Position numbers and translations under genes: made by a program | Shown here: positions 1 through 64,000 of the stretch, piece after piece | Layout: the number at the start of each line of letters is the position of its first letter | How positions within the stretch are numbered: the first letter of the stretch is position 1 | Assembly: GCA_947586855.1 (NCBI GenBank) | Contig: CANPXV010000002.1 | Location: forward strand, 57,353-121,352 | From: an uncultured Clostridia bacterium | Lineage (GTDB): Bacteria > Bacillota > Clostridia > Christensenellales > CAG-314 | Direction of reading: 5' to 3' | DNA length: 64,000 nucleotides | Notes under the pieces: model-generated | Told to the model about the DNA's origin: nothing | Seen by the model: only the letters and a program-made list of their open reading frames with translations | The model's database searches: none

Positions 1-2
1 TT

Positions 3-512
3 GAAAACAGCACCGAAAAGGACAAGCACAACGCCGCTGTGTATCGGCAGGTGGAGCAAATTGTGCGCAATGGGGTCCAAAATGTGCTGCTGACGGGCAA
101 AGTGGGCACAGGCAAAACCTATCTGCTGACGGCAAGCGCACAGTTGGCTGCGCAGCTGGAAAAAAGCGTGCTGTTTGTGACGGCCTACTCGCTGAACGCC
201 GACCTGCTTGCCGCCCATCTGGAAGGCGTCGAGGCCATATCCACCCTGCTGAACAGCCTTGTGGACGTGGATTTGCTGCTGATAGACGATCTCGGCACGG
301 AAAAAATCTACAACAACGTGACGGGCAACTACCTGTTTACGCTGCTGAACGAGCGCTCGGTGGCGCACAAGCAAACGTTTTTTTCCACCAATCTTACCCT
401 GCAACAGCTAAACGAGCGCTACGATGAACGGGTGGTATCCCGCCTGATAGACAAAAACACCACGTTTGTGGCGCAGCTTACGGGCAAGGACAAGCGCACC
501 GCCGCCCGATAA
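3..512 (+). CDS. DnaC/IstB-like AAA+ ATPase (helicase-loader type), 5' part lies outside the window
   Basis: Walker A GKVGTGKT, Walker B LLLIDDLGTE, STNL and ER-x-x-SRL motifs; frame is open back to the window start. Confidence 0.85.
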   Translation, partial: ENSTEKDKHNAAVYRQVEQIVRNGVQNVLLTGKVGTGKTYLLTASAQLAAQLEKSVLFVTAYSLNADLLAAHLEGVEAISTLLNSLVDVDLLLIDDLGTEKIYNNVTGNYLFTLLNERSVAHKQTFFSTNLTLQQLNERYDERVVSRLIDKNTTFVAQLTGKDKRTAAR

Positions 513-607
513 GCGCCGACCGCCGAACTTTTTTTCAGCCCCATCCGCAAAGGAGCGGGCATTTTTTTGCAATATTGCACTTTGTGCAAAATTTTTGCCG
601 ATATATC

Positions 608-636
608 TTGAAATTGCATTGCATTTGTGATAGAAT
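608..636 (+). promoter_or_regulatory. sigmaA-type promoter of the mgtC-family gene
   Basis: TTGAAA-17 nt-TAGAAT with TG extension. Confidence 0.6.
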
Positions 637-667
637 ACAATGACAACAAACAGAGAGGCACAACAAA

Positions 668-1408
668 ATGAGTATGTTGGCATTTGCAAAATCGCTATCC
701 GAGCTGCCGATAAGCATATTGTTCGGGCACGATTTGATAACCGCCCCCGACGGCGTGGCCTACACAGGGTGGGAGATTCAACTTATATTTTTGCTGAGGG
801 TGCTGATTGCCGGCGGCCTTGGCATAGTGATCGGTATCGAGCGCAATCGCCGCCAAAAAGAGGCGGGCATGGCAACGCACTTTATTGTGGGGTGCGCAGC
901 GGCGTTGTTTACCATGATATCCATGTCGCTGAGCGATATCGGCGACGGCGAACGTATTGCCGCCCAGATAGTTTCCGGTATATCCTTTTTGTGTGCGGGC
1001 GTGATATTCTTCCGCAGGGAAAATTTGCGGGGACTGACCACCGCAGCAGGCATATGGGCCACCGCCGCTATCGGTATGGCAGTGGGCGCAGGTATGCCCA
1101 TTGTTGCCGTTGGCTCCACCGTGATAATATTGGGCATACAGATGTTTTTGCACAGCAAGGTTGTGCTGCGCAAAAGTCGTAAACACATGCTGTTTGTTAA
1201 GTTTGTGTACAACGACGAGCTGAAAAATATGCTTATCGAACACTTTGGCTGCGACAGCTTCCACCGCTTCAAGATAACCAAGGACGACGAGCGAATGGTT
1301 GCAGAGGCCGTCATCTACACCAAGCAGAACTATCTGGCCAATCAGCTGTGCGAGCTGATGAACGCCTATCCCGATGTGCTGTCGGTGGAACGCTTGGAAG
1401 ATTTGTAA
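668..1408 (+). CDS. MgtC/SapB family membrane protein
   Basis: GIERNRRQKEAGMATH, RIAAQIVSGISFLCAG, GLTTAAGIWATAAIG motifs; several TM segments. Confidence 0.9.
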   Translation: MSMLAFAKSLSELPISILFGHDLITAPDGVAYTGWEIQLIFLLRVLIAGGLGIVIGIERNRRQKEAGMATHFIVGCAAALFTMISMSLSDIGDGERIAAQIVSGISFLCAGVIFFRRENLRGLTTAAGIWATAAIGMAVGAGMPIVAVGSTVIILGIQMFLHSKVVLRKSRKHMLFVKFVYNDELKNMLIEHFGCDSFHRFKITKDDERMVAEAVIYTKQNYLANQLCELMNAYPDVLSVERLEDL

Positions 1409-1428
1409 AAACAAAACGAAAAAAATCA

Positions 1429-1460
1429 CCTCCCGAATTTGGCGTTCGGGAGGGTTTTTT
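1429..1460. terminator. bidirectional intrinsic terminator
   Basis: CCTCCCGAA/TTCGGGAGG stem with A-run before and T-run after, between convergent genes. Confidence 0.8.
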
Positions 1461-1505
1461 ATACTTTGCGGCCTTTGCTCGGGCAAAATAGACATATGGG
1501 GTGCG

Positions 1506-2069
1506 TTATTTGCTCAAAGAAACAGTCAGTTCCTGCCCTTGCAAGCGCAAATGGCAGGTAGATGTGCGGGGGTTTGGACAGCCGAACTTGAACTGCGCCT
1601 CGCCCTGCGTCCACGCCTCGGCAAGCAATTTGGCGGCCTGTTGCGGGGGCAGCTGTTGCCAAACGCAAAGTTTCTCGGGTGAGAGTACCCTCTTGGCCAG
1701 GGCGGCCTTGCCCAAAAATCTCGACGTCTGTTCCACATCTACGCCAACGTGAGTGTGAGACGCCACCGCCGCCACAACGTTGCCGCTGTGACTGAGGGAA
1801 AAATGCACGTCGCCGCCGCACTGCCAGCCCTTGGAAGTGCGCTCGAAGTCGAAACAATCGATTCCCTTGCCGCAAAGGGACTGAAACGCCACGTCCAGCA
1901 GCCGCCACACGGCATAGCGTTGGCGCCGCAGCTGCATATCGGCAGCGGACAAGATGTAGTCGTTGCGCTGTGCGGGATAGACCTCGTCCACCTGCAAGTC
2001 GTCGTCAAAGGCGGCGATATGCACCGTTGTGCCGTCCAAATCAAGTTGCCGTATCTCGGAAAAAATCAT
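1506..2069 (-). CDS. 4'-phosphopantetheinyl transferase family protein
   Basis: FSLSHSG, VGVDVE and W-x-x-x-EA motifs. Confidence 0.75.
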   Translation of the reverse strand: MIFSEIRQLDLDGTTVHIAAFDDDLQVDEVYPAQRNDYILSAADMQLRRQRYAVWRLLDVAFQSLCGKGIDCFDFERTSKGWQCGGDVHFSLSHSGNVVAAVASHTHVGVDVEQTSRFLGKAALAKRVLSPEKLCVWQQLPPQQAAKLLAEAWTQGEAQFKFGCPNPRTSTCHLRLQGQELTVSLSK

Positions 2070-2111
2070 AGAGATATTGTAGCAGAAATTTCGGCGCAGT
2101 GCAAGCGTTGG

Positions 2112-2717
2112 CTACTGTCGGGGTTTGAGGTATTTGTGCGCACGCCCCTCCTTGACGGTGAGATAGCTGCGGCCTATGCAAAAGGCGCCGTCGGGCATAT
2201 CCTTGTCCACTGTGGTGCCGCAAGCGACAAAACAACTTTTGCCCACATGCAACGGCGCCACCAGATTGGCATTGCACCCCACAAAGCAGTCCTCGCCCAC
2301 CGTGGTGCGGTGCTTGGTGCGGCCGTCGAAATTGACAAATATCACGCCACAGCCGATATTGGTGCGTTCGCCCACCTCGGCATCGCCGATGTAGCTGAGG
2401 TGCGCCGCTTTGACGCCGTTGTGCAGCGTGCTGTGCTTTACTTCCACAAAGTTGCCTATGCGGCAGTTGTCGCCGACGACGGTGTTTTCTCGCAGGTGAG
2501 CATTTGGCCCCACAGTGCAATGTGCGCCCACAACGCTGTCGCAAATGCGAGAGGCCCTTACCTGTGTGCAGGCGCCGATGTGCGCATTGACAAGATAGCT
2601 GAAACTGCCCACAACGCAGCCGTCCTCCAAAACGGTGTTGCCCCGCACCACGGCAAAAGGCTCTATCGTGACGTTGCGCCCCACCTTGACGGAATCTTCC
2701 AAAACGTACTCTGACAA
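2112..2717 (-). CDS. GlmU C-terminal-like hexapeptide acetyltransferase (stand-alone left-handed beta-helix)
   Basis: IGNFVEVK, AHLSYIGDA, NIGCG..NFDG..KH and LVAP motifs; TTG start at 2717 with AAGGAG RBS; no uridyltransferase domain. Confidence 0.85.
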   Translation of the reverse strand: MSEYVLEDSVKVGRNVTIEPFAVVRGNTVLEDGCVVGSFSYLVNAHIGACTQVRASRICDSVVGAHCTVGPNAHLRENTVVGDNCRIGNFVEVKHSTLHNGVKAAHLSYIGDAEVGERTNIGCGVIFVNFDGRTKHRTTVGEDCFVGCNANLVAPLHVGKSCFVACGTTVDKDMPDGAFCIGRSYLTVKEGRAHKYLKPRQ

Positions 2718-2804
2718 GACAATTCTCCTTGGAATACACTCACATTGTATGCAAAAGAGGCGCAAAACGTACCAGAAAAAGCTTTTAAGCAGCGTTGTTG
2801 TACA

Positions 2805-5084
2805 CTACGCCAGCCTTGCCACCACCACAGTCATGTCGTCGGCGGGGTGTCCGTTGCAGCGTTTGAGCGCCTTGGACATGATGACCTCGGCAATGCTTTG
2901 CGGCACGTTGAGCGACACCTCGGCAAAGGCGGCCGCTACCAGATTGACGTCCTTGAAGCAATCGGCTACGCCGTCGGACATCAGCACTACCGTGTCGCCG
3001 CTGTTCAGCGCCTTTTTGGTGACGGAAGGCGTCATCTCCTCCAACACGCCGAGGGGCAGGCTGCTGCCGCAGACGATCTCTACCTTGCCGCCCGAGCGCA
3101 CCAAGCCCGAGCACGCCCCCAACTTGATGAAATCCGCCAGCCCGTTGTACAAATCCAGCACCACCATATCCACAGCGCAAAAAATTTCGTTGCCGCCGCC
3201 GATGAGCAGCTTGTTGACGCAGGACAATATCGTGTCGTTGTCGAAGCCCGCACGGTAAAAACTCTCTACCAGGCTGATGGATGTGGCGGACATTTTTTCC
3301 GCCTTGGTGCCGCTGCCCATGCCGTCGCACAGCGCCACGATACACTTGCCGTTATCCGTGTGGGTGACAGTGTGGGTGTCGCCGCTGATCTCGGCGCCCT
3401 CCTTTGGCACGGAGCACACCCCAAACGTGACGGCATATCGGGGCGCAACGTTTAGCAACACATTGACCCAGGCTGCGCTGGCCGTTTGCTCCACACGCTC
3501 CACCGCAACGGGCTGTTTTAGCACGGCGGAAACCGCCTTTTGTATCGTGTCCTTGTCCACGTCCTTGGACGACACTGTCACCACCACCGTTATCATATCC
3601 TTTTGGCGGGCGATGACGGCGCCGCTGCACAGCACGTTGTGGAACACCAACTTGTCCACCAATTCCTGTTCCTTGGCGGTGTCGTAGCCCGTTCGATTTT
3701 TTGTTTCGTCCGCCAGCTGCATAAGCAAATCGGATACGCCGCCCATTTGCTCGCCCAACAGCGCTTTGCCCTGATCGGCCTGATCGCTGCGCTGCTTGTA
3801 GCTGAGGTACACCTCGGCCTGTGCGTTGACCTCGCTGAGCAGCCCGGACACCCTGTCGCACCGCACGGACAGCGCCTGCGGCACGTCCAGAATGGTGCAC
3901 TTGCCCCGCTTGACGGCGCATACGCCCAGCTGCATCAGATTTTGCTCTGTCTGGGCGATATCCTGCCGCCAGCAGCGCACACGCTCGTCACAGTTGCGGC
4001 AGACGCTCTCCGAACACTGCTTGACGATGGCACGCTCGGCCTCCTCCGGCGAGACGGCGCTGCTCGACATGGAAAAGAACGCCTGCTTCATGGACAAAAA
4101 TATATCGGACAGCCGCACCAACCTGCGAGAAACGGCGTCGCCCATCTTTTGCACCACCGTCTGCGACAGATACCGCTCGGCACCGCCCGCACAAAAATCC
4201 CTGATGTAGCCGTACACCCTGCCCGGGACAACGACAAACACCAGCACCGACGCAAATGTGGGTGCAAGGGCCGCCACACCAAAGGTGCCGTGCATACTCA
4301 AAAAGTAGCTCATCAGCACCTCTACCAGCAGCACAGACAGGGCGGCAAGATACCTGTTTATCTTGCAGAGGGTGACGGCGCACAGGGCGGAAAGCACGCA
4401 AAACACGCAGCATTCGCAATTGCCCGAGGCCAAAATGTTGCCCACGCCCACCAATACCGAGGCGCACAGCCCCACCTTGTCGCCGAAACACACCACGCAA
4501 AAAAGCAGGGCAAAGGGCGCAACAAAATAGATAAGCTCCATTTGGCCAAAGCGTATCTGCGAAAGACAGTAGCTTGCCACCGCCACAAACAGCCCTATGC
4601 ACACGGTCTCGTCCAGAGCGGGACGGTAGTTGAGCCCCCGCACAAACACCGCCCGAAAGGTGTAGACGCACACATAGGCAAACGCCTCGCCCAAAGCGGC
4701 AAAAAGCAGCTTGTCAAACAGGTTGAGATAGTCGACAAAGCCGTACGCCACATAAAACACGTTGGCCGCCGTCAGATACAGCAGCAGCGTAAGCTTGCCT
4801 ATCTTGCGCTTGGCAAAAAAGTGTATGGCCACGGCCAGCATTATCACGGCGGTTTTGACGGCGGCTTGCAGCAAAATGCCCCAACCGTACACCGCCGATG
4901 CGCCCAGATACACCACCGAGGCGATTATCGGGTTGGCGGAATACACCGCCCCGACAAACAGGCCGAAGGCGAGATTGCCGTCAAACACCCCGCCCGACGC
5001 CACCGCAAGAGCGGCATATGTTACATATAACAATATGCTTTTTGCCGTAAGTTTGTTTTTCAATGCACCTTTTGCCGCCTTCAT
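2805..5084 (-). CDS. spoIIE: stage II sporulation protein E (PP2C phosphatase)
   Basis: N-terminal multi-TM region; ISGDT, LCDGMGSG and MSDGV..DDMTV PP2C motifs; ATG 5084 with GGGAG RBS. Confidence 0.9.
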   Translation of the reverse strand: MKAAKGALKNKLTAKSILLYVTYAALAVASGGVFDGNLAFGLFVGAVYSANPIIASVVYLGASAVYGWGILLQAAVKTAVIMLAVAIHFFAKRKIGKLTLLLYLTAANVFYVAYGFVDYLNLFDKLLFAALGEAFAYVCVYTFRAVFVRGLNYRPALDETVCIGLFVAVASYCLSQIRFGQMELIYFVAPFALLFCVVCFGDKVGLCASVLVGVGNILASGNCECCVFCVLSALCAVTLCKINRYLAALSVLLVEVLMSYFLSMHGTFGVAALAPTFASVLVFVVVPGRVYGYIRDFCAGGAERYLSQTVVQKMGDAVSRRLVRLSDIFLSMKQAFFSMSSSAVSPEEAERAIVKQCSESVCRNCDERVRCWRQDIAQTEQNLMQLGVCAVKRGKCTILDVPQALSVRCDRVSGLLSEVNAQAEVYLSYKQRSDQADQGKALLGEQMGGVSDLLMQLADETKNRTGYDTAKEQELVDKLVFHNVLCSGAVIARQKDMITVVVTVSSKDVDKDTIQKAVSAVLKQPVAVERVEQTASAAWVNVLLNVAPRYAVTFGVCSVPKEGAEISGDTHTVTHTDNGKCIVALCDGMGSGTKAEKMSATSISLVESFYRAGFDNDTILSCVNKLLIGGGNEIFCAVDMVVLDLYNGLADFIKLGACSGLVRSGGKVEIVCGSSLPLGVLEEMTPSVTKKALNSGDTVVLMSDGVADCFKDVNLVAAAFAEVSLNVPQSIAEVIMSKALKRCNGHPADDMTVVVARLA

Positions 5085-5210
5085 AGACACGCTCCCCGTT
5101 ACCTTCTTGACCCAATGGTACATCTGCGGCGGACAAGTTATTTGTAAAGATATGGCCGATTTTGATAAAATTTGTTGCAGCGCCCACAAAAATCGCCGCA
5201 AAAACGCCCC

Positions 5211-5714
5211 TCAGCACACTTTGCACAGCAGACAGGCCGCCACCGCACCCAAAAGGTTGCAAAACAGCGCAATGGGTATCGCCCAGCCTGTGCGGCGCAC
5301 CTTGGTGCCGGCAAAATAGACGGACGCCACGTAGAACACCGTCTCGCTGCTGCCCATTATCACCGAGGCGCACCGTCCCACATAGCTATCGGGGCCGTAC
5401 TGCTTGTAGACGTCGGCAAGTATCGCCAGACTGCCGCTGCCGCTGAACGGCCTAAGCAGCACCAGCCGCACCACCTCGGATGGTATGCCCAACAGCTGAA
5501 AGGGCGGCGCCAACAGCTTGGTGACGTAGACGTCCAGACCGCTTTCGTGCAGGGCGTTGACCATGATAAATATGGCCGCAAGATAGGGCAGCACCGTGAC
5601 GCTCAGCCCCACCGATTTACGCGCGCCCAACACAAAGCTGTCGTAGACGTTTACCCGCCGAAAAAGCCCCGTCACCAACACTGCGACGATCAACAGCGGC
5701 ACGATGTAGCTCAT
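5211..5714 (-). CDS. spmB: spore maturation protein B
   Basis: LLRPFSGSGS, GSSETVFYV motifs; overlaps the spmA stop. Confidence 0.9.
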   Translation of the reverse strand: MSYIVPLLIVAVLVTGLFRRVNVYDSFVLGARKSVGLSVTVLPYLAAIFIMVNALHESGLDVYVTKLLAPPFQLLGIPSEVVRLVLLRPFSGSGSLAILADVYKQYGPDSYVGRCASVIMGSSETVFYVASVYFAGTKVRRTGWAIPIALFCNLLGAVAACLLCKVC

Positions 5715-6265
5715 TTGGCACGTCCGTATGCGCAAAACACCAACAAAACGCCCACCACCGACGTGAGCGCAGTGGACAGCAGGTTGGGCAGCAAAATATC
5801 CGCAGGGTTGGCCGAGCCTGCCGAGGAACGGAGCCCCATCACCGTGGTGGGCAGCAGCTGTATGCTTGTGGCGTTTACCACAAACAGCATGGCGCCGCTG
5901 CGGCTGAGGGTGTCGGTGTGCTCCGTTTCGCCTATCGCAGCAATGGCAGAGGGCGTGGCGGCGTTGCCCACCCCCAACAAATTGGAGGCAAAGTTGAGGG
6001 AGATGTACCTCTCGGCCGCCTGCGACACCCTGCCATACAGCAGTTTGTTGAGGCCGTGCATACAGTTGGCCAGCCCCTCCACCAGCTTGCATCTATCCGC
6101 CACCTCGAATACGCCCAGCCACAGGCAATAGATCCCGCACAGACCTATGGCGGTGGTGACAGCTTGTGCACAGCTATCCAGACACACCGTAAGCACGCCC
6201 TGCGGCCTGACGACCGTGAGCGCACACAGGGCTATCACCGTGACGCACGTCCAAACAATATTCAT
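5711..6265 (-). CDS. spmA: spore maturation protein A
   Basis: NLLGVGNAATP, FVVNATSIQLLPTT motifs. Confidence 0.9.
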   Translation of the reverse strand: MNIVWTCVTVIALCALTVVRPQGVLTVCLDSCAQAVTTAIGLCGIYCLWLGVFEVADRCKLVEGLANCMHGLNKLLYGRVSQAAERYISLNFASNLLGVGNAATPSAIAAIGETEHTDTLSRSGAMLFVVNATSIQLLPTTVMGLRSSAGSANPADILLPNLLSTALTSVVGVLLVFCAYGRAK

Positions 6266-6292
6266 GGGCAGCTCCTCGACACAATAGTTTAT

Positions 6293-6299
6293 TGTCGAA
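6293..6299. promoter_or_regulatory. putative Spo0A box upstream of spmA
   Basis: exact TGTCGAA; a near match (TGTCGAG on the - strand) at 6276-6282; 7-mers can occur by chance. Confidence 0.35.
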
Positions 6300-6356
6300 A
6301 AATGTCAAGTATAACGCCGTTTGAGGGGCAATTTGCGCCGCCTGTGGGCAATTTTG

Positions 6357-6385
6357 TTTACAAATAGTCAAAAAGAATATATAAT
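6357..6385 (+). promoter_or_regulatory. sigmaA promoter of metG
   Basis: TTTACA-17 nt-TATAAT. Confidence 0.65.
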
Positions 6386-6449
6386 GTAGCTGATATAATG
6401 CCGAGCATGGGCAAAAACCGCCCGTGCAAAATGGACAAGAGGTAAACTT

Positions 6450-8381
6450 ATGAGCAAACCCACCTACTACATCACCACGCCAATCTATTACAGCAGCGGC
6501 AGCTTTCACCTGGGACACTGCTACACCACCGTCATCTGCGACGCCATTGCCCGATTCAAGCGAATGGACGGCTTTGACGTGTTTTATCTGACGGGCACGG
6601 ACGAGCACGGACAAAAAGTGCAGCAAAAGGCGCAAGCGGCAGGCGTGACGCCCAAACAATACGTGGACAAGCTGTACGATCAGATAGTGGCACTGTGGAA
6701 AACCCTCAACATCAGCTACGACAAGTTTATCCGCACCACCGACGACTACCACGAAAAAACGGTGCAAAAAATTTACGAAAAGCTGCTGCAAAGCGGCGAC
6801 ATCTACAAATCCACCTACGAGGGCTGGTATTGCACGCCCTGCGAGAGCTTTTGGACGGAAAGCCAGCTGCACGACGGCAAATGCCCCGACTGCGGCCGAG
6901 AAGTCAAGCTGCAAAAGGAGGAAAGTTACTTCTTCCGCCTGAGCAAATATCAGGACAGGCTGATACAGTTCTACGAGCAAAATCCCGACTTTATCTCCCC
7001 CAAATCCCGCATGAACGAGATGATAAACAACTTTATCAAGCCGGGGCTTAAAGACTTGTGCATATCCCGCACCACCTTCGATTGGGGCATAAAGCTGCCC
7101 TTCGACCCCAAGCACGTGGCGTATGTGTGGGTGGACGCCCTGACCAACTACATCACGGCGCTGGGCTACCTGCAAGAGGATCACGCCCTGTTTGACAAGT
7201 TTTGGCCGGCGGACCTGCACATGGTGGGCAAGGAAATTGTGCGTTTCCACACGATAATCTGGCCGGCACTGCTTATGGCACTGGATCTGCCCCTGCCCAA
7301 AAAAGTGTACGGGCACGGCTGGCTGCTGTTTGGCAACGACAAAATGTCCAAATCCAAGGGCAACGTCGTGGACCCCTTTGTGCTGGCCGATCGCTACGGC
7401 GCAGACGTCATACGCTACTACCTGCTGAGGGAGATCCCCTTTGGCAGCGACGGCAACTACAACAACGAGGCGCTGCTTACCCGCACCAATGCCGATCTGG
7501 TAAACGACCTTGGCAATCTGGTAAGCCGCACCGCCGCCATGGTGACGCAGTACTTCGGCGGAGAGATCCCCCAACCCAACGCCTACACCGAGCCGGATAG
7601 CGAACTGATTGCGCTGTGCGAGGGCGCCCTGCCCAAGGTGCGCCAATATATGGACGAACTATCCGCACCCGACGCTCTCACCGAGACGCTGCGCATTGTG
7701 CAACGGGCCAACAAGTACATAGACGAGACCATGCCCTGGGCGCTCAACAAAAACGGCGACAAGCAACGTCTGGCCACCGTGATGTACGTTTTGTGCGAGT
7801 GTATCCGCTTTGCCGCAACGCTGTTGGAACCCTTTATACCGCAGACATCCGCCAAGATTTTTGAAAAAATCGGCCTGCCTTTGCCCAAAGACTTTGCCGG
7901 GCTGGGGCGCTTTGGCGGTATCGGACAGGGCGTGACGGTGCACAAGGGGGACAATCTGTTTGACCGCATAGATATCGACAAGGAGCTGAAAGAGTTGGAC
8001 AAGCTGGCCGAACAGGCCGAGCCGGCGGAAAAATCCCCCGCACCCGACGAGCAGACGGAGCAAATCTCCATAGAGGACTTTGCCAAAATCAAGCTGCGCA
8101 CGGCCAAGGTGCTTGGCTGCGAGCGTGTGGCCAAAAGCGACAAGCTACTGCTGCTGAGGCTGCAAGTGGGCAGCGAGGTACGCCAAGTGGTAAGCGGCAT
8201 TGCGCAGCACTACACCCCCGAGTATCTGGTGGGCAAAACAGTTGTGCTGGTGGCCAACCTTCGGCCCGCAAAAATCAGAGGGGTAGAGTCCAACGGCATG
8301 ATATTGTGCGCCGCCGACGACAAAAGCGTAGTGTTTGTCTCGCCGGAAAAGCCCATGGACAGCGGCAAGGAAGTGCGCTGA
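6450..8381 (+). CDS. metG: methionyl-tRNA synthetase
   Basis: HLGH (HIGH-like), KMSKS, Zn-knuckle CxxC..CPDC, C-terminal tRNA-binding domain. Confidence 0.97.
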   Translation: MSKPTYYITTPIYYSSGSFHLGHCYTTVICDAIARFKRMDGFDVFYLTGTDEHGQKVQQKAQAAGVTPKQYVDKLYDQIVALWKTLNISYDKFIRTTDDYHEKTVQKIYEKLLQSGDIYKSTYEGWYCTPCESFWTESQLHDGKCPDCGREVKLQKEESYFFRLSKYQDRLIQFYEQNPDFISPKSRMNEMINNFIKPGLKDLCISRTTFDWGIKLPFDPKHVAYVWVDALTNYITALGYLQEDHALFDKFWPADLHMVGKEIVRFHTIIWPALLMALDLPLPKKVYGHGWLLFGNDKMSKSKGNVVDPFVLADRYGADVIRYYLLREIPFGSDGNYNNEALLTRTNADLVNDLGNLVSRTAAMVTQYFGGEIPQPNAYTEPDSELIALCEGALPKVRQYMDELSAPDALTETLRIVQRANKYIDETMPWALNKNGDKQRLATVMYVLCECIRFAATLLEPFIPQTSAKIFEKIGLPLPKDFAGLGRFGGIGQGVTVHKGDNLFDRIDIDKELKELDKLAEQAEPAEKSPAPDEQTEQISIEDFAKIKLRTAKVLGCERVAKSDKLLLLRLQVGSEVRQVVSGIAQHYTPEYLVGKTVVLVANLRPAKIRGVESNGMILCAADDKSVVFVSPEKPMDSGKEVR

Positions 8382-9172
8382 TGATAGACAGTCATCTGCA
8401 CCTTGACGACCCCAAGCTGGCGGGCAATGTCGAGCAAATATTGCAGCAGTGCCGCCAAAACGGCATCGAGTTTGTGATAAACAACAGCTGCGACCTTGCG
8501 TCTATGGATGCGAGCGTGCAGCTGGCGGACAAATTTGACATCGTGTTTGCCACGGTGGGCATGCACCCGCACGACAGCAAAAACTTCGACAAGAGCTTTG
8601 CCGACAAAATGACGCAATACGCCGCCCATCCCAAGGTTGTGGCCGTGGGAGAAATCGGGCTGGACTACTTTTACGACCTATCCGACAGGCAAACCCAACG
8701 GGACGTTTTTGCACAGCAAATAGAGCTGGCAGACAAACTTGGCCTGCCCATTACGCTGCACATCAGGGACGCATACGGCGACGCCTGGGATATACTGCGG
8801 GCGCAGAAATCGCACCTCAACAACGGCGTGCTGTGGCACTGTTACAGCGGCAGCGCCGAGTTGGCTCGTCAGGCCGCAAAAGAGGGGCACTACTTTGCGT
8901 TTGGCGGGGCGATCACATTCAAAAACGCCCACAAGGAGGACGTGATAGCGCAAATTCCGCAGGAGAGGGTGCTGTCGGAGACGGACAGCCCGTATATGTC
9001 GCCCGAGCCGCTGCGGGGCCGCACCAACACTCCGCTCAACATCCCGCTTGTGGTGGCAAGGCTGGCGCAGCTGTATCAAACGGACGTGCCCGCAATGGAA
9101 GCGCAAATACGGGCCAACACGCTGAGGCTTTTTGGCAAAATAGGCAAATATCTCGACGGCCAACCGCACTGA
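8381..9172 (+). CDS. tatD: TatD family hydrolase
   Basis: DSHLH, GEIGLDY, HCYSG, ETDSPY motifs; start overlaps the metG stop. Confidence 0.93.
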   Translation: MIDSHLHLDDPKLAGNVEQILQQCRQNGIEFVINNSCDLASMDASVQLADKFDIVFATVGMHPHDSKNFDKSFADKMTQYAAHPKVVAVGEIGLDYFYDLSDRQTQRDVFAQQIELADKLGLPITLHIRDAYGDAWDILRAQKSHLNNGVLWHCYSGSAELARQAAKEGHYFAFGGAITFKNAHKEDVIAQIPQERVLSETDSPYMSPEPLRGRTNTPLNIPLVVARLAQLYQTDVPAMEAQIRANTLRLFGKIGKYLDGQPH

Positions 9173-9202
9173 TCGACCGCACTGCACAAATACACCACAA
9201 AT

Positions 9203-9796
9203 ATGGATAACTACGTCTACATCTTACACAACAAAATCTACATCAACCTCACCAACAAGTGCAGCAATCGCTGCGACTTTTGCATACGTCAGGGGCGCAA
9301 GGGCATGGGGGACACTCCCCTGTGGATAGAACACGAGCCCACCGCCGAGGACGTGATTGCGCAACTGCCCCTCAATCTGGACGACTTTGATGACGAGGTT
9401 GTGTTTTGCGGATTTGGCGAGCCCACCTACAATCTGGAAACGCTGGACGAGGTGGCAAGCTATCTGCACTGCGTGGACAAAACCACCCGAATCAACACCA
9501 ACGGGCAGGCCAACCTTATCTACAACGGCGACGTGACCGAGCTGCTGACCACCGCCTGCGACGTGATAAACGTGTCGCTGAACGAGTGCACTGCGCAAAA
9601 ATATCAACAGCATTGCCACAGCGTCTTTGGCGAAAAGGCCTTTGACGCACTGCTGCAATTTGCCGACAAGTGCAAGGCTTTGGGCGGCAATGTGGTGTTT
9701 TCGGTGGTGGACAGCATTGGCGAACAGGACATCGCCCAATGCAAAATTTTGGCAAAAAAGCACAACATTCCGCTGCGTATCAGGGCAAAGGAATAG
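9203..9796 (+). CDS. TatD-associated radical SAM protein
   Basis: CSNRCDFC (CxxxCxxC), VVFCGFGEPT, RINTNG; directly after tatD. Confidence 0.85.
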   Translation: MDNYVYILHNKIYINLTNKCSNRCDFCIRQGRKGMGDTPLWIEHEPTAEDVIAQLPLNLDDFDDEVVFCGFGEPTYNLETLDEVASYLHCVDKTTRINTNGQANLIYNGDVTELLTTACDVINVSLNECTAQKYQQHCHSVFGEKAFDALLQFADKCKALGGNVVFSVVDSIGEQDIAQCKILAKKHNIPLRIRAKE

Positions 9797-9814
9797 GCGT
9801 TATCCCGCAAGCGC

Positions 9815-10453
9815 ATGAACATCAACTACGACAAACAACTTGAACAGATCCGATCCCGTATCGGCACAGAGCGGCCGCAACTGCTGCTGCACGTTTGCTG
9901 CGCACCCTGCGCCACTGCCTGTCTGCTGCGGCTGATAGACCTGTTTGACGTGACGCTGTACTACGCCAACGACAACATCACCTCTCCCGACGAGTGGACA
10001 AAACGTCTGGGCGAGGTGCAGAAACTTGTGCGCATAGTAAACGACGGCCTGTTCGAGATGAAACCCGCCGTGCCCGTCAAGCTGCAGACGGCCGAGCTGC
10101 GCCCGCAACGCTTTTTTGAGGCGGCCAACGGGCTGGAAGAGGAAAAGGAAGGGGGCGCCCGCTGCGCAAAATGCTTTGAACTGCGCCTTGCCGACGCTCG
10201 GGACGCCGCTTTGGCACAAGGGTTTGACTACTTTTGCACCACGCTGACCGTGTCTCCCTACAAAAACAGCCAATTGCTGAACGAGATTGGACTATCGCTG
10301 CAAACGGACGCAATCAGGTGGCTGCCCGCCGACTTCAAAAAGCAAAACGGCTACAACGAAAGCGTGCGGCTGAGCAACAAATACGGATTGTATCGCCAGC
10401 ACTACTGCGGCTGCCCGTTCAGCATACCATGCGACAAAAACTCCACAAAATAA
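9815..10453 (+). CDS. queH: epoxyqueuosine reductase QueH (DUF208)
   Basis: LLHVCCAPC, EGGARC..CF..RL, TTLTVSPYK, YRQHYCGC motifs. Confidence 0.9.
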   Translation: MNINYDKQLEQIRSRIGTERPQLLLHVCCAPCATACLLRLIDLFDVTLYYANDNITSPDEWTKRLGEVQKLVRIVNDGLFEMKPAVPVKLQTAELRPQRFFEAANGLEEEKEGGARCAKCFELRLADARDAALAQGFDYFCTTLTVSPYKNSQLLNEIGLSLQTDAIRWLPADFKKQNGYNESVRLSNKYGLYRQHYCGCPFSIPCDKNSTK

Positions 10454-10454
10454 C

Positions 10455-10490
10455 AAAAAAGAAAGCGGACAGTTGCCGCTTTCTTTTTTT
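10455..10490. terminator. bidirectional intrinsic terminator
   Basis: GAAAGCGG/CCGCTTTC stem flanked by A6 and T7. Confidence 0.85.
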
Positions 10491-10566
10491 GAAGGAGGGT
10501 TCGGTCAGAACAAATGTTTATGGAGGAGATATTCTATTTCGCAGAATATCTGCAATATTCTTAACC
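10455..10566 (-). ncRNA. candidate ~110-nt small RNA
   Basis: own near-consensus promoter (10573-10601), own terminator, no plausible ORF, two anti-SD motifs. Confidence 0.45.
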
Positions 10567-10572
10567 TCAATC

Positions 10573-10601
10573 AGTATATCATTGCACGGGCACAATGTCA
10601 A
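10573..10601 (-). promoter_or_regulatory. strong sigmaA promoter pointing into the intergenic region
   Basis: TTGACA-17 nt-TATACT with TG extension on the - strand. Confidence 0.7.
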
Positions 10602-10634
10602 TACCCATTTGAGCGAACAACCGAGACGATTTTT

Positions 10635-10820
10635 TCACTGCTCTATTTCTATTGCGTTGACAGGGCAAATTTCCGCCGCCTCGTAGGTTTTGTCGGCGTG
10701 CTTGGAGGGGTCGCCCACGGCCTGCGAATAGCCGTCGGCGCCGATTTCGAACACCTCCGGGCAGACATCCACGCACATACCGCAACCGATACAATCCTGC
10801 TGTTTGACAAATGCTTTCAT
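10635..10820 (-). CDS. ferredoxin (single 4Fe-4S/3Fe-4S cluster type)
   Basis: CIGCGMC..CP and distal CP motif; 61 aa. Confidence 0.9.
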   Translation of the reverse strand: MKAFVKQQDCIGCGMCVDVCPEVFEIGADGYSQAVGDPSKHADKTYEAAEICPVNAIEIEQ

Positions 10821-11059
10821 CGCAAATACCTCACTGTTTTTTATAAATTGTAACCCCATATGGGCAAAAACAAACGCCGATTTTGCACAATCGGCGCTTT
10901 ATTTGACGAAGTAAGAGCTGTTCTGTGGGCAGTGTTTGGGTGAGAGGCAATAAAAATCAAAAAAAATTTGACGCTGCAAATCACCCTGAAATTACAGACC
11001 CGCTCCAAATGAGTAGGAAATCTTATCCAACTTGCCCCACCGGCGAGGTGGGCGAGGTG

Positions 11060-12544
11060 CTAATTGGAGTACTTGGAGATCAGATAGTCCACATAGTAGT
11101 TGGGGTCGAAGTCCTCGCCCGTGGCCAAACGCAAAATCTCGTCGGGATACTTGGCGGAGCCGTACTTGTGCACGTGCTCGCCCAGCCAACGGTTGATTTG
11201 CTGTGTGCTGCCCGAAAGCAGCGAGGCCTCCACGTCAAAATCCTTGTTCATGGCGTGATACAGCTGCGAGGCAATGGCGCTGCCCAGCGCATAGGTGGGA
11301 AAATACCCCATCTCGCCGTACGCCCAATGGACGTCCTGCAACACGCCGAGGGTGTCGGTGGGCGGAGTTATGCCGAAATATTGGGTGAAGCGCTCATTCC
11401 AATAGGCGGGCAAGTCCTTTACTTGCAATTTGCCGCCGATAAGCGCCTGCTCCACCTCGTAGCGCAGCATGATGTGCAGCGGATAGGTGAGTTCGTCCGC
11501 CTCGGTGCGCACAAAACTTGCCTGCGCCCTGTTGATATACGCCACAAATTGCTGCACGGTGACGCCGTCGAGCTGCGGCGCAAATATCTGCTGCAACTTG
11601 GCAAAGTGCGCCTGCCAAAAGGCAAGGCTGCGGCCCACGATGTTCTCGTAGAAGCGAGATTGACTTTCGTGCAGGCCAAGGCTGGCTCCGCCGCCGCAAA
11701 GGGTGTCGTTGAGGCGAGGGTCCACCTGCCGCTCGTAGGTGGCGTGGCCCGTCTCGTGAATGACGGAAAATATCGAAGAAACAAGGTCGTTTTCGTAGTA
11801 GTGGGTGGTGATACGCACGTCGTCGGTACCCATGCCGCTGGTAAAGGGGTGTTCGCTCTCCTTCATCACGCCGAAATTGTCGTCAAAGCACATTGCCTTG
11901 CGGATATACTTGCAAAATTGCCTTTGCTTGTCCACATCGAAGCGCTGCTGCGCCCAAGCGGGCACGGGCGGCACATTGGCCGTTTTTTGGCGCACAAAGG
12001 GCACCAGACGTTGGCGCAAAACGTCAAAAAAGACGTCGTACTTGACCTGCGTGTAGTGCGGCTCGTACATATCCAACAGCACGTCGTAGCCCTTGACGGT
12101 ATCGGTGCCCAGCCACACGGTAAGATTGCGGCAGTAGTCCACAATTTTTTCCAGATAGGGGCAAAACAGCGCAAAATCGTTGGTTTGCTTGGCCTGCACG
12201 TACACGGGATAGGCCTTGGCGGTAAGCTCGTTGAAAGCAACATACTGCTCGGCGGGGATCTTTTTGGTGTCGGCGATCTCCTTGTGCATCACCTCTATCT
12301 CGTGGCGGAGCGTCTCGTCCAGATTGTTGCGCTGCTCGTACAGCACGTCCACGCACTGTTCCAGCTGCGGGTCGGTGGACAGCTCGTACTCCATCTGAGA
12401 TATGGTGGCAAGATAGGCACTGTCTGCGGCAATGCTGCCTGCGGCCGCCTCGGTCTGTGCGTCCCAGCCCGTCAAAAAGCCGATATAGCGGAAGGCCAAC
12501 AGCTTTTTGCGGTGTTGTAAATAAAATTCCAATTCCTTTTGCAT
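11060..12544 (-). CDS. carboxypeptidase M32 (Taq-like)
   Basis: HPF, HETGH (HExxH), HESQSR, QDVHW, YFPTYALG motifs. Confidence 0.93.
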   Translation of the reverse strand: MQKELEFYLQHRKKLLAFRYIGFLTGWDAQTEAAAGSIAADSAYLATISQMEYELSTDPQLEQCVDVLYEQRNNLDETLRHEIEVMHKEIADTKKIPAEQYVAFNELTAKAYPVYVQAKQTNDFALFCPYLEKIVDYCRNLTVWLGTDTVKGYDVLLDMYEPHYTQVKYDVFFDVLRQRLVPFVRQKTANVPPVPAWAQQRFDVDKQRQFCKYIRKAMCFDDNFGVMKESEHPFTSGMGTDDVRITTHYYENDLVSSIFSVIHETGHATYERQVDPRLNDTLCGGGASLGLHESQSRFYENIVGRSLAFWQAHFAKLQQIFAPQLDGVTVQQFVAYINRAQASFVRTEADELTYPLHIMLRYEVEQALIGGKLQVKDLPAYWNERFTQYFGITPPTDTLGVLQDVHWAYGEMGYFPTYALGSAIASQLYHAMNKDFDVEASLLSGSTQQINRWLGEHVHKYGSAKYPDEILRLATGEDFDPNYYVDYLISKYSN

Positions 12545-12545
12545 A

Positions 12546-15053
12546 TCATTTCTCCTGCGGGGCGTCACTGTCCGAAGCGGAGGCTTTGGCGGTCTTGCGA
12601 CGGAGAATAGCCCTTTCCACTGCGGGCAGGGCAAACTTCAAACCGATGATTATGCCGCCCATCACCAACGCATTGATTGCGATAAACAATATTGCATAGC
12701 CGTCTATGCCGACATACATGGGCTTGGGGTCGCCCTGACCGAAAATGTTGCTGATAAGTTTGAGCGCCCACGGAAACATCACATAGCACAGCACCGTGCC
12801 CACAGTGCCCACGGCGCCCACGCCCAGATTGTACCAACCGTAGGGATAGAGCAAAATCCACAGCGCCACCACGCCCGTCGCCGTCATGGAGAACATTGCA
12901 ACCGTGCTTACCTGATCCGAATCCAGCCCAAGCACTCCCCTGAACGCATACGTCATTGCCACCGCCAAAAACATTGCTATGCCGCTGGGCAAGGTGCGCC
13001 TTAGCGTGTTGGGGATAAATTTGCCCGTGATGAGCGCATGGTTGGGTTTTAGCGCCAGCAGGAAGGAGCAAATGCCTATCACAAAAAACTCCATTGCGTA
13101 CAGGTGCTGCGGCTCGAAGGGATAGGTGGTGAGCAGGCACAGGCACAATATGGTGGACAGCACCGTCATGGACGTTTTCATCAAAAACAGCGACGAACTG
13201 TTCTGAATGTTGTTGACCACCTGACGCCCCTCGGCCACCACTTTGGGCATAGAGCTGAATTTGTTGTCCATCAGCACCAGATTGGCCACCGTTTTGGCGG
13301 CGTCGGTGCCGCACCCGACGGAAATGGCACAGTCGCTTTCTCTCATGGCCAGTATGTCGTTGACGCCGTCGCCTGTCATGGCCACGGTGTGCCCCGCACT
13401 CTTCATGGAGCGCACCAGTATTGCCTTTTGCTCGGGAGTGACCCTGCCGAACACGGTGTATTTGTTGGCGGCGTCGGCCACCTGTTCATCGGTGAGGCCT
13501 TCCAAAGAGATGTATTTTTCCGCATCGGCCACGCCCACCTTGGCGGCTATCACGGATACCGACAGCGGATTGTCGCCGGAAATGACCTTAACGGCCACGT
13601 CGTTATCTCGGAACCAGCCGATGATCTCGGGTGCGTCCGGGCGAATGGTATCCTGCAACACGATGAGCGCAACAGGTTCCAATCCGTCGGCCTCGTCCTC
13701 CTTGATGGCCTTGCCCGACTTGCCCACGGCAAGCACCCTCAGCCCCTGCGAAAGCAACTCGTTGCATTGACGGGTAAGCTCCTTAGAGGGCTTTTTGAAC
13801 ATAAACTCCGCAGCGCCAAACGCCACCGTGCCCTTGCCTGCAATCGTGGCCGCACTGTACTTGCGCACGGAAGAAAAGGGCACAAACGCCTTGCACTCCA
13901 ACGCCTCGACGTCCTGCAAATAGGCGTTGAGGGCCTGCGCAGTCATGTTGTCGTCGCCCGTGGCGGCAAGCACGCTCTTGATCCATTGGCAGATTTCCTG
14001 CTCGCTAGTGTTGGACAGCGGCACAATGCGCTCCACCGTCATGCTGCCGTCGGTGATGGTGCCTGTCTTGTCCAGACAAAGCGTATCCACTCGGGCAAGC
14101 ATCTCGATACAGGGCAGCTCCCTCACAAGCACCTTTTTGCGGGCAAGTTTGAGGGCGGCAACGGCCAACGCCACGCTGGTAAGCAACACCATGCCGCTGG
14201 GCACCATGCCTATCATGCTGCCGCTCATAGCCTTGATGGCGTCGTTTACCTCGCTGACGACATCGGGCACCCTGTCGAAGTAGGCCGTCCAGAAGTTGGT
14301 GCCGCCCGCAATCAGCCCGCGGATCTGGTCGCTGCAAAAGAATGTGGCAATACCCAACGGAAAGATGATTATCGAAATAAACTTGATGATGTTGCGGATA
14401 CCCTTCATCAGCTCGCTATCGGGCGTTTTGGCCTTTTTGACCCGTGCAGACAGCTGCTCGACGTAGTTGTCCCGCCCGACCTTGTCGCAACGGGCGGTGC
14501 AATTGCCCGCAACGATGTAGCTTCCGCTAAAAAGCATATCCCCTTTGCGCTTTTTGACAGGTTCGCTTTCGCCCGTGAGCATGGATTCGTTGACCTCTAC
14601 CTCGCCCACAAGCAGTTGGCTGTCGCAGCAAATTTGCTTGCCCGCCGAAAACAGCAAAATGTCGTCCACCACTATATCCTGCGTGGCGATCGTCTGCTGT
14701 TTGCCGCTGCGTATCACCTCGGCGGTGGGTTCGGACACGATCGACAGCTTTTCCACGGCCAGCTTGCTGCGTATCTCCTGAAAAATGCCTATCGCCGTGT
14801 TGGCCACGATGATAACCACAAACATCATGTTAGTGACGCTGCCGCACAGCAACATCAGCAAAAAGATGATAAATCCCAACAGGTTGAAAAAGGTGAATAT
14901 GTTGGAGATAAAAATCTGCAAATAACTTTTGCCTACCACCTTTTTGGTGCGGTTGGTCAGCTTGGCCTGCTTGCGCAGCTGTACGTCCTGCTCCGAAAGG
15001 CCTTCGTTGATATCCGGCGTGTAGCGAACGAGATTTCCTTGTGACTTTTTCAT
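12546..15053 (-). CDS. P-type cation-transporting ATPase (CtpE-like)
   Basis: LTGES, DKTGT, GDN, MTGDGVND motifs. Confidence 0.92.
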   Translation of the reverse strand: MKKSQGNLVRYTPDINEGLSEQDVQLRKQAKLTNRTKKVVGKSYLQIFISNIFTFFNLLGFIIFLLMLLCGSVTNMMFVVIIVANTAIGIFQEIRSKLAVEKLSIVSEPTAEVIRSGKQQTIATQDIVVDDILLFSAGKQICCDSQLLVGEVEVNESMLTGESEPVKKRKGDMLFSGSYIVAGNCTARCDKVGRDNYVEQLSARVKKAKTPDSELMKGIRNIIKFISIIIFPLGIATFFCSDQIRGLIAGGTNFWTAYFDRVPDVVSEVNDAIKAMSGSMIGMVPSGMVLLTSVALAVAALKLARKKVLVRELPCIEMLARVDTLCLDKTGTITDGSMTVERIVPLSNTSEQEICQWIKSVLAATGDDNMTAQALNAYLQDVEALECKAFVPFSSVRKYSAATIAGKGTVAFGAAEFMFKKPSKELTRQCNELLSQGLRVLAVGKSGKAIKEDEADGLEPVALIVLQDTIRPDAPEIIGWFRDNDVAVKVISGDNPLSVSVIAAKVGVADAEKYISLEGLTDEQVADAANKYTVFGRVTPEQKAILVRSMKSAGHTVAMTGDGVNDILAMRESDCAISVGCGTDAAKTVANLVLMDNKFSSMPKVVAEGRQVVNNIQNSSSLFLMKTSMTVLSTILCLCLLTTYPFEPQHLYAMEFFVIGICSFLLALKPNHALITGKFIPNTLRRTLPSGIAMFLAVAMTYAFRGVLGLDSDQVSTVAMFSMTATGVVALWILLYPYGWYNLGVGAVGTVGTVLCYVMFPWALKLISNIFGQGDPKPMYVGIDGYAILFIAINALVMGGIIIGLKFALPAVERAILRRKTAKASASDSDAPQEK

Positions 15054-15062
15054 AACACTTCC

Positions 15063-16091
15063 TTAGCGGTGAGGCTTTTCTCCCCGCAATTTGAGAGTCG
15101 GGCATGCGTTCAGCGACAGATCGGCAAATTGATTGTCGCAATACATGTAGTAGGCACGGGATGCGATCATGGCGGCATTGTCGCCGCAAAGGGACAGCTT
15201 GGGCAGGCAAACACGCAAGCCCTTGCCCTCCAACCGTTGCAGACGCCCCCGCAAATAGCTGTTGGCGCCCACTCCGCCCGCAACGGCGACGGTTTTGGCA
15301 CCGCTTTGCTCCACCTCGGCAACGAGGCGATCCAACAGGCCGTCTATCGCTGCGCAAGTAAAGGAGGCCGCCACGTCGGCGCGGGACAGCTGCTCTCCCT
15401 TTTGTTGGGCGTTGTGCAGCAGGTTTATCACGGCGGTTTTGAGCCCGCTGTAACTGAAATTGCCGTTGGACGTGACCACCGAATGAAATTTGTAGACGGG
15501 CTTGCCCTGCTGCGCCAGCTTGTCTATCTGCGGGCCGCCGGGATAGGGCAATCCCAACACACGGGCCACCTTGTCGAAGGCCTCGCCCACGGCGTCATCC
15601 ACGGTGGAGCACACAACGTCGTACTCATCGTAGTTGCGCACGTTGACAATGGCCGTGTGTCCGCCGCTGGTAAGCAGGCAAACGTAGGGCGGGGTCAGGT
15701 CGGGATAGGTGAGGTAGTTGGCGCAAATGTGCCCCTCGATGTGGTTGACCGCCACAAGCGGCTTGCCGAGAGCCTGCGCCAGCCCCTTGGCATAGGATAC
15801 CCCCACCAGCAGCGCACCCACCAGCCCTGCGCCGTAGGTGACGGCCACTGCGTCGATATCGGCAGGGGTCAAACTCGCCTCCGACAGTGCCTGCGCCACC
15901 ACCTTGTCGATGGCCTGCACATGGTTGCGAGAGGCAATTTCCGGCACGACGCCGCCATACAAGCGGTGGATATCTATCTGCGACAACACCACGTTGGATA
16001 TTATCCGACGGCCGTCTGCCACAACCGCAGCGGCTGTTTCGTCGCAGGAGCTTTCGATGCCCAATATAACGATTTGCTTTTGTTGATCCAT
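15063..16091 (-). CDS. tsaD: tRNA N6-threonylcarbamoyladenosine transferase
   Basis: GIESSCDETA, GGVVPEIASR, NHIEGH, SGGHT, DDAVGEAFDK, DNAAMI motifs. Confidence 0.95.
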   Translation of the reverse strand: MDQQKQIVILGIESSCDETAAAVVADGRRIISNVVLSQIDIHRLYGGVVPEIASRNHVQAIDKVVAQALSEASLTPADIDAVAVTYGAGLVGALLVGVSYAKGLAQALGKPLVAVNHIEGHICANYLTYPDLTPPYVCLLTSGGHTAIVNVRNYDEYDVVCSTVDDAVGEAFDKVARVLGLPYPGGPQIDKLAQQGKPVYKFHSVVTSNGNFSYSGLKTAVINLLHNAQQKGEQLSRADVAASFTCAAIDGLLDRLVAEVEQSGAKTVAVAGGVGANSYLRGRLQRLEGKGLRVCLPKLSLCGDNAAMIASRAYYMYCDNQFADLSLNACPTLKLRGEKPHR

Positions 16092-16098
16092 CACTAAA

Positions 16099-16127
16099 AT
16101 AATACGACAATCAAACGCTTTTGTCAA
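16099..16127 (-). promoter_or_regulatory. sigmaA promoter of tsaD (probably leaderless mRNA)
   Basis: TTGACA-17 nt-TATTAT; ATG begins 7 nt after the -10 box; no SD. Confidence 0.6.
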
Positions 16128-16320
16128 TTTTTTATCCCGCTCGGCGCCAAATTTGTGCCGCCTCGCCGGCGTGGCGAGCAAGGGGGTATATGGCACTCGT
16201 CTGACAAACGAGTGCAGAATCTTATAAATGAAAATGTCGGTTCTTTGATAGATGTTGATGTTGGGAATAATTCCAACCACACAATTCGTCATTCAATCGA
16301 ACCGCTTTTTTGGAGCCGGA

Positions 16321-16357
16321 AAACAAATAAAAAGTCAACCTCAAGCGAGGTTGACTT
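16321..16357 (-). terminator. asnS terminator
   Basis: 11-bp perfect stem AAGTCAACCTC/GAGGTTGACTT followed by a U-rich run on the - strand. Confidence 0.8.
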
Positions 16358-16400
16358 ACGTTTTTTTAGAGGGCATATCCCCAAAATGCCTCCGAAACGG

Positions 16401-17777
16401 CTATTTCAGCTCCTTGGGGGCGCGGGGGTACAGCAGCACGTCTCTGATGTTGGACATGCCCGTCAGGTACATCACCATGCGGTCCAGCCCCATGCCGAAA
16501 CCACTGTGCGGCACCGAACCATAGCGGCGCAGGTCCAGATACTGCTTGTAGCTTTCCACCGTCATGCCCTTGCTGCGCATTGCGGCAAGCAGCTTGTCGA
16601 TATCCGTCTCGCGCTCGCTGCAACCCACGATCTCGCCAATGCCAGGCACCAGCAGGTCGGTGGCGGCAACCGTTTTGCCGTCGGGATTTTGCTTCATGTA
16701 GAAGGCCTTGACGTCCTTGGGATAATTGGTGACGAACACGGGCTTGTTGTACACCTGCTCGGTGAGGTAGCGCTCGTGCTCGCTTTGCAGCTCTGCACCC
16801 CAGACGGGTTTGTACACAAAGTTGACGTCGGCGCTTTGCAGCTTGGCAATGGCGTCGGTGTAGTCCAGCACCACGAAATCGGAGTGCACCACGTTGTTTA
16901 GCTTGTCGATGAGGCCCCTTTCGTAGAAGCGCTCAAAAAACTCCAACTCCTCTCGGCAGTGGTCCATAACGTAGCCCACGATAAACTTGACGTAGCCCTC
17001 CACTATCTCGATGATGTCGGGCAGCTCGGCAAAGGCCACTTCCGGCTCTACCTGCCAAAACTCCGCAACGTGGCGGGACGTGTTGGAGTTTTCCGCACGG
17101 AACGTGGGGCCGAATGTGTAGATCTTGCCCAGCGCCATGGCGGCAACCTCGCCCTCCAACTGTCCCGAAACCGTGAGGTAAGCCTTTTTGCCGAAGAAAT
17201 CGTCGGCGTAGTAGTCCTGCTCGGTGGGGGCGGTGTCGTCCCAGGCCTTGGTGGTGACATTGAACACCTCGCCTGCGCCCTCGCAATCGCTGCCGGTGAT
17301 TATCGGCGTGTGCACGTAGGTGAAGCCGTTGTTTTGAAAATAGATGTGCGTGGCGTAGCTTAGCATGCTGCGCACCCGTTGCACGTTGAGCATCGTGTTG
17401 GTGCGCACTCTGAGGTGAGGCATCGTGCGCAAAAACTCTAATGTGTGACGCTTTTTTTGCAGGGGATAATCGGCAGGACAGCCACCCAGCACCGTGTAGC
17501 TTTGCAGGTGCAGCTCGCATCCGTTTTGCGGCGAGCTTTGCAGCGTCCCCTCAAATTTGACGCCGCACCCCACGGGGAACTCGGCGGCGATTTTGTCTCC
17601 GAAAACACTTTTGTCGATGACCGCTTGCAAATTTTTGGCGCAAGTGCCGTCGTTAAGCTCCACAAAGGCGACGTTTTTGGAGTCTCTTGCGGTGCGCACC
17701 CAGCCGCATACCACAAGCCGTCGGCCAATCATGCCGCTGCAATCGGCAAAAATTTGTTTGATATCGGTGTGTTTCAT
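16401..17777 (-). CDS. asnS: asparaginyl-tRNA synthetase
   Basis: V.GWVRT, LTVSGQL, FGPTFRAENSNTSRH, GFGMGLDR motifs. Confidence 0.95.
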   Translation of the reverse strand: MKHTDIKQIFADCSGMIGRRLVVCGWVRTARDSKNVAFVELNDGTCAKNLQAVIDKSVFGDKIAAEFPVGCGVKFEGTLQSSPQNGCELHLQSYTVLGGCPADYPLQKKRHTLEFLRTMPHLRVRTNTMLNVQRVRSMLSYATHIYFQNNGFTYVHTPIITGSDCEGAGEVFNVTTKAWDDTAPTEQDYYADDFFGKKAYLTVSGQLEGEVAAMALGKIYTFGPTFRAENSNTSRHVAEFWQVEPEVAFAELPDIIEIVEGYVKFIVGYVMDHCREELEFFERFYERGLIDKLNNVVHSDFVVLDYTDAIAKLQSADVNFVYKPVWGAELQSEHERYLTEQVYNKPVFVTNYPKDVKAFYMKQNPDGKTVAATDLLVPGIGEIVGCSERETDIDKLLAAMRSKGMTVESYKQYLDLRRYGSVPHSGFGMGLDRMVMYLTGMSNIRDVLLYPRAPKELK

Positions 17778-17830
17778 TTTGTGCTCCTGTTGGGCGCAAA
17801 AAGCCTGCGCCCCGTGATTTAGACACATCA

Positions 17831-17859
17831 ATTATAGCAATGTTGCGCAAAAATTGCAA
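17831..17859 (-). promoter_or_regulatory. sigmaA promoter of asnS
   Basis: TTGCAA-17 nt-TATAAT with TG extension. Confidence 0.65.
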
Positions 17860-17897
17860 CGCTTACAAACTATTTTTGCCAAGTTGCTCAATAATAA

Positions 17898-17926
17898 TTG
17901 ACTAAATTGCTTTTTTTTGCTATCCT
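17898..17926 (+). promoter_or_regulatory. promoter of tRNA-Ser
   Basis: TTGACT-17 nt-TATCCT with TG extension. Confidence 0.55.
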
Positions 17927-17955
17927 TATGAGGCGATAAAAATTGCAATCGCTTT

Positions 17956-18044
17956 GGAGAGATGGTCGAGCGGTTTAAGGCACACGCTTGGAAAGCGTGC
18001 GAGGTTAACAGCCTCCGCAGGTTCAAATCCTGTTCTCTCCGCCA
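17956..18044 (+). tRNA. tRNA-Ser(GGA)
   Basis: cloverleaf with anticodon arm CACGC-TTGGAAA-GCGTG, long variable arm, GTTCAAATC T-loop, encoded CCA. Confidence 0.95.
17987..18044 (+). repeat. left att copy (58-bp direct repeat, inside tRNA-Ser)
   Basis: identical to 26621-26678. Confidence 0.95.
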
Positions 18045-18133
18045 CAAAATGGGCAAAAATTGGCTAAAAATGAGCAAAAATAGCCCAAAAACAAGGGAAA
18101 CACGCAAAACGTGTCTCCCTTTATTTTTGCCTC

Positions 18134-18155
18134 TGACACTAAATTTGACACTAAA
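18134..18155 (+). repeat. integrase arm-type sites (TGACACTAAA x2)
   Basis: 12-bp-spaced direct repeats; same motif occurs three times at 26510-26543. Confidence 0.65.
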
Positions 18156-19182
18156 TTTTTTTGTGGAATACCTCGGGATAATGATCCAGATAGCCGGACA
18201 TGTCCACCTTGGAACGATACACCGTCATCGTATCCGAATGTTTGACCTGCTCCAAATCGAACGCCTCGACAATCTCGTCCATTATATCCCGAAAGCTGCC
18301 GTCGGACAACTCGCCCTTGACGTTCTGTAAGAAACGAACAACAGGCTCATTTACATTTTGCGTATTGAAAAGATAGCAATCTCTACAATCCAGATTGAGA
18401 GTGTGAAAAAACCGTTTGCAGCGATACGGTGCCGGGCACTGCTTAGTGAGATACTTGCCCAAATAATTCACCACCTGCTGCTTAGAAGAGCCGGGAACTA
18501 TGCAGCATACAGTACTAAACCCGGCTTTCCAATCAATACAGTTGAATATCTGATTGCCGAACTCAGAATAAACAAACTCACCGGTGTGTGGGTTGATTGC
18601 CGGCGTCAAACGCAGCAAACAATTGCCAAGAAGAGCGTGCATGTGGTAACCGCCCTTTTCAAACTCCTCGTATGTAGCAATAGCCTTTACATCGGGGTTA
18701 GACTTACGCAGCATAACCATAAACTCCTTGTATGTGGCATAAAGCAAATCCTTGTCCGAGCGACAACGTGGGTCGGAAAAAGTCCATGTACAAAAGTACT
18801 GCCAATTATTCTCGCCCAAAGCATAGTTGTAAAAACGACTTTTGCTCTCCCTTGCTGCACGCTTGCGTGACGCAATCAAATCTGCAATCTTGACCGAGGG
18901 GTCGGCCGGGATAAGTGTGCCGCCCACCGACTTCCATCGCTGAGCGCTTATTGCTTCGGCGAATTCAAAATTTGTGACATAGTCCGAAACCATATCCGCA
19001 TCAAGCGCTACATGCTTGGGAACCCGGAAGGGCTTGGCAAACTTCAAAACTTCCACACCACTTGTTTCTGTTGTGGATATGACGCTGTCAAAATACTCGT
19101 AATCGATACGAACAATCTGTCCGTCCTTTTCGTAAACATTAGATACTTTTTCTCCCGTGTCCTTGTCAAAAAGATAGTTCAT
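18151..19182 (-). CDS. HUH rolling-circle replication initiator
   Basis: motif 1 YFCTWTF, motif 2 GYHMHALL, motif 3 YLGKY. Confidence 0.85.
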   Translation of the reverse strand: MNYLFDKDTGEKVSNVYEKDGQIVRIDYEYFDSVISTTETSGVEVLKFAKPFRVPKHVALDADMVSDYVTNFEFAEAISAQRWKSVGGTLIPADPSVKIADLIASRKRAARESKSRFYNYALGENNWQYFCTWTFSDPRCRSDKDLLYATYKEFMVMLRKSNPDVKAIATYEEFEKGGYHMHALLGNCLLRLTPAINPHTGEFVYSEFGNQIFNCIDWKAGFSTVCCIVPGSSKQQVVNYLGKYLTKQCPAPYRCKRFFHTLNLDCRDCYLFNTQNVNEPVVRFLQNVKGELSDGSFRDIMDEIVEAFDLEQVKHSDTMTVYRSKVDMSGYLDHYPEVFHKKI

Positions 19183-19248
19183 TGTCACCTCGAAATTTTA
19201 TAAAAAACGCCATGGGCAATGAAAAAATTGCCCTTTTTGTCTACTGTT

Positions 19249-19275
19249 GTGCCACCAGTATCAAGTAGGTGGCAC
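19249..19275 (-). promoter_or_regulatory. double-strand origin hairpin (nick site)
   Basis: GTGCCACC-TACTTGATACT-GGTGGCAC on the - strand; the loop contains CTTG|ATA of the phiX174/pC194 type; lies just upstream of rep. Confidence 0.75.
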
Positions 19276-19540
19276 ATGGCCCACTGCGTGGGCCGATACG
19301 GACTCACCGCCACAGCCGTGCGCTCGGCTACGCTCGTCGCTGCGCTGCTGCTGCGGTGAGGTGTGTGTTACATGTTGTGGCAGGTAGGGGGAGGCAGATC
19401 GCCTCCCCTGCGGGGGAGCCTGACCTCTGACGGCTGAGCTCGTCAAGGTCGCCGGCGAATTTATCCCTCCCGCCCAAGGGCGTGAGCATAAAGCTCGCCG
19501 CTCTCTTGACGGTCACCCGCAGATGACGTTGCCTGCCTCT

Positions 19541-19984
19541 CTACGGGGAGTTTGGCGGCGCCGGTGGTTGGGCGTTTGCCTCCGTTGACGGCACAGGCAG
19601 CGTTGTGGGCGCCGAAACGGAGCTTTGGCCGGGGATTGTGTCCAGAACGTCCTTGTCCGCCTTGGCGTCCCTCGTGCCCTTGGATAGGGCCGAAAGCTCC
19701 AACTCAAATTGCGCACGGTACTGTTGCAGCAATGCCTTGGCCTTGCGGTTCCACCAGAACAAACGACGCCGTGGGACGTAGTTGGCCACCTTGAAGGCAA
19801 GCTCGAAGTTGCTTTCCGCACAGGCAAGAGCCTGCTGTTGCAAAAATATATCCGTCGCTGCGTCAAACTGATTGAGCAGCAGCTTGCGTGCAGCAAGATA
19901 GAACTCCTCACTAAACTGCGCCTTGTTGGTTTCCAGCTCGGCAAACAGCTCATAATATTCAGATAGAAAGTCATGCAGCTCCAT
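19541..19984 (-). CDS. hypothetical alpha-helical protein (prophage)
   Basis: 147 aa, RBS GAGG, overlaps the Zot stop. Confidence 0.6.
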   Translation of the reverse strand: MELHDFLSEYYELFAELETNKAQFSEEFYLAARKLLLNQFDAATDIFLQQQALACAESNFELAFKVANYVPRRRLFWWNRKAKALLQQYRAQFELELSALSKGTRDAKADKDVLDTIPGQSSVSAPTTLPVPSTEANAQPPAPPNSP

Positions 19985-20879
19985 AAACTGTCCTCATAAT
20001 GTACTCTTGCAGCGTTTCGTCGCTGCCGGACTTTGCCCACTCCTTGCGCAGATCCTCGGCGTCCCCGGGATAGAAACCCCTGGGCGCAGACTGACGGTAG
20101 ATCTGTTTGCTTATCTCCAATTGAAGCTGCGCATCAGACTGCCGACCCTGCGCATGAGTGCCAAAGGAAAAATCCTTGGCTGTGCCCGGGAGAAATGCGT
20201 CAAAGTAACACGCCGATGTGTACGCCTCAAACACATTGCCCTCGTGGATATATTCCTCCCGGGAGTAGTTGGTCAAGCTGTCGTTATCCACGTACCGCTC
20301 CGCTGCTGCCAGGCTGTCCCAGCTTCTGAGAGAGAACCTCGACGCCAGAATGTTGCCCATGCGGTCATACTCATGTTCCAGCTTGTACACTTCCACTATG
20401 CGGCCGGCCAACTGACGGATATTGAGATCGCACAGCAGCAGCCGCTGCAAGTCCAGATAGATATCCAGACCGTAATGCCGGTGCTCCTCGTAGAACCTAC
20501 TCACCCAATCCGGCAGTGCCTTCTTGTCTTTGTTGCGGCTATTGTAATAACGTTGCACTTCGGTTAAGCCAATCACTGCGCCCGGCAACACATTTGTAAC
20601 CGGCACATAATCGTTTTCCAAACCGAGGTGGAAACCATCAACGTAAAAACTACTGCGCCACTTGTTGTAACCTACATGGGCGCTCACCGGGAAGTTGGTA
20701 TAAACCGGCGGAGTGGTCGGGAGAGTATAACCCAGGCGCTCATCCAGAGCGAGCACCCGGTCCCGACAGCTCCAAAGCAGCTCATAGGCCTCACGGCTGT
20801 TACCTAAATAACGCAGCATCTGACTGACCAGGTACGCCGTCTTGCCCGCCCCGGGCTTGCCGAATATTATAGTGATCAT
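19971..20879 (-). CDS. Zot/pI-like morphogenesis ATPase
   Basis: N-terminal GKPGAGKT; TEVQRYYNSR (DEAQ-like); HRHYGLDIYLDLQ..D.NIRQL typical of the Zot family; no TM segment seen. Confidence 0.85.
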   Translation of the reverse strand: MITIIFGKPGAGKTAYLVSQMLRYLGNSREAYELLWSCRDRVLALDERLGYTLPTTPPVYTNFPVSAHVGYNKWRSSFYVDGFHLGLENDYVPVTNVLPGAVIGLTEVQRYYNSRNKDKKALPDWVSRFYEEHRHYGLDIYLDLQRLLLCDLNIRQLAGRIVEVYKLEHEYDRMGNILASRFSLRSWDSLAAAERYVDNDSLTNYSREEYIHEGNVFEAYTSACYFDAFLPGTAKDFSFGTHAQGRQSDAQLQLEISKQIYRQSAPRGFYPGDAEDLRKEWAKSGSDETLQEYIMRTVYGAA

Positions 20880-22282
20880 CCCTTGCGCCCCTTTGCCTTA
20901 TTGACTATCCAGACAACAAGCCGTACCGGTGCAGATATTATGTACCAAAGGATCTTCACAAGCCATTTGAGACCTATCCAGATACCTTTGAACGCAACAC
21001 GCAGCACCGGGAAGAAAATGGACAAAATTCCAAACAGCAGCAATGCGCCGAGAAGAACGAGGATCCACCAATTAGATTGAAAAAACTCTTTGACGCCGTT
21101 CCAGAACTCATTCCAGCTTTTAACAAACTCCTTCCACCAAGAAAAAGGATCATCTATTTCAGGATTATTATCTTGTTCGTCACGACCCGTTTGCTTGTTG
21201 CTTACGACACCCAGGTTGTATGTCTGGCCACGTTCGGCAAACATAAGGCGCAAGATAGTCACCTCGCTAACTTTTTCATAGTCAATCATGCGGCCCATCG
21301 TCTGGTTGTGTACCTGGTAACGGCCTTCGTAAAAGCGCAGGACCCATTGGTAGTCCTCCAAATCCTCTTTGACGTCATCCTGCAAATCCTCGTTGCTCAC
21401 AAAGCTCGACACGCTCTCAATCCTATTCCAGATATGCTTTTGGCCGCCAAAGCCCCAGGTGTCGTTTGCAACGACATCGGAGTAACTTAGCGAAACAAAT
21501 TTAGTGGCCGGGTCCGAACTCGCCTTGTCTACCACTGTGCCGAACAATGTATCCTCTCTCCACCAATACTGCTGGACAAATTGGACATCGGCCTCGTACA
21601 AATCGTCTATGCGGTGATTGGTAGAAAAAGCGACATAAAAGCTATCGCAACTATCCTGCATGAAGGAAAAGCCGTTAAGATACCGAACATAACCGACACG
21701 CATTTTTTTAATGGGTATAACCTCAGTGTACTGCTCACCATATTGCACCTTGCCATCAACGGTGACGGCCATGTAGCAGCGTGCAACCTCGTAGGAGACC
21801 TCGTCCGTTTGGTTGCCGTTTGGCAGCGTAGACGTCAGCTCAGAACCGAACGGCAGACGGTAGATAGCGGATATATCATAATAGCGCAAAAGCGCAGAGC
21901 GAAGGGTAAAACCTTCCACCATGTACTTGCCCAGAGCACCGTCCAGAGCAATCAGCTGCAACTTGTAGTTGTACCAATGCCGCTCAGACTGTTCCGGTGC
22001 GTCCTGGCAAATGTTAATGCTCGATGCCGTCACGGCGTCTCCGCAGGGTTGGTAAACGTAAACAAACAGCTCGTCGCCTGCGCCCTCCGCGATCTGGATG
22101 ACGTCTATCGAGTGATCACCGCTTACAAGCGGGTATTGTCCGACATCGAAGTCCGGATCCTGTTGCAGATCCTCCAAGGGGCCGGTGTAGTCTGTGGACG
22201 CCGCAAAGGCAGCGGATGTCAATCCGCCGCCCAAACAGGTCAATAACAGCACCGTCAACATTACTATTGCAAATTTACGCAT
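20876..22282 (-). CDS. secreted, C-terminally anchored protein (pIII/spike-like)
   Basis: signal peptide MRKFAIVML..AFAA; C-terminal TM plus amphipathic basic tail; immediately upstream of Zot. Confidence 0.65.
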   Translation of the reverse strand: MRKFAIVMLTVLLLTCLGGGLTSAAFAASTDYTGPLEDLQQDPDFDVGQYPLVSGDHSIDVIQIAEGAGDELFVYVYQPCGDAVTASSINICQDAPEQSERHWYNYKLQLIALDGALGKYMVEGFTLRSALLRYYDISAIYRLPFGSELTSTLPNGNQTDEVSYEVARCYMAVTVDGKVQYGEQYTEVIPIKKMRVGYVRYLNGFSFMQDSCDSFYVAFSTNHRIDDLYEADVQFVQQYWWREDTLFGTVVDKASSDPATKFVSLSYSDVVANDTWGFGGQKHIWNRIESVSSFVSNEDLQDDVKEDLEDYQWVLRFYEGRYQVHNQTMGRMIDYEKVSEVTILRLMFAERGQTYNLGVVSNKQTGRDEQDNNPEIDDPFSWWKEFVKSWNEFWNGVKEFFQSNWWILVLLGALLLFGILSIFFPVLRVAFKGIWIGLKWLVKILWYIISAPVRLVVWIVNKAKGRKG

Positions 22283-22290
22283 AGCCCACC

Positions 22291-22857
22291 TCAAAAGACA
22301 ACATGATCGGGGACGACCTCGATGCCGGCAATGCCCCGACAGTAAAACATAAGTTCAAAGCAGTGCTTACCGTCGTGGCCCGTCACCACAAGCTTGTACA
22401 TGACTGCCTGCTGCGGGGCAAGAACTATTTGCACATCTCGCCCCGGATAGACAGCTTGCAGCATGTCCTCTAAAAACATGTCTTTGGCGTGCAGTTCGAA
22501 GCTGCTTTCGCCTTGGACAATACCAAATGCAGCGGAGACGTCTTTGCCCAGCAGCGTATCCAGATAACTGTGCGGCACACCGTCCACGTTATACACAAAG
22601 TCCTCCTCCGAGACCGGCACCACATACACGGTGTAGCCATGTTTCAGACCGAACTGCCTGACATCGAGGCGCACATCCCCCAGGCGGTACACAGCGTCCC
22701 GGTGCAGACGCTTCGAACCGGAAGAAAGGTACACGAACTCAAACGAAGTTGTGAACCAATCTGAATTGTAACCCCAGACGACCACAAAGACGGCACAAAG
22801 GATGACAAGCAAGACAATCGTGCAAATGGTAATTATTTTTTCTTCATGCTTGTCCAT
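22291..22857 (-). CDS. membrane protein with N-terminal TM (prophage)
   Basis: IITICTIVLLVILCAVFVVVW then SDWF; RBS GAGGTG. Confidence 0.65.
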   Translation of the reverse strand: MDKHEEKIITICTIVLLVILCAVFVVVWGYNSDWFTTSFEFVYLSSGSKRLHRDAVYRLGDVRLDVRQFGLKHGYTVYVVPVSEEDFVYNVDGVPHSYLDTLLGKDVSAAFGIVQGESSFELHAKDMFLEDMLQAVYPGRDVQIVLAPQQAVMYKLVVTGHDGKHCFELMFYCRGIAGIEVVPDHVVF

Positions 22858-22865
22858 AGTGCACC

Positions 22866-24032
22866 TCAGAACACCAAGTCAGTCAGACCACCGACAGATT
22901 GGACTGAAACAGTAAATATTGACTGGTCAAAACCGAGATTACTATATGTTTTAGACCAACCATCGCAAGAAATAGTTATGTTAAATTTATAATCTTTAGA
23001 AAAACAACTCCTACCCCACGTAGAGTCAACAGTCTTGCCGGAGTTAAAAGTGCACAAATGGTTAAGAATATCCAACGTAGGCTTAAAGTCTTTTAAATCA
23101 CTATAAGTTGCAGTATCCTTGAAGGATCTCACAATGTGACCACAAGAGCCTCGCTGACAAGCCTCTTGCCCCATATTGCATCTAATGGTAGCCATATAAC
23201 CATTAGCCATTGTCGGAAATTGAATAGAAAGAGAAGGGACTGCGCTATTGTCAATAGTCCCAATGGTATATGTTATTGATCCAGACGACGTTGTCGGAGG
23301 ACCAGATACATACATATTGCCAAAAGGCATACCATTTCCCTCAACAGTTCCGTCGGCTTTTAATATAAGCTTACCAGGTTGTCCGGCAATGCTAATCGTA
23401 GTTTCCACACCGGAAACTCTTTTTTTGTAGTCCACGTTGCAGGTTGCAAATTTGCTGTTGTCGTCACGAGAAGTGACCTTTATCTCAATCTGCTCGCCAA
23501 AAGCTTGCAAACATTGAACATTGGCCGTCAACGCACCGTCCTCGGTCGGTGTGACGGTAACATAGTCAGTTACAGTTTTGCCGCTTGCAAAAGCAGACGA
23601 CGGGTTCTTCCAGGCAATCGACCAATCGACCGCCTTGTTAGTGGCGTCGGAAGGGTCGATTGTTGCAGTCAACTGTTGCGCACTTTCGGCAATGGACATT
23701 ATGCCGTAGTCGCCGAACTGTTCACGAGGGATGGCAGCGCTCATGAGGCGGATGCCGTTATTGGCAGCTTGTGCAGACTGCATGCCGCCATTGTCATCCA
23801 CGACAGGCTCTACCTTTTCAACTTCACCGCCCGCTTTGGCCTCACCGCAACGGACGCAGAGGCCGTCCTCGCCGTAGTTATGACCAAAAAGACAATATTT
23901 GTTCCAGTTAGAAAACCAATCTGTCAATACGCCGGTTACTATTACCGCAATTATGAGCAGAATGGCCAGTGTTACTGCGATCCACTTGCGGTGGTCGCTG
24001 GCCGCATGGGCCCTGAATGAATAGTTACTCAT
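22866..24032 (-). CDS. membrane-anchored Ig-like (Big_2-type) protein (prophage)
   Basis: N-terminal TM then DWF; QLTATIDPSDATNKAVDWS Ig-like motif; RBS GGAGGT. Confidence 0.65.
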   Translation of the reverse strand: MSNYSFRAHAASDHRKWIAVTLAILLIIAVIVTGVLTDWFSNWNKYCLFGHNYGEDGLCVRCGEAKAGGEVEKVEPVVDDNGGMQSAQAANNGIRLMSAAIPREQFGDYGIMSIAESAQQLTATIDPSDATNKAVDWSIAWKNPSSAFASGKTVTDYVTVTPTEDGALTANVQCLQAFGEQIEIKVTSRDDNSKFATCNVDYKKRVSGVETTISIAGQPGKLILKADGTVEGNGMPFGNMYVSGPPTTSSGSITYTIGTIDNSAVPSLSIQFPTMANGYMATIRCNMGQEACQRGSCGHIVRSFKDTATYSDLKDFKPTLDILNHLCTFNSGKTVDSTWGRSCFSKDYKFNITISCDGWSKTYSNLGFDQSIFTVSVQSVGGLTDLVF

Positions 24033-24328
24033 TGTTTACCTCCATGTGATTTGTAAGCTTTTGTTTCGTCGATCACGTGCGATCGATATCCGGCACGATA
24101 TGCACGCTGCACCTCGGTAAGCTGCAACGGTTTGCCGTTTTTGTCCAACTTGACCTCGCCTTCGTTAGTCAGGCGGACGTTATGTTCCAACTCGTAAGTA
24201 GCCTTTGCAAACTTTCCGTGCGGATTGAGCAATGTCAGCTCTTTACCAGTTTCGTTGTTACGAACCCGGGTGCCGATCTGCTTGCCCCCTTTGCCTTTGA
24301 CAGGTTTCACCTTGTTCCATTTTGCCAT
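24029..24328 (-). CDS. small basic hypothetical protein (prophage)
   Basis: 99 aa, Lys/Arg-rich, RBS AGGAGGTG. Confidence 0.65.
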   Translation of the reverse strand: MAKWNKVKPVKGKGGKQIGTRVRNNETGKELTLLNPHGKFAKATYELEHNVRLTNEGEVKLDKNGKPLQLTEVQRAYRAGYRSHVIDETKAYKSHGGKQ

Positions 24329-24461
24329 TGAATAATCACCTCCTGATAGATATTTTTTACACCGCCCAACAGCACGGCGATGAATGGAAAAGGACTGTTT
24401 GGCACAATCCCTCAGAAGCCCCGCAGAAACCTATCGAGCTGCGTCTGCGGTCGCAACAATA

Positions 24462-24731
24462 TTACTTGACAATGTTTTTGACCACCACACTGTCGCCGAC
24501 TACCTCGACTTCAAGCTGCACCTGCTGCTCGTATCCCAATGTGCGGATATCCTCGGTAGTCCAAAAGGTGAGGATCTGAGGATCCAGATACATCCCTCGC
24601 TGCTTATCCGCAGTAGCAGATAAAAGCTTTTCGCCCTGGACGAACGTGTAGCAATACTTGTTAGTGTTTTTGGAGGCGGTTGCCGTTCTGCCCAAAAAGT
24701 TTGCGTTTACCAATGCTTTGATGCCTGCCAT
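24462..24731 (-). CDS. putative ssDNA-binding protein (pV-like)
   Basis: 89 aa, beta-rich pattern, first gene of the operon, RBS AAGGAG; function inferred from size and position only. Confidence 0.45.
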   Translation of the reverse strand: MAGIKALVNANFLGRTATASKNTNKYCYTFVQGEKLLSATADKQRGMYLDPQILTFWTTEDIRTLGYEQQVQLEVEVVGDSVVVKNIVK

Positions 24732-24898
24732 AGTGTTACATTTCTCCTTTGCCACCAACATTGTCGGGTGGACTTGATATATATTCCGGGTTACGCTCCC
24801 GGTGAACGTCTTAACGGGAACCCCCGATGGGGCACTCCATCGAGAGCAGATCTTCGAGGTATAAAGCTCAGTGCCGAGCCGAGGAGAAAACCCCTTGA

Positions 24899-24978
24899 TT
24901 TAGCAAAATGCTAAATCTACAAATATTATATTCAGCAAAATATTAAATGTCAAGACAAATATTCAAAGTTATGCTAAA
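24899..24978. promoter_or_regulatory. three 17-bp operator-like sites of the prophage switch
   Basis: perfect palindrome TTTAGCAAAATGCTAAA (24899), variants at 24931 and 24962. Confidence 0.7.
24925..24953 (-). promoter_or_regulatory. consensus promoter of the prophage replication/structural operon
   Basis: TTGACA-17 nt-TATAAT; the spacer is operator 2. Confidence 0.8.
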
Positions 24979-25001
24979 AATTTTACAAGAGGATAAAGAA
25001 A

Positions 25002-25319
25002 ATGATTAAAATTAAAGAATTACGGATAGAAAAAGGCTTGTATCAAAAAGATATAGCCAAATTGGTTAACAAAACAATTGCATGTATAAGCGATTGGGAA
25101 AAAGGAAATACCGAGCCAAGCATTAGCGAAATAGTTAAACTAGCAGATTTTTTTGAAGTTTCGACAGATTACTTGTTAAACCGCACAGACGACACCGGGC
25201 TGGTGGAAGTACACAGCGATCTGACACCGGACCAACAGGAGCTACTTGACTTGTACAACCGAATGAACTACCGGGACAAAAACCAATTACTCGGCTTTGC
25301 AAAGGGGCTTGTTTATTAG
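25002..25319 (+). CDS. XRE/Cro-CI family HTH repressor
   Basis: IKELRIEKGLYQKDIA..WEKGNTEPS..LADFFEVSTDYLL. Confidence 0.92.
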   Translation: MIKIKELRIEKGLYQKDIAKLVNKTIACISDWEKGNTEPSISEIVKLADFFEVSTDYLLNRTDDTGLVEVHSDLTPDQQELLDLYNRMNYRDKNQLLGFAKGLVY

Positions 25320-25355
25320 TACCCTTGTTCTACCGGGAAAAGGAGCCGGCAGAAC

Positions 25356-26543
25356 ATGAGAACAGAAAACTATCTAATAGCCCTCGAACGAATTGACGGC
25401 ATGCTGCTGCAAGTTATTGGTGCCATGAAGGCCGAAATTGTTAAGCAGCATCGGAACTCCGACGATCAGAACGGGAACCAAATGCAGATCGAAGGAGCGA
25501 AATTGACAAAAGTAGACATCAAAGGAATATCTGTTGACCACAAGATACGGAAAGACGGAAGATTTCAGGCCAGATACACATTGGAAGGAGTGCAGCACTC
25601 TGTATACGGAAAGACACCGGACGAGGCGCTGCGCAAAGCCATTGACGGCTACAAAGGAAAACGAAAAACAAAAACGCAAACGTCCACCTTTGCAGAGTGG
25701 TACAATCGCTGGATGACGCTATACAAAATAAAGAAGCTGCGACCCAACACCCTGAAAAGCTACAACTACACCACCAACAAGTATCTGAACCCAAGGCTCG
25801 GCAAGAAGAAACTAAACCAGCTTGACACTAACACGCTGCAAGAAGTACTGAACGATATAAAACGACCACGACAACAGCAGATTGCCGGGAATATTTTAGT
25901 CGCATGTATAACAAAAGCTTATACCAGCGGAGTTATAAAAACAAACCCTGCACTGGGTATTGAAAAGACGCAGCACCACTACAACGAGCGTCGAGCACTG
26001 ACAAGCGAGGAAATGCAACGGCTGCTTGACACTATACATGGGGACAAGTTCGAGCTCCTGATATACGTCTATTTATATGCCGGACTGCGCCGATCGGAAG
26101 CGTTGGCGCTGCGATGGAGCGACATAGACATGCAAAAACAGACGATAACGGTGCGACACCAGGTAAACGAACAGCGGGAGCTGACGGAAACCAAAAGTGA
26201 CAAAGGCAACAGAACATTGCCGATACTGCCCCCACTGCTCGACAAGCTGAAACAACAAGAGCAACACGGAGATTTTTTGTTTACCTGGCGTCCCTCCTTG
26301 GTAACCCACGAATTGCGAGTTCTGTTTGACAAGCTCAACATGCCGGACATAAATGTACACTGCTTACGACACACTTTCGCAACAATGCTGAAAGACATGG
26401 GCATACCGGAAGATTTACGAACAAAATGGATGGGACACAGCCGGCTGGAACACAAAGATCGCTATGAACACATCCGTGAGGAGTATGAGGCCAAACAAAC
26501 AGAACTGCTGCGACACAAATTTGACACTAAAAGTGACACATAA
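25356..26543 (+). CDS. tyrosine integrase
   Basis: arm-binding RKDGRFQARY..YGKT; catalytic GLRRSE, HCLRH, MGH, RY. Confidence 0.93.
   Translation: MRTENYLIALERIDGMLLQVIGAMKAEIVKQHRNSDDQNGNQMQIEGAKLTKVDIKGISVDHKIRKDGRFQARYTLEGVQHSVYGKTPDEALRKAIDGYKGKRKTKTQTSTFAEWYNRWMTLYKIKKLRPNTLKSYNYTTNKYLNPRLGKKKLNQLDTNTLQEVLNDIKRPRQQQIAGNILVACITKAYTSGVIKTNPALGIEKTQHHYNERRALTSEEMQRLLDTIHGDKFELLIYVYLYAGLRRSEALALRWSDIDMQKQTITVRHQVNEQRELTETKSDKGNRTLPILPPLLDKLKQQEQHGDFLFTWRPSLVTHELRVLFDKLNMPDINVHCLRHTFATMLKDMGIPEDLRTKWMGHSRLEHKDRYEHIREEYEAKQTELLRHKFDTKSDT
26510..26543 (+). repeat. integrase arm-type sites (TGACAC motif x3)
   Basis: 12-bp periodicity, overlapping the int stop codon. Confidence 0.65.
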
Positions 26544-26620
26544 TATAACCAAAATACAAGAAAAAGGGACTGTTTTGCGATAAAATAGCCCCTTTTTGTT
26601 AAAAAAACAAGCAAAATATC

Positions 26621-26678
26621 CTTGGAAAGCGTGCGAGGTTAACAGCCTCCGCAGGTTCAAATCCTGTTCTCTCCGCCA
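26621..26678 (+). repeat. right att copy (3' 58 nt of tRNA-Ser)
   Basis: identical to 17987-18044. Confidence 0.95.
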
Positions 26679-27064
26679 AAGCAGAATAATACGAACCCGA
26701 CAGATACTGTTGGGTTCGTATTGTTTTACGCAAATGATTGGTTTGGGGTTGTTGTTTCACAATAAAAAGTCATTTACGGATGTTGCGGGGTAAACTTGTA
26801 GCGTTCTTTTCATTCCTCCGTTTATTTGCCTTTCGGTGGTTGGTTGTAGCACGGCTCTCGCAGGCGTCAACGGGAGAAAAATTTGCATATAATTCGTAAA
26901 CAGTAAAGTGTCGGGCAGTAGTATGCTGTTCGGCACTTTTGTTATGCAAATTTTTCTTGGCTCATTCTTCGCCGTTGACGTCTGCAAGGAGATATGCAAG
27001 ATAGTAATACACACCGAGCTGCGCTCCTCCCGTACTTGCCGAAAGGCAAATATCTTGACGGAGG
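26671..27064 (+). repeat. cassette end, copy 1 (CTCCGCCA, hairpin, long nested palindrome)
   Basis: 26671-26836 matches 28076-28240 directly; ~26860-27051 matches ~28228-28415 in reverse complement. Confidence 0.85.
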
Positions 27065-27073
27065 AAATATAAA

Positions 27074-27385
27074 ATGACAAGAATCGATGAAAGGCAGGTA
27101 ATTACGGCGGACAATGTGAAGTGGCTCGGCGAGATGATCGCCCTTATGTCTGCCAAAAACAGTGACAAGATGTTTTGCCACAGCAAGGTAACGCAATTGT
27201 ATCGTGGGTTGATAAGCGATATATTCTACAATAATCAAAAAGAACTTTCAAAGTCAGACGAGATATTTGAAAGGACAATGCACGAAGTAGATAAAAATTA
27301 CGCTCATAAAGATGAGAATTATATTCCGACAGAGATAACTAGAAAGTCCATCGAGGGCACATTTTACAATTACGAACGAAGGTAA
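27074..27385 (+). CDS. hypothetical protein, possibly truncated or chimeric
   Basis: RBS GGAGG is part of the inverted repeat; the 3' end overlaps Mrr-homologous sequence in another frame. Confidence 0.4.
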   Translation: MTRIDERQVITADNVKWLGEMIALMSAKNSDKMFCHSKVTQLYRGLISDIFYNNQKELSKSDEIFERTMHEVDKNYAHKDENYIPTEITRKSIEGTFYNYERR

Positions 27386-28049
27386 AAATGTCGTAAATAA
27401 AAACGTAACTAATTTAAATTCAAAGTATTTGAGAAAATATGAGTCTTTTTTAGAGTTTCAAAATCTTTCACATAAGCAAGAGTCTGTCAAAGAAGATTTA
27501 ATTGAAGATAATGAAAAAGATTCACAAACTCCTTCTGAAAAGATGATAGCGTATTACGAAATAATAAAGAAAAGCGTTTGTGATGATTTGTTAAACAAAG
27601 TAATTGAACAAACACCAGATTTTTTTGAACAACTTGTTGTAGATTTAATTGTTGCGATGGGGTATGGTGGCAGTGTTGAAGATGCTGGAAGGGCAACCAA
27701 AAGAACAAATGACGAAGGAATTGATGGCTTAGTAAAAGAAGATAAATTGGGTTTAGACACAATTTATATTCAAGCAAAAAGATGGCAAAAGGGGAATATA
27801 GTTGGTAGACCAGAGATACAAAAGTTTGTCGGTGCTCTTGCAGGACAAGGAGCAAGTAAAGGTATTTTTATTACAACGTACAATTTTTCTAAAGAAGCCC
27901 TTGATTATAAGCCAAGAAATGACACATCCATAATTTTAATCGATGGACAAAAATTAGTAGAATTAATGTATGAATATGATATTGGTGTTAGTAGAGAAAA
28001 ACGCTTTGATATAAAAAGGATAGACAGCGATTATTTTGAATCTATATAA
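27339..28049 (+). pseudogene. mrr: Mrr-type restriction endonuclease lacking most of its N-terminal domain
   Basis: FFEQLVVDLIVAMGYGG, DEGIDG, IYIQAKRW, GIFITT, ILIDG motifs; frame opens after a stop at 27336 with no start codon or RBS. Confidence 0.8.
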
Positions 28050-28075
28050 TATTATATCGTTTTACATTATAGCCG

Positions 28076-28424
28076 CTCCGCCACAGCAGAATAATACGAA
28101 CCCGACAAGAGCTGTTGGGCTCGTATTGTTTTATGCTAACGATTGGTTTGGGGTTGTTGTTTTACAATAAATAGTCCTTTGCGAACGTTACGGGGTAAAC
28201 TTGTAGCATTCCTTCATTCCTCCGCATATTTGCCTTTCGGCAAGGACGGGAGGAGCGCAGCTCGGTATAAATTGTTTTATTGCATATCTCGTTGCAGACG
28301 TCAACGGCGAAAAATGAGCCCAGAAAATTTGCATAACAAAAGTGTCGAACAGCATACTACTGCCCGACACTTTACTGTTTGCGAATTACAAGCAAATTTT
28401 TCTCCCGTTGACATCTGCCGAAAG
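28076..28424 (+). repeat. cassette end, copy 2 (inner segment in opposite orientation)
   Basis: second CTCCGCCA, same hairpin and spacer, then the reverse complement of the copy-1 inner segment. Confidence 0.85.
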
Positions 28425-28537
28425 ATATGTAGGGATACCGGCACACCGAGCCAAACTCATTCGCGGGCCGCATCGTGCGCACGGTGCTATTTGGTCGACA
28501 CCTCTACGGCGTCCTCTGTTGCAGACTTGGCGGCGTC

Positions 28538-29617
28538 TCAATTGGGAGCGCCTTCTCCGCTTGTCGGCTTGGCAACAGTTGCGGCAGCTTGCAAAAAAGT
28601 TGGTTCGGCAGATTTCTTTTTGACGGTACGCTTGGCCAATCCCTTGTCGATAAGCTCGACAATGCCCTCATAGGGGAGATAGAAATCTTCGGCAACACGC
28701 TCGATACGTTTTCCGCCCACCTTTTCCATAACTGCGGCAAACAGCTCAAAGGCATAGTGGGTGCGCCTGTCGTTTTTTAACCGATACATGCAGGGAGTAT
28801 CCGCATACGCAGTTGTCTCCGAAACGTCCTCGACCTTGTACTTGCTGTCGGTGTAGTCGGCGGCGTTGAGGGGGAGATAAATGCAAAGAGTGTTGCCCCG
28901 ATAGCCGAGGCGTGCAACTACTTCTCTGCCCAAACGGAAAGTTTCGCGCTTCCAACTTGTGCGGGCCTTTACCTTTTTGTAGGAGAGCATCTCGTTTTTT
29001 AGCGCCGTATATCTGTTTTTTACGTCGTCGCTTGATTGGATATACTTGGCCATAAAGCTCTTGTTGTAGCGCAAAACACCCTCGTAGGATTCCTCTTCGG
29101 GGGCAATGGGCTCACGCCTCTGCACAATGACCTCCTGTGCGGGTTCTTCGTGCGGTTCCTGTACGGGCTCTTGGGTGGACTCTTGTGCGGGTTCGGCAAT
29201 CGTGATGGCATAGTAGGTTGCCTTGTCCTTATACCTGACGATGACATTCGTTCGGCCCGTCTCCTCCATGTTGGGTTTGATGACATACAATCCGCTTGCT
29301 GCACCTGCCTCGGTGAGGCGCACAAGCTCCTCTTCCGTGAGGACGTCGAACAGCGAAAGCGCCTCCGACTTGGGATTGCGATTATAAACGGCATTGACAA
29401 GCAGACCCTCGCAGGAAAATTCTTCGCCGAAGGAAAACTCCGACTTCACATCTTTGCAATCGGCAACGATCTCCACAAGTTCGCGATTGCCCCTTTGTTT
29501 GCGCCTTTGATTGCGCACGGTCCAGACGAGAAGCACGACAGCCGCCACGAAACATGCGGCAGCAACAGCGCACACGACAAGCAAAATGATAAGCTCTGTT
29601 GAATTGACGAATAACAT
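28538..29617 (-). CDS. membrane-anchored protein with Ig-like and uncharacterised C-terminal domain
   Basis: N-terminal TM; FSFGEEFSCEGLLV.AVY Ig-like start; EP-rich linker; RBS AAGGAG. Confidence 0.7.
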   Translation of the reverse strand: MLFVNSTELIILLVVCAVAAACFVAAVVLLVWTVRNQRRKQRGNRELVEIVADCKDVKSEFSFGEEFSCEGLLVNAVYNRNPKSEALSLFDVLTEEELVRLTEAGAASGLYVIKPNMEETGRTNVIVRYKDKATYYAITIAEPAQESTQEPVQEPHEEPAQEVIVQRREPIAPEEESYEGVLRYNKSFMAKYIQSSDDVKNRYTALKNEMLSYKKVKARTSWKRETFRLGREVVARLGYRGNTLCIYLPLNAADYTDSKYKVEDVSETTAYADTPCMYRLKNDRRTHYAFELFAAVMEKVGGKRIERVAEDFYLPYEGIVELIDKGLAKRTVKKKSAEPTFLQAAATVAKPTSGEGAPN

Positions 29618-29620
29618 TTT

Positions 29621-32600
29621 TTATTCTCCTTTTTTGTTTTTCTTTCTTGTGATTGCCAAAATGATCAGTGTTCCGACACCGAGCAGCGAAATCGCCGTTG
29701 CGGCGAGCAGAATGGGGAGATAGGCGACGCCGTCCACAGTAAACGTGTACGCCGAAAGCCCGTCCGCCTCAAACACTATGTAGTCACCGTCACGGGTGTA
29801 TTCGACTTCCGCCGCTCGGCCAACGCTTTGCAACGTAAAGTTTTTGTCTCTGAACTCTTCGGGGATGAGAAGCTGCACGGTCACTTTGCTATCGAGCGGG
29901 ACTTCCGCACCGTTTTTCATAAGTTTCAGAGTGTATTTTTCGGAAAGTTGGTCTCTTTCCCACGCCCAGGAGGTGCGCATGATATTGTCTGCTCCATCGC
30001 ATATAAGTTTCAATGCGGGATCGAATCCGTCTGCGCTGTCAACAATTACATTGGGCAAGTTACTACCGGGAAATGTGTATTCAAGGCGTGTCACAAGATT
30101 GCCCATGCTCACAATGGTCAGAGTTGCGGTCATTGGGTTAATGGGGTTATAATTCTGCGCATCGCCCTCGAAAGTAGCCGTTACGGTGTATTTGCCGACC
30201 GCCTTTTGATCGTTGCCTTCGTAGGTCACGGTCACGCCTTTCGGCAAATCACCTTTGATGGCGATGCTGTGCGCCTGTCCGTCGTAATCCACGGTGACGT
30301 CCTTAAAGGTCACACCCGACATAACGTAATCGGCTTTTGTTATCGTAAAGATGAGAATGATCTCCGCCTCATCGCTCGTTGCCCACTTGAAGTTTGCGCT
30401 GTCCGTAAGCGTGAGTTTGACGTTATAATCGTTCGCATCGATTCCGCCGTTGTTCTCGGTCACGTTATAGAGCAGGGAGGTCTGAACGTCCGCCGTCTGC
30501 GTCACCCCGTTATAAACTTTGCTTGCGATCGTCGGCGCAGTCACCGTCTGTTTTTCGACAATGTAGACATGCGTCTTTGTATCCTCATTGAGCGTATAGT
30601 TCTTTGTCTTGGGGTTCGTGCCATCGAGCGCCGCCTTGAATGCATAGCCCCCTGCGTTCTGGAATGTCTGTGCGGAGTTGCTTAATGCGACCAAAAGCGT
30701 AAATGTGCCGTCGCTACCGATACCCGTCGCAGTCGCAGTAGGAAGATTGGTGAATGCCGTTCCTGTGTAGATATAACTTTCGTCGCCCCAAACAGCTTTG
30801 ATCTCTTTCGCACGTACCGTGAGCGTTCCCGTTTTGCAATTAAAGGCATAATTCTTATCCGAGGAAAGCTCTTTCGGCGTAATGACGTATTCGCCAGCGT
30901 CATCATACGCCTTATACCCGCCGTAATCAAATGCCAAAGTACCCGTGAGATTGCTCTCGCCCTCTCCGTTCACAAAGCCGCTGTACGTTACACCGCCATC
31001 GGAAGGCGAATCGCCGTAAGTAATTTCCTTGTTGTTCGCCGTCACGGTGAGCGTTGCCTTTGCGATGGCGTACTCGAACGTCTTGCCGCCGTGCTCGTTT
31101 GCAAATTCCACATCATAGTCCGAATTAGAGCACATTGGAGTGACGGGATAGGTGCCAGCAGGTGTGCTTATGCTCGGCACTCCGCTCATCCCTTGCAGAG
31201 AATAGGAAAGGCCAAGGACTTCGAAATCATCATCACTCTTCGCCTCATTTTGGGCATACCAAGAACCGACTGCGCCCTCCGTCGCACGGGAGGCGGTTGC
31301 CGTTACCCAACCTGTGTGGGCTTCCCCGTAGGTCGCCCCTTCCTCAAAGGTGAGCGTGACTTTTATTTTTCTTGCCGAAACGGTGAAACTCGGGTTGCCG
31401 CCAGTCCACGCAAACGTAAGATAATTTGAAGTATTTTTGTCCTTGACGGCGACGTAGAGATGATAGGTGCCTAGTGGCAGATTGTCTACCTTTTCCGATT
31501 GCGAGCCGCTTTCGTGCAGAATGCCGTCCTCTGCAACAGTGTAAATATCGTCGTCTGCAACGGTATTGTCCTTGCGAAGATAGAAAATAAAACTATCAAT
31601 ATTGTCTTTGAAGTCTTTCGTTTTGTCTCTATCGAGTTGCCCTATTACTTTTTGGATGCCAGAGAGGATATCTTGTTCGAAGCCCTCTTTCGTGTGGGCG
31701 ACGTCACCGTACTCCACGCCCTTTTCAAAGCCCACTCTTGCCGCCTCGCTCAGAGTGATCGTCAGCTCTTCTACCGCAATGTGGACAACAAAATAATCAT
31801 AGCACGGGTTGTGGTTGCCCTCGGTATCCGTTGCCTTGAAATATACGACGTAGAACATCGGCTCTTTCGCAGTCTGATCTGTGAGGGCATTGTAATCCTT
31901 CCACTCTGTGGCATGTCCCTTTTTCAGCTCATCGAGATAGCTCTTTATCGTAGCTTCGTTATACTCTGTTTCTCCATATTTCCGGACGATATACTGTATC
32001 TTAAGTTTGCTTATGGTGTCCCCGTACCACGCAACATCCTTCCAATTGATGGGGAATGTTTTATCGGTCGGGTCGGGCAGTTTAAGTTCGATCGGCTCCA
32101 TACCCAAACTGTAAACGAACTCCCGCTTCTGTTCAAGTCTCTCGTTATTGAACACCCCCGATCCATTGTTGTTGAACGTCACCATCATATCGGCGGGCAC
32201 GACGGTATATGTAACGGTGATCTCGTTATCTGTGCCGTCATTCCATTTGAATGTCTCTGGGGATTCGGCGCTTTTCTCTGCGGGTTTGACGCTCAGTTTG
32301 TATTCGCCTACTTTTTTCGCCGTAATGGTATGCATCTTATCGTCATACCAACTCTCATCTCCGTCATTTGCAACGGCGGAGATCTCTACCATGTCTGTAT
32401 CTACGAGTCTCCATTTCACACCGTCGGGGGAGTAGGTCTTTGTTTCATTCTTCCAACTATCTTTATCGAGTATCGCAGTGCGCGCGGCGGCAGTCAGATT
32501 GAAATGGATCGCAGGACGCACCCCGCAATTTGCGTTGTTCACAACGAAATTAGCGTAATTGCCAGAAGTGTCGAGTTGGTACGTGCGTTGCGCAGAGAAG

Positions 32601-32870
32601 TAAACACCAGAGCGGAGCCAACAATGGCCCATCCCGACACCGCTGTTTGCGCTTCGGAGAGACGCATCGGTATCCCACATGCCATCGCCGATCCCGCTTG
32701 TGCTACCGTTGGACATGCCCGTTTCCGTCAAAGAGGGAAGCCAAAGGCAGTCGTTTTTCCACGCGTCGTATGCCGTTTCGTCCTTCCCCTTACTGCTGTA
32801 CACGTTCATTGTGACGCCGTCTTTCGTATCCCAATCTGCGTTGTCTGTTTCTTTGTTCGGCGTACCGTAG
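29621..32870 (-). pseudogene. large surface protein (DUF6273-like, MBG/Ig-like repeats, C-terminal TM), apparently 5'-truncated
   Basis: WLPS..E, WLRS..GVRPA motifs, ITYGD..YSGFVNGE MBG-like repeat, C-terminal TM plus KKNKK; no signal peptide or RBS, reading frame runs up into the recombinase terminator. Confidence 0.6.
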
Positions 32871-32883
32871 AATATTCCACGAA

Positions 32884-32908
32884 CAAAGGGCCGCAACAAG
32901 GCCTTTTT
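32884..32908 (-). terminator. terminator of the short recombinase gene
   Basis: AAGGCC-TTGTTGC-GGCCCTTTGTT on the - strand just after the stop. Confidence 0.5.
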
Positions 32909-33811
32909 TTATTGCAGCTGTTTGCCCAAGCGGTTCATCATTGTACGCTTGTGCTCCAAAAGGCTGTGGACGTACAAATCAAGCGTGATCGTGGGGCTTT
33001 TGTGACCGAGAATTTCCGACAATGATTTGACATCCATGCCACATTCCAACGCACGTGTTGCAAACGTATGTCGCAGAGAATGAAACCCCAGGTGCCGTAT
33101 TTGCAGCTTTTTCAGAAGCAGCTCGAACGTGCGCTGATAGGAACGCACCGAGACGGGGTCGTCTCCGCCGACAACATACCTGCCGGACGAATCTCGCTTG
33201 GCCTTTTTGAGAATGTGCAGGATCTGATTGGGCAGAGGGATGACCCGCACCGATGTTTTTGTTTTGGGCGGCTCGATCAGCTTTTTGTAAGCGCCGTTAT
33301 CCCAACTGTCGTGACACGACTGTGTGACGGTGAGCAGCCCCTCTGCAAAGTCGATATTATCCCACGAAAGAGCCATCAATTCTCCGATACGCAAGCCTGT
33401 GTACAAACAGAGCAAAATCCCCACAAGTTTTTGGTTGCCGCTTTGCAAAACGTAGCGCTCGATTGCCCGTTGCTCGTCTTTGGTAAAGCACTCTGCTTGT
33501 TTCTTTTCGGGCTTGGGACGGATTATCCCGTTGGAGTGTTGCCGTTTGGCCGCACCGTAAAGCACCGCCTGTTTAAGCGATTTTTTCAGTACGGAAATGA
33601 TAACATTGACTGTATTTGGCGAAAGCGATACCGTCATACTCGCCACAAATCCCTGCAAAACGCTTGCAGACAGCGTTTCCATCTCGTATCTGCCAAGTTG
33701 GGGAACAAGATGTGTTGTGCAGATACGCTCGTATTTTTCGTAAGTGCGGGCTTTTGTTGTGGGACGCACGCAGACTGCCAGCCACTCCGAAAGCCATTTG
33801 CGATATTTCAT
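32909..33811 (-). CDS. short tyrosine recombinase (no arm-binding domain)
   Basis: GLRIGE, HSLRH, LGH, LYVH catalytic motifs; ATG 33811 with GGAGG RBS. Confidence 0.9.
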   Translation of the reverse strand: MKYRKWLSEWLAVCVRPTTKARTYEKYERICTTHLVPQLGRYEMETLSASVLQGFVASMTVSLSPNTVNVIISVLKKSLKQAVLYGAAKRQHSNGIIRPKPEKKQAECFTKDEQRAIERYVLQSGNQKLVGILLCLYTGLRIGELMALSWDNIDFAEGLLTVTQSCHDSWDNGAYKKLIEPPKTKTSVRVIPLPNQILHILKKAKRDSSGRYVVGGDDPVSVRSYQRTFELLLKKLQIRHLGFHSLRHTFATRALECGMDVKSLSEILGHKSPTITLDLYVHSLLEHKRTMMNRLGKQLQ

Positions 33812-34017
33812 TGTATGGCCCTCCATTATAGTACTTTTATAGATTTTAAAGTAATTTAACAAAAATACGCAAATAATTACGGATCATTGGACCGCCTGAA
33901 AGGTGCGACATACGTCAAAACGCACTACAGGTGCTAAAAAAATTTACCAAACTGCTGATTTTTGAGATATTTGTGTGCGTGCGGCTTGTTGCTGCGGGAC
34001 GTCAAGCGGGTCTGCGC

Positions 34018-34046
34018 TTGCCAATAGTTGCCGAGTGTGCTACAAT
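34018..34046 (+). promoter_or_regulatory. sigmaA promoter of the phosphotransferase gene
   Basis: TTGCCA-17 nt-TACAAT with TG extension. Confidence 0.55.
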
Positions 34047-34187
34047 CTATCCGGGACGGACGCAGCCACTGCGGGGCGCACAGGCAGACGGCGACGACGG
34101 GCAAAACGGGGCAGGTTGTCGGCCGTGGGGCGCACCACTGCCATCCAAGCGGCGAGTAAACGTGCGCAAAACCCCAAAAGGAGAAAA

Positions 34188-35186
34188 ATGGATACTTACG
34201 AACAACTGCAAAAATTGATTTTACAAAACGGCCTGGGCACCAAAATAGTCTCGGTGCAGACGGTTGCGGGCGGACTGACGCACAAAATGTATCGTGTGCA
34301 AACGGACAGGGCCGTCTACGCAATCAAGGTGCTGGACCCCGCCATAATGCGCAAAAAAGAGGCTCTTGGCAACTTTGATTTTTCCGAAAGGGTGGCCCGC
34401 ACAGCCGCACAAAACGGGATACACGCCGTTTGCGCACTGCAATTGGGCGGCAAGGTTGTGCAAAATGTGGACGGGGCGTTTTTGATGGTGTTTGAGTGGC
34501 TGGACGGCACGTCGCTGCGGCCCAAACAGGTAACGTTGCGCCACTGCAATGTCATCGGGCAAACGCTGGCCAATCTGCACAACACGGATTTTGGCGCATT
34601 GGGGGATACACCGCCGCAAAGCACGGCCACGCAGCCGCATTTTGACCGCTACATTGCGCAGGCACATCAACAAAACAAGCCTTTTGCGCAACATCTGCAA
34701 CGGGATGCGACGATGCTATCCGAGTGGGGCGTACGGGCAACGGAGGCAATGGACTGCCTTGGCGGCGAGACGGTCATCAGCCACACCGACCTCGATTGCA
34801 AAAACGTGATGTGGCAGGGGCTGACCCCGTTTGTGATTGATTGGGAGGCAAGCGGCCGCATCAACCCCGCCGCAGAGCTTGTGCAGGTAGCCTGGTATTG
34901 GGCGGGCGGCGATGTGGAAAATCTTCGCCAAAACAAGTTTGAGGCGGTGCTGAACGGCTACGTCGGGACGTATCGGGGGCGGCTGCACGGCTGCTGCGAC
35001 CTTGTGTGCGCCAATCTGTACCCAAAGTTAGCCTGGCTGCAATACAACCTGAAACGGGCGTGCGAGGGGACGGGGCCGACAGAGCTTGCCGACAGCGAAG
35101 TGACAAAAAGCCTGCAAGAGATTGAATATTGCGTCAATCAGATTGACGCTGTGATGCACATGCTGCAAGCGGTTTTGTGGCTGTGA
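34188..35186 (+). CDS. aminoglycoside phosphotransferase (APH)/choline kinase-like family protein
   Basis: GG-x-x-H..AIK, Brenner motif HTDLDCKN, IDWE; RBS AAGGAG. Confidence 0.8.
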   Translation: MDTYEQLQKLILQNGLGTKIVSVQTVAGGLTHKMYRVQTDRAVYAIKVLDPAIMRKKEALGNFDFSERVARTAAQNGIHAVCALQLGGKVVQNVDGAFLMVFEWLDGTSLRPKQVTLRHCNVIGQTLANLHNTDFGALGDTPPQSTATQPHFDRYIAQAHQQNKPFAQHLQRDATMLSEWGVRATEAMDCLGGETVISHTDLDCKNVMWQGLTPFVIDWEASGRINPAAELVQVAWYWAGGDVENLRQNKFEAVLNGYVGTYRGRLHGCCDLVCANLYPKLAWLQYNLKRACEGTGPTELADSEVTKSLQEIEYCVNQIDAVMHMLQAVLWL

Positions 35187-35347
35187 GCGGAAAGAGTAAC
35201 ATGTGCGGTTTGTAATGCTTGACGCCTTGTCATTACAAAAACACGCCCACGATTGAGCGGCAAAGCAAACAAGTGGCAAAAGAAAAAAAGAGTTCACTTT
35301 GCGTGGACTCTTTTCTGTTGTGATTGCGCCGAACCCTTTTCCGCATG

Positions 35348-35917
35348 TCAAACGGCGGTGTGGTCGCGTGCGGTATTTTTGCGCACAAAAATCGCCTTGA
35401 ACACTGTTCGCACAAGGGGCTGGATGAACAGCAGCTGCAAAAAAAATGCAAAGGGCAGGTTGTAGCAAATCAACTTTAACCAATTTGCGAGCAACGTTGC
35501 AAAATTGAACGTCGAAACGCCATACGGGTAGTACATGATGGCTGCAAGCAAGCTCATGGACGGGCACATGAGCCCCACCGTCGCAATTATTATTGCCGAC
35601 TCAAAAATAACAGGGTGCACGCTGCCCGGCTTAAACACACGGCACACCAGGCGGAAGCTGCACGGACTACCCAACACACATTCGAGGGTATAGGCGAGGG
35701 CAAATTCTACAAGTATTACCGCCCAAATGGGTATTGGGTGACCGAAAACGGCCACGCCTCCCATTGCGTTGATTGCGGCAATGACGCTTGGCTCTCCCGT
35801 GAGCTGCATAAAGGTGGCGCCGTTGATGACGTACAAGCTGTAAAACACATAGCCGTGCACCGTTATCACCACGGTGATGAGGGCAAAAATCATACGTTGA
35901 AACAAATTTTTGGGCAT
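35348..35917 (-). CDS. DUF2798-like membrane protein
   Basis: MPKNLFQRMIFALITV, N.P.AFF.QLLFIQPLVR..F pattern; multiple TM segments. Confidence 0.65.
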   Translation of the reverse strand: MPKNLFQRMIFALITVVITVHGYVFYSLYVINGATFMQLTGEPSVIAAINAMGGVAVFGHPIPIWAVILVEFALAYTLECVLGSPCSFRLVCRVFKPGSVHPVIFESAIIIATVGLMCPSMSLLAAIMYYPYGVSTFNFATLLANWLKLICYNLPFAFFLQLLFIQPLVRTVFKAIFVRKNTARDHTAV

Positions 35918-36151
35918 AATTCCTCCAAATCGAAAAAAAACACATGTCCTCGCCTGCGCAAACCGAATGCGGAACGTGCCGTGATCAGATTTATATGCGC
36001 AAGGCAAAACATGTGTCGTTTTCCGAAAATATTGATAGTTGAGCTTTATTTTACATCAAATTTGACATTTTTGCAAACGTTTGACGGAAATTTGCGCCAA
36101 AGACAAAGCGATGGCAAAATGCCACCACAAACATTCGGACAAAACAAAATA

Positions 36152-36181
36152 CCCAGCCAAACCCTTGCGGGTTCGACTGGG
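36152..36181 (-). terminator. probable original tRNA-operon terminator displaced by island insertion
   Basis: CCCAG..AACCC-GCAA-GGGTT..CTGGG followed by a U-rich run, directly after the duplicated tRNA 3' end. Confidence 0.55.
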
Positions 36182-36188
36182 CACTGTA

Positions 36189-36214
36189 TGGTGGGGAGTA
36201 CAGGGCTCGAACCT
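36189..36214 (-). repeat. att copy (3' 26 nt of tRNA-Val)
   Basis: TGGTGGGGAGTACAGGGCTCGAACCT, identical to 42418-42443. Confidence 0.92.
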
Positions 36215-36233
36215 CTCAACGACTTATTCAAAA

Positions 36234-36281
36234 CCACAATATATAGCATAATATTTGCTATCTAAACACAATATATAGTGT
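36234..36281. promoter_or_regulatory. tandem NrdR-box-like palindromes
   Basis: CCACAATATATAGCAT and ACACAATATATAGTGT, 32 bp apart. Confidence 0.5.
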
Positions 36282-36293
36282 TTTGGCAAATCG

Positions 36294-36313
36294 TACCCCC
36301 AATTTACCCCCAA
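36294..36313 (+). repeat. arm-type sites TACCCCCAA x2
   Basis: same doublet at 42299-42319. Confidence 0.65.
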
Positions 36314-36373
36314 CTTTAATTCCTTAATTAAATATGTTTTTCAATGTTTTTCACGACCTTTTAGGGCGTCAAG

Positions 36374-39300
36374 CTAAGATGCGGTTACAGCCTCATGAAA
36401 TTTGGGAGTGACTCGATAGTAAGGTTGCTTAGTTCTATTGATTCGGCGAAAATCCAGCAAATCTTGCGCCTTTAATGCTAACAATAGATTTTCAACACAC
36501 TCATTTTGAGGTATTTTTATATGGTCGTATGTCATATACAGTTGGTTCCATCCTTCTCCCAGCGATTTTATATAAGCAATGTATTTACCCTTCTCTTGCG
36601 GAATTTTAATGTTAGAAACACTCCATTGCAATAATAGCATCTTATCCTCGGCATCCATGACAACAGAAGTAAATTGCCATAATATATCTGTTGGAACACC
36701 TCGAACACGTTTAATAAAGAACATCCGATATGCTTCAGCATAATCCCCAATATCTATTATTGATGCACATTTTTCAATCAGCATTTCTTTGATACTATCA
36801 TTAGCATCAGATTTCATGACCTCTCCCAAAAGATTATTGATTTGATTTCTACGATTATTGTCATATTTTGTGAATTTTGCAGGCAAAGCGCAATCGAAAA
36901 ACGCATCAAAATCCGTCAATATCTGTTGGGTATTTTTCTTAATATACATCTCGCAACTATGCGGGATTAAAATTAACCGTTCTAAATCATCAGAGCAGTA
37001 AACAAATTGTCCCAACTCAATAGCTACCGCAAGATTTTTATCAAATATATCCGTACCCTGTTCCTGAACAATTTTCGCCATATTCAACTGACTTAATTTA
37101 TAACTAACATCAATCATGTTTAATAATGATCTTATACCCTTATTTGCCGATTGATAGAACTTCAAAATGTCCACATATAGCGCCAATGCCTTTTCTCCTG
37201 TTTGGTCAACAACACAAATAAATTCTCCACCAACTTCGTTATTAACAATGTAGTTTTCCACCCCTTTTTCACGGTATCCTATTACACTATGCGCAAAAAT
37301 GACATTCTCCCATTTGGGCACCACTTTTTTCTCTGCGAGTAATGTATAAAACAGACCTGTGTCATACTCTGCTATGTTTGTAATTTGAATTATGCACTTT
37401 TTAATGATTGCCTCACGATTTGCCAATTCAATATTTTCATTTTTGAGAAGTTCTTCAACATTCTCTTGCAATTCCTCTGTCAGCGTTATTCCCTTTTCTA
37501 GTAAAATAGTAGATACATAGTCATTTATATTCTGCATTATGTAATCCAAAACACATTGCTTTTTAGACTGCTTTATGAAGCTAAAGTTCCCCGAATAAAA
37601 TTTCTGCGATTCTTGTGTTCCGTCCTTTATACCATATATAATCGTCAAATTCTCCAATGTCAGTACATACCTATTATTCTCTATAATATATTGTTGAATC
37701 CTATTGTTTAAAGGCTCCTTACTGATGTTGTCAAAAATCAAATTTAACTCTCTAATAGCGTTAATCGCCTTATCCTCCCCCGCGAACAAAAAAATATTCA
37801 TATAGTTGACAGTCTTTACAAGGTAATTCGACAGTTGATGCTCACAGTCATGCGCTATGTAGTCACTCGAATATTTTATTACACAACCCACCAATAATTC
37901 TTTTTTCTTCTCCGGTAGCTTGTTAGATGAAATCAATGTACTGCAAAGCGTGCAACGTTTATCAATTATCTCTTTCAAAAGCTTCTCTACTTGCATTTCA
38001 TCCGCAAGAATTACATATTGTTCAATTGCATCAAAAACCCTAGAATCGGAGGAATTTTGCAAATATGTAATCAAAATATCGCTTTTTTGAGTATGTTCAC
38101 GTTTATCAATTTCCGCTATATCATCAATGCTATCCAGCATTGTTTTGTTTAGTATGGCAGGACGCTTAAAATCTTCCTCATCAAGTCGTGCAACCACGCT
38201 TTTAATATCATTTGGAGTATATGCAAAGTCTTGTTTCCCGATTTGAATATCTGCTGCAAATTGTGCATCTTGCGGAGTTATTAATTGCGACTTGTAATTT
38301 GAAGTATACTCTTTATAATGTTCATCAATAAAACCATTCAACACGAGAAACTTAAGATATCTTATCTGTTCATCCACTTGTTTCTCCAGATTAATTTTTT
38401 TATCATTACCATCATCGCATGATTTTAATTCCAAGCCATAGCTAGTCAAATATTGTTTTTGAAGATTATCATCAAAACAGTTTTCCATACCCAGTCGATC
38501 CACCAGTTCAGCAAACGAGTATCCTTCTATTTCCATTTTCTCTTTTTGTAGGTTGGCAATCGACCTTCTGACAACATCACCATTGTTTTTAATTTTTTCA
38601 ATTATTGTTTTTTCTCTATCGGCATAATGCTCACCACTGGGCGTGAGGAGTTCGCCCTCTCCATTTGAAATAGAAATATAATACCCTTTGTAGTAAGGAT
38701 GCTCTACTTTCTTATGGTTCAATCCGATAAACGAGAAATCTTTGTCCATAATGTCATCGCTTGTCACCTTGTCGCCAGCATAGGTCCCTCGCGACTGATG
38801 ACATGCCTGTCCTAAAAACATATATTTTAATTCTGAAATTGATTCTAAACATTCTTTATTTATCTTCTCCAATATTTTATTGGTTTCTTTTAGTTTTACA
38901 TCGAGATCCTCTAATAATTCCTGCTTCATTTTTTCCGTATCAACGACCATGGGTATAAGACCCAAACCTTGCTCAAGAAATGAATAGTCATAAGGGAACA
39001 GATTTTTATAAAGCGAAATGGCAAAGAGATTCTCATTACTCAATGAGCCCGCCTTCACATCGGAGTCTTCAAATATTTTACTGTACATAATGACATAATC
39101 ATTCAAAGTGTTATTAAGAATTCGCATATCCGGAATATATGCTGATACACCCTTTATAAACCTGTCTTGAAGTCCCATTTTATCATTTTTCTTTGTACAA
39201 TTGTCTATTTGTTTTCTCAGTTCTTCTGCGGTAGTTACAGGATTTATAATGGGAACAATAGGCAAAATAAAGTCGAAGAATTTTGCTCGTTCTTCCTCTG

Positions 39301-40210
39301 TTGTGAACAAATCGTCTTTTACAGCATATAAGAATGTTACTTTTCCTTTCTTTTTTCTGGTATTATTTATTATTGTATTAAGTTCTCTTAATTTGGCAAA
39401 TATATCCGTTGTAGACAATCTGTCCAAATCCTCAAATATAACGAGATCTACGTTGGTACAATCAAAGAAATACAATACCTCATCAATAAATTTATTAATA
39501 AGGCTAATGGCGTTTTCGTCTGTCTGATTAATATTTAATTCGAAATCCTTGTATTTGATCTTGACAAATTTTCTATAATGAATCCAGTAAATTAACATTG
39601 AAAAGAATAGCAAAGTGGCTGTGACGATATAAACAAACTTCACCCACTCAATATTCCAATATACATCAACATTGCTAACTGCCAAAATGGACATTGCCAC
39701 CATGGCAAAAAATAAAAAATACCAAAACGCCTTCAACACAGACTGCCACATTGGAATTTTGTTAGTTCTTTTTATATCAGAATTTGGGAGATCGTTTTTA
39801 GTGCGACTATATAAAAGTTGTTGCAATATACTTCTCTCTATGGATGTTTCATCATAAGCCGCACCATTGAAGGTTGATAATGTTATACGTGTATATTTAT
39901 TTTTTCTAGGGGCTCCCAACGACAAACCTTTTTTTATTTCTTTTGTTTGCCTTCGATAATTATGAAGGTACGTGTTTAAAACGCTGCTCTTGCCCGCACC
40001 ATATTTGGCGACAACCGCAACATTATAAACATTTGGACTATCAATTTGTTCTTTAAGAATTTTTGCCTCGATATTATAATCCGGAAAAAATTTTGGTGAA
40101 TTGTCTTTCAATAACTCCAAATATGCGAAATCATCTTCATTGTTTTTATTGAATGTGTTGACATCGCCATGTTTTTCAATACTCACACAATCACTTCGAA
40201 ATTTACGCAT
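36374..40210 (-). CDS. YobI/KAP-like P-loop NTPase with two TM helices and a long helical C-terminus
   Basis: NVAVVAKYGAGKSS, VIFEDLDR, KLRELN, YAVKDDLF..R.KFFDFILPIVP motifs; 1278 aa. Confidence 0.8.
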   Translation of the reverse strand: MRKFRSDCVSIEKHGDVNTFNKNNEDDFAYLELLKDNSPKFFPDYNIEAKILKEQIDSPNVYNVAVVAKYGAGKSSVLNTYLHNYRRQTKEIKKGLSLGAPRKNKYTRITLSTFNGAAYDETSIERSILQQLLYSRTKNDLPNSDIKRTNKIPMWQSVLKAFWYFLFFAMVAMSILAVSNVDVYWNIEWVKFVYIVTATLLFFSMLIYWIHYRKFVKIKYKDFELNINQTDENAISLINKFIDEVLYFFDCTNVDLVIFEDLDRLSTTDIFAKLRELNTIINNTRKKKGKVTFLYAVKDDLFTTEEERAKFFDFILPIVPIINPVTTAEELRKQIDNCTKKNDKMGLQDRFIKGVSAYIPDMRILNNTLNDYVIMYSKIFEDSDVKAGSLSNENLFAISLYKNLFPYDYSFLEQGLGLIPMVVDTEKMKQELLEDLDVKLKETNKILEKINKECLESISELKYMFLGQACHQSRGTYAGDKVTSDDIMDKDFSFIGLNHKKVEHPYYKGYYISISNGEGELLTPSGEHYADREKTIIEKIKNNGDVVRRSIANLQKEKMEIEGYSFAELVDRLGMENCFDDNLQKQYLTSYGLELKSCDDGNDKKINLEKQVDEQIRYLKFLVLNGFIDEHYKEYTSNYKSQLITPQDAQFAADIQIGKQDFAYTPNDIKSVVARLDEEDFKRPAILNKTMLDSIDDIAEIDKREHTQKSDILITYLQNSSDSRVFDAIEQYVILADEMQVEKLLKEIIDKRCTLCSTLISSNKLPEKKKELLVGCVIKYSSDYIAHDCEHQLSNYLVKTVNYMNIFLFAGEDKAINAIRELNLIFDNISKEPLNNRIQQYIIENNRYVLTLENLTIIYGIKDGTQESQKFYSGNFSFIKQSKKQCVLDYIMQNINDYVSTILLEKGITLTEELQENVEELLKNENIELANREAIIKKCIIQITNIAEYDTGLFYTLLAEKKVVPKWENVIFAHSVIGYREKGVENYIVNNEVGGEFICVVDQTGEKALALYVDILKFYQSANKGIRSLLNMIDVSYKLSQLNMAKIVQEQGTDIFDKNLAVAIELGQFVYCSDDLERLILIPHSCEMYIKKNTQQILTDFDAFFDCALPAKFTKYDNNRRNQINNLLGEVMKSDANDSIKEMLIEKCASIIDIGDYAEAYRMFFIKRVRGVPTDILWQFTSVVMDAEDKMLLLQWSVSNIKIPQEKGKYIAYIKSLGEGWNQLYMTYDHIKIPQNECVENLLLALKAQDLLDFRRINRTKQPYYRVTPKFHEAVTAS

Positions 40211-40245
40211 TTATAAAAATTCTCCTTATCTGTAAACTGACCGAT

Positions 40246-41682
40246 TTATCTTTCCTTTTGCCTTTCAACAAAACCAAGCATATATAAAAATGCAGGAGCG
40301 GGGATGCGATATATCTTTTTATCTCCATAGGCGCACTCTCCAAAATCTGTCGCCCTCTTAGTAATGACGAGATTAGGCTGCTGTACATTTGATAATGCAA
40401 CTATAGCATCGTTATTTGCTATTTTTGCTTGATCTCTGTACTTAACCTCTATCATTATTGGCAAAAAACGGTTGGATTTCACAACAATATCTATCTCATT
40501 TTGTTTACTTCCACCACGATAATATCCGATTTGTGCCGCTGTTTCATAATAGAAGGACTTAATGTGTTTATATACTGCCGTTTCCGCAATAATACCAAGC
40601 TCTTCTGCATTATTGGTTATGTCGTCCAACATCAGCACCGCATTCCGCATTGCGGCATCTGCAATATAAATTTTATTTTGTGACTTAAGTACCTGTTTTG
40701 CTCCTATATCTATCGGTTGACTTATATATATAAGGTTAGCACTTTCTAAGTACTCTATATATTTTTCTATCGTTATGCGGCTGACACCATCCAATTCTTT
40801 GGACACTGTTTGCACGTTGATAATGTTGGAAGATGTGTAGCAAAGATACAAAAACAACTTTTCTATATCCGTCACATTACGAACGCCATAAATTGCCGGC
40901 AAGTCGCGTTTGAGAGCTTTATCCACAATATCCTCACGCAATACACGTTGTGCGTAAATGTCATTTTTACTCAATGCAAGTTCCGGAAAACCTCCAACTT
41001 GTAGATAGCGTATAAACTCAACTTGCAGACTGGCAAGTTTATTAAAAATATCAGTTTGTTCCCAAGTGGGTCGTTTGTATACTTGTGTAGGCTTAAGATC
41101 TGTAGGTAAATCGGTGACTTTAATATTCAAAAGCTCACAATATTCAAAAAAAGACAATGTCGGCACATGTATAATCTTCCACCTGCCCAGACCGCTTTCG
41201 GTATTTTTTTCTTTCAAAACCGGACTGGCAGAACCTGTCGCCATTATTTTTATATGTGGCTTAGTATCATATAGTATTTTGAGCCAACTGTTCCAATCCT
41301 GAGCATATTGAATTTCGTCAAAGAAACAGAAGCATGTTTCATCTCCGCTAATATTGCTGCTATATACTTCCATTACCTTGTCAATCGTGCACAGCTTAAA
41401 AAGCGGATGATCAAACGAAACAAACATAATGTTTCTCGGAGCCACGCCCTTTTGGATTAACTCGCTGATTGCCTGATACATTATTGTAGTCTTACCTGTT
41501 CGTCTTGCCCCGCACAGAATCACAGAACGGCGTATATCTTCATTCAAAACCGTTTGCATCGCCTCGTAGAAAGCGAACCGCTTAATTGGTTTGTCAAATT
41601 CTTGCTGTACTCCACCCGTTTGCCACCACGGATTATACGAAAAAAGCAACCTTAAGATGTTTTCGGAATCAGTAATTTTCAT
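40246..41682 (-). CDS. AAA_14 plus DUF4143-type ATP-binding protein
   Basis: GARRTGKTT, FFDEIQ, TGSAS, YLQVGGFPE, K.YIAD, EIDIV..IEVK. Confidence 0.85.
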   Translation of the reverse strand: MKITDSENILRLLFSYNPWWQTGGVQQEFDKPIKRFAFYEAMQTVLNEDIRRSVILCGARRTGKTTIMYQAISELIQKGVAPRNIMFVSFDHPLFKLCTIDKVMEVYSSNISGDETCFCFFDEIQYAQDWNSWLKILYDTKPHIKIMATGSASPVLKEKNTESGLGRWKIIHVPTLSFFEYCELLNIKVTDLPTDLKPTQVYKRPTWEQTDIFNKLASLQVEFIRYLQVGGFPELALSKNDIYAQRVLREDIVDKALKRDLPAIYGVRNVTDIEKLFLYLCYTSSNIINVQTVSKELDGVSRITIEKYIEYLESANLIYISQPIDIGAKQVLKSQNKIYIADAAMRNAVLMLDDITNNAEELGIIAETAVYKHIKSFYYETAAQIGYYRGGSKQNEIDIVVKSNRFLPIMIEVKYRDQAKIANNDAIVALSNVQQPNLVITKRATDFGECAYGDKKIYRIPAPAFLYMLGFVERQKER

Positions 41683-41700
41683 ATTTTCCTCCTTGAGATA

Positions 41701-41729
41701 ATTATATCCAACGCAAGCAGCTTTGTCAA
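41701..41729 (-). promoter_or_regulatory. consensus promoter of the two-ATPase operon
   Basis: TTGACA-17 nt-TATAAT followed by an AAGGAGG RBS. Confidence 0.8.
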
Positions 41730-41884
41730 CAGTAATTTACATTTTTTTTGAAATTATTAATAGTATAATATCAATAATTTGCAATTTTATGTAAACCAGC
41801 CCCGTTGCTGTGACAATGATGTTTGCGTTGGCTTTTATTTATATTTAGTAATAGTTCTATATCTTGCCTATATTTCGTCTTACG

Positions 41885-42293
41885 GTTTCAGCTCATGTTT
41901 GCAGTTGCTTTGTATACAGGTTTAAGACCAAACGAGTACAAAAGCGTCAGAATTGACGGAGATATGCTTATTGCCGTCAACAGCAAACGTAAAGGTGGAG
42001 AAGTTGCATACAAACGTATTCCCGTGAACGCAATGTTAAAACCGTATTTGGAGGGGATAACGACCGTAAAATGGGTAAAATTGGACACAATTCGAGAAAA
42101 ATTCAACGCTGTACTGCCAAACCACAAATTATATGATTTGAGAACAACTTTCTACACTCACTGCGTAACTTGCGGAGTTGCGGAAAGCGCAAGGGATGAA
42201 ATGGTCGGACACTCCGGCGGCAAGTTGAAAGACACCTATACCGACCTTCCTGACGACTACTTGAAACAGGAAGCCGCCAAGTTGATTTGGTAG
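41885..42293 (+). pseudogene. tyrosine integrase, catalytic C-terminal fragment only
   Basis: YTGLRPNE, DLRTTF, VGH, DTY; N-terminal domains absent. Confidence 0.8.
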
Positions 42294-42298
42294 GTTTG

Positions 42299-42319
42299 TA
42301 CCCCCAATTGTACCCCCAA
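42299..42319 (+). repeat. arm-type sites TACCCCCAA x2
   Basis: directly after the integrase stop. Confidence 0.65.
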
Positions 42320-42380
42320 AATTGAGTTTAGAATATGTGCGAGTGGCGCGCTCTCCCTAAAAATCGTCCAAAAAAGCACG

Positions 42381-42416
42381 AAAAAAGAGGTATTTTGGTT
42401 AGAAATACCTCTTTTT
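42381..42416 (-). terminator. terminator after tRNA-Val (supplied by the island)
   Basis: AAAAAGAGGTATT/AATACCTCTTTTT inverted repeat. Confidence 0.75.
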
Positions 42417-42417
42417 G

Positions 42418-42493
42418 TGGTGGGGAGTACAGGGCTCGAACCTGTGACCCCCTGCTTGTAAGGCAGATGCTCTCCCAACTGAGCTAACTCCCC
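42418..42493 (-). tRNA. tRNA-Val(TAC)
   Basis: GGGGAGTTAGCTCAG..anticodon loop TTACAAG..GTTCGAGC..ACCA. Confidence 0.95.
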
Positions 42494-42495
42494 TT

Positions 42496-42570
42496 TGGTG
42501 ACTCCTACGAGAATCGAACTCGTGTTACCGCCGTGAAAGGGCGATGTCTTGACCGCTTGACCAAGGAGCC
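42496..42570 (-). tRNA. tRNA-Glu(TTC)
   Basis: GGCTCCTTGGTCAAGCGG..loop CTTTCAC..GTTCGATT..ACCA. Confidence 0.95.
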
Positions 42571-42574
42571 ATTG

Positions 42575-42651
42575 TGGTAGCGGCGGTCGGATTCGAACCA
42601 ACGACCTGCCGGGTATGAACCGGCCGCTATAACCAACTAAGCTACGCCGCC
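42575..42651 (-). tRNA. tRNA-Met(CAT), elongator-type
   Basis: GGCGGCGTAGCTTAG..GCCGG-TTCATAC-CCGGC..GTTCGAATC..ACCA. Confidence 0.93.
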
Positions 42652-42684
42652 ATTGCTTGTTGCGCCACTGTCAAAAGCTTATTT

Positions 42685-42713
42685 ATTGTATCAAAAAATG
42701 TGCGCCTTGTCAA
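42685..42713 (-). promoter_or_regulatory. tRNA operon promoter
   Basis: TTGACA-17 nt-TACAAT with TG extension. Confidence 0.8.
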
Positions 42714-43011
42714 CAGAATTTGTGTTGTTTTGCTGCAATTGTGCTCTTTTGTGCGCTTTTGTTGATATTTGCGGGGATGGGCGTCTTGACCGAAATTTGT
42801 TTTGCGTGATTATTTTTGCAATCGGGCGGGCGAGTTGTTGAAATGTGAGGCGAAATGGAGCGAGGTAAATGTTGCACCTCGATGGCGTTTTGTGACGAGG
42901 TTGGCGGACGGGGATTTATCGGCGAGAACAAAAGGGACTAACAGCGTGACGATGTCGCAAAATCGGCAAATTGGGGCGCATCTTAAAAAAATCGCCACCC
43001 CATGTGCGCAA

Positions 43012-43049
43012 AACAAGCTCCCGAGGCAAAGTGCCGAGGGAGCTTGTTG
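43012..43049 (-). terminator. terminator of the starch locus
   Basis: AACAAGCTCCC..GGGAGCTTGTT inverted repeat. Confidence 0.65.
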
Positions 43050-43088
43050 CGTCAATATTTGATGTCGGAAGCTGTGCCGACGCAGTCG

Positions 43089-46034
43089 TCAGATACGGAC
43101 GATCTTTGTCTCGTAGGGTTGCAGGGTGCTGCTGTTGTTGCCCGTGGTGCTGAGATACACCGAGGAACCGCTCAGTGTGCCGCTGCCGCTGGGGCCCGCA
43201 TGCGCCACCACCCAATGTGCACCGTTTGTAGCGTAGATGTCTATGTAGTACACACCTTTATCAAAACCGACCTTGTATTTGGCGGTGTTGAGAATGTTGC
43301 TCTTGGAGTTCAGCCCAAAGTCGTCCACAAACATCTTTTTGAAGGCTATCAACTTTTGATAGTTGGCAAACATGTCGGCGTTGGTGATTTTTAGGCTGTA
43401 ATCCAGCGCATTTACCTCGTAGGGGGCGTTGTAGGAGTTGTGGATCTGCTCGCCCGTGGCGCCCAGCTCGTACTTGCTGCGCAGCATCTCCTCGCCGGCC
43501 AGCAAAAAGCTGATACCGTTGCTGGTAAGCACCATAGAGTTGGTGAGCATGGCGCACTTTTTGCGGTTGTTGAGAGAAGTGTTGGTGACGACGCTTGCAT
43601 CCAGCTTGAATCTATCGGCCAAAGTGTAGCCGTCGTGGCAGGTGGCATAGTTTACGGTCTTGTAGGGGTCGTCAGTGATTTCCGTAGTTATACCCCTGAG
43701 GCCGTCCTCAATACGCTTACTGTCGTAGCCCTTGCCCGCTGCAAAGTAGGCAATCTGGTCGCGCATGCGGTCGTTGAACTGTCCCAAGCCTGCGGCAAAG
43801 CTGTTGGCGTTGGATTGTCCCGCAAGCTTCTTGGTGGAGGCAGTGTTGTGGCTGTTGCTATCCCAAGCCTCGCCAAAGATGATCATGTTGGGGTTGATAC
43901 GGCGCACAGCCTCGGTCAGCATGTTCATCGTTTCTACGTCGTGCAGGCCCATGATGTCGAAGCGGAAGCCGCCCAGCTTGTAGGTTTCGGCCAGGAAGCA
44001 CACCGAGTCGATCATAAACTTGCGCATCATAGGGCGTTCGCTCATGGTGTCGTTGCCGCAGCCCGACCCGCTGGAACGGGTGCCGTCGGCATTGTGACGG
44101 AAGTAGTAGCCGGGGACAAGTGCGTCGAAGTTGGACGAGCCTGCATCGTTGACGTGATTGTACACCACGTCCATAATGATGTTGATGCCCTTGCTGTTGA
44201 AGGCCTGCACCAGCTGACGGAACTCTCTGATGCGGACGTAGCCGTCGTTGGGATTGGAGGAATAGCTGCCCTCCAACACATTGTAGTTGAGGGGGTTGTA
44301 GCCCCAGTTGAATGCACGGTATTGCGCCTCTTCCTCGTTGAATTGGTCAAACACGGGTATTAGCTGCACGGCGTTGACGCCCAACTCCACAATGTGGTCG
44401 AAGCCCGTCTTGACCGTGGTGCCGCCCTTGGAATAGGTTGTACCTGTCTGTATCATGCCCAAAAACGTCTTGGCAAGTTTGGGGTCGCCTCCCCAAGTGG
44501 GCGAAGATGTGACGTCGGCAACGTGCGTCTCCCAAACGACAAGCTCGTTGGCATCGTAGGGCAGCGGCTTGACGGTATCCCAATTGTCGGGAGTGGCCAA
44601 ACCGGAGTTGAAGTTGACGATCATGCCCCTGACGCCGTTGAGGCCTGCGCTCTTGGCATAGGGGTCGCAAACCTCCATGCCGCCGGGGTGGCCAAAGTTG
44701 TAGACGGTGTAGGTGTAGTACTTGCCCGCCAGACGGGTGTTGGCTGTGTACTCCCACACACCGTAGTCGCCAAGCGTCATTTCGTGGGTCTCGTAGGGAT
44801 CGCCGCCGTCGCCCTCGTTGTAGAGGTTGAGCACCATCTTGCTGGAAACGGGCGACCACACCTTGAAGGTGGTAGAGTTGGGGCCGAGCACTGCGCCGAG
44901 GTCATCGCCCTCGTAGTAGTAGGTTTCGGCAAAGTCCGCCAGGCCGTAGAAGCAGCTGATATCCACGCCGCCGTCAACAGATTTGTTGTCCTTGACAAAT
45001 TGCGCCTTAACGTTGTATCTGTGGCTGATTTCGGCGTCGTTTTCCATCACATAGCCTATTTTGCCCGCATTGCCGTTGGTGGCCGTCCACGAACCCAACA
45101 ATGTGTCACCGTCGTAGATTTCCACTTTGGATACAGGTGTGGCAAAGTCTATCGTGATGTTGTTTTTGTCGGTGAAACGAGCGCTGAGGCCGAAGTTGAG
45201 GGACTCGGCATTGGAGGCGGCGGCCGTCTTGTAGATGTTGCTGTCGCCCTCTACAAAGTACATGTGGTAGCAGCCATCGGACTGCTCGTATACGCCGGGC
45301 ACAAAGCTACGGTCGGCGCTGGCGGTATCCTTTTTGTACCAGCTGTCGCCGGAGTTTTTGTTGTCGTTGATGGGAATAAGGCCAATCTTGCCGTCCTTTT
45401 TGCCGCCCACTTTGCTGAGGGGCACCACCGCTACGCCGCCGAACTCATCCTGATATTGCAGCGGGAAACGTTCGCCGTCGGTGCCTGCGGCCCACAGCCA
45501 AAAGCCCCAATGCGGATAATCATTGGACGTTATGCGGCGATAGTGCATAACAATGCTGTCCGCAGGATAGGAAGCGGGTGCGGCCGACATGGTCATGCCG
45601 TCCTGTACTGAGCCCGTGGCCGTGTAGACTGTCCAGTTGCCGCTCTTGGAGTAGACTTGCTGTTTGCAGACAGAGCAGACGCCATCGTTGTTGAGATTGT
45701 GCGCAGCAAGGTCCTTCTTTTCTTCGGTGTGCGAGCAGGTGGCAGGGTGCCAATGGTTGGTGCTGTCAAATGCCCACTTATCCATATCGAAGGTGTGCTC
45801 GTGGTCGGCTGCGTCGTCGGGATCGTCCGATGTGGGAGTGTGGTTGCCGTGGCACTTTCTGCGGCAGGCGTCCTCCTGACAATCCAGATTGGTGCACAAC
45901 AGACATATCGGGCACTCGCTTTCGCAAACGTGCTGTTCGTCCGAAGGGTCATCACCCTGTTGGCAGGCGGTAAGCACCAGACTCAATGTCATCACTATGC
46001 ACAAAAGTACAGTTATGAAACGTTTAGCTTTCAT
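43089..46034 (-). CDS. pulA: type I pullulanase (GH13), lipoprotein, with PUD/CBM41-like domain
   Basis: lipobox LTAC; FNWGYNP, DVVYNH, GFRFDIMG, GEAW, YATCHD. Confidence 0.9.
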   Translation of the reverse strand: MKAKRFITVLLCIVMTLSLVLTACQQGDDPSDEQHVCESECPICLLCTNLDCQEDACRRKCHGNHTPTSDDPDDAADHEHTFDMDKWAFDSTNHWHPATCSHTEEKKDLAAHNLNNDGVCSVCKQQVYSKSGNWTVYTATGSVQDGMTMSAAPASYPADSIVMHYRRITSNDYPHWGFWLWAAGTDGERFPLQYQDEFGGVAVVPLSKVGGKKDGKIGLIPINDNKNSGDSWYKKDTASADRSFVPGVYEQSDGCYHMYFVEGDSNIYKTAAASNAESLNFGLSARFTDKNNITIDFATPVSKVEIYDGDTLLGSWTATNGNAGKIGYVMENDAEISHRYNVKAQFVKDNKSVDGGVDISCFYGLADFAETYYYEGDDLGAVLGPNSTTFKVWSPVSSKMVLNLYNEGDGGDPYETHEMTLGDYGVWEYTANTRLAGKYYTYTVYNFGHPGGMEVCDPYAKSAGLNGVRGMIVNFNSGLATPDNWDTVKPLPYDANELVVWETHVADVTSSPTWGGDPKLAKTFLGMIQTGTTYSKGGTTVKTGFDHIVELGVNAVQLIPVFDQFNEEEAQYRAFNWGYNPLNYNVLEGSYSSNPNDGYVRIREFRQLVQAFNSKGINIIMDVVYNHVNDAGSSNFDALVPGYYFRHNADGTRSSGSGCGNDTMSERPMMRKFMIDSVCFLAETYKLGGFRFDIMGLHDVETMNMLTEAVRRINPNMIIFGEAWDSNSHNTASTKKLAGQSNANSFAAGLGQFNDRMRDQIAYFAAGKGYDSKRIEDGLRGITTEITDDPYKTVNYATCHDGYTLADRFKLDASVVTNTSLNNRKKCAMLTNSMVLTSNGISFLLAGEEMLRSKYELGATGEQIHNSYNAPYEVNALDYSLKITNADMFANYQKLIAFKKMFVDDFGLNSKSNILNTAKYKVGFDKGVYYIDIYATNGAHWVVAHAGPSGSGTLSGSSVYLSTTGNNSSTLQPYETKIVRI

Positions 46035-46096
46035 TTTTGTTTCCTCTTGTTAGTCTCGGCGAAGTTTGCCGCCGAGCATAGATTGCAGAAAATTTT

Positions 46097-48925
46097 CTAT
46101 TTGTAGGCGATCACCGTTTGGTAAGCCTGCAATTGCGTGTTGGCACTGAGTTGCGCGGTGCCCAGCGTGTCGAGATACAGCGTGTAGCCGCCAAAATCGG
46201 CCGTTACGCCGCCTTTGGGCCCGCTGTAAGCTATCTTCCAGGTTTTGCTGCCGACGCTTATCGTGACGACAATGCCGTCTGCTGCGTCAAGCTGCTCTAC
46301 CTTGTAGTTGGCGGTGACGTCCTCGTTGGAATCCAGACCGAACTCCTTGACGAACTTTTGCTTGAAGGCAATGAGCTTGACGTAGCTGTCAAACAGGTCC
46401 TTGTTGTCCGCTTTCAGCTCGTAGTTGAGCGAGTTCATCTGATAGCTGGATTTATAGCTGTTGTGTATTGCCTCGTCCGTTTGATCGTTTTCGTAGTCAG
46501 TGGCAAGATCGCCCTTGCTGCGCAAAAACTCCTCGCCCGCCAGCATAAAGGTTATGCCGTTGGAGGTGAACACCACCGAGTTGGCAAACAGCGCATGTTT
46601 TTTGGCGTCGGCGGCGGTTATCTTGCCCGTTGCCACCATGCGATCCTTCAACGTGTAGTTGTCGTGGCAGGTGACGTAGTTGACCGTCTTGAACAGGTCT
46701 TTGATGGAAGAGCCGGTGTAGCCCATCAGGCCATTGGTGATGTTGGAGTTGAGGGTGGAACCGGACGCCCAACCCAGCTCGGTTTTGCCCTTCATGCCGC
46801 CTGCGATGAGTGCGTCGCGCATCTGGTCGTTGAACTGCGCCACTCCCTCGAAGCTGTTGGCATTGGCCTGCGTTGCTTGCTCATCGGAAGAAAGCACCGT
46901 GGTGCCGCCCGTCCAAGGCTCGCCGTAGACGATGATGGAGGGGTTGACCTTTTTGAGTGCGGCGGCAAGTTGATTCATGGTGTCGATGTCGTGCAGTCCC
47001 ATCAGGTCAAAGCGGAAGCCGCCCAGCTTGTACTCCTTGGCCCAGAAGCAGACGGAATCTATCATAAACTTGCGGAACATGTAGCGATCGCTGGCCGTTT
47101 CGTTGCCGCAGCCGCTGCCGTTGGAAAGGCCGCCGGCCTCGTTGTAGCGGAAGTAGTAGCCGGGCATCAGCACGTCGAAATTGGAGCCGCCCGCAGCGCC
47201 CACGTGATTGTACACCACGTCCATGATGATGTTGATGCCCTTGCCGTTGAAGGCCTGCACCAACTGACGGAACTCCTTGATGCGGACATAGCCGTCGCTT
47301 GCATCAGACGAGTAGCTGCCCTCCAACACATTGTAGTTGAGGGGGTTGTAGCCCCAATTGAATGTGGGAGTGGCCTCGTCGTTGGCCTGGTCGAAGATGG
47401 GCACAAGCTGCACGGCGTTGACGCCCAGCTCCACAATGTGGTCGAAGCCCGTCTTGACGGTTGTGTTGTTCTTTGTGTAGGTGGTGCCGGACTGTATCAT
47501 ACCGAGGAACTTTTTGCGGTTGGCCTCGGTGCCGTTCCAGGTGGCAGAGGAGGTGACGTCGGCAACGTGCGTCTCCCAAACGGTAAGCTCGTTGGCGTGG
47601 TAGGACTTGGGCGAAACCTTGTCCCAATCGTCGGGGGTGGCCCTGCCCGAGGTAAAGTCCACTATCATGCCCCTTTCGCCGTTGAGGCCTGCGCTCTTGG
47701 CGTAGGGATCGACGATTTCCTTGCCGTCGGGATAGGACGAGTTGACAACGGTGTAGGTGTAGTACTGTCCGTCGAGGTTTTGGTTGACGGTGGCCGTCCA
47801 CACGCCCTTTTCGCCCTTGGTCATGGGCAGAGTTTGCGTGGCTGTGCCGCCTGTGCCTTCGTTGTAGAGTTTGAGAGTTATCGACGTGGATATGGGCGAC
47901 CACACCTTGAAGGTTGTGGAGGTTTTGCCCAATGTGACGCCGAGATCGTCACCTTCGTAGTTGAATTTTTCACCGAATTGCTCGGTATCGTATAGCGCCA
48001 TGATAGCAACGTTCATTGTTTGCGGCTCTCCCTCGACGAAATACGCCTTTACCGTGTACTCCTTGTTCAGGTCGGCTTCGTTTTCCATCTCGTAGCCGAC
48101 GTGGTCGGTCTTGTCCACTTCGCCCTCGTTGAGCAGCGTGTCGCCCTCGTAGACGGCAACCTTGTTTACGGCGTCGGAGAACTTCATTTCTATGTGGTTG
48201 ATTGCGTCGAATGATACTGTATTGTTAAATTGCACTTCGTCCGCCGAGGCGTGGAAGTTGACGTCGCCCTCGACAATGTAGACGTGATAGCAATTGTCAT
48301 TTTCGTTGAAAGTGTAGTCGGACGGGGTGATGAGACGGTCGGCGTCCACATCCTTGATCCAATCGGCTTGCGCACGGGGAATGATACCTATGACGCCGTC
48401 CTTGCCGCCGTACTTGGAGATATCGATGAGCGTGACCCCGCCGAAGTCGTCCTGATATTGAATATTTATAAGTCCGTCGTTACCATTGGTGACCTTGTCC
48501 CACACCCAAAATCCCCAGCTTGTCAGCGTGGTGACATCGTTGCGGTGATAGTGAATGGCCAGATGCGGGGTTGTAACTGCGGGCACTGCCGGCAAAACAG
48601 GTTCGGTTATCGGGTTGTAGGGGTGCACCTCGAAACCATTTTGCCTGGTGAAAAATTCTCTGCCGCACACGGTGCATTTGTCGTTTACCAATGTGTGACG
48701 GGCATAGCCGGAGGTGTAGTCCTTGTGCTCGCACAGCGCCTCGTGCCAATGCGCATTTTCGTCGCTGGTCCACTCTTCGCTGTATGTGTGCTTGTGCGGA
48801 ACGATAGTTGTGTCGGAGTCGTCGTCGGTTTTGGGCGGCTCTTCGGGGGTGTTGCAGGCTGTCAGAACAACCGACAATGCCAATATCAGGCACAAAAGCA
48901 CCGCAATAAAACGCTTTTTTGTCAT
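46097..48925 (-). CDS. pulA: type I pullulanase (GH13), lipoprotein, second paralogue
   Basis: lipobox LTAC; FNWGYNP, DVVYNH, GFRFDLMG, GEPW, YVTCHD. Confidence 0.9.
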   Translation of the reverse strand: MTKKRFIAVLLCLILALSVVLTACNTPEEPPKTDDDSDTTIVPHKHTYSEEWTSDENAHWHEALCEHKDYTSGYARHTLVNDKCTVCGREFFTRQNGFEVHPYNPITEPVLPAVPAVTTPHLAIHYHRNDVTTLTSWGFWVWDKVTNGNDGLINIQYQDDFGGVTLIDISKYGGKDGVIGIIPRAQADWIKDVDADRLITPSDYTFNENDNCYHVYIVEGDVNFHASADEVQFNNTVSFDAINHIEMKFSDAVNKVAVYEGDTLLNEGEVDKTDHVGYEMENEADLNKEYTVKAYFVEGEPQTMNVAIMALYDTEQFGEKFNYEGDDLGVTLGKTSTTFKVWSPISTSITLKLYNEGTGGTATQTLPMTKGEKGVWTATVNQNLDGQYYTYTVVNSSYPDGKEIVDPYAKSAGLNGERGMIVDFTSGRATPDDWDKVSPKSYHANELTVWETHVADVTSSATWNGTEANRKKFLGMIQSGTTYTKNNTTVKTGFDHIVELGVNAVQLVPIFDQANDEATPTFNWGYNPLNYNVLEGSYSSDASDGYVRIKEFRQLVQAFNGKGINIIMDVVYNHVGAAGGSNFDVLMPGYYFRYNEAGGLSNGSGCGNETASDRYMFRKFMIDSVCFWAKEYKLGGFRFDLMGLHDIDTMNQLAAALKKVNPSIIVYGEPWTGGTTVLSSDEQATQANANSFEGVAQFNDQMRDALIAGGMKGKTELGWASGSTLNSNITNGLMGYTGSSIKDLFKTVNYVTCHDNYTLKDRMVATGKITAADAKKHALFANSVVFTSNGITFMLAGEEFLRSKGDLATDYENDQTDEAIHNSYKSSYQMNSLNYELKADNKDLFDSYVKLIAFKQKFVKEFGLDSNEDVTANYKVEQLDAADGIVVTISVGSKTWKIAYSGPKGGVTADFGGYTLYLDTLGTAQLSANTQLQAYQTVIAYK

Positions 48926-48969
48926 ATATAACCTCAAATTTTGATAAATAGCTAAGTTGTTTTTTGCCG

Positions 48970-49003
48970 CATACAGTCACCGAAGGATTTCGGTGACTGT
49001 ATG
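48970..49003. other. 15-bp perfect intergenic stem-loop
   Basis: CATACAGTCACCGAA-GGAT-TTCGGTGACTGTATG; no U-run in the operon direction. Confidence 0.7.
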
Positions 49004-49024
49004 TGCAGAGTTTGTTTGGGATTT

Positions 49025-50920
49025 TTAGGCCAGACGGATGCCGCGAGCGACCTCGTGGATCTCCAACGAGCCAACGTCCAAAGACAGGCAAACGTTGTCG
49101 CCCACTTCGCCATCCACAAGCACGTTGACCTTTTGCTCGCCAACGGGGCAGGTGACAAATTGTTCCTTGCCATAGTTGCTGCGGAATTCTACCGTGGTGG
49201 CAATGCCTTGCTCGGCCACGTGCACGTCGTAGGGAGTAAAGCGGAACTCCAACTCCTTGCCGAAAATGTGCTGTCCGCCGCCGTTTACCAGGCGCATTGC
49301 CAGCTCTCTGGGGCAATCGAAGGAGGCGCCGCCCACATCGAAGGTGAAGGCCAATTCCGTAGTGTTTTTGACCTTGCCATTTTCTTCGACGACAGCTGCC
49401 ACTTTGTGCTTGGAAATTGTGCCTTTGAGCGTGTTGACGCAGTTGAGCGGTTGCACCACCACCTCGCCATTGCGCTCCAAGCGCACTTGTTTGAGGTCGA
49501 TGCCCAGCTTGACGGTCTTGTCCAGCTGCACATCCTTGCCCACGATGCTGAACAACACGGTGTCGCCCGCCAACAGGTGCACAAGGCGTTGGCCGTTGAC
49601 GTCCTCTTCTTCCAGGAACTGTGCGGAGATGTCGCCGTCCAGACTGACCGCCGAGGTGGGTATGTACAGACGATACTCGCCGTCCTCGGGACGAATGGAC
49701 TGCGGCAGAGAAATCTGCGCATTGAGGGCCGTCAAAGTGCTGCCGCTGACGGTGGCGTCGGTGACGACTTCCTGCGGGATACGAGGAGCAATGGTCTGCT
49801 CCGTCTCGGAGTCGAAGAAATGCAATTGACTGAGGTCCAACGAGACCGTTATCACGCTGTCCACGCCATAGGTGCTGCCTGCGGGCGCCTTGATGATGAC
49901 CCTTGTGGGGCTTTCACCGACGACGTCGTCGCTTTCCAGATTGAAGTCGGCATATACCTGGCAGTCGGTGCCCAACTCTTCGACGTGGGACACACGGCAC
50001 TTGGCACGATAGGGATACTTGTCGGGGTCGGTGGAGATGTGCTCGGCACGGATACCGACGGTGACGCTCTTGCTGCCGTCCAGATAGGAGCGGTCGGCCT
50101 TGTGGAAGTACTCGATGGGGGCGTCAAGGCTTATTTCTGTGTTGTCCAGCGCAACGGTGACTTTTTTGCCGTGTTGCGTAAGCGTGCCCTCAAAGAAATT
50201 CATCTGCGGCGTGCCGATGAAGCCTGCCACAAATTTGTTGCCGGGGAAGCGGTACAAATTGCGGGGAGTGTCGATCTGCTGAATGTAGCCGTCCTTCATT
50301 ACCACGATGCGGGTGCCCATTGTCATGGCCTCTACCTGGTCATGGGTGACGTAGATAAAGGTGGTTTGCAGCTTGTGGTGCAGCTTGGAAATCTCCGAGC
50401 GCATGGCCGTGCGCAGCTTGGCGTCCAGGTTGGACAGCGGCTCGTCCAGCAGCATGACCTTTGGGTTACGAACAATGGCTCTGCCCAGCGCAACACGTTG
50501 ACGTTGGCCGCCCGACATTGCCTTTGGCTTGCGGTCCAGATATTCGGTGATACCCAGAATACGTGCGGCTTCTCTTACTTTTTGGTCGATTTCCTCTTTG
50601 GGAAGATGTCTGAGGCGCAGACCGAATGCCATGTTTTCGTAGACCGACATGTGGGGGTACAGGGCGTAGTTCTGGAACACCATTGCTATGTCCCTGTCCT
50701 TGGGCTCAACATCGTTGACCACCATATCGCCAATGCGCAGCTCGCCTGCGGTGATGTCCTCCAAGCCGGCGATCATGCGCAATGTTGTGGATTTGCCGCA
50801 GCCGGAGGGACCTACAAACACGATGAATTCTTTGTCCTCTATGTCCATGCAAAAGTCATTTACCGCTTTTACCCCGTTGGGATACACCTTGTAAATGTGA
50901 TTGAGTTGTAGATTTGCCAT
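49025..50920 (-). CDS. sugar ABC transporter ATPase (MsmX/UgpC-like) with extended C-terminus
   Basis: GPSGCGKST, FQNYALYPH, SGGQRQR, DEPLSNLDAKLR; 631 aa. Confidence 0.9.
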   Translation of the reverse strand: MANLQLNHIYKVYPNGVKAVNDFCMDIEDKEFIVFVGPSGCGKSTTLRMIAGLEDITAGELRIGDMVVNDVEPKDRDIAMVFQNYALYPHMSVYENMAFGLRLRHLPKEEIDQKVREAARILGITEYLDRKPKAMSGGQRQRVALGRAIVRNPKVMLLDEPLSNLDAKLRTAMRSEISKLHHKLQTTFIYVTHDQVEAMTMGTRIVVMKDGYIQQIDTPRNLYRFPGNKFVAGFIGTPQMNFFEGTLTQHGKKVTVALDNTEISLDAPIEYFHKADRSYLDGSKSVTVGIRAEHISTDPDKYPYRAKCRVSHVEELGTDCQVYADFNLESDDVVGESPTRVIIKAPAGSTYGVDSVITVSLDLSQLHFFDSETEQTIAPRIPQEVVTDATVSGSTLTALNAQISLPQSIRPEDGEYRLYIPTSAVSLDGDISAQFLEEEDVNGQRLVHLLAGDTVLFSIVGKDVQLDKTVKLGIDLKQVRLERNGEVVVQPLNCVNTLKGTISKHKVAAVVEENGKVKNTTELAFTFDVGGASFDCPRELAMRLVNGGGQHIFGKELEFRFTPYDVHVAEQGIATTVEFRSNYGKEQFVTCPVGEQKVNVLVDGEVGDNVCLSLDVGSLEIHEVARGIRLA

Positions 50921-50960
50921 AATTTCCTCCAAAAGAATAGTTCTTTATTTTGTGATATTT

Positions 50961-52604
50961 TTAGCGGATAACCGCAATGGAAAACTGCGGAAGGGTCAAT
51001 TTGCCGTTTTTGTAAGTTACATCTCTGTCGTTGTTTGAGGACAAAAATCCCGCAAACGTGCCGCTTAGCCCGTTGCTTTCGACTATGTCGCCGATGTTGA
51101 GGCTGTGCTCGGCCTGAGGATCGAAGTTGTACACAAGCAGTATGCTCTTGCTGCCGGCGGTGCGCTTGATGATGACCACCTTGTCATCGCCGCTGTCGAT
51201 AAACTGCGATGTGCCCTGGGCGATCTCGGGGTTTTGCCTGCGCAGCAACATCACCCTGCGGTAGAAGTTGAGCAAGCTGTTCTGGTCGTCCTTTTGCTCG
51301 GCCACGCCACCCAACACGTCATCCCATACGCCGTAGACGGTGGCGCTGCCATAGGCCATCCAAGCCATGCCGTCCTCGTGCGATTGGGCGGTGTCGCTGC
51401 CCCAATTCATCGCCGTGCGGTAGGTGTGATCGACGTAGTCGGAGCTGGTGCTGTTGCGCAGACCGTTGCGCATGCCGATCTCGTTGCCGTAGTAGTTGAA
51501 CACGTTGCCGGATTGAGTGTACAGCAGGGCGATTGCCATGCGGTGCTGGCTCATCAGGGCGTCGGTAACTTCCTCATAGCGGGCGCTGTAATATGCAACG
51601 CAATTTGCAAAACGAGACGTATCGTGATTGCTGGCAAACAGTGCGTCGATACCCTTGGCGGTTCCCTCCTCCTTGGAGGAGATAACATCGGGCAACCTTT
51701 CGGCGATGGAGTCGGGATTGTTGAGCAGCGTCATCAGTGCGTTGTAGCCGGGTGCGGCGCTCCACTCAAAGTTGAAGAAACTTTGCACGGAGTCTTCCGC
51801 ATAGTGGCGATACACCGTTGTGTCGTGCATCCACACCTCGCCCACCATGTACACGTCGGGGCAATACTTGCGAGCGGCAGACATCAGCCATTGCATAAAC
51901 TGGACGTTCTTTTCCTCGTTGCTGTAAAAGTGGTAGGCTGCATCCAAACGCAGCGCCTTGACGCCGTGATCGGCTATCCAGAATTTGAGGGTATTGTCCA
52001 GCTCGGTGCGCACCTCGGGGTTGTCGAGGTTTAGCTTGGGCATGGACGTTGCGCCGGTAAAATGCGCATAGCTGTTGGGGTCGTTGTTGTTAAACTTGTA
52101 GTAGCTTACATACTTGTTGGAGGTGTCACCGTTGCGCAGCGCTTCCTGAGCGGCCCTGAACCAGGGGTGCCTGTCCGAGCTGTGGTTGAAAACAGTGTCC
52201 AACATCACGGTGATGCCCCTTTGATTGCAAGCCTCCACAAGGTCGTCAAAGTCGTCCAACGTGCCGTAGCGTTCGTCTATGCCGCAGTAGTCCTCCACAT
52301 CGTAGTTGTGGTTGGATTGCGACGACGGATATATCGGCGACAGCCAGATGCCGTTGAAGTTGAGGTCGGCAATGTAGTCCAGCTTGCTTTCGATGCCTTT
52401 CAGGTCGCCAATGCCGTCGCCGTCGCTATCCGCAAAACCGTACACAAATATGTGATAATAGTCTCGGTACAGCGGGTCCACGTCGGTGGCGACGGGGTTG
52501 GCCTCCCAATCCTTGATCTCGCCCTGGCTCTGGCCGCAGCCCGCAAAGGCCGACAGCGCAAGCGCAAGACAGAGTATCAATGCAAAAACGGAAAATCTTT
52601 TCAT
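50961..52604 (-). CDS. alpha-amylase family GH13 lipoprotein
   Basis: lipobox FAGC; DSDGDGIGD, DTVFNH, LRLDA, GEVW, NHD. Confidence 0.88.
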   Translation of the reverse strand: MKRFSVFALILCLALALSAFAGCGQSQGEIKDWEANPVATDVDPLYRDYYHIFVYGFADSDGDGIGDLKGIESKLDYIADLNFNGIWLSPIYPSSQSNHNYDVEDYCGIDERYGTLDDFDDLVEACNQRGITVMLDTVFNHSSDRHPWFRAAQEALRNGDTSNKYVSYYKFNNNDPNSYAHFTGATSMPKLNLDNPEVRTELDNTLKFWIADHGVKALRLDAAYHFYSNEEKNVQFMQWLMSAARKYCPDVYMVGEVWMHDTTVYRHYAEDSVQSFFNFEWSAAPGYNALMTLLNNPDSIAERLPDVISSKEEGTAKGIDALFASNHDTSRFANCVAYYSARYEEVTDALMSQHRMAIALLYTQSGNVFNYYGNEIGMRNGLRNSTSSDYVDHTYRTAMNWGSDTAQSHEDGMAWMAYGSATVYGVWDDVLGGVAEQKDDQNSLLNFYRRVMLLRRQNPEIAQGTSQFIDSGDDKVVIIKRTAGSKSILLVYNFDPQAEHSLNIGDIVESNGLSGTFAGFLSSNNDRDVTYKNGKLTLPQFSIAVIR

Positions 52605-53656
52605 TATCCCTTCACCGAGCCTCCCGTGACGCCTTCAACGTAGTACTTTTGAAGGAACATAAACAGCAGGGTGATGGGTACAGCCACCATGGTGGCACCT
52701 GCGCAGAACAGCGTCCAGTGGGTCATATACTGCTCTCTTTCCAGCATCTGTTGCAGACCCAGCGCCACCGTGCCATAGTCGAAGTCGCCCCTGACTATCA
52801 GTTTGACGAAAATGAAGTCCATCCACGGGCCCATAAAGGCCGTCAGCGCCGTATAAACGATTATCGGTTTGGATAGCGGCAGGGTTATCTTGAAGAAGAT
52901 CTGCGCCTGCGACGCACCGTCCAGCTTGGCCGATTCGTCCAACGCCTTGGGGATAGTGTCGAAGAAGCCCTTGGACACATAGTAGCCCATACCTGCGCTG
53001 CCGCTGTACACCAACACAAGCGCAACGTCTTTCAGTATACCCTCGTTGAGGCCCAGCGACGCCAGGATGTTGTACACGGCGATCATACCAAGGAACCCGG
53101 GGAACATGCCCAGCACCAAAATCAACTTCATGTAGGGCTGGCGCAGCTTAAAGCGCATGCGAGAGAACGCATAGCTCGTCATCAGCGTAAACAGCGTGGA
53201 TATCACGCAGCTGAAACAAGCAATCACAAACGTGTTGAGGAACCACCTGGGGAAGTTTATCCAGTCGAAGCGGTTGTCCTGATACATTTCCGGATTGCCG
53301 CCCAACAATTTGGACCAAGCGTCCAAAGTCCACTCGGTGGGCAAAATTTTGTCGGGGAAGGGCACACCGTAGTCGTTTGCGCGGAAGGAGTGCAGCACCA
53401 CGTACACAAAAGGTATGATCCATATTATGGACATGATGGTCAGCACGATGTGTATTATCGTCAGCACGGTGATACGTTTTGCCTTCATGCTGCGATATTT
53501 TTTCTTTTTTCCTGTGCCCAAGGCCGCCTCGTAGGCTTTTTCCTTGTTGCGCACAAGCAGCCAGCCCACCAGGCCAAGCTGCACCATGATGACCAGCGCC
53601 AAAACTATCGTAAGGACGGTCACGCCCACTTTGCTTATTGCTAACAATGCCATCAT
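52604..53656 (-). CDS. maltodextrin ABC permease (MalG-like)
   Basis: EAA loop LDESAKLDGAS; TM helices. Confidence 0.88.
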   Translation of the reverse strand: MMALLAISKVGVTVLTIVLALVIMVQLGLVGWLLVRNKEKAYEAALGTGKKKKYRSMKAKRITVLTIIHIVLTIMSIIWIIPFVYVVLHSFRANDYGVPFPDKILPTEWTLDAWSKLLGGNPEMYQDNRFDWINFPRWFLNTFVIACFSCVISTLFTLMTSYAFSRMRFKLRQPYMKLILVLGMFPGFLGMIAVYNILASLGLNEGILKDVALVLVYSGSAGMGYYVSKGFFDTIPKALDESAKLDGASQAQIFFKITLPLSKPIIVYTALTAFMGPWMDFIFVKLIVRGDFDYGTVALGLQQMLEREQYMTHWTLFCAGATMVAVPITLLFMFLQKYYVEGVTGGSVKG

Positions 53657-55146
53657 TGGAAGTCCTCCTCGTTTTTGACTGCCGACGTTCTGCCGTAAAC
53701 GATCAGGCTGAACACAGCGCAGACGATGAACACCAATATACCGATAACGGAGCCCGTCTTGTAGTCGGGTTGGGTGCCGTTGACGGTGATGTCATACAGC
53801 CAGGTGATAAGCAGGTCCGTCTTGCCCGCCGGGGTCATAAGGTCGCCCGAGGTGGGGCCGCCGCCCGTCAGCAGGAAGATGACATTGAAATTGTTGATGT
53901 TGCCGATAAACTGCGTCAAAAGGTGCGGGCCCGTCACAAACAGCATGTAGGGCAGCGTGATCTTGAAGAAAGTTTTCACGGGGCCTGCGCCGTCGATACG
54001 CGCCGACTCGTACAGCTCCTCCGGGATATTCATCAGGATACCGCTGGTTATCAACATCGAGTAGGGCACGCCTATCCACATGTTGATGATAACCACCATT
54101 GCCCTTGCCAGGTGCGTCCGCCCAAACCATTGGATATTTTCGTCTATCCAGCCCAGGTTGCGCAAAATTTGGTTCACAAGGCCGTTTTGCGTGTCGAAAA
54201 ATTTGCTGACTATCAGCAGGCTGACAAATTGCGGCACCGCTATCGTCACCACAAAAAACGTGCGGAACACTTTTTTGCAGCGGACGCCCTTTGTGTTGAT
54301 GAGGATAGCCAGCACCATGCCGCCAATATATGTAGTCACCGTGCTGAGCACAGCCCACAACAGCGTCCAGCCCAACAGCTTGAAGAACGTTTGCCCCATG
54401 CTGGTGGCGCCGTTAAAGTTAAACAAGTCCACAAAGTTCTGGAAGCCCACCCAGGTAAACAACTGTCCCGGGGGCAGATGTTTGTAGTCGTAGCTGGTAA
54501 AGGCTATCAGGATCATGAAGATCAAGGGTATCACGGTGAAAACCGCAATGCCCAGTGTGGGCAATGCCAACACTGTGGTGTGGAAGTTTTTGTTCAGCAT
54601 GTTCTTGACGTCCTCTTTGGTGCCGTCGATGGGCATGCCGAACTCGGTCCTCTCCTGATTGGCAAATGCGTTGCGCAGCTGCTTGAAGTACAGCACCACA
54701 AATATCAGGATAAACAATATGGTCACAACGCCAAACAGCAAAATTTGCAGCGAGTTGTCGCCGTCTGTTGTGCCTATCTGCAAGCCTGCGTCGTTGTAGA
54801 TGGGTCCTTGCACCACCGATCCCAAACTGCCGAATTTGCCCAGATACGGGGGGCCCTCGAAAATCATAAACAGGATAAACCCTATTTCAAACACCAGATA
54901 AAGCACGCCTCTCAGCCATTGGCCGTACATCAGGCAACCAAAACCCATCACAACAAAGGATGTGCGGGTCTTCCAATTGCCTTCTTTTGCGATTTGCCAA
55001 ATGCCCTTTGCCCAATTGGCAATGCCCAGACCCAACCTCTTGAAGAAGTTTACAAACCTCCTTGGGAAGGCCCTGAACCAAGCGCCTATGGACAGAAAGA
55101 ACGCCACAAAAGCATTTGGCTTTTTTATCGAAGTGGCTTCTGCCAT
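53653..55146 (-). CDS. maltodextrin ABC permease (MalF/MalC-like)
   Basis: LYESARIDGA, NINNFNVIFLLTGGGP. Confidence 0.88.
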   Translation of the reverse strand: MAEATSIKKPNAFVAFFLSIGAWFRAFPRRFVNFFKRLGLGIANWAKGIWQIAKEGNWKTRTSFVVMGFGCLMYGQWLRGVLYLVFEIGFILFMIFEGPPYLGKFGSLGSVVQGPIYNDAGLQIGTTDGDNSLQILLFGVVTILFILIFVVLYFKQLRNAFANQERTEFGMPIDGTKEDVKNMLNKNFHTTVLALPTLGIAVFTVIPLIFMILIAFTSYDYKHLPPGQLFTWVGFQNFVDLFNFNGATSMGQTFFKLLGWTLLWAVLSTVTTYIGGMVLAILINTKGVRCKKVFRTFFVVTIAVPQFVSLLIVSKFFDTQNGLVNQILRNLGWIDENIQWFGRTHLARAMVVIINMWIGVPYSMLITSGILMNIPEELYESARIDGAGPVKTFFKITLPYMLFVTGPHLLTQFIGNINNFNVIFLLTGGGPTSGDLMTPAGKTDLLITWLYDITVNGTQPDYKTGSVIGILVFIVCAVFSLIVYGRTSAVKNEEDFQ

Positions 55147-55168
55147 AAATTTTCCTCCTAAACAAAAA

Positions 55169-55201
55169 ACATCGAAGGAGGAAGATCTCCTCCTCCGATG
55201 T
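55169..55201 (-). terminator. stem-loop/terminator after the binding-protein gene
   Basis: ACATCGGAGGAGGAG-ATCT-TCCTCCTTCGATGT then T5 on the - strand. Confidence 0.65.
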
Positions 55202-55221
55202 CATGGTTATTATATTTGACC

Positions 55222-56478
55222 TTATTTTGCTGTTTCCAATTTGAGGTCTGTGATGTAGGTTGCGAGGACCGTTCCGATTTGAGCGTCAATTATTTCGTGT
55301 GTGGTCTTGTCACCGACAAAGGCTTCGTTGGAGTAATTCAGCTTGTCAAACGCTGCGCTTGCCGCATCCCAGAATCCGCCGGGAAGGTTGATTTGGGGAA
55401 CGGACCACTGAGACTGTTCCGCAAGAGCTACCAATGTGGGCAGAGCCTTGACTTGGTCATTGGCTGCTGCAACCTTGTTGCTGGGGCCGGCATTGAGTTG
55501 GATTGCCTTGTCAACCTGTACTTCCTCATCGGTGAGGTAGTTGGCAAGAGCGTGAGAAGCTTCGAGATACTTACCCTTGGAAGAAACACCCATCAGCTTG
55601 CTGCCGAGGAAGGTGTACATTTGCTTGCCGCCGAGAGTGGGCAGTTTGGTCATCTTGATATGGGTGTTCGTAGCAAGGTCTGCGGTATAGGCAAAGCCGC
55701 CTGCAACCATTGCACCGATCGTGCCCTTGTTCAATCCGCCCACGCCACCGTCTTTGATGGGATCACCGACATTGAGTTGGTCACCGGGGAACAAACTGCG
55801 GAACTTGACAGCAGCCTTCATAGCGTTGAGGCCGATTTCACCACGCACGTTGGTCTCGGACGTGGTAAACGTGCCGCCATACATAAAGAACCAGCTTGCA
55901 TTGTACCAACCGTTGGAGAAGTCGAAGTGAACCTTCGTGTTCTTCTTGGCGATGTTCTCCCAGCTTGTAACGTCGCTGGCAGAGAGCACTGTGTCATTGT
56001 AGAACAGGAAGTAGCCGTTATCTGCTTGTACGGGATAGCCGTAGAGCGTGTCACCGATAGAACCGGCAGTGATTGTGCCTTCGGAGTTTCTGTCGATGAT
56101 GGCTTTGGCAGCTGTGCTGTCCTTTTTGCCGATAGCTGCGATTGCACCGGCTGTTACCATTTTGTCAAGTTGGTCGTCAGCAAACAGAAATACGTCTGCT
56201 GCGTCATCGGGGGCTTGCACTACCGTTGTGCCTGCGTCAGCCTCGGACATGATACCGACCTTGACTTTGAAAGTGCGGCCATCGCTGTCTTTGTAGTCTG
56301 CGGCCCACTTGTCTGCCCATGTTTTGTAGAAAGTTTGCGCCTCAGAGGGTGCCCACAGCAACAATTCGATGGCGTTTTTGCTGCCACCGCCGCCGCCATT
56401 GCAGGCTGCCAGGACGCCGATAGAAAGCACCATCACGGCCGCCAACAACAAAGCTACTATGATTTTAGATTTTTTCAT
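55222..56478 (-). CDS. maltose/maltodextrin-binding lipoprotein (MalE-like)
   Basis: lipobox LAAC; AADVFLFADDQL, YGYP, FLFYN. Confidence 0.85.
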   Translation of the reverse strand: MKKSKIIVALLLAAVMVLSIGVLAACNGGGGGSKNAIELLLWAPSEAQTFYKTWADKWAADYKDSDGRTFKVKVGIMSEADAGTTVVQAPDDAADVFLFADDQLDKMVTAGAIAAIGKKDSTAAKAIIDRNSEGTITAGSIGDTLYGYPVQADNGYFLFYNDTVLSASDVTSWENIAKKNTKVHFDFSNGWYNASWFFMYGGTFTTSETNVRGEIGLNAMKAAVKFRSLFPGDQLNVGDPIKDGGVGGLNKGTIGAMVAGGFAYTADLATNTHIKMTKLPTLGGKQMYTFLGSKLMGVSSKGKYLEASHALANYLTDEEVQVDKAIQLNAGPSNKVAAANDQVKALPTLVALAEQSQWSVPQINLPGGFWDAASAAFDKLNYSNEAFVGDKTTHEIIDAQIGTVLATYITDLKLETAK

Positions 56479-56541
56479 TGTATTTCTCCTTAAAAATTAT
56501 TTGTCGCAATCAAATTGCAAATTGTTGTTTGACGCTGCGTT

Positions 56542-64000: not shown

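Follow-up and report, generated by a model that had tools for sequence, protein, structure and literature searches.

An integrated 8.6-kb element with Zot and HUH Rep genes, a probable temperate rolling-circle phage of rabbit-gut Clostridia

Described systems and the element

Inovirus-like prophages of monoderm bacteria, including gut Clostridiales with a stand-alone Zot and tyrosine recombinases, were described in 2019–2021 (PMC6813254, PMC8530359). The Clade-1 Inoviridae of gut Clostridiales (Sugimoto et al. 2021, PMC8530359) and the candidate families from monoderms (Roux et al. 2019, PMC6813254) are circular ssDNA-phage genomes of 5.6-9.4 kb linked to Clostridiales or Firmicutes. One criterion for detecting them was integration marked by att repeats in tRNA genes; their Reps are variable and plasmid-derived, and some of them carry a tyrosine recombinase (PMC8530359, PMC6813254). 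The hallmark of filamentous phages is an FtsK-like ATPase together with a hydrophobic α-helical major coat protein, and Rep_trans is the commonest initiator among phages of this type (PMC13595969).

We analysed a 64,000-nucleotide stretch of DNA from an uncultured Clostridia bacterium of the rabbit gut (hereinafter the window). It contains an 8,634-bp element that is likely to be a complete, temperate and probably active rolling-circle phage, of a lineage in gut Clostridia that is akin to the filamentous (Tubulavirales-type) phages. Compared by description with the Clade-1 and monoderm families, the element likewise has a Zot domain that stands alone and lacks the C-terminal extension found in M13 pI (PMC8530359, PMC6813254). 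Those genomes were recognised by a match to an inovirus major coat protein or by small transmembrane (TM) proteins, whereas neither was found in the element.

The sole relative in a collection of 50,697 phage records is bajarodino virus 12 (PQ006185.1), a 9,828-bp circular genome from rodent faeces deposited as Inoviridae. Like the element, it encodes a stand-alone Zot (39% identity over 250 aa), a homologue of the 472-aa membrane protein p472 (30% over 508 aa, 1e-54), an N-anchored Ig-like protein of the p388 type, an XRE repressor, a tyrosine integrase, and a long ORF right after Zot that matches the p147-family profile (iteration-2 E 3.1e-08). Unlike the element, it has no p188, no p99basic and, by BLAST, no homologous Rep. 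It has no obvious small TM coat ORF, and is more remote from the element than dozens of unannotated prophages in metagenome-assembled genomes.

With the classical Inoviridae (M13/f1, CTXphi) the element shares a pI/Zot ATPase, predicted rolling-circle replication with a hairpin-rich intergenic region, structural genes all on one strand, and the absence of lysis genes. Just upstream of the ATPase it encodes its largest membrane protein, which has a signal peptide and is anchored C-terminally, an arrangement reminiscent of pIII/pVI, and its XRE/RstR-like repressor resembles that of CTXphi. It differs in that its Zot lacks a TM segment and the C-terminal domain, there is neither a secretin nor a hydrophobic helical coat protein of 30-90 aa, and the host is a monoderm. 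Its Rep is of the two-tyrosine HUH type, in contrast to the Rep_trans initiators that prevail among such phages (PMC13595969). CTXphi integrates via the host XerCD, whereas the element has its own tyrosine integrase. Acholeplasma phage L2 (Plasmaviridae), of ~12 kb, is likewise temperate, non-lytic and tRNA-integrating, infects a relative of Firmicutes, and encodes membrane proteins ahead of a P-loop protein in a parallel arrangement. Unlike the putative ssDNA element, L2 is double-stranded, has DnaA-box origins and no Rep, and its host is without a cell wall; no sequence-level homology between the two was detected.

Insertion, mobility and distribution

The element is delimited by an exact direct repeat of 58 nt (17987-18044 and 26621-26678) with a spacing of 8,634 bp. 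The left copy (attL core) is the last 58 nt of a tRNA-Ser(GGA) gene on the plus strand (17956-18044; ARAGORN; Rfam tRNA, 53 bits), while the right copy (attR core, plus strand), 100% identical, represents the original 3' end, displaced from the tRNA. Site-specific recombination placed the element at the 3' end of tRNA-Ser(GGA), where the identical att core rebuilds the tRNA.

Between the att copies lie ten ORFs, none broken and all of full length compared with their homologues. Specifically, the XRE repressor and the tyrosine integrase are on the plus strand, and a leftward operon on the minus strand encodes, in order, an 89/99-aa protein, a basic 99-aa protein, membrane proteins of 388, 188 and 472 aa, the Zot/pI ATPase, its 147-aa partner, the origin and Rep. 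The locus is an intact, integrase-borne and repressor-controlled Zot/pI ATPase and HUH Rep element within tRNA-Ser. In Pfam, PHROGs and NCBIfam, none of its ORFs matches a family of terminases, portals, capsid or tail proteins, or lysis proteins. No wall-degrading enzyme was detected, which counts against the phage reading as regards passage through peptidoglycan. The host genome (1.47 Mb) encodes Spo0A (138 bits) and SpoIVA (358 bits); sporulating Clostridia are presumably walled, and so, presumably, is this host. A preliminary description, made without database searches, had named the att repeats in tRNA-Ser, the ten ORFs and their places, the intact integrase and repressor, the absence of terminase, portal, HK97 capsid, tail and lysis genes, and a spore-forming host, all of which agree with these results.

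Comparison of genomes shows that the element is mobile. The insertion site is empty in two congeners: L070 (genome G011) and L071 (G005) align unbroken over the joined flanks, and their tRNA continues directly into the sequence beginning at 26679 in the window. In two further genomes (G009 and G001), related prophages occupy the same tRNA. The attP junction proposed in the preliminary description is present in a public contig (L075), where the integrase end (to 26620) meets the Rep end (from 18045) via a single att copy. Specifically, contig positions 1-894 correspond to window 18880-17987 and positions 835-4093 to window 26680-23422, and the overlap falls in the att core. The junction appears to be of attP type, from a circle or a tandem, and a tandem double lysogen would look identical. 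It was seen in this one contig only; the contigs of the examined metagenome runs break inside att. In those runs the prophage depth is about that of the host, indicating that the element is mostly integrated there.

Within the host genus, the same Zot family occurs in 17 of 47 species genomes, and several genomes have 2-3 Zot loci each; in the host genome the Zot gene is the sole one. Dozens of prophages in uncultured Clostridia and Christensenellaceae have the gene-order module, and the whole seven-gene module is kept in relatives with Zot just 36-89% identical. Rep modules are exchanged freely with plasmid types, one relative (L012) having Rep_1 and ParE/RelB and no integrase. No family member was found in IMG/VR. 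The element is not rare, and such prophages are already known from gut Firmicutes; the rarity stated in the preliminary description holds for cultured isolates alone (PMC6813254, PMC8530359).

Switch, replication and putative export genes

The tyrosine integrase (395 aa; 25356-26543, plus strand) matches Phage_integrase (69 bits, 5.8e-19), a SAM-like domain (3.1e-11) and phrog_1 (3e-63), with motifs RRSE at 245, HCLR at 335 and RY at 369. The XRE-family repressor (105 aa; 25002-25319, plus strand; HTH_3, 51 bits, 1.1e-13; phrog_8, 2e-20) is divergent from the operon, and its best NCBIfam match is the RstR family of the CTXphi repressor, at 53.7 bits, under the cut-off of 80. The switch region and leader (24732-24953, minus strand) contain a leftward promoter, TTGACA-17-TATAAT at 24953-24925, with a perfect sigma-70 consensus (12/12). 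Of the operators claimed earlier, one is a perfect-arm palindrome, TTAGCAAAATGCTAA, at 24900-24914; the second, within the promoter spacer at 24932-24946, is only a copy with 3 mismatches. The operator search gave 7 matches versus 2.25 expected, two of them in the switch region, 32 bp apart. About 135 nt of the leader are conserved, at 83-90% identity in L003 and L020, whose promoters are different, and the leader RNA fold has a z of only -1.9.

In the lysogen, the repressor bound at the palindrome and its degenerate copy, which overlap the leftward promoter, would keep the operon silent. Derepression would give a single long transcript, from 24925 to the intrinsic terminator past the Rep stop codon (18093-18121, minus strand; 13-bp stem with 6 GC pairs and a T-run), and the integrase would excise the circle.

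Rep (345 aa; 18151-19188, minus strand) is a rolling-circle initiator of the HUH superfamily, as the preliminary description had it, and of the two-tyrosine type, with a Pfam REP_ORF2-G2P match of 31.2 bits (cut-off 27.8), a match to phrog_3419 ('rolling circle DNA replication initiation') and motifs FCTWTF at 132, HMHAL at 182 and YLGKY at 242. The same two-tyrosine HUH motif is found in phiX174 gpA and pC194. Its identity is 46% to the Rep of L008-L011 and just 22% to that of L003/L005.

The proposed origin is partly confirmed. The non-coding region at 19189-19540 (minus strand) has a strong ssDNA fold (-89.1 kcal/mol, z -6.89; 0/100 shuffles as good) and contains a putative nick-site hairpin, GTGCCACC-TACTTGATACT-GGTGGCAC, at 19249-19275, with CTTGATA in the loop. 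Among loci with the same Rep type, compensatory changes occur in the stem, with no variation in the loop; the hairpin tracks the Rep type. The distal 200 nt of the origin are ~80% conserved, even in loci with Rep just 22% identical. Rep would nick the hairpin loop and release the coding (window minus) strand as single-stranded circles, and a long GC-rich hairpin cluster at ~19330-19540 is a candidate minus-strand (complementary-strand) origin, packaging signal or both.

The first operon gene (24462-24761, minus strand) encodes 99 aa as called, and a probable start at 24731 gives 89 aa with the N-terminus MAGIK. Only 6 homologues, all of 89 aa, were found among 5.8 billion proteins. The preliminary description called this protein pV-like, which the comparisons do not support: neither sequence nor profile comparisons match it to gene V protein or to a PDB chain, the PDB profile search was empty, and the hhalign probability to M13 g5p is 0.2. 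The soluble p99basic (24029-24328, minus strand; net charge +11) is modelled by AF2 with three β-strands and two helices (pLDDT 87.8), has no PDB fold match (best E 0.1), and has a QRAYRxGY motif conserved in 10 loci. It is a candidate DNA-binding or nucleoprotein component, and the two small soluble proteins may coat the ssDNA.

Zot (302 aa; 19971-20879, minus strand) is a stand-alone P-loop ATPase of the Zot/pI family (Pfam Zot PF05707, 35 bits, cut-off 20.3; phrog_197, 2.9e-12), with Walker A GKPGAGKT at residue 7 and a Walker-B-like IGLTEVQ at 103. A TM scan found no membrane segment, and there is no C-terminal domain; the missing segment counts against the phage reading as regards docking at the membrane. 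The preliminary description held that grouping with VirB4/TraC would refute its reading; the family profile matches neither, and its sole PDB match is the Neisseria meningitidis Zot N-domain (2R2A, 4.6e-9). The p147 gene (19541-19984, minus strand), whose start lies within the 3' end of the Zot gene, has no Pfam, PHROG or NCBIfam match, and its homologues lie directly 3' of Zot in 40 of ~53 related loci. Cytoplasmic Zot and its constant partner p147 may push the DNA out via a membrane site of p472, p188 and p388 TM helices. The cell would not be lysed during export, because 0/10 ORFs match a lysis-protein family (Pfam, PHROGs, NCBIfam).

Membrane proteins, coat and rival readings

Consistent with the preliminary description, there are three membrane proteins, p472 with a signal peptide and two C-terminal TM segments, and p188 and p388 with one N-terminal TM each. 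The confident AF2 model of p472 (20876-22294, minus strand; pLDDT 90.4, pTM 0.76) has a β-rich ectodomain (residues ~60-365), three long C-terminal helices including the two TM, and a basic tail. The family is very large (1,913 clusters at 50% identity) with no Pfam or PHROG match, and PDB folds gave weak arrestin-like β-sandwich matches alone. The anchor of p188 (22291-22857, minus strand; TM residues 8-26) precedes a domain of ~160 aa, and the protein has no family match; homologues are present in 14 related loci. In p388 (22866-24032, minus strand), the anchor is followed by a Cys/His knuckle motif (CLFGHNYGEDGLCVRCG) and Ig-like repeats, with a weak Big_2 match (17.9 bits) and relatives with Flg_new/Big_2 domains (best E 3e-32).

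Among phage variants otherwise 97-100% identical, hypervariable blocks occur only in p388 and p472. The C-terminal half of p388 (residues ~200-388) shows 22-40% identity between such variants, and the p472 block covers residues ~200-400. p388 is a candidate receptor-binding protein and p472 a candidate adsorption, entry or tip protein; the Ig-like p388 and the β-sandwich ectodomain of p472 would be exposed and recognise the host.

Outside the larger genes, neither the element nor L003, L005, L001 or L012 has an ORF of 25-100 aa that encodes a hydrophobic helix; one of the two filamentous hallmarks is thus absent. The earlier statement that Zot/pI plus HUH Rep defines filamentous phages falls short of the current definition, which needs the coat protein (PMC13595969). 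Coat-like ORFs with a TM segment and a basic tail are present in the relatives L024 (48 aa) and L060 (52 aa), p188 occupying the slot of the former, and distant relatives have 2-TM ORFs of 57-64 aa just upstream of Zot. The unusual point is a clade without a recognisable small hydrophobic α-helical coat protein.

The absent coat also fits an enveloped or pleomorphic phage that buds like L2 instead of forming a naked filament. On that model, DNA condensation would fall to p99basic as a nucleoprotein, the three membrane proteins would belong to the envelope, and genome loading at the membrane would be the task of the P-loop ATPase. Among viral folds, p472 matches L2 ORF1 best (E 1.9e-5, probability 0.99, 564 aligned columns), and the L2 features are similarly ordered (ORF13 Ig-like envelope, ORF14 small envelope, ORF1 of 591 aa with two C-terminal TM, ORF2 of 81 aa with 2 TM, ORF3 312-aa P-loop, ORF4), ORF2 before ORF3 recalling the 2-TM ORFs before Zot in distant relatives. 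L2-like proviruses too integrate in tRNA genes (PMC12662186). However, we consider this reading unlikely, as the fold match is weak (TM-score 0.20, rmsd 24 Å), profile comparisons of p472 with L2 ORF1 and of Zot with L2 ORF3 are negative, L2 ORF3 does not match Pfam Zot, double-stranded L2 has DnaA-box origins and no Rep, budding would be hard for a presumably walled host with sporulation genes, and L024 and L060 do carry coat-like ORFs.

Less probable again is a capsid-less or helper-dependent integrative element, plasmid-like or satellite, that uses Rep and Zot for ssDNA replication and export with a borrowed coat or no virion. The failure to find a coat gene, the swapping of Rep modules with plasmid types (as in L012) and the possible co-resident helpers in genomes with 2-3 Zot loci agree with it, but this host has a single Zot locus, an element that makes no particle would have no use for three conserved secreted or membrane proteins with hypervariable receptor-type cassettes, divergent relatives keep the whole seven-gene module, and one relative from faeces has been filed as a complete circular viral genome. 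A temperate phage remains the preferred reading, and an immobile, decaying or domesticated remnant, very improbable, is largely refuted. The host-like depth in the runs examined would suit a remnant, but the att copies are 100% identical, the ten ORFs are intact and of full length, an attP-type junction contig exists, and empty and occupied sites both occur among congeners.

Layout and mobility of the element at tRNA-Ser

The 8,634-bp element is a real and intact temperate Zot/Rep phage in tRNA-Ser, and it is probably active. The tRNA-Ser(gga) gene occupies 17956-18044 on the + strand (ARAGORN, in agreement with Rfam). Its 3'-terminal 58 nt (17987-18044) are repeated exactly at 26621-26678, with a spacing of 8,634 bp (repeat family D3), and an exact 58-mer repeat rules out coincidence. 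Ten intact ORFs lie between the two att copies. Specifically, the - strand encodes Rep (18151-19188), p147 (19541-19984), Zot (19971-20879), p472 (20876-22294), p188 (22291-22857), p388 (22866-24032), the basic 99-aa protein p99basic (24029-24328), and a protein of 89 or 99 aa (24462-24731, or up to 24761), while the + strand encodes an XRE protein (25002-25319) and an integrase (25356-26543). Rep, Zot, XRE, and integrase are matched above the curated cut-offs by Pfam REP_ORF2-G2P, Zot, HTH_3, and Phage_integrase plus a SAM-like domain, respectively, and PHROGs is concordant with these assignments. No terminase, portal, capsid, tail, or lysin match was found among the element ORFs in Pfam, PHROGs, or NCBIfam, and the Rfam scan returned the tRNA and no other RNA family. 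The att repeat, the ten ORFs, and the Pfam and PHROGs matches bear out the preliminary description, made by a model from the sequence, of an inovirus-like prophage at these coordinates.

The tRNA and its left flank were used as a query against 30 relatives. In two congeners (G011, locus L070; G005, locus L071), the tRNA runs directly into the sequence that starts at window 26679, and the joined-flank alignment is unbroken across the junction. In two other congeners (G009, locus L069; G001, locus L073), this tRNA is occupied by the Rep-side end of a related prophage. The element thus has the marks of a tRNA-integrating temperate prophage, namely att repeats at a tRNA 3' end, an adjoining tyrosine integrase, and empty sites in relatives. 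For Roux et al. 2019, att repeats located in tRNAs served as one criterion of completeness (PMC6813254).

A 7,620-nt Logan contig (L075), reached via a p472 homologue, contains the end-to-end joined form. Specifically, L075 1-894 corresponds to window 18880-17987 (99.3% identity) and L075 835-4093 to window 26680-23422 (97.8% identity), the two matches overlapping in the att core. In the orientation of the window, the integrase-side end (26620) is followed by the 58-nt att and the Rep-side end (18045), which is the attP junction that the preliminary description had proposed as a check. A de Bruijn contig spans a 58-nt repeat only when no competing path remains, so the joined form is predominant in that sample. 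Because a tandem double lysogen yields the same junction, we infer a free circular form and do not regard it as proven. Terminal overlaps, a sign of circularity, were absent from six contigs (L012, L013, L015, L074, L075, and L076). Three states are thereby documented: integrated, empty site, and end-to-end joined.

In eight public runs (X1, X5-X9, X11, and X12), the Logan contigs are broken within the 58-nt repeat, so that neither an attP junction nor excess prophage coverage is seen. Prophage and flank depths are 6.67 and 4.9-5.5 in X1, and 9.2 and 9.4 in X5, indicating that the element is mainly integrated in those runs. In X11, a contig of depth 88 links the tRNA to the downstream block via a single att copy (attB-type, window 17986/26621). 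This depth is well above the host depth of ~5-9, and the empty site probably comes from commoner related strains in the same gut community.

The region following attR has a repeat structure of its own. The last 8 nt of the tRNA and a block of ~160 nt with a terminator hairpin, located just after attR, recur at 28076 (139 nt, 87% identical). Both copies are accompanied by a palindromic segment of ~200 nt in opposite orientation (26860-27066 and 28213-28418, 85-94% complementary). Between the copies is a low-GC (33-37%) gene for an Mrr-like type IV methyl-directed restriction enzyme (27429-28049; PADLOC mREase_IV, 209 bits). Window 26671-28424 thus resembles a further cassette acquired at this tRNA hotspot. 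An integrated variant of the phage, L074, is without the Mrr-like cassette.

ATPase, replication, and control modules

The Zot protein matches Pfam Zot with 35 bits (cut-off 20.3) and the Zot-like PHROG with an E-value of 2.9e-12. Walker A and B are conserved across 24 homologues with 34-87% identity, and the profile built from them matches the crystal structure of the Neisseria Zot N-domain (2R2A, 4.6e-9) in the PDB, HerA being matched only faintly. VirB4/TraC, a grouping named in advance as speaking against a Zot/pI ATPase, has no match in Pfam, PHROGs, NCBIfam, PADLOC, or the PDB; with no VirB4, TraC, or defence assignment, the Zot/pI identity stands. As for a defence system, PADLOC gave only a 17-bit mad8 match for Zot. 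The element thus encodes an FtsK-like morphogenesis ATPase (pI/Zot), a hallmark of Tubulavirales/Efunaviria.

Zot of the element is a stand-alone 302-aa domain without a TM segment, as likewise noted in Firmicutes-linked gut inoviruses by Sugimoto et al. (PMC8530359). M13-like Inoviridae have a pI with a TM segment and a periplasmic domain, a secretin, and a diderm host, whereas the element has a Zot without a TM segment, no match to a secretin family in Pfam or PHROGs, and a Clostridia MAG as host. The Zot gene overlaps p472 at its start and p147 at its end, and a p147 homologue lies directly 3' of Zot in 40 of ~53 related loci.

Rep contains the motifs FCTWTF at 132, HMHAL at 182, and YLGKY at 242. 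It thus has the features of a two-tyrosine HUH protein (uTuTu, HUH, and YxxKY motifs), together with a hairpin-loop candidate nick site. PhiX174 gpA and pC194-class Reps share the three motifs and cut within CTTG/ATA (slash, cut). Folded as ssDNA, the 352-nt non-coding stretch upstream of rep reaches -89 kcal/mol (z = -6.9; no shuffle was equally stable). Within it, GTGCCACC and GGTGGCAC pair as the stem of a hairpin at 19249-19275, whose loop, TACTTGATACT, includes CTTGATA. The loop is invariant in five loci of the same Rep type, the stem carries compensatory changes in those loci (GTGCTACC/GGTAGCAC and ATGCTACC/GGTAGCAT), and conservation of the hairpin is limited to loci with that Rep type; loci with a Rep just 22% identical have another loop sequence. 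Because the loop is invariant, the stem covaries, and the loop tracks the Rep type, Rep and this hairpin look like a cognate Rep-origin pair.

The long hairpins that make up the distal 200 nt are ~80% conserved despite the Rep swap, which would fit a Rep-independent cis function, e.g. a complementary-strand origin or a packaging signal. Specifically, loci L003 and L005 keep the distal hairpin cluster (~80%) with a Rep of 22% identity and a different nick loop. Another relative, L012, has a plasmid-type Rep_1 and ParE/RelB toxin-antitoxin genes and is without an integrase, and is thus probably episomal.

The leftward promoter at 24953-24925 (TTGACA-17-TATAAT) matches the consensus at 12 of 12 positions. 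A palindrome, TTAGCAAAATGCTAA, is located immediately downstream of the -10 box (24900-24914), and a copy with 3 mismatches is located 32 bp away within the promoter spacer (24932-24946); operator-like sites number 7 in the window, with 2.25 expected. The XRE gene is divergent from the operon, and its top NCBIfam match, below cut-off, is the RstR (CTXphi repressor) family. A terminator with a 13-bp stem lies 3' of rep. The arrangement of these predicted sites is that of a simple repressor switch.

The 5' leader of the operon (24735-24870, - strand; ~135 nt) retains 83-90% identity in L003 and L020, in spite of unrelated upstream promoters and a downstream protein with only ~80% identity. One compensatory change is seen in a leader stem (CCACC/GGTGG to CCGCC/GGCGG), and the predicted RNA fold is unexceptional (z = -1.9). 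The conserved stretch may function as a leader RNA or, in ssDNA, as a cis element. Its sequence does not match the 145-nt RNA previously reported from filamentous prophages.

Structural module and the coat protein

Current taxonomy recognises filamentous phages by two hallmarks, an FtsK-like ATPase and a major coat protein that is alpha-helical and highly hydrophobic (PMC13595969), and Roux et al. searched for the coat among proteins of 30-90 aa with 1-2 TM segments (PMC6813254). In a hydropathy scan of all element ORFs of at least 25 aa, no hydrophobic alpha-helical coat of this kind (~30-90 aa, 1-2 TM) was found. Hydrophobic segments are confined to three large proteins and to ORFs nested out of frame within other genes, and the intergenic gaps are too small for a coat gene. 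A small coat ORF was likewise not found in the close relatives L003 and L005, or in L001, L012, or bajarodino virus 12.

Relatives with a Zot 36-89% identical share a conserved module. Two of its proteins are N-anchored, one Ig-like (340-470 aa) and the other ~185 aa long; a third (420-540 aa) combines a signal peptide with TM segments at the C-terminus. Some loci add a basic protein (~115-140 aa). Zot and the p147 family come next, together with a Rep that varies in type (REP_ORF2-G2P of two kinds, Rep_1 in L012). In one relative with the same Rep type (L024, Zot 49% identical), a 48-aa ORF, MEISLVKTGLGEKVPENYFGLFIAGVCVGMVFVLSAAVFVIVKVGKRK, is located at L024:7939-8085 between the p388 and p472 homologues, the position of p188 in the element; it has one TM helix and a KVGKRK tail. 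A similar 52-aa ORF lies upstream of Zot in L060. Both ORFs combine a hydrophobic helix with a basic tail, as in a textbook coat, indicating, at the level of sequence, that the lineage descends from, or includes, canonical-looking filamentous phages. Four other loci (L015, L041, L049, and L055) have 2-TM ORFs of 57-64 aa adjoining Zot. In the clade of the element, the coat slot is occupied by the 188-aa membrane protein p188.

The element may have a coat that is unconventional, processed, or very short. p99basic was rejected as a helical coat: its confident model (pLDDT 87.8) is a small beta-alpha fold of three strands and two helices, not a hydrophobic helix, and has no fold match in the PDB (best E 0.1). 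From its charge (+11) and position alone, we infer a DNA-coating role for it. The first gene of the operon, previously described as pV-like, showed no likeness to gene V protein: hhalign gave a probability of 0.2 against M13 gene V, and the PDB profile search was empty. The family of this 89/99-aa protein has only six homologues.

Alternatively, this very large and unannotated gut-Clostridia lineage, in which a filamentous-phage Zot goes together with three sizeable membrane proteins in place of a small helical coat, would build another particle, either a filament coated with the N-anchored p188 or an L2-like membrane-bounded particle, and we consider this unlikely. The latter brings in p472 and Acholeplasma phage L2. 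In the confident model of p472 from 70 homologues (pLDDT 90.4, pTM 0.76), a beta-rich ectodomain (residues 60-365) lies between a signal peptide and three long helices at the C-terminus. Its PDB matches are weak, arrestin/VPS26-like beta-sandwiches with TM-scores of at most 0.16, and include neither a pleolipovirus VP5-like fusion protein nor pIII. Among predicted viral structures (Foldseek), the top match is L2 ORF1 (66.6 kDa; E 1.9e-5, probability 0.99), with 564 aligned columns and a TM-score of only 0.20. The feature order of L2 also parallels that of the element: two envelope proteins, the Ig-like ORF13 and the small ORF14, precede ORF1 with its two TM segments at the C-terminus, the 81-aa 2-TM protein ORF2, a P-loop protein of 312 aa (ORF3), and ORF4. 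Against this, the comparisons of Zot with L2 ORF3 and of p472 with L2 ORF1, by profile (hhalign) and by Pfam, were negative. As to the reach of the p472 family toward L2-like proteins, the profile search of 1.84 billion proteins covered the best 150 matches. L2 is a double-stranded, DnaA-box replicon (PMC12662186), a replication module clearly different from that of the element, which has Rep. The modelled likeness of p472 to L2 ORF1 is thus a lead, not a finding. [quoted passage not shown]

Whatever its form, hypervariability of two exposed proteins argues that a particle would be made. L074, a 9.4-kb ENA contig, is a variant of the same phage, with Zot 99.3%, Rep 98.6%, and p147, p99basic, and XRE 100% identical. 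Identity falls to 22-40% in p388 residues ~200-388 and to 36-60% in p472 residues ~200-400. The hypervariable cassettes correspond to window 21138-21681 (middle of p472) and 22898-23422 (C-terminal half of p388); the rest is 97-100% identical. Members of the p388 family contain Big_2 and Listeria-Bacteroides repeat domains. Cassette-like hypervariability of exposed proteins is the usual signature of host recognition, and that of these surface proteins suggests that an arms race with the host is under way.

Classification, host, and distribution

As predicted from its genes, the element is filamentous-phage-like in replication and control, and probably in export. Its size of 8,634 bp fits the small circular genome that Tubulavirales/Efunaviria package as ssDNA in non-enveloped helical filaments, and a circular-or-tandem junction is seen. 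We do not assign it proven membership of Tubulavirales, because a small hydrophobic coat was sought and not found in its clade. The lacking small coat makes the lineage a concrete test case, both for Zot-type DNA export across a Gram-positive envelope and for the universality of the coat protein as a hallmark in current taxonomy. Chronic non-lytic ssDNA phages can change host physiology without killing and are systematically overlooked by virus-finding tools.

Elements of this type are known from the literature. Among thousands of inovirus-like sequences, Roux et al. 2019 distinguished four candidate families whose hosts are monoderm or wall-less (PMC6813254), and Sugimoto et al. 2021 reported Clostridiales-targeted gut inoviruses with a stand-alone Zot, some with a tyrosine recombinase (PMC8530359).

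The host MAG (1.47 Mb, 92.9% complete) contains Spo0A (138 bits) and SpoIVA (358 bits), which supports, at gene level, the earlier view of the host as a spore-forming firmicute. Public runs containing the element are rabbit-gut metagenomes from three studies. The nearest phage relatives are in 'Lapin' MAGs titled uncultured Clostridia bacterium, and remoter ones are in Christensenellaceae, Ca. Coproplasma, Ca. Limihabitans, and Oscillospiraceae. Of 47 species genomes from the host genus, 17 contain the Zot family, in some cases as two or three copies, such phages being common in this genus of small-genome, uncultured gut Clostridia; across the class, the Zot family is present in 5 of 300 sampled genomes (four from the order of the host).

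The p472 family, which has no Pfam or PHROG model, is large, with 1,913 clusters (50% identity) in public metagenomes, and could be a marker for the phage lineage. The sole relative in a phage collection (INPHARED copy of GenBank phage records) is bajarodino virus 12, and no member of the Zot family was found in IMG/VR with the protein, the full alignment, or the motif alignment as query. Zot relatives L025, L030, and L034 come from assemblies labelled Akkermansia muciniphila and Corallococcus sp., labels that probably reflect binning or contamination errors, not true hosts. A p472 homologue (38% identity, 1e-60) is located at 34351-35454 of MT835493.1, an unannotated 57-kb 'Bacteriophage sp.' record from human faeces, which may be a host fragment carrying such a prophage and filed as a phage.

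Follow-up and report, generated by a model that had tools for sequence, protein, structure and literature searches.

An intact 8.6-kb prophage without a small coat gene lies at 17987–26678 of the window (the whole 64,000-nucleotide stretch of DNA that was analyzed), inserted in a serine tRNA gene. It has the genes of filamentous phages for replication and for the assembly motor. We tentatively regard this element as a Tubulavirales-like, temperate phage of the Zot/pI type that replicates by rolling circle and in which three membrane proteins (p472, p188, and p388) would constitute the particle and adsorption module. It belongs to a large and unannotated lineage in gut Clostridia in which the usual small coat proteins may have been replaced.

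Organization of the element

All genes of the element were intact, and the serine tRNA gene and its att repeats marked the two ends (Table 1). The ssDNA-binding-like protein, the basic 99-aa protein, p388, p188, p472, Zot, p147, and the HUH Rep are encoded by a repressor-controlled operon, which is framed by one perfect promoter and one terminator. No peptidoglycan hydrolase or other lysis function was recognized among the genes of the element with Pfam and PHROGs, and the members of the p472 lineage appear to be temperate, probably non-lytic mobile elements.

Table 1. Coordinates of the features of the element and its insertion site in the window
Feature	Position	Strand	Remarks
tRNA-Ser(GGA)	17956..18044	+	ARAGORN
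attL, 3' 58 bp of tRNA-Ser	17987-18044		exact direct repeat of 26621-26678
Terminator-like hairpin at operon end	18093..18121	-	13-pair stem, then T run; 30 nt past Rep stop
HUH rolling-circle Rep, 343 aa	18151..19182	-	from ATG at 19182; PF23343 REP_ORF2-G2P E 2.7e-7; phrog_3419
Non-coding, hairpin-rich stretch	19189..19540	-	several GC hairpins; no credible ORF; adjoins Rep
p147, soluble	19541..19984	-	start overlaps end of Zot gene
Zot/pI-type assembly ATPase, 302 aa	19971..20879	-	PF05707 E 1.3e-8, above gathering score; phrog_197 E 2.9e-12
p472, 468 aa	20876..22282	-	ORF 20876-22294; ATG at 22282, start SD-backed
p188	22291..22857	-	N-terminal TM helix and Ig-like beta-sandwich; directly upstream of p472
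p388	22866..24032	-	N-terminal TM, Cys-x12-Cys-x2-Cys motif, Ig-like domains, C-terminal half hypervariable
Basic soluble protein, 99 aa	24029..24328	-	21 K+R, 10 D+E; stop overlaps p388 start
89-aa protein	24462..24731	-	at place of inovirus gene V product; SD before ATG at 24731
Sigma-70 consensus promoter of operon	24925..24953	-	TTGACA-17-TATAAT, 12/12 matches; divergent from repressor gene
XRE-type repressor	25002..25319	+	HTH_3 E 1.1e-13
Tyrosine integrase	25356..26543	+	PF00589 E 5.8e-19; phrog_1 E 3e-63
attR, copy of tRNA-Ser 3' end	26621..26678	+	58/58 identity with 17987-18044

The Rep start codon was preceded by a GAGGTGA SD, and the hairpin-rich stretch next to the Rep gene is a candidate origin or packaging signal. 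The start of the Zot gene overlapped the p472 stop. A pI/Zot-type morphogenesis ATPase, as found here, is a criterion of the Inoviridae and Tubulavirales. Hydropathy was calculated as the mean Kyte-Doolittle (KD) value of a 19-residue window, and the maximum of 0.93 for Zot was in agreement with the initial annotation, which had described this ATPase as devoid of a TM helix; the same was true of Zot in the family members examined. For p147 there was no match in Pfam or PHROGs, and its profile matched 8 of 92 loci, in each of them after Zot. The 89-aa protein gave no Pfam, PHROG, or PDB match, and we infer an ssDNA-binding role from the position of its gene. The 99-aa protein, a candidate DNA-associated protein, is preceded by the strongest SD of the operon; its profile matched 34 of the 92 loci, and in the gene maps that were examined its gene preceded those of the membrane proteins.

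Search for a small coat gene

The short-ORF scan covered all ATG, GTG, and TTG starts in six frames and ORFs of 20–130 aa, and ORFs with a 19-mer KD of at least 1.6 were taken as hydrophobic. The 47 hydrophobic ORFs (446 in all) were located out of frame or antisense in larger genes, in frame in p472, over tRNA-Ser, or beyond attR. There was no hydrophobic ORF of 20–130 aa on either strand of the gaps 19189–19540, 24329–24461, and 24762–25001, and no same-strand, out-of-frame hydrophobic ORF was positionally conserved in six relatives. The element contained no small hydrophobic ORF resembling pVIII, pVII, pIX, or pVI, and none of its proteins matched a coat family in Pfam or PHROGs. The small coat gene was also absent from seven related loci (L001–L003 and L011–L014) and from the circular genome of bajarodino virus 12. 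The earlier observation that a small single-TM coat ORF is lacking was thereby upheld on both strands and in relatives.

A structural protein of 30–90 aa with a single TM, the major coat protein, is an inovirus criterion of Roux et al. 2019 (PMC6813254), and the element encodes no such protein. As judged from its gene content, the particle gene set is different from that of a classical inovirus. In this respect the proposal in the initial annotation that the particle may not be a classical filament was partly supported. The same annotation had stated that an overlooked short hydrophobic coat ORF would speak against it, and the 63–115-aa single-TM ORFs that occupy the slot of p188 in sister clades come near to being one.

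The three membrane proteins

The signal peptide and the C-terminal anchor previously noted in p472 were both confirmed: a signal-like N-terminal segment (KD 1.81) ended in AFA/AS, and a strong TM at residues 410–428 (KD 2.74) was followed by a weaker segment at 446–464 (KD 1.82). In the AF2 model (pLDDT 87, pTM 0.73), p472 consists of the signal peptide, an all-beta ectodomain, a Trp-rich membrane-proximal helix, the TM, and a basic cytoplasmic tail. Basic tails are common to the family (median net charge +6, up to +24). There was no match to p472 in PDB, Pfam, or PHROGs, and we consider it a candidate for the adsorption protein and for the partner of Zot in the membrane.

The two N-anchored proteins lay where they had been described earlier, on the minus strand, each with a single TM (residues 8–26, KD 3.32, in p188; residues 18–36, KD 3.06, in p388) and a common motif after it (...GYNSDWF in p188 and ...GVLTDWF in p388). 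The AF2 model of p188 (pLDDT 86) had a helix at residues 3–31, and the fold search returned generic Ig-like matches only, with no similarity to a coat family found. A weak match to Big_2 (E 0.003) was obtained for p388. The profile of p188 matched 44 of the 92 loci and the p388 family was present in 53 of them.

Comparison with a related locus (L001) showed where these proteins vary. Rep, Zot, p147, the two small proteins, and XRE were 99–100% identical, the integrase 97%, and p188 95%. In p472, residues from about 160 to 400 were 32–60% identical; in p388, identity was 20–50% over the C-terminal approximately 190 aa and 92–100% in the N-terminal half. Elements with 95–100% identity elsewhere carry swapped or hypervariable distal ectodomains in p472 and p388. 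Such divergence is the receptor-binding signature that would be expected for exposed proteins.

Conservation in gut Clostridia

The p472 family comprised about 1,865 clusters at 50% identity and 254 loci in species-representative genomes, almost all of them Clostridia, and the host groups were Christensenellales, Oscillospiraceae, and Lachnospiraceae. The slot directly upstream of p472 always contained an N-anchored protein, either p188, p388, or the single-TM protein of 63–115 aa. The last of these, found in a sister clade, carries a similar aromatic motif after the TM, has a basic N-terminus and an acidic tail, and resembles no known coat family. In all clades but one, p472 was followed by the gene of the ATPase, either immediately or with a few genes in between; the remaining clade had a membrane protein of approximately 700 aa at that place. 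The order N-anchored protein, p472, Zot was seen in the window and in L001–L003, L008, L010–L014, L042, and L068, and it parallels the order coat, pIII, pI of inoviruses.

A possible modified extruded rod

The best of the readings, though with the balance somewhat against it, is that the particle is an extruded rod of modified type, in which p188 would take the coat slot and p472 would be both the pIII-like adsorption protein and the Zot partner. Rep would generate ssDNA circles, and the basic cytoplasmic tail of p472, a type I protein, would recruit the soluble Zot ATPase to the membrane, thereby substituting for the TM domain that pI has and Zot lacks. The DNA would then be extruded without lysis as a rod or filament. 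Its sheath would be formed by the N-terminal TM helix of whichever protein fills the coat slot; in the element this is p188, with its Ig-like domain outward. In the small version of the sister clade, the basic N-terminus would lie inside and the acidic tail outside, as a mirror image of pVIII. With its signal peptide, receptor-binding ectodomain, and C-terminal anchor, p472 would resemble pIII, and p388 may act as a second receptor-binding protein. Such a particle would be thicker and more decorated than the Ff filament, and nearer to the 10–16-nm rods of plectroviruses.

The single-TM ORF in the slot of the sister clade favors a modified filament over a vesicle, as far as sequence can tell. 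It also counts for the rod that p472 is devoid of the internal Gly/Ala-rich, fusion-peptide-like hydrophobic stretch of ORF1 of the enveloped phage L2. Against the rod, we know of no precedent for a sheath that consists of 21-kDa subunits oriented N-in, and the best fold match of p472 is L2 ORF1. Moreover, the candidate structural proteins are all integral to the membrane and have large ectodomains, and the basic soluble protein, with the strongest SD of the operon, is presumably highly expressed; these two features would fit an enveloped particle no less well.

A less likely, enveloped particle resembling phage L2

It is rather unlikely, in our estimate, that the element forms an enveloped, pleomorphic particle of the plasmavirus L2 kind, with p472 as the main envelope protein and a homolog of L2 ORF1. 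We have similar doubts about the accompanying roles, in which p188 and p388 would be further envelope proteins, the 99-aa protein would condense the genome, and the Zot-type ATPase would drive loading or budding. A Foldseek search of BFVD with p472 gave L2 ORF1 (P42536) as the top match (E 5e-5, probability 0.97) with the whole length aligned; however, the TM-score was no higher than 0.18/0.15, and the structure matched is also a prediction. Full-length homologs of L2 ORF1 have the same build as p472, namely a signal peptide, a large ectodomain, an acidic linker, Trp residues, a TM, a basic loop, and a second hydrophobic segment, and their '..VVFETDG..' strand may be compared with 'ILRLKFETxG'. 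HMMER detected no similarity between the two proteins. With hhalign they were collinear over the last approximately 150 residues (P 0.003–0.006), but this was a gain of only 3–6-fold over 0.017, the best value among 42 unrelated controls. L2 ORF3, encoded two genes 3' of ORF1, gave an hhalign alignment of 189 columns with the Zot profile (probability 66%, P 5e-5), whereas unrelated P-loop ATPases gave P 3–5e-4. The fold of p188 did not match L2.

L2 resembles the element in being temperate, in having an integrase, and in its gene order, in which envelope proteins with Ig-like domains are followed by ORF1 (signal peptide, ectodomain, C-terminal TM pair), a small protein, and a P-loop ATPase; the annotated envelope proteins of L2 are ORF13 and ORF14. 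On the other hand, L2 has a dsDNA genome, no HUH Rep, and a host without a cell wall, whereas the hosts of the element are Clostridia, presumably walled, and Pfam and PHROGs revealed no lysis function among its genes. Replication from an origin with DnaA boxes, annotated in L2, is a trait of the Plasmaviridae, and the replication module of the element consists of the HUH Rep and the hairpin-rich candidate origin region. Enveloped phages are not known from walled Gram-positive hosts, which also counts against this reading.

The initial annotation had suggested a membrane-vesicle particle by comparison with pleolipoviruses. The resemblance of p472 to a protein of the enveloped, budding L2 goes some way with the first part, weak as that link is, and the comparison itself was not borne out. 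The Pleolipoviridae (HRPV-1) share a parts list with the element (Rep, a spike with a signal peptide and a C-terminal anchor, membrane proteins, and an ATPase), but they infect archaea, and for two of their conserved core proteins hhalign detected no similarity, neither of the HRPV-1 spike VP4 to p472 (P 0.5–0.6) nor of the ATPase VP8 to Zot (P 0.017, worse than the unrelated P-loop ATPases). Homology to pleolipoviruses was not found.

Unlikely alternatives: a hidden coat peptide or no virion

A classical thin filament with a hidden coat peptide, released by proteolysis from the C-terminal approximately 90 residues of p472 or from the TM helix at the p188 N-terminus, is very unlikely. Residues 381–467 of p472 are predicted to form three helices with a pVIII-like charge layout (an acidic amphipathic helix, the TM, and a basic end), the gene order is inovirus-like, and the relative bajarodino virus 12 is filed under Inoviridae by GenBank. 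However, we found no cleavage motif or protease and no similarity to any coat family (Pfam, PHROGs); the ectodomains show conservation together with diversification by cassette, as functional exposed parts do, and true Clostridial inoviruses retain a separate G8P-like gene.

A device on the cell surface that transfers ssDNA by contact, or a helper-dependent satellite or remnant, with no free virion in either case, is equally improbable: no capsid or coat is recognizable, the candidate proteins are all anchored in the cell membrane, and IMG/VR contained only 2 loci of the lineage versus 254 in genomes, but relaxase, coupling protein, and T4SS genes were absent by Pfam and PHROGs profile matches, faecal virus surveys and IMG/VR (L092, 13.5 kb with a 55-bp terminal repeat) contain complete circular relatives, the intact gene set is kept across hundreds of species, and the receptor-binding-like cassettes fit adsorption from outside.

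Relation to filamentous and rod-shaped phages

A stand-alone Zot without a TM is not new, since gut Firmicutes inoviruses ('Clade-1', Ino-01 to Ino-06) have been reported to carry one that also lacks the Proteobacterial C-terminal domain (PMC8530359). These phages and those of Enterocloster (PMC10061712) are similar to the element in host class, small genome, Rep and Zot-type ATPase, tyrosine integrase at tRNA genes, and non-lytic gene set. They differ in that they carry, or were selected by, an Inoviridae-type major coat protein, in place of which the element has p472, p188, and p388. The Enterocloster inoviruses encode a G8P-like coat precursor of 95 aa and a Zot that has a TM segment at its N-terminus (PMC10061712 supplement), neither of which is present in the element.

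Among annotated virus records that are public, only bajarodino virus 12 (PQ006185), a 9,828-bp circular genome from rodent faeces, contained the module of the element. It encodes an N-anchored Ig-like protein (352 aa), a p472 homolog (541 aa, 30% identity), Zot (39% identity), an integrase, and a repressor, and no small TM ORF. Unlike the element it has no recognizable HUH Rep, and it is a sequence-only record whose family assignment rests on Zot.

The Plectroviridae, rod-shaped ssDNA phages of Spiroplasma and Acholeplasma, are members of the Tubulavirales that infect Mollicutes. Their rods are 10–16 nm, wider than inovirus filaments, and their annotation includes CoaB as the major coat protein (PMC8295915). 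The CDS 7492..232 of SpV1-R8A2B matched the Zot profile of the lineage (E 3e-10), and the p472, p188, and p388 profiles gave no matches in MV-L1 and SpV1-R8A2B. Plectroviridae differ from the element in their wall-less hosts and in CoaA/CoaB, the family criterion, which the element does not carry; its relatives lie in Clostridia genomes.

Implications

Virus finders pair Zot with a small single-TM coat protein, and since the present lineage has none, it appears to be a common and unseen class of elements in gut Clostridia, with a signature protein, p472, that is annotated nowhere. Two questions become testable: in what way a pI/Zot motor can build a particle without pVIII, and whether the orphan enveloped phage L2 has any relatives. 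Because one relative (L056) resides in the cultured strain Pumilibacter intestinalis CLA-AA-M10, experiments are feasible. We think it distinctly unlikely that the lineage, with thousands of elements in gut Clostridia, forms membrane-enveloped pleomorphic particles with rolling-circle ssDNA genomes, p472 being a true homolog of L2 ORF1 and the Zot-type ATPase being shared. If true, this would tie the Plasmaviridae to the assembly machinery of filamentous phages and provide the first enveloped phage type from walled Gram-positive bacteria.

Layout of the element and its operon

The element, a prophage of 8.6 kb, is integrated at the 3' end of a tRNA-Ser(GGA) gene. A promoter and a terminator enclose one leftward operon, in which a 350-bp non-coding, hairpin-rich stretch separates the gene for p147, a soluble protein encoded after the pI-type assembly ATPase Zot, from that for the HUH Rep.

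Features of the element and its integration site, in window coordinates
Feature	Position	Strand	Remarks
tRNA-Ser(GGA)	17956-18044		
Direct repeat	17987-18044 and 26621-26678		exact, 58 bp, flanking the element
Terminator	18121-18093		strong; end of leftward operon
HUH Rep	18151-19182		last in operon; PF23343, E 2.7e-7
p147	19541-19984		seventh in operon
Zot/pI ATPase	19971-20879		sixth in operon; PF05707, E 1.3e-8
p472	20876-22282		fifth in operon; 468 aa from SD-backed ATG
p188	22291-22857		fourth in operon
p388	22866-24032		third in operon
Basic 99-aa protein	24029-24328		second in operon
89-aa protein	24462-24731		gene-V position; first in transcription order
Promoter	24953 to 24925	-	perfect, TTGACA-17-TATAAT; start of leftward operon
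XRE repressor	25002-25319	+	adjoins attR side
Tyrosine integrase	25356-26543	+	attR side

Just past attR, a 139-nt block (26671-26809) has a second copy, 87% identical, at 28076-28214. Each copy starts with the final tRNA bases, and the two are separated by an AT-rich stretch (GC 0.35) and an ORF (27429-28049). The region 26671-28214 resembles a small second island, stacked on the same tRNA. Past the islands, the minus strand encodes two large surface-type proteins outside the element (28538-32899), one (359 aa) with its TM segment at the N-terminus and one (1,092 aa) with it at the C-terminus.

Absence of a small coat gene

The initial annotation held that the element has no small coat ORF, and a six-frame scan of ORFs of 20-130 aa from all starts bore this out. 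The hydrophobic candidates all lay within larger genes (out of frame, antisense, or in frame in p472), over the tRNA-Ser gene, or past attR; the gaps between the element's genes contained no hydrophobic ORF of this size in any frame or from any start. None of the embedded same-strand hydrophobic ORFs kept its position across six relatives. Neither the scan nor this comparison of overlapping ORFs revealed a hidden small coat ORF.

The topologies proposed for the three membrane proteins that take the place of the coat gene agreed with hydropathy analysis. p472 has a signal-like N-terminus and a strong TM segment at residues 410-428, followed by a second, weaker hydrophobic stretch at 446-464, and p188 and p388 have one N-terminal TM segment apiece. 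The TM-then-DWF motif said to be common to the latter two was seen in both, and Zot was indeed without a TM helix, its maximum mean Kyte-Doolittle score over a 19-residue window being 0.93. A stand-alone Zot domain is already known in gut Firmicutes inoviruses (PMC8530359). The Enterocloster inoviruses, which appear as filaments in EM, encode a G8P-like precursor of 95 aa, and their Zot carries a TM segment (PMC10061712 supplement); the distinguishing feature of the element is its absent coat gene.

Structural models and family searches

In the p472 model, which was of high confidence (pLDDT 87, pTM 0.73), a signal peptide precedes an ectodomain that is all beta (60-365), and the C-terminus forms three helices. 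Nothing alike was found in the PDB, where Foldseek returned only generic beta-sandwiches (TM-score <= 0.16) and the sequence search was empty. The cytoplasmic tail past the first C-terminal TM segment is basic throughout the family, with a median length of 30 aa and a median net charge of +6, reaching +24. p188 was modelled as a TM helix and an Ig-like sandwich (pLDDT 86), and its fold matches were generic Ig-like glycoproteins only.

Pfam and PHROGs gave no convincing family for p472, p188, p388, p147, or the two small proteins, the sole matches being a weak one of p388 to Big_2 and a sub-threshold one of p472 to DUF2207_C; PDB sequence searches gave no match. Close to the outer face of the membrane, at residues about 45-66 (23880-23950), p388 carries a Cys-x12-Cys-x2-Cys motif (CLFGHNYGEDGLCVRCGEAK), which is also present in two of the other p472 loci, L004 and L030 (CLFKHHYGEDNKCTRCGADK), and which may form a small extracellular knuckle stabilised by metal or disulfides.

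Distribution of the p472 family

Of the candidates scored in a word-indexed search, 1,791 were relatives of p472, and no name among them was informative. When 1.84 billion cluster representatives were searched exhaustively with the p472 profile, 1,865 clusters matched at E <= 0.001, and 1,084 of these at E <= 1e-30. With one genome per species, p472 was encoded in 254 loci, and those listed belonged nearly all to Clostridia (Christensenellales, Oscillospiraceae, and Lachnospiraceae). The module was also present in bins labelled Parasutterella (L058) and Corallococcus (L028), all others being Clostridia; these two hosts are most likely binning errors.

Virus collections held few relatives. IMG/VR contained two p472 loci only, and a single-sequence Zot scan of IMG/VR found no relative. 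One of the two loci, L092 (13.5 kb), carries a terminal repeat of 55 bp and is therefore circular. Two GenBank phage records encode p472, and one of these, bajarodino virus 12, is a circular genome of 9.8 kb filed under Inoviridae. The literature search found no paper on the bajarodino viruses, nor any account of the p472 lineage.

Gene neighbourhoods and divergence

Neighbours of p472 were counted with iterated profiles in 92 loci. The p388 family was present in 53, the p188 family and Zot in 44 each, an integrase in 39, Rep in 35, and the basic small protein in 34. Zot lay within 6.5 kb downstream of p472 in half of the loci having at least 6.5 kb there, and in most of the other loci examined a TM ORF of 47-48 aa and a multi-TM protein of ~703 aa were found where Zot would be. 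Two such loci (L017:9344-11594 and L071:9432-11667) have the single-TM ORF and the ~703-aa protein between p472 and Rep, in the position of Zot. The larger protein of this Zot-less clade has 3-4 N-terminal TM segments and no Pfam match; a pattern for the Walker A motif did not match it, and its match to the Zot profile was weak (P 0.002-0.004).

In nearly every locus an N-anchored protein is encoded directly upstream of p472, usually p188-like (about 180-220 aa) and at times p388-like. A sister clade has in this slot a single-pass protein of 63-115 aa (69 aa in L015, 87 in L021, 71 in L037, 76 in L038, and 97 in L044), in which a basic N-terminus and a TM segment are followed by an aromatic motif (NVGF..W.SWG or DEWKSWG) and then an acidic tail. 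Judged on size and number of TM segments, these proteins would pass as 'coat-like' in an inovirus. They matched no coat family, and their charge layout is the mirror image of that of pVIII.

In the nearest relative of the element, L001, the Rep, Zot, p147, both small proteins, and XRE are 99-100% identical to their counterparts, the integrase 97%, and p188 95%. Identity falls to 32-60% at p472 residues about 160-400 and to 20-50% in the C-terminal half of p388, and is 92-100% on either side of these variable stretches. Cassette-like divergence of this kind, here in putatively exposed domains, is usual for receptor-binding proteins.

Comparison with known viruses

The pleolipovirus comparison made in the initial annotation did not hold: HRPV-1 VP4 was unlike p472 and VP8 unlike Zot, and homology was rejected. 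Structural homology with plectroviruses was likewise rejected, the match being limited to the ATPase.

Among BFVD folds, p472 matched best to ORF1 of Acholeplasma phage L2 (Plasmaviridae; E 5e-5, probability 0.97), with a TM-score of only 0.18. Full-length homologues of L2 ORF1 share with p472 the signal peptide, the large ectodomain, and a pair of hydrophobic segments at the C-terminus, and their membrane-proximal ~150 residues are collinear with p472 (hhalign P 0.003-0.006; the best P of the p472 profile against 42 unrelated control proteins was 0.017). HMMER found no link between p472 and L2. A P-loop ATPase is encoded two genes downstream of ORF1 in L2 and aligned with the Zot profile over 189 columns (P 5e-5). 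Since unrelated P-loop ATPases scored within tenfold of this (P 3-5e-4), L2 ORF3 was not accepted as a specific Zot relative. A second, independent link through p188 was also rejected on its fold matches. L2 differs in being a dsDNA phage of a wall-less host, and p472 has no counterpart to the Gly/Ala-rich hydrophobic segment in the interior of L2 ORF1. We regard the relationship between p472 and L2 as a lead, not a result, with roughly even chances.

L2 ORF1 as annotated (591 aa; L13696, 246-2021) has no signal peptide. Three metagenomic homologues (623-632 aa, 47-97% identical) do have one at the N-terminus, and the annotated protein is probably truncated there.

Nature of the particle

Our preferred reading, held tentatively, is that the particle is a modified extruded rod. 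To our knowledge, all known viruses that have a pI/Zot ATPase form an extruded rod, which favours this reading, as do the order of N-anchored protein, signal-peptide/C-anchor protein, and ATPase, which parallels pVIII, pIII, and pI; the small single-TM protein kept in the first slot by sister clades; and the Clostridia hosts, presumably walled, together with the fact that no lysis gene was recognised in the element. In such a rod p188 would be an enlarged, Ig-decorated sheath subunit, p472 a pIII-like adsorption protein whose basic tail would dock the TM-less Zot, and p388 a second receptor-binding protein.

We consider an enveloped particle like that of L2 possible rather than probable; it fits other facts equally well. 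All the candidate proteins are membrane-bound with large ectodomains, and a basic soluble protein, predicted to be well translated, heads the module. It is improbable that a hidden coat peptide is released by cleavage, and just as unlikely that the module is a satellite or a non-virion transfer device, the latter having been put forward in the initial annotation.

What can most safely be said is that the three membrane proteins form the module for the particle and for adsorption in an intact, temperate Zot/Rep phage, and that this phage belongs to a large undescribed lineage without the classical inovirus coat set.

One member of the family (L056) lies on a short separate contig of 3,925 bp (NZ_CALPCH010000036.1) from the cultured isolate Pumilibacter intestinalis CLA-AA-M10, with genes for an N-anchored protein of 422 aa, for a p472 homologue, and for Zot. 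The contig may belong to a copy that is episomal or repeated, and the isolate provides a laboratory handle on the p472 family.

Follow-up and report, generated by a model that had tools for sequence, protein, structure and literature searches.

A putative decayed array of mobile units at the 3' end of a tRNA-Ser gene in an uncultured Clostridia bacterium

Introduction

Transfer RNA genes are well known as landing pads for mobile elements, as are the tandem, decaying islands that pile up behind them. Tandem islands reportedly occur at ssrA in Dehalococcoides. Elements of the IMEX type (CTX, TLC and others) exploit the host XerCD at dif and form tandem arrays at one short chromosomal site with no recombinase of their own. 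A model of accretion and decay has been described for integrative elements: ICESt1/ICESt3 and streptococcal IMEs at tRNA-Lys accrete in tandem and decay to cis-mobilizable elements, or CIMEs (PMC5704250). The Islander survey counted 125 tandems among 3919 tRNA/tmRNA islands, and its logic requires for each island an integrase and a displaced tDNA fragment that corresponds to an anticodon-loop, T-loop or T/acceptor-junction subsite (PMC4383910).

Here, we analysed a stretch of 64,000 nucleotides (the window) that contains repeated units behind a displaced end of a tRNA-Ser gene. The locus resembles CIME accretion arrays in having head-to-tail units at the 3' end of one tRNA gene, older units that lost genes while keeping both ends, and an unrelated element, here a prophage, in the same tRNA. 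As in these arrays, direct repeats containing the 3' end of the target gene delimit the units, which are independent acquisitions, and the same site holds different elements in other genomes. Yet, the identity with the tRNA is restricted to the last 6-8 nt plus a hairpin carried by the element, all four tRNA-Ser isoacceptors are used, and we found a cognate integrase, relaxase or oriT in none of the units. Like Islander islands, the units insert in a site- and orientation-specific way on the 3' side of a small RNA gene and may occur in tandem, but the fragment is CCGCCA-sized and most units lack an integrase. The neighbouring 8.6-kb prophage fits the classical anticodon-loop type.

Other systems are similar in part. 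With integrons and CALINs the locus shares a variable, often defence-related cargo split by a hairpin-containing junction of ~110 nt, as well as cassettes without a recombinase. Unlike integrons, it has no IntI, its primary site is a tRNA end instead of attI, its junction is conserved in sequence whereas attC with its R/L boxes is conserved in structure only, and its units contain multi-gene operons plus a regulator. The combination typical of IS200/IS605 or PATE elements, a Y1 TnpA with similar subterminal hairpins at both ends, was not found here. As for IMEX, filamentous-phage-type Rep genes lie close by and these genomes are rich in Xer-like recombinases, but the site is not dif. What distinguishes this locus is a common left module (hairpin, long palindromic leader and sigma-like gene), short right ends that are common to units and finish like a tRNA, and the presence of anti-phage genes in most units while an integrase is absent. 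Our preferred reading, to which we give a probability of roughly 60%, is that of a decayed tandem array of mobile units inserting site-specifically at the extreme 3' end of tRNA-Ser genes.

Results

The target gene is tRNA-Ser(GGA), on the forward strand at 17956-18044 (ARAGORN; Rfam tRNA), whose 3' end is TCTCTCCGCCA. It is followed by an inovirus-like prophage of 8.6 kb (18045-26620) with an integrase gene at 25356-26543 (Phage_integrase domain). The attR of this prophage (26621-26678, forward strand) is the displaced 3' part of the tRNA, a 58-nt direct repeat of 17987-18044 with 100% identity. The prophage uses the anticodon-loop site of tRNA-Ser(GGA), and its displaced tRNA fragment is of the kind seen in classical islands. 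The last 8 nt of attR are the first CTCCGCCA of the array, whose own site is distinct from that of the prophage, as originally proposed. On the forward strand CTCCGCCA is found at 18037, 26671 and 28076; the 8-mer by itself carries no significance (5 matches against 2 expected). In this genome tRNA-Ser genes are the only genes with the ending CCGCCA, and the only ones that carry the hairpin block described below. An Rfam scan of 17500-36500 retrieved the tRNA as the sole match, and neither the repeat block A nor the palindrome B matched a known RNA family.

The positions 26671-26836 and 28076-28240 form a direct repeat, CTCCGCCA plus 158 nt (a block of 166 bp), with ~87% identity and a spacing of 1405 bp. 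This agrees with the original prediction of two similar blocks headed by CTCCGCCA at 26671 and 28076, and all the motifs it quoted are present. The left end of a unit is a conserved hairpin immediately after ...CCGCCA. We call hp the first ~72 nt after CCA, which consist of a 19-bp hairpin and a tail. In unit 1, hp (26679-26750, forward strand) comprises the hairpin at 26685-26725, a T-rich tail and GATTGGTTTGGGG. The remainder of the directly repeated block, A2, and a 23-nt spacer occupy 26751-26859 on the same strand and include the inverted repeat IRL, with CCTCC, at 26808-26836. Then comes palindrome B in canonical orientation (26860-27067, forward strand). Its right inverted repeat, IRR (27039-27067), holds GGAGG, which is the ribosome-binding site of the next ORF (27074-27385, forward strand). 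This ORF encodes 103 aa; codons 1-55 (to 27240) are the 5' stump of a 210-aa sigma-70-like gene, which relatives have in intact form, and the remainder is unrelated AT-rich filler.

Unit 1 was predicted to carry Mrr. It does carry this restriction endonuclease gene (27334-28049, forward strand, with a listed ORF at 27429-28049; Pfam Mrr_cat 3.7e-33), but the gene is 5'-truncated: alignment to the full-length Mrr of genome G036 revealed that ~80 N-terminal codons are missing. The GC content of the gene is 31%, against 53% for the genome, and before 27334 the contigs of other samples no longer agree with the window. The right end (RE) of the unit spans ~30 nt (28052-28083, forward strand) and closes with CTCCGCCA (28076-28083); its homologues are the REs that follow Mrr in G036 and DUF6414 in G035 and G032. 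In three other samples the Mrr contigs lose the match precisely at 28083. Unit 1 (26679-28083) has suffered an internal deletion, which left 55 sigma-like codons and a 5'-truncated Mrr. With both ends preserved, it is a CIME-type remnant flanked by att sites.

The second unit starts with hp and A2 at 28084-28240 (forward strand; hairpin 28090-28130, IRL' 28213-28240). The palindromic segment of ~200 bp was said to be the same in both units. With a length of roughly 207 bp it does follow both copies, but in copy 2 it is reverse-complemented: 26860-27066 matches 28217-28418 (reverse strand) as reverse complement only, at ~90%. Copy 2 is devoid of the 23-nt spacer, of a clear right inverted repeat and of the sigma-like gene. 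Unit 2 (28084 onward) is truncated within the palindrome, which has also been flipped between 29-nt inverted repeats. Past the truncation point there is a unique spacer of 60% GC (28419-28537) and an operon on the reverse strand (28538-33862) that converges on unit 2 and encodes a 317-aa tyrosine recombinase (32909-33862), a 1092-aa MBG-domain surface protein (29621-32899) and a 359-aa protein (28538-29617). The surface-protein genes ascribed to unit 2 and the short recombinase near its proposed end are present, but there is no right end or copy of a tRNA end near 33900, where the unit was thought to finish. We found no tRNA-like end for unit 2 in 28419-36300, and the operon is at most a putative part of this unit.

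The duplication is probably not an artefact of the assembly. Logan unitigs from the likely source sample cover 27205-28114 without mismatch, and the two copies differ by 13%, which makes an assembly duplication unlikely. The public runs were available as short Logan contigs. These contain one backward joint, from 28189 to 26799 with 14 letters between, which resembles a hybrid copy and not a circle.

We then compared hp across ~15 related genomes. A CCGCCA-type end lies directly before hp in 31 out of 31 aligned copies, in line with the original view of a repeat linked to the 3' ends of tRNAs. The ends are those of real tRNA-Ser genes in 13 cases, duplicated tRNA ends in 7 and non-tRNA right ends in 10, the remaining one being an old diverged copy. 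The 13 real ends represent all four tRNA-Ser isoacceptors, and the 10 non-tRNA right ends, of ~30 nt each, close cargo units. In this, hp differs from an ordinary dispersed repeat. The part of the tRNA that recurs at hp units has only 6-8 nt and does not amount to an anticodon-loop, T-loop or T/acceptor-junction fragment. The hairpin itself is under structural constraint: 92.5% of the cells in its columns are paired (~40% in slid controls), four pairs changed on both sides, and its G.U pairs fit the tRNA strand only. We saw at most three junctions per array, in data that come entirely from fragmented metagenome-assembled genomes (MAGs) where contigs often end just past the sigma-like gene.

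The mean column identity of the hp-block is 82%. Copy 1 of the window is nearest to that of G034 (92.6%) and copy 2 to that of G029 (89%), while they are 87% identical to each other. Their cargo also differs, with a GC content of 31% against 53% for the genome. The units of the window are independently acquired relatives, as expected from the repeated capture envisaged in the original prediction. A local tandem duplication of the units is ruled out, because each copy is nearer to a copy of another genome than to its partner. The family has so far been seen in rabbit-gut bacteria only, and the hairpin had no exact match in IMG/VR or in JGI metagenomes. A synteny comparison with eight genomes of the same genus that have a 'bare' tRNA-Ser(GGA) revealed no conserved flank.

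Many members have, after hp, A2, then the long palindromic leader B, which buries the ribosome-binding site, and then the 210-aa sigma-70-like gene. This module is contiguous and in a single orientation behind the GGA, CGA and GCT tRNA-Ser genes, truncated behind the TGA gene, and also present, with a variant hairpin, behind a tRNA-Val. A2 and the spacer are contiguous, in an unchanged order, in six relatives. The RNA fold of B in copy 1 has -175.5 kcal/mol (z = -11.4), and homologues at 45% identity have the same architecture. The 29-nt inverted repeats flank a segment of ~200 bp, which is in opposite orientations in the two copies of the window. The orientation of B relative to the sigma-like gene is the same in all 14 other loci examined, and four other loci have a B that is cut short at its centre or close to it. 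The assignment of the 210-aa protein to sigma-70-like families is indicated by the language-model Atlas only: Pfam, NCBIfam and PHROGs gave nothing usable, a sequence profile against PDB retrieved only spurious ubiquitin repeats, and a Foldseek search of its AlphaFold model (pLDDT 66) against PDB also gave nothing usable. The protein was considered as a small serine recombinase, which is ruled out by the lack of a Resolvase match and by the largely helical model.

The cargo is variable and often includes anti-phage genes, and it is followed by the RE of ~30 nt that closes again with CCGCCA. The original prediction called for a search of the end sequence in related genomes and a catalogue of the cargo; the result is a list of R-M, Mrr, Abi-type and similar genes. 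More precisely, the genes before REs are type I, II and III R-M, Mrr, AbiE, DUF6414, AbiTii, KilA-N, a Schlafen-like helicase and Ymh. One RE type of ~35 nt closes four different cargoes, and relatives have arrays with different cargo at the equivalent site. Mrr, RE and hp are syntenic with the G036 locus at 69% nucleotide identity, and when the Mrr cassette was compared as DNA with 301 genomes of the order, distant Mrr genes were the only matches. Ten further contigs encoding the sigma-like protein have variable cargo and none is circular, as judged from gene order by inspection.

Over 587 nt, the left module (hp, A2, B and the sigma-like gene of 210 aa) shares 92% nucleotide identity with its counterpart in a 'Bacilli' MAG of 28.6% GC, whose ProRS is 52.6% identical to that of this genome. 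For comparison, core DNA is only 74-86% identical between relatives of the same genus. With such identity in a bacterium of another class, the left module thus moves horizontally. A unit with R-M and DUF6414 is 99% identical in two species; its downstream neighbours differ, and the identity decays at RE/hp.

We searched for the enzyme that moves the units. Scans for tyrosine (PF00589), serine (PF00239) and Y1 (PF01797) recombinases, and for orthologues of the G034 integrase, revealed no consistent neighbour of the arrays. The G034 integrase is unique within the genus, and two array contigs of 32 kb and 23 kb (G035:C21 and G029:C24) have no tyrosine recombinase. The candidates in the window, namely the 317-aa tyrosine recombinase and the 395-aa prophage integrase, do not consistently co-occur with hp, and neither do large serine recombinases, two of which are encoded on contig C11. 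The 317-aa protein is Xer-like, belongs to a family that is multi-copy in the genus and mostly distant from hp, and lies 4.5 kb past the distal end of the array; a relative with 57% identity has the same relative position beside a B-sigma module in a distant Christensenellaceae MAG. A recombinase lies beside the module in 3 of the 10 further sigma-like contigs, each time of another kind (tyrosine in L075, large serine in L077, tyrosine in L080), and in none of the 7 contigs of the close 210-aa cluster. Y1 is represented in this genome by a fragment of 47 residues on another contig. The moving enzyme probably either works in trans or has disappeared from these remnants.

These data also bear on the description of the locus as integron-like, which fails as a statement of membership. 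The 317-aa recombinase scores 54.3 bits against the integron-integrase model TIGR02249 (cut-off 265) and 34.6 against PRK15417 (cut-off 435), none of the recombinases consistently accompanies the arrays, and the hairpin, unlike attC, has a conserved sequence. The hp-block has no GTTRRRY box by inspection, and the Rfam scan of the region gave nothing attC-like. The term is to be taken as an analogy only.

Discussion

If the units are mobile elements, a circular form with the joint RE-CCGCCA-hairpin would recombine with tRNA-Ser-CCGCCA, by a crossover in or beside CCGCCA. The tRNA would be left intact and gain the hairpin of the element, which by its position would serve as the terminator of the tRNA, although its T tract is weak and the hairpin of copy 1 was missed by a terminator scan. 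A later unit would enter the same junction, resulting in the order tRNA-[unit n]-[unit n-1]-..., so that unit 2 would have arrived before unit 1. Because the units land on the very last bases of the gene (CCGCCA), all four serine tRNA genes are usable targets and the tRNA is never split.

Other explanations account for part of the evidence. A functional analogue of integrons might have the CCA end of tRNA-Ser as fixed primary site and RE-CCGCCA-hairpin as cassette-borne site, with one dedicated recombinase acting in trans and shuffling single cassettes, possibly via the folded single-stranded hairpin. The conserved junction of ~110 nt (RE, CCGCCA and hp) between unrelated cargo units, the cassettes without their own integrase, the strand-specific hairpin with its G.T pairs and the RE type shared by four cargoes all fit such a platform. 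We nevertheless find it unlikely, given the lack of an integron-type integrase, or of any recombinase with a constant position with respect to the arrays, the sequence conservation of a hairpin that each unit has on the side facing the tRNA, and the small number of junctions per array (three at most). Moreover, the units are multi-gene and often encode a sigma-like regulator, and therefore resemble small elements more than promoterless cassettes. A similar target could be used by single-strand 'peel and paste' transposition, where an HUH or Y1 enzyme (IS200/IS605-type or PATE-like) would recognize CCGCCA and read the subterminal left-end hairpin as folded ssDNA. This would explain why units always insert on the 3' side of one short invariant sequence and, besides the element's own end, leave no target duplication, and why the strand-specific hairpin begins 7-8 nt past the cleavage point. 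There are Y1 transposase genes in relatives and Rep (HUH) genes near some arrays. Yet, those Y1 genes are on unrelated contigs, this genome has only the fragment mentioned above, right ends show no matching hairpin by inspection, and units reach several kb with multi-gene cargo and neither tnpA nor tnpB, so that we give this mechanism hardly any credence.

Two further explanations were considered. The hp-A2-B-sigma segment could be a conserved anchor at a recombination hot spot, with no site-specific insertion. Homologous recombination with DNA taken up by the cell would then exchange the cargo, and unequal or illegitimate recombination would have produced the second copy. An anchor of ~1 kb that is 90-97% identical among genomes is enough for homologous exchange, and the contigs that break just past the sigma-like gene indicate many alternative continuations. 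We consider this quite improbable, because it leaves unexplained the ~30-nt ends closing exactly with CCGCCA before the next hp in unrelated cargo units, as well as the identical insertion nucleotide behind four tRNA-Ser genes and in another class without flanking homology; nor are the copies of the window each other's nearest relatives. The repeat could also be a duplicated invertible switch and not the end of an element, if the palindrome of copy 2 was flipped by the nearby 317-aa recombinase in a programmed way that controls the neighbouring genes. Both orientations of a segment between 29-nt inverted repeats are indeed present in one genome, and the Xer-like enzyme lies 4.5 kb away, with its 57%-identical orthologue beside a B-sigma module in the distant MAG. 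A switch is very improbable when the other 14 loci have a single orientation relative to the sigma-like gene and the flipped copy lacks both the right repeat and the gene; the loci where B is cut at or near its centre show the behaviour of an unstable long palindrome.

The interpretation of the locus as a decayed array of mobile units at tRNA-Ser ends has different implications depending on the enzyme. If the units are simply decayed conventional islands, this is an ordinary example of well-documented accretion. If a trans-acting enzyme services the junctions, they would provide a new route for gut Bacillota to assemble and exchange defence islands, and the conserved junction would make such islands easy to spot in metagenomes. 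A more ambitious proposal, possible but doubtful, is that RE-CCGCCA-hairpin is the recombination site of an undescribed cassette system of rabbit-gut Bacillota. Such a system would dock at the invariant 3' end of all tRNA-Ser genes, use a recombinase in trans, stack defence and surface-protein cassettes and cross classes, as a functional integron analogue on a tRNA end.

A separate observation concerns the crossover. The block of 6-8 nt of tRNA identity falls outside the three classical tRNA crossover subsites, a point against the proposed insertion at the gene end. In mini-inserts of 170-280 bp, the displaced tRNA fragment has 20-37 nt, as in classical islands.

Two tandem units behind tRNA-Ser(GGA)

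The final 58 nt of tRNA-Ser(GGA) (17956-18044) are found in a perfect second copy at 26621-26678. These repeats enclose an 8.6-kb prophage, whose tyrosine integrase gene lies at 25356-26543. A block that begins with the closing 8 nt of the tRNA, CTCCGCCA (at 26671), runs on directly from the second tRNA end and recurs at 28076. The 8-mer alone is not significant (5 matches vs ~2 expected), whereas the 166-bp block clearly is, and the repeat in the original prediction is real: the copies (26671-26836 and 28076-28240) are ~87% identical, with a period of 1405 bp. We call the two mobile elements unit 1 (26679-28083) and unit 2 (28084 onward).

Unit 1 contains an ORF without a family match (27074-27385) and one encoding an Mrr catalytic domain (27429-28049). 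Six relatives have a sequence that continues from the tRNA end through a long palindrome (B) into a 210-aa ORF, of which the window retains the first 55 codons (to 27240). The window Mrr lacks ~80 N-terminal codons relative to the full-length protein (Mrr_N + Mrr_cat) of a related genome, G036, and contigs from another rabbit sample differ from the window upstream of 27334. Unit 1 has therefore undergone deletion but retains both its ends. Beyond copy 2, the minus strand encodes a 317-aa tyrosine recombinase, a 1092-aa MBG-domain protein and a 359-aa protein. This operon of an Xer-like recombinase, a very large surface protein and the 359-aa protein (28538-33862) is a multi-copy module in the genus, with paralogues in G000 on contigs C1 (82287-82751 and 116687-117984), C8 (4111-4608) and C29.

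The hairpin is tied to serine tRNA ends

The first ~60-80 nt of the block, a 19-bp hairpin and its tail (hp), also follow the other assembled tRNA-Ser loci of this genome. We aligned 31 hp copies, drawn from some 15 genomes of this genus; all compared genomes are fragmented MAGs. A CCGCCA-type end immediately precedes hp in every copy. This end belongs to a genuine tRNA in 13 copies (isoacceptors GGA, CGA, GCT and TGA), to a duplicated tRNA end behind a 170-280-bp mini-insert in seven, and to a non-tRNA right end of about 30-35 nt in ten; the latter fall into five sequence types closing with CCGCCA (once TCGCCA). The remaining copy is old and diverged (CCGCAA). Of this genome's 38 assembled tRNA genes, serine genes alone have the CCGCCA ending and hp.

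Hairpin pairing holds in 92.5% of alignment cells, against about 40% with slid partners, and four pairs changed on both sides (matched by 0 of 500 shuffles). Most copies have G.U at two positions, which restricts the structure to the strand of the tRNA. Judged by position and strand, it could terminate transcription of the tRNA gene. The T tract (TTGTTTT) is weak, and a terminator scan called just the inner stem of copy 2 and did not call copy 1.

Cargo and right ends

The cargo preceding non-tRNA right ends is mostly of defence type. Among related genomes it comprises a C5-methylase, Eco47II endonuclease and DUF6414 (G035, G032), type I HsdM/HsdR (G029), type III Mod and AbiTii (G037), an N6-methylase and KilA-N (G034, G037), full-length Mrr (G036) and AbiEii (G035); an Oscillospiraceae bin has a Schlafen-like helicase, KilA-N and Ymh. 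Intact copies of the 210-aa gene continue variably into type III R-M, an Hsp70/AAA operon, a nucleotidyltransferase, PcfJ, or large LRR or Flg_new surface proteins. Two species share the R-M/DUF6414 unit at 99% identity over 4.1 kb but have different neighbours past the junction, and the mismatches cluster in the right end and hp. One right-end type of ~35 nt closes four unrelated cargoes. Mrr, right end and hp of the window are collinear with G036 (69% nucleotide identity), showing that the right end travels with its cargo. Mrr contigs from three other rabbit samples match the window up to exactly 28083, the last base of CTCCGCCA.

Palindrome B and the 210-aa protein

Copy 1 of B is a 207-bp quasi-palindrome (26860-27066) that follows the block after 23 nt of spacer and lies between inverted repeats of 29 nt (26808-26836 and 27039-27067). 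The original prediction placed the same palindromic segment in both units, but copy 2 (28217-28418) carries it only as the reverse complement (~90%), without the spacer, the right repeat and everything normally downstream. The RNA of 26679-27090 is predicted to form one long hairpin (-175.5 kcal/mol, z = -11.4) pairing CCUCC of the left repeat with the GGAGG preceding the ATG at 27074. Homologues of ~45% protein identity keep this architecture, including the buried ribosome-binding site, but not the sequence (fold z = -6.5). Because of this conservation despite divergence, B is probably a functional leader of the 210-aa gene.

The flipped B might be taken for a programmed switch. However, B has a single orientation at all 14 other loci examined, and it is truncated in four loci, at position 54-56 or at the centre. 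The most plausible reading of copy 2, flipped and truncated, is that an unstable long palindrome was damaged.

The 210-aa protein belongs to a small, unnamed family with 11 cluster representatives, one of them from a Christensenellaceae MAG, and has neither matches in Pfam, NCBIfam, PHROG or PDB nor a fold match. It resembles sigma-70/ECF-type clusters solely in a protein-language-model Atlas, and the label sigma-like, used below, is a lead rather than a finding. A B-sigma module also lies behind tRNA-Val(CAC) in G039 (L036:8563-9249, contig C37). The hairpin there retains the stem base ATACGAACC/GGTTCGTAT around a different interior, a variant found in G031, G037 and G039.

Repeated arrival and mode of insertion

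Copy 1 is 92.6% identical to its counterpart in G034 and copy 2 is 89% identical to that in G029, while the window copies share 87%. Each being nearer to copies elsewhere, local duplication is excluded; as judged from sequence, this shows that related elements arrived repeatedly and site-specifically. A GTDB-wide exact scan restricted the hairpin to rabbit-gut ('Lapin') MAGs. One match lies on a 71-kb contig of a 'Bacilli' bin (28.6% GC vs 53% for this genome; ProRS 52.6% identical). There, tRNA-Ser(CGA) is followed from the same nucleotide by hp, the rest of the block, B and the sigma-like gene, at 92% identity over 587 nt; the closest genomes within the genus are just 74-86% identical in core DNA. 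Comparative evidence hence supports the proposed repeated capture at the 3'-end subsite of the tRNA used by the prophage. Counting the array among integrons fails on their defining features; it resembles them in layout only.

Placement is precise and orientation-specific, after the CCGCCA of four different tRNA-Ser genes that stay intact, right ends finish with the same hexamer, and tandem junctions occur. We infer conservative site-specific recombination between a circular right end-CCGCCA-hp joint and tRNA-Ser-CCGCCA. The crossover would lie in or beside the hexamer, because the 3' ends of the four tRNAs have little else in common and a deeper crossover would have replaced their differing acceptor strands. 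Crossovers within tRNA genes are known from three subsites: anticodon loop, T loop and T/acceptor junction (PMC4383910). The first is that of the prophage and the second or third fits the mini-inserts, whereas hp units occupy a fourth, terminal position. The sequence of events matches the accretion model of integration, decay to an att-flanked remnant and further integration (PMC5704250).

Scans for tyrosine recombinases (this genome and five relatives) and for serine recombinases and Y1 enzymes (this genome and four relatives each) revealed no gene regularly accompanying the arrays, and two array-bearing contigs (23 and 32 kb) lack a tyrosine recombinase. The integrase adjoining the G034 module has no counterpart elsewhere in the genus, and large serine recombinases lie near some members. 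The 317-aa recombinase has a 57%-identical orthologue in a Christensenellaceae MAG, at the corresponding place next to a B-sigma module that follows tRNA-Tyr; its family, however, is multi-copy and mostly unlinked to hp. Given this lack of consistent linkage, either the enzyme works in trans or every assembled unit is a remnant.

Other repeats

B-sigma modules and recombinase genes in other genomes are surrounded by copies of GCGTGTGCTTGKCTT in direct or inverted orientation (loci L034:6255-6269 and L054:4684-4698; an inverted pair between recombinase and Rep genes at L075:19330-19389). Four copies occur at L080:3717-5018, where they bracket the module in the manner of an att site; the window has none.

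The mini-inserts lie between a tRNA-Ser gene and hp, flanked by a 20-37-nt duplication of the cognate tRNA 3' end, and have a conserved right part in common (...GATGTAGCGC.CC...CTCGG...GAGAC). They occur in this genome outside the window (L004:1220-1507 on contig C28; L005:1570-1760 on C1) and in relatives (G034:C38, G034:C44, G030:C54, G032:C87, G038:C1, G031:C16), and resemble minimal att-flanked scars left by another element family, one that uses the T-loop/junction subsite. They open with a ~45-nt motif ending GTCGCAAC(A/G)GAAAGG..ACAC, which in this genome also follows, within about 20 nt, at least nine non-serine tRNA genes: Asn, Arg(CCG), Arg(CCT), Pro(CGG), Pro(GGG), Val(CAC), Val(GAC), Gln and Met (C34). 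Many loci in related genomes carry a copy, about 90% identical, of a ~115-nt stretch of the window (36099-36214). Contigs of other samples pass from 36194 into tRNA sequence, and the stretch is presumably an att fragment of a tRNA-Val island.

What the first reader, a model, noticed from the sequence alone, without database searches (positions are those of the whole stretch)
36374..41729. Two-ATPase operon (AAA_14/DUF4143 plus YobI/KAP-like NTPase) as sole cargo of a tRNA-Val island: candidate anti-phage system
Seen: a perfect-consensus promoter drives a 478-aa ATPase with C-terminal PD-(D/E)xK-like residues (EID..IEVK) and, 35 nt later, a 1278-aa membrane-associated P-loop NTPase with a long helical tail; both are AT-rich and intact while the integrase has decayed. 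Known: KAP-family NTPases such as PifA act in phage exclusion, and tRNA islands often carry defence genes. Inferred: retained for defence, possibly as a sensor plus nuclease pair.
Basis: partly seen in the sequence, partly recalled or inferred. Interest (0 to 1): 0.65.

Follow-up and report, generated by a model that had tools for sequence, protein, structure and literature searches.

The report
Two stand-alone defence genes on tRNA island
A 6.2-kb foreign island inserted in a valine tRNA gene carries a relative of the known anti-phage membrane ATPase Tmn and a common, untested ATPase-nuclease defence candidate (PDC-S01). They share a promoter here but are found together nowhere else, so this is an ordinary small defence island and not a new two-gene system.

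Summary
Two intact minus-strand genes sit 35 nt apart behind the only 12/12 TTGACA-17-TATAAT promoter in the region: 41682-40246 (478 aa) and 40210-36374 (1278 aa). They are the only cargo of an AT-rich island (36% G+C against 51-55%). The island is bounded by a perfect 26-nt repeat of the tRNA-Val 3' end, and a same-genus genome shows the empty site. The integrase keeps only its last ~134 of 412 residues.

The large gene is a Tmn homologue. It hits the PADLOC Tmn model (E 2e-74) and Pfam YobI-ATPase (E 2.5e-87), has two transmembrane helices between Walker A and B, and is 24% identical over 1001 alignment columns to the E. coli plasmid Tmn. Tmn is an experimentally characterised single-gene defence. 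The small gene is PADLOC candidate PDC-S01: an ORC/STAND-like AAA+ ATPase, a winged helix and a McrC-like PD-(D/E)xK nuclease. This family is very common and untested.

The sensor-plus-nuclease pair reading fails its own test:
- 32 loci with Tmn homologues lack the ATPase-nuclease.
- 85 loci with homologues of the ATPase-nuclease lack Tmn.
- Eight other Tmn-bearing genomes show no linkage.

Verdict: new members of known kinds. A looser synergy through Tmn-driven ATP depletion remains possible. Interest is low to moderate.

The parts
42418..42493 (-). tRNA-Val (anticodon TAC), last gene of a Met-Glu-Val tRNA cluster. Its 3' 26 nt (42418-42443) form the left attachment-site core.
   Evidence: ARAGORN, Rfam tRNA 70 bits, direct repeat D5.
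42382..42416 (-). Island-borne terminator-like hairpin directly after the tRNA. It replaces the original tRNA terminator, which was displaced 6.2 kb away.
   Evidence: Terminator scan, 14-pair stem plus T run; sequence.
42298..42316 (.). Subterminal repeat (GTACCCCCAATTGTACCCC), about 100 nt inside the left end. It is a possible arm-type recombinase site, paired with 36293-36311.
   Evidence: Repeat family D7, 84% identity. The function is inferred.
41882..42293 (+). 5'-truncated tyrosine integrase remnant (ORF 41895-42293, 132 aa). It corresponds to about residues 279-412 of a 412-aa integrase. The arm-binding, SAM-like and central domains are lost.
   Evidence: 91% identity over 152 residues to the full-length integrase at the same tRNA-Val in same-genus genome G002. 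DNA identity starts at window 41882. The full-length protein matches phrog_1 integrase at E 2.8e-34 and Pfam Phage_int_M.
41701..41729 (-). Consensus sigma-70-type promoter, TTGACA-17 nt-TATAAT, 18 nt upstream of the first ATG.
   Evidence: The only 12/12 match in 35900-42700; sequence.
40246..41682 (-). PDC-S01-type protein (478 aa). It has an AAA+ ATPase (Walker A GARRTGKT 58-65, Walker B FFDE 120-123), a helical and winged-helix region (about 270-340) and a C-terminal PD-(D/E)xK nuclease domain (E367, D398, E412, K414).
   Evidence: Pfam AAA_14 plus DUF4143. PADLOC PDC-S01 E 8.3e-63. AF2 model pLDDT 82.9 with ORC/Cdc6/Apaf-1/CED-4/Avs5 fold matches. C-terminal domain model pLDDT 91.8, best match McrC at E 1e-4, then Can2, SPARDA, EcoRV and VRR-NUC. 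Invariant residues.
40211..40245 (-). 35-nt intergenic spacer with an AAGGAG ribosome-binding site and no terminator. Co-transcription is likely but not shown.
   Evidence: Sequence. No terminator-like site there.
36374..40210 (-). Tmn homologue (1278 aa). It has a YobI-type P-loop NTPase with two transmembrane helices (161-179, 192-210) inserted between Walker A (69-76) and Walker B (256-263), followed by a C-terminal region of about 860 aa.
   Evidence: Pfam YobI-ATPase E 2.5e-87. PADLOC Tmn E 2.1e-74. 24% identity over 1001 alignment columns, E 2e-55, to the E. coli IncF plasmid 'anti-phage transmembrane ATPase'. Hydropathy and motifs. Invariant residues in 22 homologues.
36293..36311 (.). 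Subterminal repeat (GTACCCCCAATTTACCCCC), about 80 nt inside the right end. It is the partner of 42298-42316.
   Evidence: Repeat family D7.
36189..36214 (-). Right attachment-site core, a perfect 26-nt copy of the tRNA-Val 3' end.
   Evidence: Repeat family D5, 100% identity. Junction compared with the empty site in G018:C2.
36148..36185 (-). Original tRNA-Val terminator hairpin. It now lies downstream of the island and is the first strong terminator after the Tmn gene.
   Evidence: 17-pair stem plus T run. It directly follows tRNA-Val in same-genus genomes without the island.

Best explanation
A 6,229-bp integrative island (window 36215-42443, counting one repeat copy) inserted into the 3' end of tRNA-Val. 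It was later immobilised when the 5' two-thirds of its tyrosine integrase were lost. Its only cargo is two independent single-gene immune modules, probably transcribed together from one consensus promoter.

The downstream gene is a Tmn-family transmembrane P-loop NTPase. By homology to E. coli Tmn it is expected to work as follows. It sits in the membrane as an oligomer. Its long cytosolic helical arms recognise a phage protein. Recognition raises ATP turnover and drives Mg2+ export. The resulting plasmolysis and ATP collapse stop phage replication.

The upstream gene is a PDC-S01-type protein: an ORC/STAND-like AAA+ ATPase, a winged helix and a McrC-like PD-(D/E)xK nuclease. It most likely acts as a nucleotide-controlled DNA nuclease. 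That role is inferred and is untested for the whole family.

The two are neighbours on a mobile element. They are not an obligate sensor-effector pair.
For: Island:
- A perfect 26-nt repeat of the tRNA end bounds it.
- The empty site, with tRNA-Val directly followed by the same terminator flank, is present in the same-genus genome G018. Matches of the same kind are seen in G014 and G010.
- G+C is 0.356 against 0.51-0.55 in the flanks.
- The integrase remnant is 91% identical to residues 261-412 of a full 412-aa integrase at the same tRNA in G002.
- The identical island sits in the same context on at least 8 metagenome contigs.

Tmn membership:
- PADLOC Tmn E 2.1e-74 and Pfam YobI-ATPase E 2.5e-87.
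- tblastn finds 458 Escherichia plasmid records, several annotated 'anti-phage transmembrane ATPase'.
- The alignment to one of them gives E 2e-55 across residues 57-971.
- The order Walker A, two transmembrane helices, Walker B is the same as in the E. coli protein.
- The mechanism and the lack of a conserved operon come from bioRxiv 10.64898/2026.03.01.708804.

PDC-S01:
- PADLOC E 8.3e-63.
- Structural models and fold matches.
- Invariant catalytic residues.

Independence of the two genes:
- 25 genome loci and the 4 nearest Tmn homologues (45-50% identity) have other neighbours: a type I R-M system, AbiH, HipA, or none.
- 85 loci with homologues of the small gene have no Tmn, and 58 of them hold at least 1.5 kb downstream.
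- YobI was found in 9 of 399 sampled class genomes. Three of the eight others have DUF4143 genes, always on other contigs or megabases away.
- The nearest homologue is 78% identical for the small gene and 50% for the large one.
Against:
- Identity to the validated E. coli Tmn is only 24%, and the last ~300 residues do not align. Trigger and output may therefore differ.
- PDC-S01 has never been shown to defend.
- A 35-nt gap without a terminator behind one strong promoter is what a functional operon would also look like.
- Published Tmn synergy with ATPase-nuclease systems leaves room for cooperation here.
Confidence: 0.8

Rival explanations
1. Facultative synergy. The two genes are autonomous, but keeping them in one transcript is selected. 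ATP depletion driven by Tmn would release the ATPase-nuclease, in the way Tmn potentiates Gabija, Septu I and PrrC in E. coli.
For: Tmn synergises with ATPase-plus-nuclease systems that are held inactive by ATP, and it co-localises with Gabija on plasmids. The small gene is an ATPase fused to a nuclease. The 35-nt gap and single promoter fit co-expression.
Against: The known partners use ABC ATPases. This protein has an ORC/STAND-like AAA+ fold. No other adjacency of the two families was found in 117 loci. PDC-S01 is so common that one chance adjacency is expected.
Confidence: 0.15
2. Obligate two-gene system. One protein senses and the other executes, and neither works alone.
For: Operon-like layout behind one promoter. 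The identical pair is kept on at least 8 metagenome contigs of the same species.
Against: There is no co-occurrence in either direction. Tmn is self-sufficient in E. coli and has no conserved partner. Each protein already combines sensor-like and effector-like parts. The two families show very different divergence from their nearest homologues.
Confidence: 0.04
3. The small gene is not an immune gene. AAA_14/DUF4143 proteins would serve some other DNA transaction or a selfish function, and it is merely a passenger next to Tmn.
For: PDC candidates were nominated by genomic embedding only and are untested. Close homologues sit alone among housekeeping genes in two of three loci read. The family is extremely abundant, with 10,358 copies in 6,530 rumen genomes. 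The fold resembles ORC/Cdc6 initiators.
Against: The nuclease residues are invariant. Homologues are consistently AT-rich relative to their flanks. One homologue sits in an integrase element with AbiEii. Here the gene lies on a mobile island beside a defence gene.
Confidence: 0.25

Closest known systems
Tmn (transmembrane NTPase; PADLOC PDLC02220; E. coli IncF plasmid 'anti-phage transmembrane ATPase' WP_251122276.1)
   Same: Same length class (1278 against 1271 aa). Both have a YobI-type P-loop NTPase with two transmembrane helices inserted between Walker A and B. Walker B and the following block (FEDLDR...KLRE.N.IINN...FFDF..P..P) are conserved. Homology runs to residue ~971. Both are single-gene modules on mobile DNA.
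   Different: Only 24% identity. The host is a small-genome gut Clostridia bacterium, not an enterobacterium. The gene is chromosomal on a tRNA island and not on a plasmid. The C-terminal ~300 residues do not align, so the phage trigger is probably different. The nearest database relative is only 50% identical.
PDC-S01 (PADLOC phage defence candidate; COG1373; Pfam AAA_14 + DUF4143)
   Same: Full-length match to model PDLC04787 (E 8.3e-63, profile positions 16-406 of 412). Same two-domain architecture. The PD-(D/E)xK residues are conserved.
   Different: Nothing distinguishes it from the family, and homologues at 70-78% identity are plentiful. The family itself has no demonstrated function.
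McrBC (AAA+ motor McrB plus PD-(D/E)xK nuclease McrC)
   Same: An AAA+ NTPase is combined with a McrC-like nuclease fold. McrC is the best structural match of the C-terminal domain (E 1e-4, TM 0.51-0.56).
   Different: This is one polypeptide, not two subunits. The ATPase resembles ORC/Cdc6/STAND and not McrB. It has a winged helix in place of the McrB DNA-reading domain. There is no evidence for dependence on modified DNA.
Tmn + Gabija / Septu I co-localised pairs on E. coli plasmids
   Same: Tmn lies next to an ATPase-nuclease module on a mobile element.
   Different: The partner here is an AAA+/REase single protein, not an ABC-ATPase/TOPRIM or HNH system. The adjacency is not recurrent.

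Membership tests
Tmn defence family | Match to the PADLOC Tmn profile | tested here: met
   PDLC02220 E 2.1e-74, 249 bits. Residues 230-972 match profile positions 251-993 of 1273.
Tmn defence family | YobI-type P-loop NTPase domain with conserved Walker A and Walker B | tested here: met
   PF20693 E 2.5e-87 over residues 50-418. G71, G73, K74, S75 and E260, D261, D263 are invariant in 22 homologues. Motifs located.
Tmn defence family | Two transmembrane helices inserted between Walker A and Walker B | tested here: met
   Hydropathy peaks at 161-179 and 192-210, and none elsewhere. The E. coli Tmn has the same arrangement at 156-174 and 198-216.
Tmn defence family | Long C-terminal alpha-helical (solenoid-like) cytosolic arms, total length about 1270 aa | tested here: inconclusive
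   Length is 1278 aa and sequence homology to E. coli Tmn reaches residue 971. The fold was not modelled because the protein exceeds the 1200-aa limit. The last ~300 aa have no detectable similarity.
Tmn defence family | Self-contained, with no conserved partner gene | tested here: met
   Neighbours vary across 32 homologue loci. The literature says the same.
Tmn defence family | Protects against phage, with infection-induced ATP turnover, Mg2+ export and plasmolysis | not testable with these tools
   Shown for E. coli variants only.
PDC-S01 (AAA_14 + DUF4143) | Match to a PADLOC PDC-S01 profile and the AAA_14 + DUF4143 architecture | tested here: met
   PDLC04787 E 8.3e-63, and six further PDC-S01 profiles also match. 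PF13173 E 1.1e-30 and PF13635 E 1.1e-27.
PDC-S01 (AAA_14 + DUF4143) | C-terminal PD-(D/E)xK nuclease fold with catalytic acidic and lysine residues | tested here: met
   Domain model pLDDT 91.8 with alpha-beta-beta-beta-alpha-beta order. Fold matches are McrC, Can2, SPARDA, EcoRV, AvaII and VRR-NUC. E367, D398, E412 and K414 are invariant in 42 homologues. DUF4143 is listed in the PD-(D/E)xK superfamily (PMC3424549).
PDC-S01 (AAA_14 + DUF4143) | Anti-phage function | not testable with these tools
   The candidate set is untested (10.1101/2024.01.29.577857; PMC12988326).
tRNA-integrated genomic island | Direct repeat of the tRNA 3' end at the far boundary, integrase next to the tRNA, foreign composition, and an empty site in relatives | tested here: met
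   26-nt perfect repeat. Integrase remnant adjacent to the tRNA. G+C 0.356 against 0.51-0.55. Empty site in G018:C2. The integrase is truncated, so the element is probably no longer mobile on its own.
   Only YobI-ATPase was reported at E <= 0.1. The inserted transmembrane hairpin is the KAP-like trait, and one paper calls Tmn a KAP NTPase.
Obligate two-gene sensor-nuclease system | Conserved adjacency of the two gene families across lineages | tested here: not met
   0 of 32 and 0 of 85 loci. 0 of 8 Tmn-bearing genomes show linkage.
Gabija/Septu-type ATP-sensing partners of Tmn | ABC-type ATPase coupled to a TOPRIM or HNH nuclease | tested here: not met
   Fold matches are ORC/Cdc6, Apaf-1, CED-4, RuvB and Avs5 (AAA+/STAND), not ABC. 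The nuclease is PD-(D/E)xK.

The most novel reading that the evidence does not exclude
The co-transcribed pair is a working example of layered immunity in a streamlined 1.47-Mb gut Clostridia genome. ATP collapse triggered by Tmn would switch on the PDC-S01 ATPase-nuclease. That would give the very abundant but uncharacterised PDC-S01 family its first proposed activation signal, and would extend Tmn synergy from ABC-ATPase systems to AAA+/REase proteins.
Probability: 0.12. Interest if true: 0.55.

Novelty: new member of a known kind. Interest (0 to 1): 0.25.

Why it matters
This is a clean, minimal natural construct: one promoter, two genes and exact island borders. It puts a divergent Firmicute Tmn next to a member of what one survey ranks as the fourth most common predicted defence across prokaryotes, PDC-S01, which nobody has tested. 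As a finding it is ordinary. Both genes would be called by PADLOC, and tRNA islands that carry defence genes are well known. Its practical value is as a compact test case for two questions: whether PDC-S01 defends at all, and whether Tmn-driven ATP depletion can activate an AAA+/nuclease protein.

Tried and rejected
- Sensor-nuclease pair: rejected after neighbourhood searches in both directions and a class-wide genome sample.
- PDB sequence search: the only hits for the small protein were designer pentatricopeptide proteins with no aligned stretch, which I take as spurious. The large protein had no hits.
- PHROGs: no match for either cargo protein, so there is no sign of a phage origin.
- NCBIfam: no family reached its cut-off.
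- Rfam: only the three tRNAs in 35500-43000.
- Supplementary neighbourhood tables of the Tmn preprint are not held.
- A full-length model of the Tmn homologue was not possible, because 1278 aa exceeds the 1200-aa limit.
- The weak Pfam hits of the small protein (NERD, UPF0102, nSTAND3, HTH_11) were treated only as hints. They are consistent with the modelled domains.
Full report
**What is there.** The region has 33-38% G+C inside 50-57% surroundings. By gene the values are 0.385 and 0.340, against 0.51 and 0.55 in the flanks. The promoter TTGACA-17 nt-TATAAT at 41729-41701 is the only 12/12 match in 6.8 kb. The weaker matches are no more frequent than in shuffled sequence. It lies 18 nt upstream of the ATG with AGGAGG between, so I infer a very short leader. 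The 35-nt gap between the genes carries AAGGAG and no terminator-like site. Co-transcription is therefore likely.

**The island.**
- tRNA-Val(TAC) at 42418-42493 ends a Met-Glu-Val tRNA cluster.
- Its last 26 nt recur perfectly at 36189-36214. This defines an element of 6,229 bp.
- In the same-genus genome G018 the tRNA-Val is followed directly by the terminator hairpin that sits beyond the right repeat in the window (36185-36148). This is the empty site, read letter by letter. Matches of the same kind appear in G014 and G010.
- The island brings its own terminator-like hairpin right after the tRNA (42416-42382).
- It keeps similar GGGGGTA-type subterminal repeats near both ends. These may be recombinase arm sites, which is my inference.
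- The ORF next to the tRNA (41895-42293, + strand) is the C-terminal third of a tyrosine integrase. Same-genus genome G002 has a 412-aa integrase at the same tRNA-Val (phrog_1 E 2.8e-34; Pfam central and SAM-like domains).
- The window matches that integrase from residue ~279 onward (91% identity over 152 residues). DNA identity starts abruptly at window 41882.
- The element has therefore lost its DNA-binding integrase domains and is probably fixed in place.
- No DNA of the cargo was found in 30 relatives. The identical island in the same context occurs on at least eight metagenome contigs.

**The large gene is a Tmn.**
- P0002 matches Pfam YobI-ATPase (E 2.5e-87) and the PADLOC Tmn profile (E 2.1e-74).
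- tblastn against plasmids finds 628 records, 458 of them Escherichia, and several are annotated 'anti-phage transmembrane ATPase'.
- Against one such protein (1271 aa, IncF plasmid) the alignment runs from residue 57 to 971 at 24% identity, E 2e-55.
- Both proteins have exactly two hydrophobic helices between Walker A and Walker B. The NTPase motifs are invariant in 22 homologues.
- A 2026 preprint (10.64898/2026.03.01.708804) describes Tmn as a YobI-family transmembrane NTPase that forms a membrane decamer. Its cytosolic helical arms recognise phage T2 RIIB. It then raises ATP turnover, exports Mg2+ and causes plasmolysis. Its C-terminal region is variable and sets specificity, and it has no conserved operon architecture.
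- P0002's nearest relative in 5.8 billion proteins is only 50% identical. It is a divergent new member, most likely with a different trigger.

**The small gene is PDC-S01.**
- P0001 has AAA_14 and DUF4143 and matches seven PADLOC PDC-S01 profiles, the best at E 8.3e-63.
- An AlphaFold2 model (pLDDT 82.9, pTM 0.85) resembles ORC/Cdc6, Apaf-1, CED-4, RuvB and Avs5. That is an AAA+/STAND-like nucleotide-binding domain followed by a helical and winged-helix region.
- The C-terminal 124 residues, modelled with 42 homologues (pLDDT 91.8), best match McrC. The next matches are Can2, SPARDA, EcoRV, AvaII, VRR-NUC and the Lamassu nuclease LmuA, all PD-(D/E)xK enzymes.
- E367, D398, E412 and K414 sit on the expected helix and strands and are invariant down to 27% identity.
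- DUF4143 was already placed in this superfamily (PMC3424549).
- PDC-S01 is reported as the fourth most common predicted defence across prokaryotes (PMC12988326) and the most frequent single locus in rumen genomes (PMC13356809).
- It belongs to 145 candidates nominated by genomic embedding and never tested (10.1101/2024.01.29.577857).

**Is it a pair?** No.
- In 25 representative-genome loci with Tmn homologues, plus seven loci from the four nearest homologues (45-50% identity), neither tblastn nor a family HMM at E <= 10 finds a relative of P0001.
- The nearest homologues instead follow a type I restriction gene, follow AbiH in a serine-recombinase element, lie near HipA, or stand alone after ftsZ.
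- In the other direction, three close homologues of P0001 (74-76% identity) and 80 metagenome loci (36-74%) contain no Tmn by tblastn or HMM. Of these 85 loci, 58 have at least 1.5 kb downstream.
- In a sample of 399 genomes of the host's class, YobI occurs in nine. Of the eight others, three have DUF4143 genes, always on other contigs or megabases away.
- P0001 has thousands of relatives, the closest at 78% identity. P0002's closest is 50%. This points to separate histories.

**What remains open.** E. coli Tmn synergises with Gabija, Septu I and PrrC. These are ATPase-nuclease systems that are released when ATP falls, and Tmn co-localises with Gabija on plasmids. An ATPase-nuclease transcribed together with Tmn fits that theme loosely. 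However, the ATPase here is AAA+/STAND-like and not ABC, the adjacency is unique, and PDC-S01 is so common that one chance adjacency is expected. I give this reading about 0.12-0.15.

**Verdict.** The defence interpretation is right in kind, but the locus is two stand-alone modules of known kinds on a decayed tRNA island. It is not a new two-gene system. The assembly is 1.47 Mb in 36 contigs and 93% complete.

Noticed in passing
window 32909-33862 (-): An intact 317-aa tyrosine recombinase (Phage_integrase E 3.3e-25 plus the SAM-like domain). It lies 2.3 kb outside the island, next to a 1092-aa surface-protein gene (29621-32899). It belongs to a different element, which an earlier first-reader note describes as a tRNA-Ser cassette array.
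   Followed up: partly
L041 (G002:C7:163-1401): A same-genus genome carries the full-length 412-aa integrase at the same tRNA-Val, 97% identical in DNA to the remnant. The contig ends 162 nt upstream, so the cargo of the intact element is unknown.
   Followed up: partly
L031 8001-12008 and flanks: The nearest Tmn homologue (50% identity) starts 28 nt after a type I restriction hsdR gene. That operon has a Fic gene embedded in it, and an AAA_23 / MC2 / CTD6 cluster lies nearby. This is a larger defence island with another apparent co-transcription of Tmn with an unrelated system.
   Followed up: no
L046, L048, L050 (about 7550-8000 in each): In all three loci read, close homologues of the small gene are preceded by about 450 nt of non-coding DNA. 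In the window the promoter sits right at the gene. The long upstream region was not examined.
   Followed up: no
window 33975-35186 (+) and 35028-35567 (-): An APH/choline-kinase-family phosphotransferase gene and an overlapping 179-aa ORF without family matches lie between the island and the other recombinase.
   Followed up: no
L104 422-784 (-) and 7045-7467 (+): One metagenome contig holds two divergent DUF4143 nuclease domains about 6 kb apart on opposite strands. This suggests paralogous copies of the PDC-S01 family in one neighbourhood.
   Followed up: no
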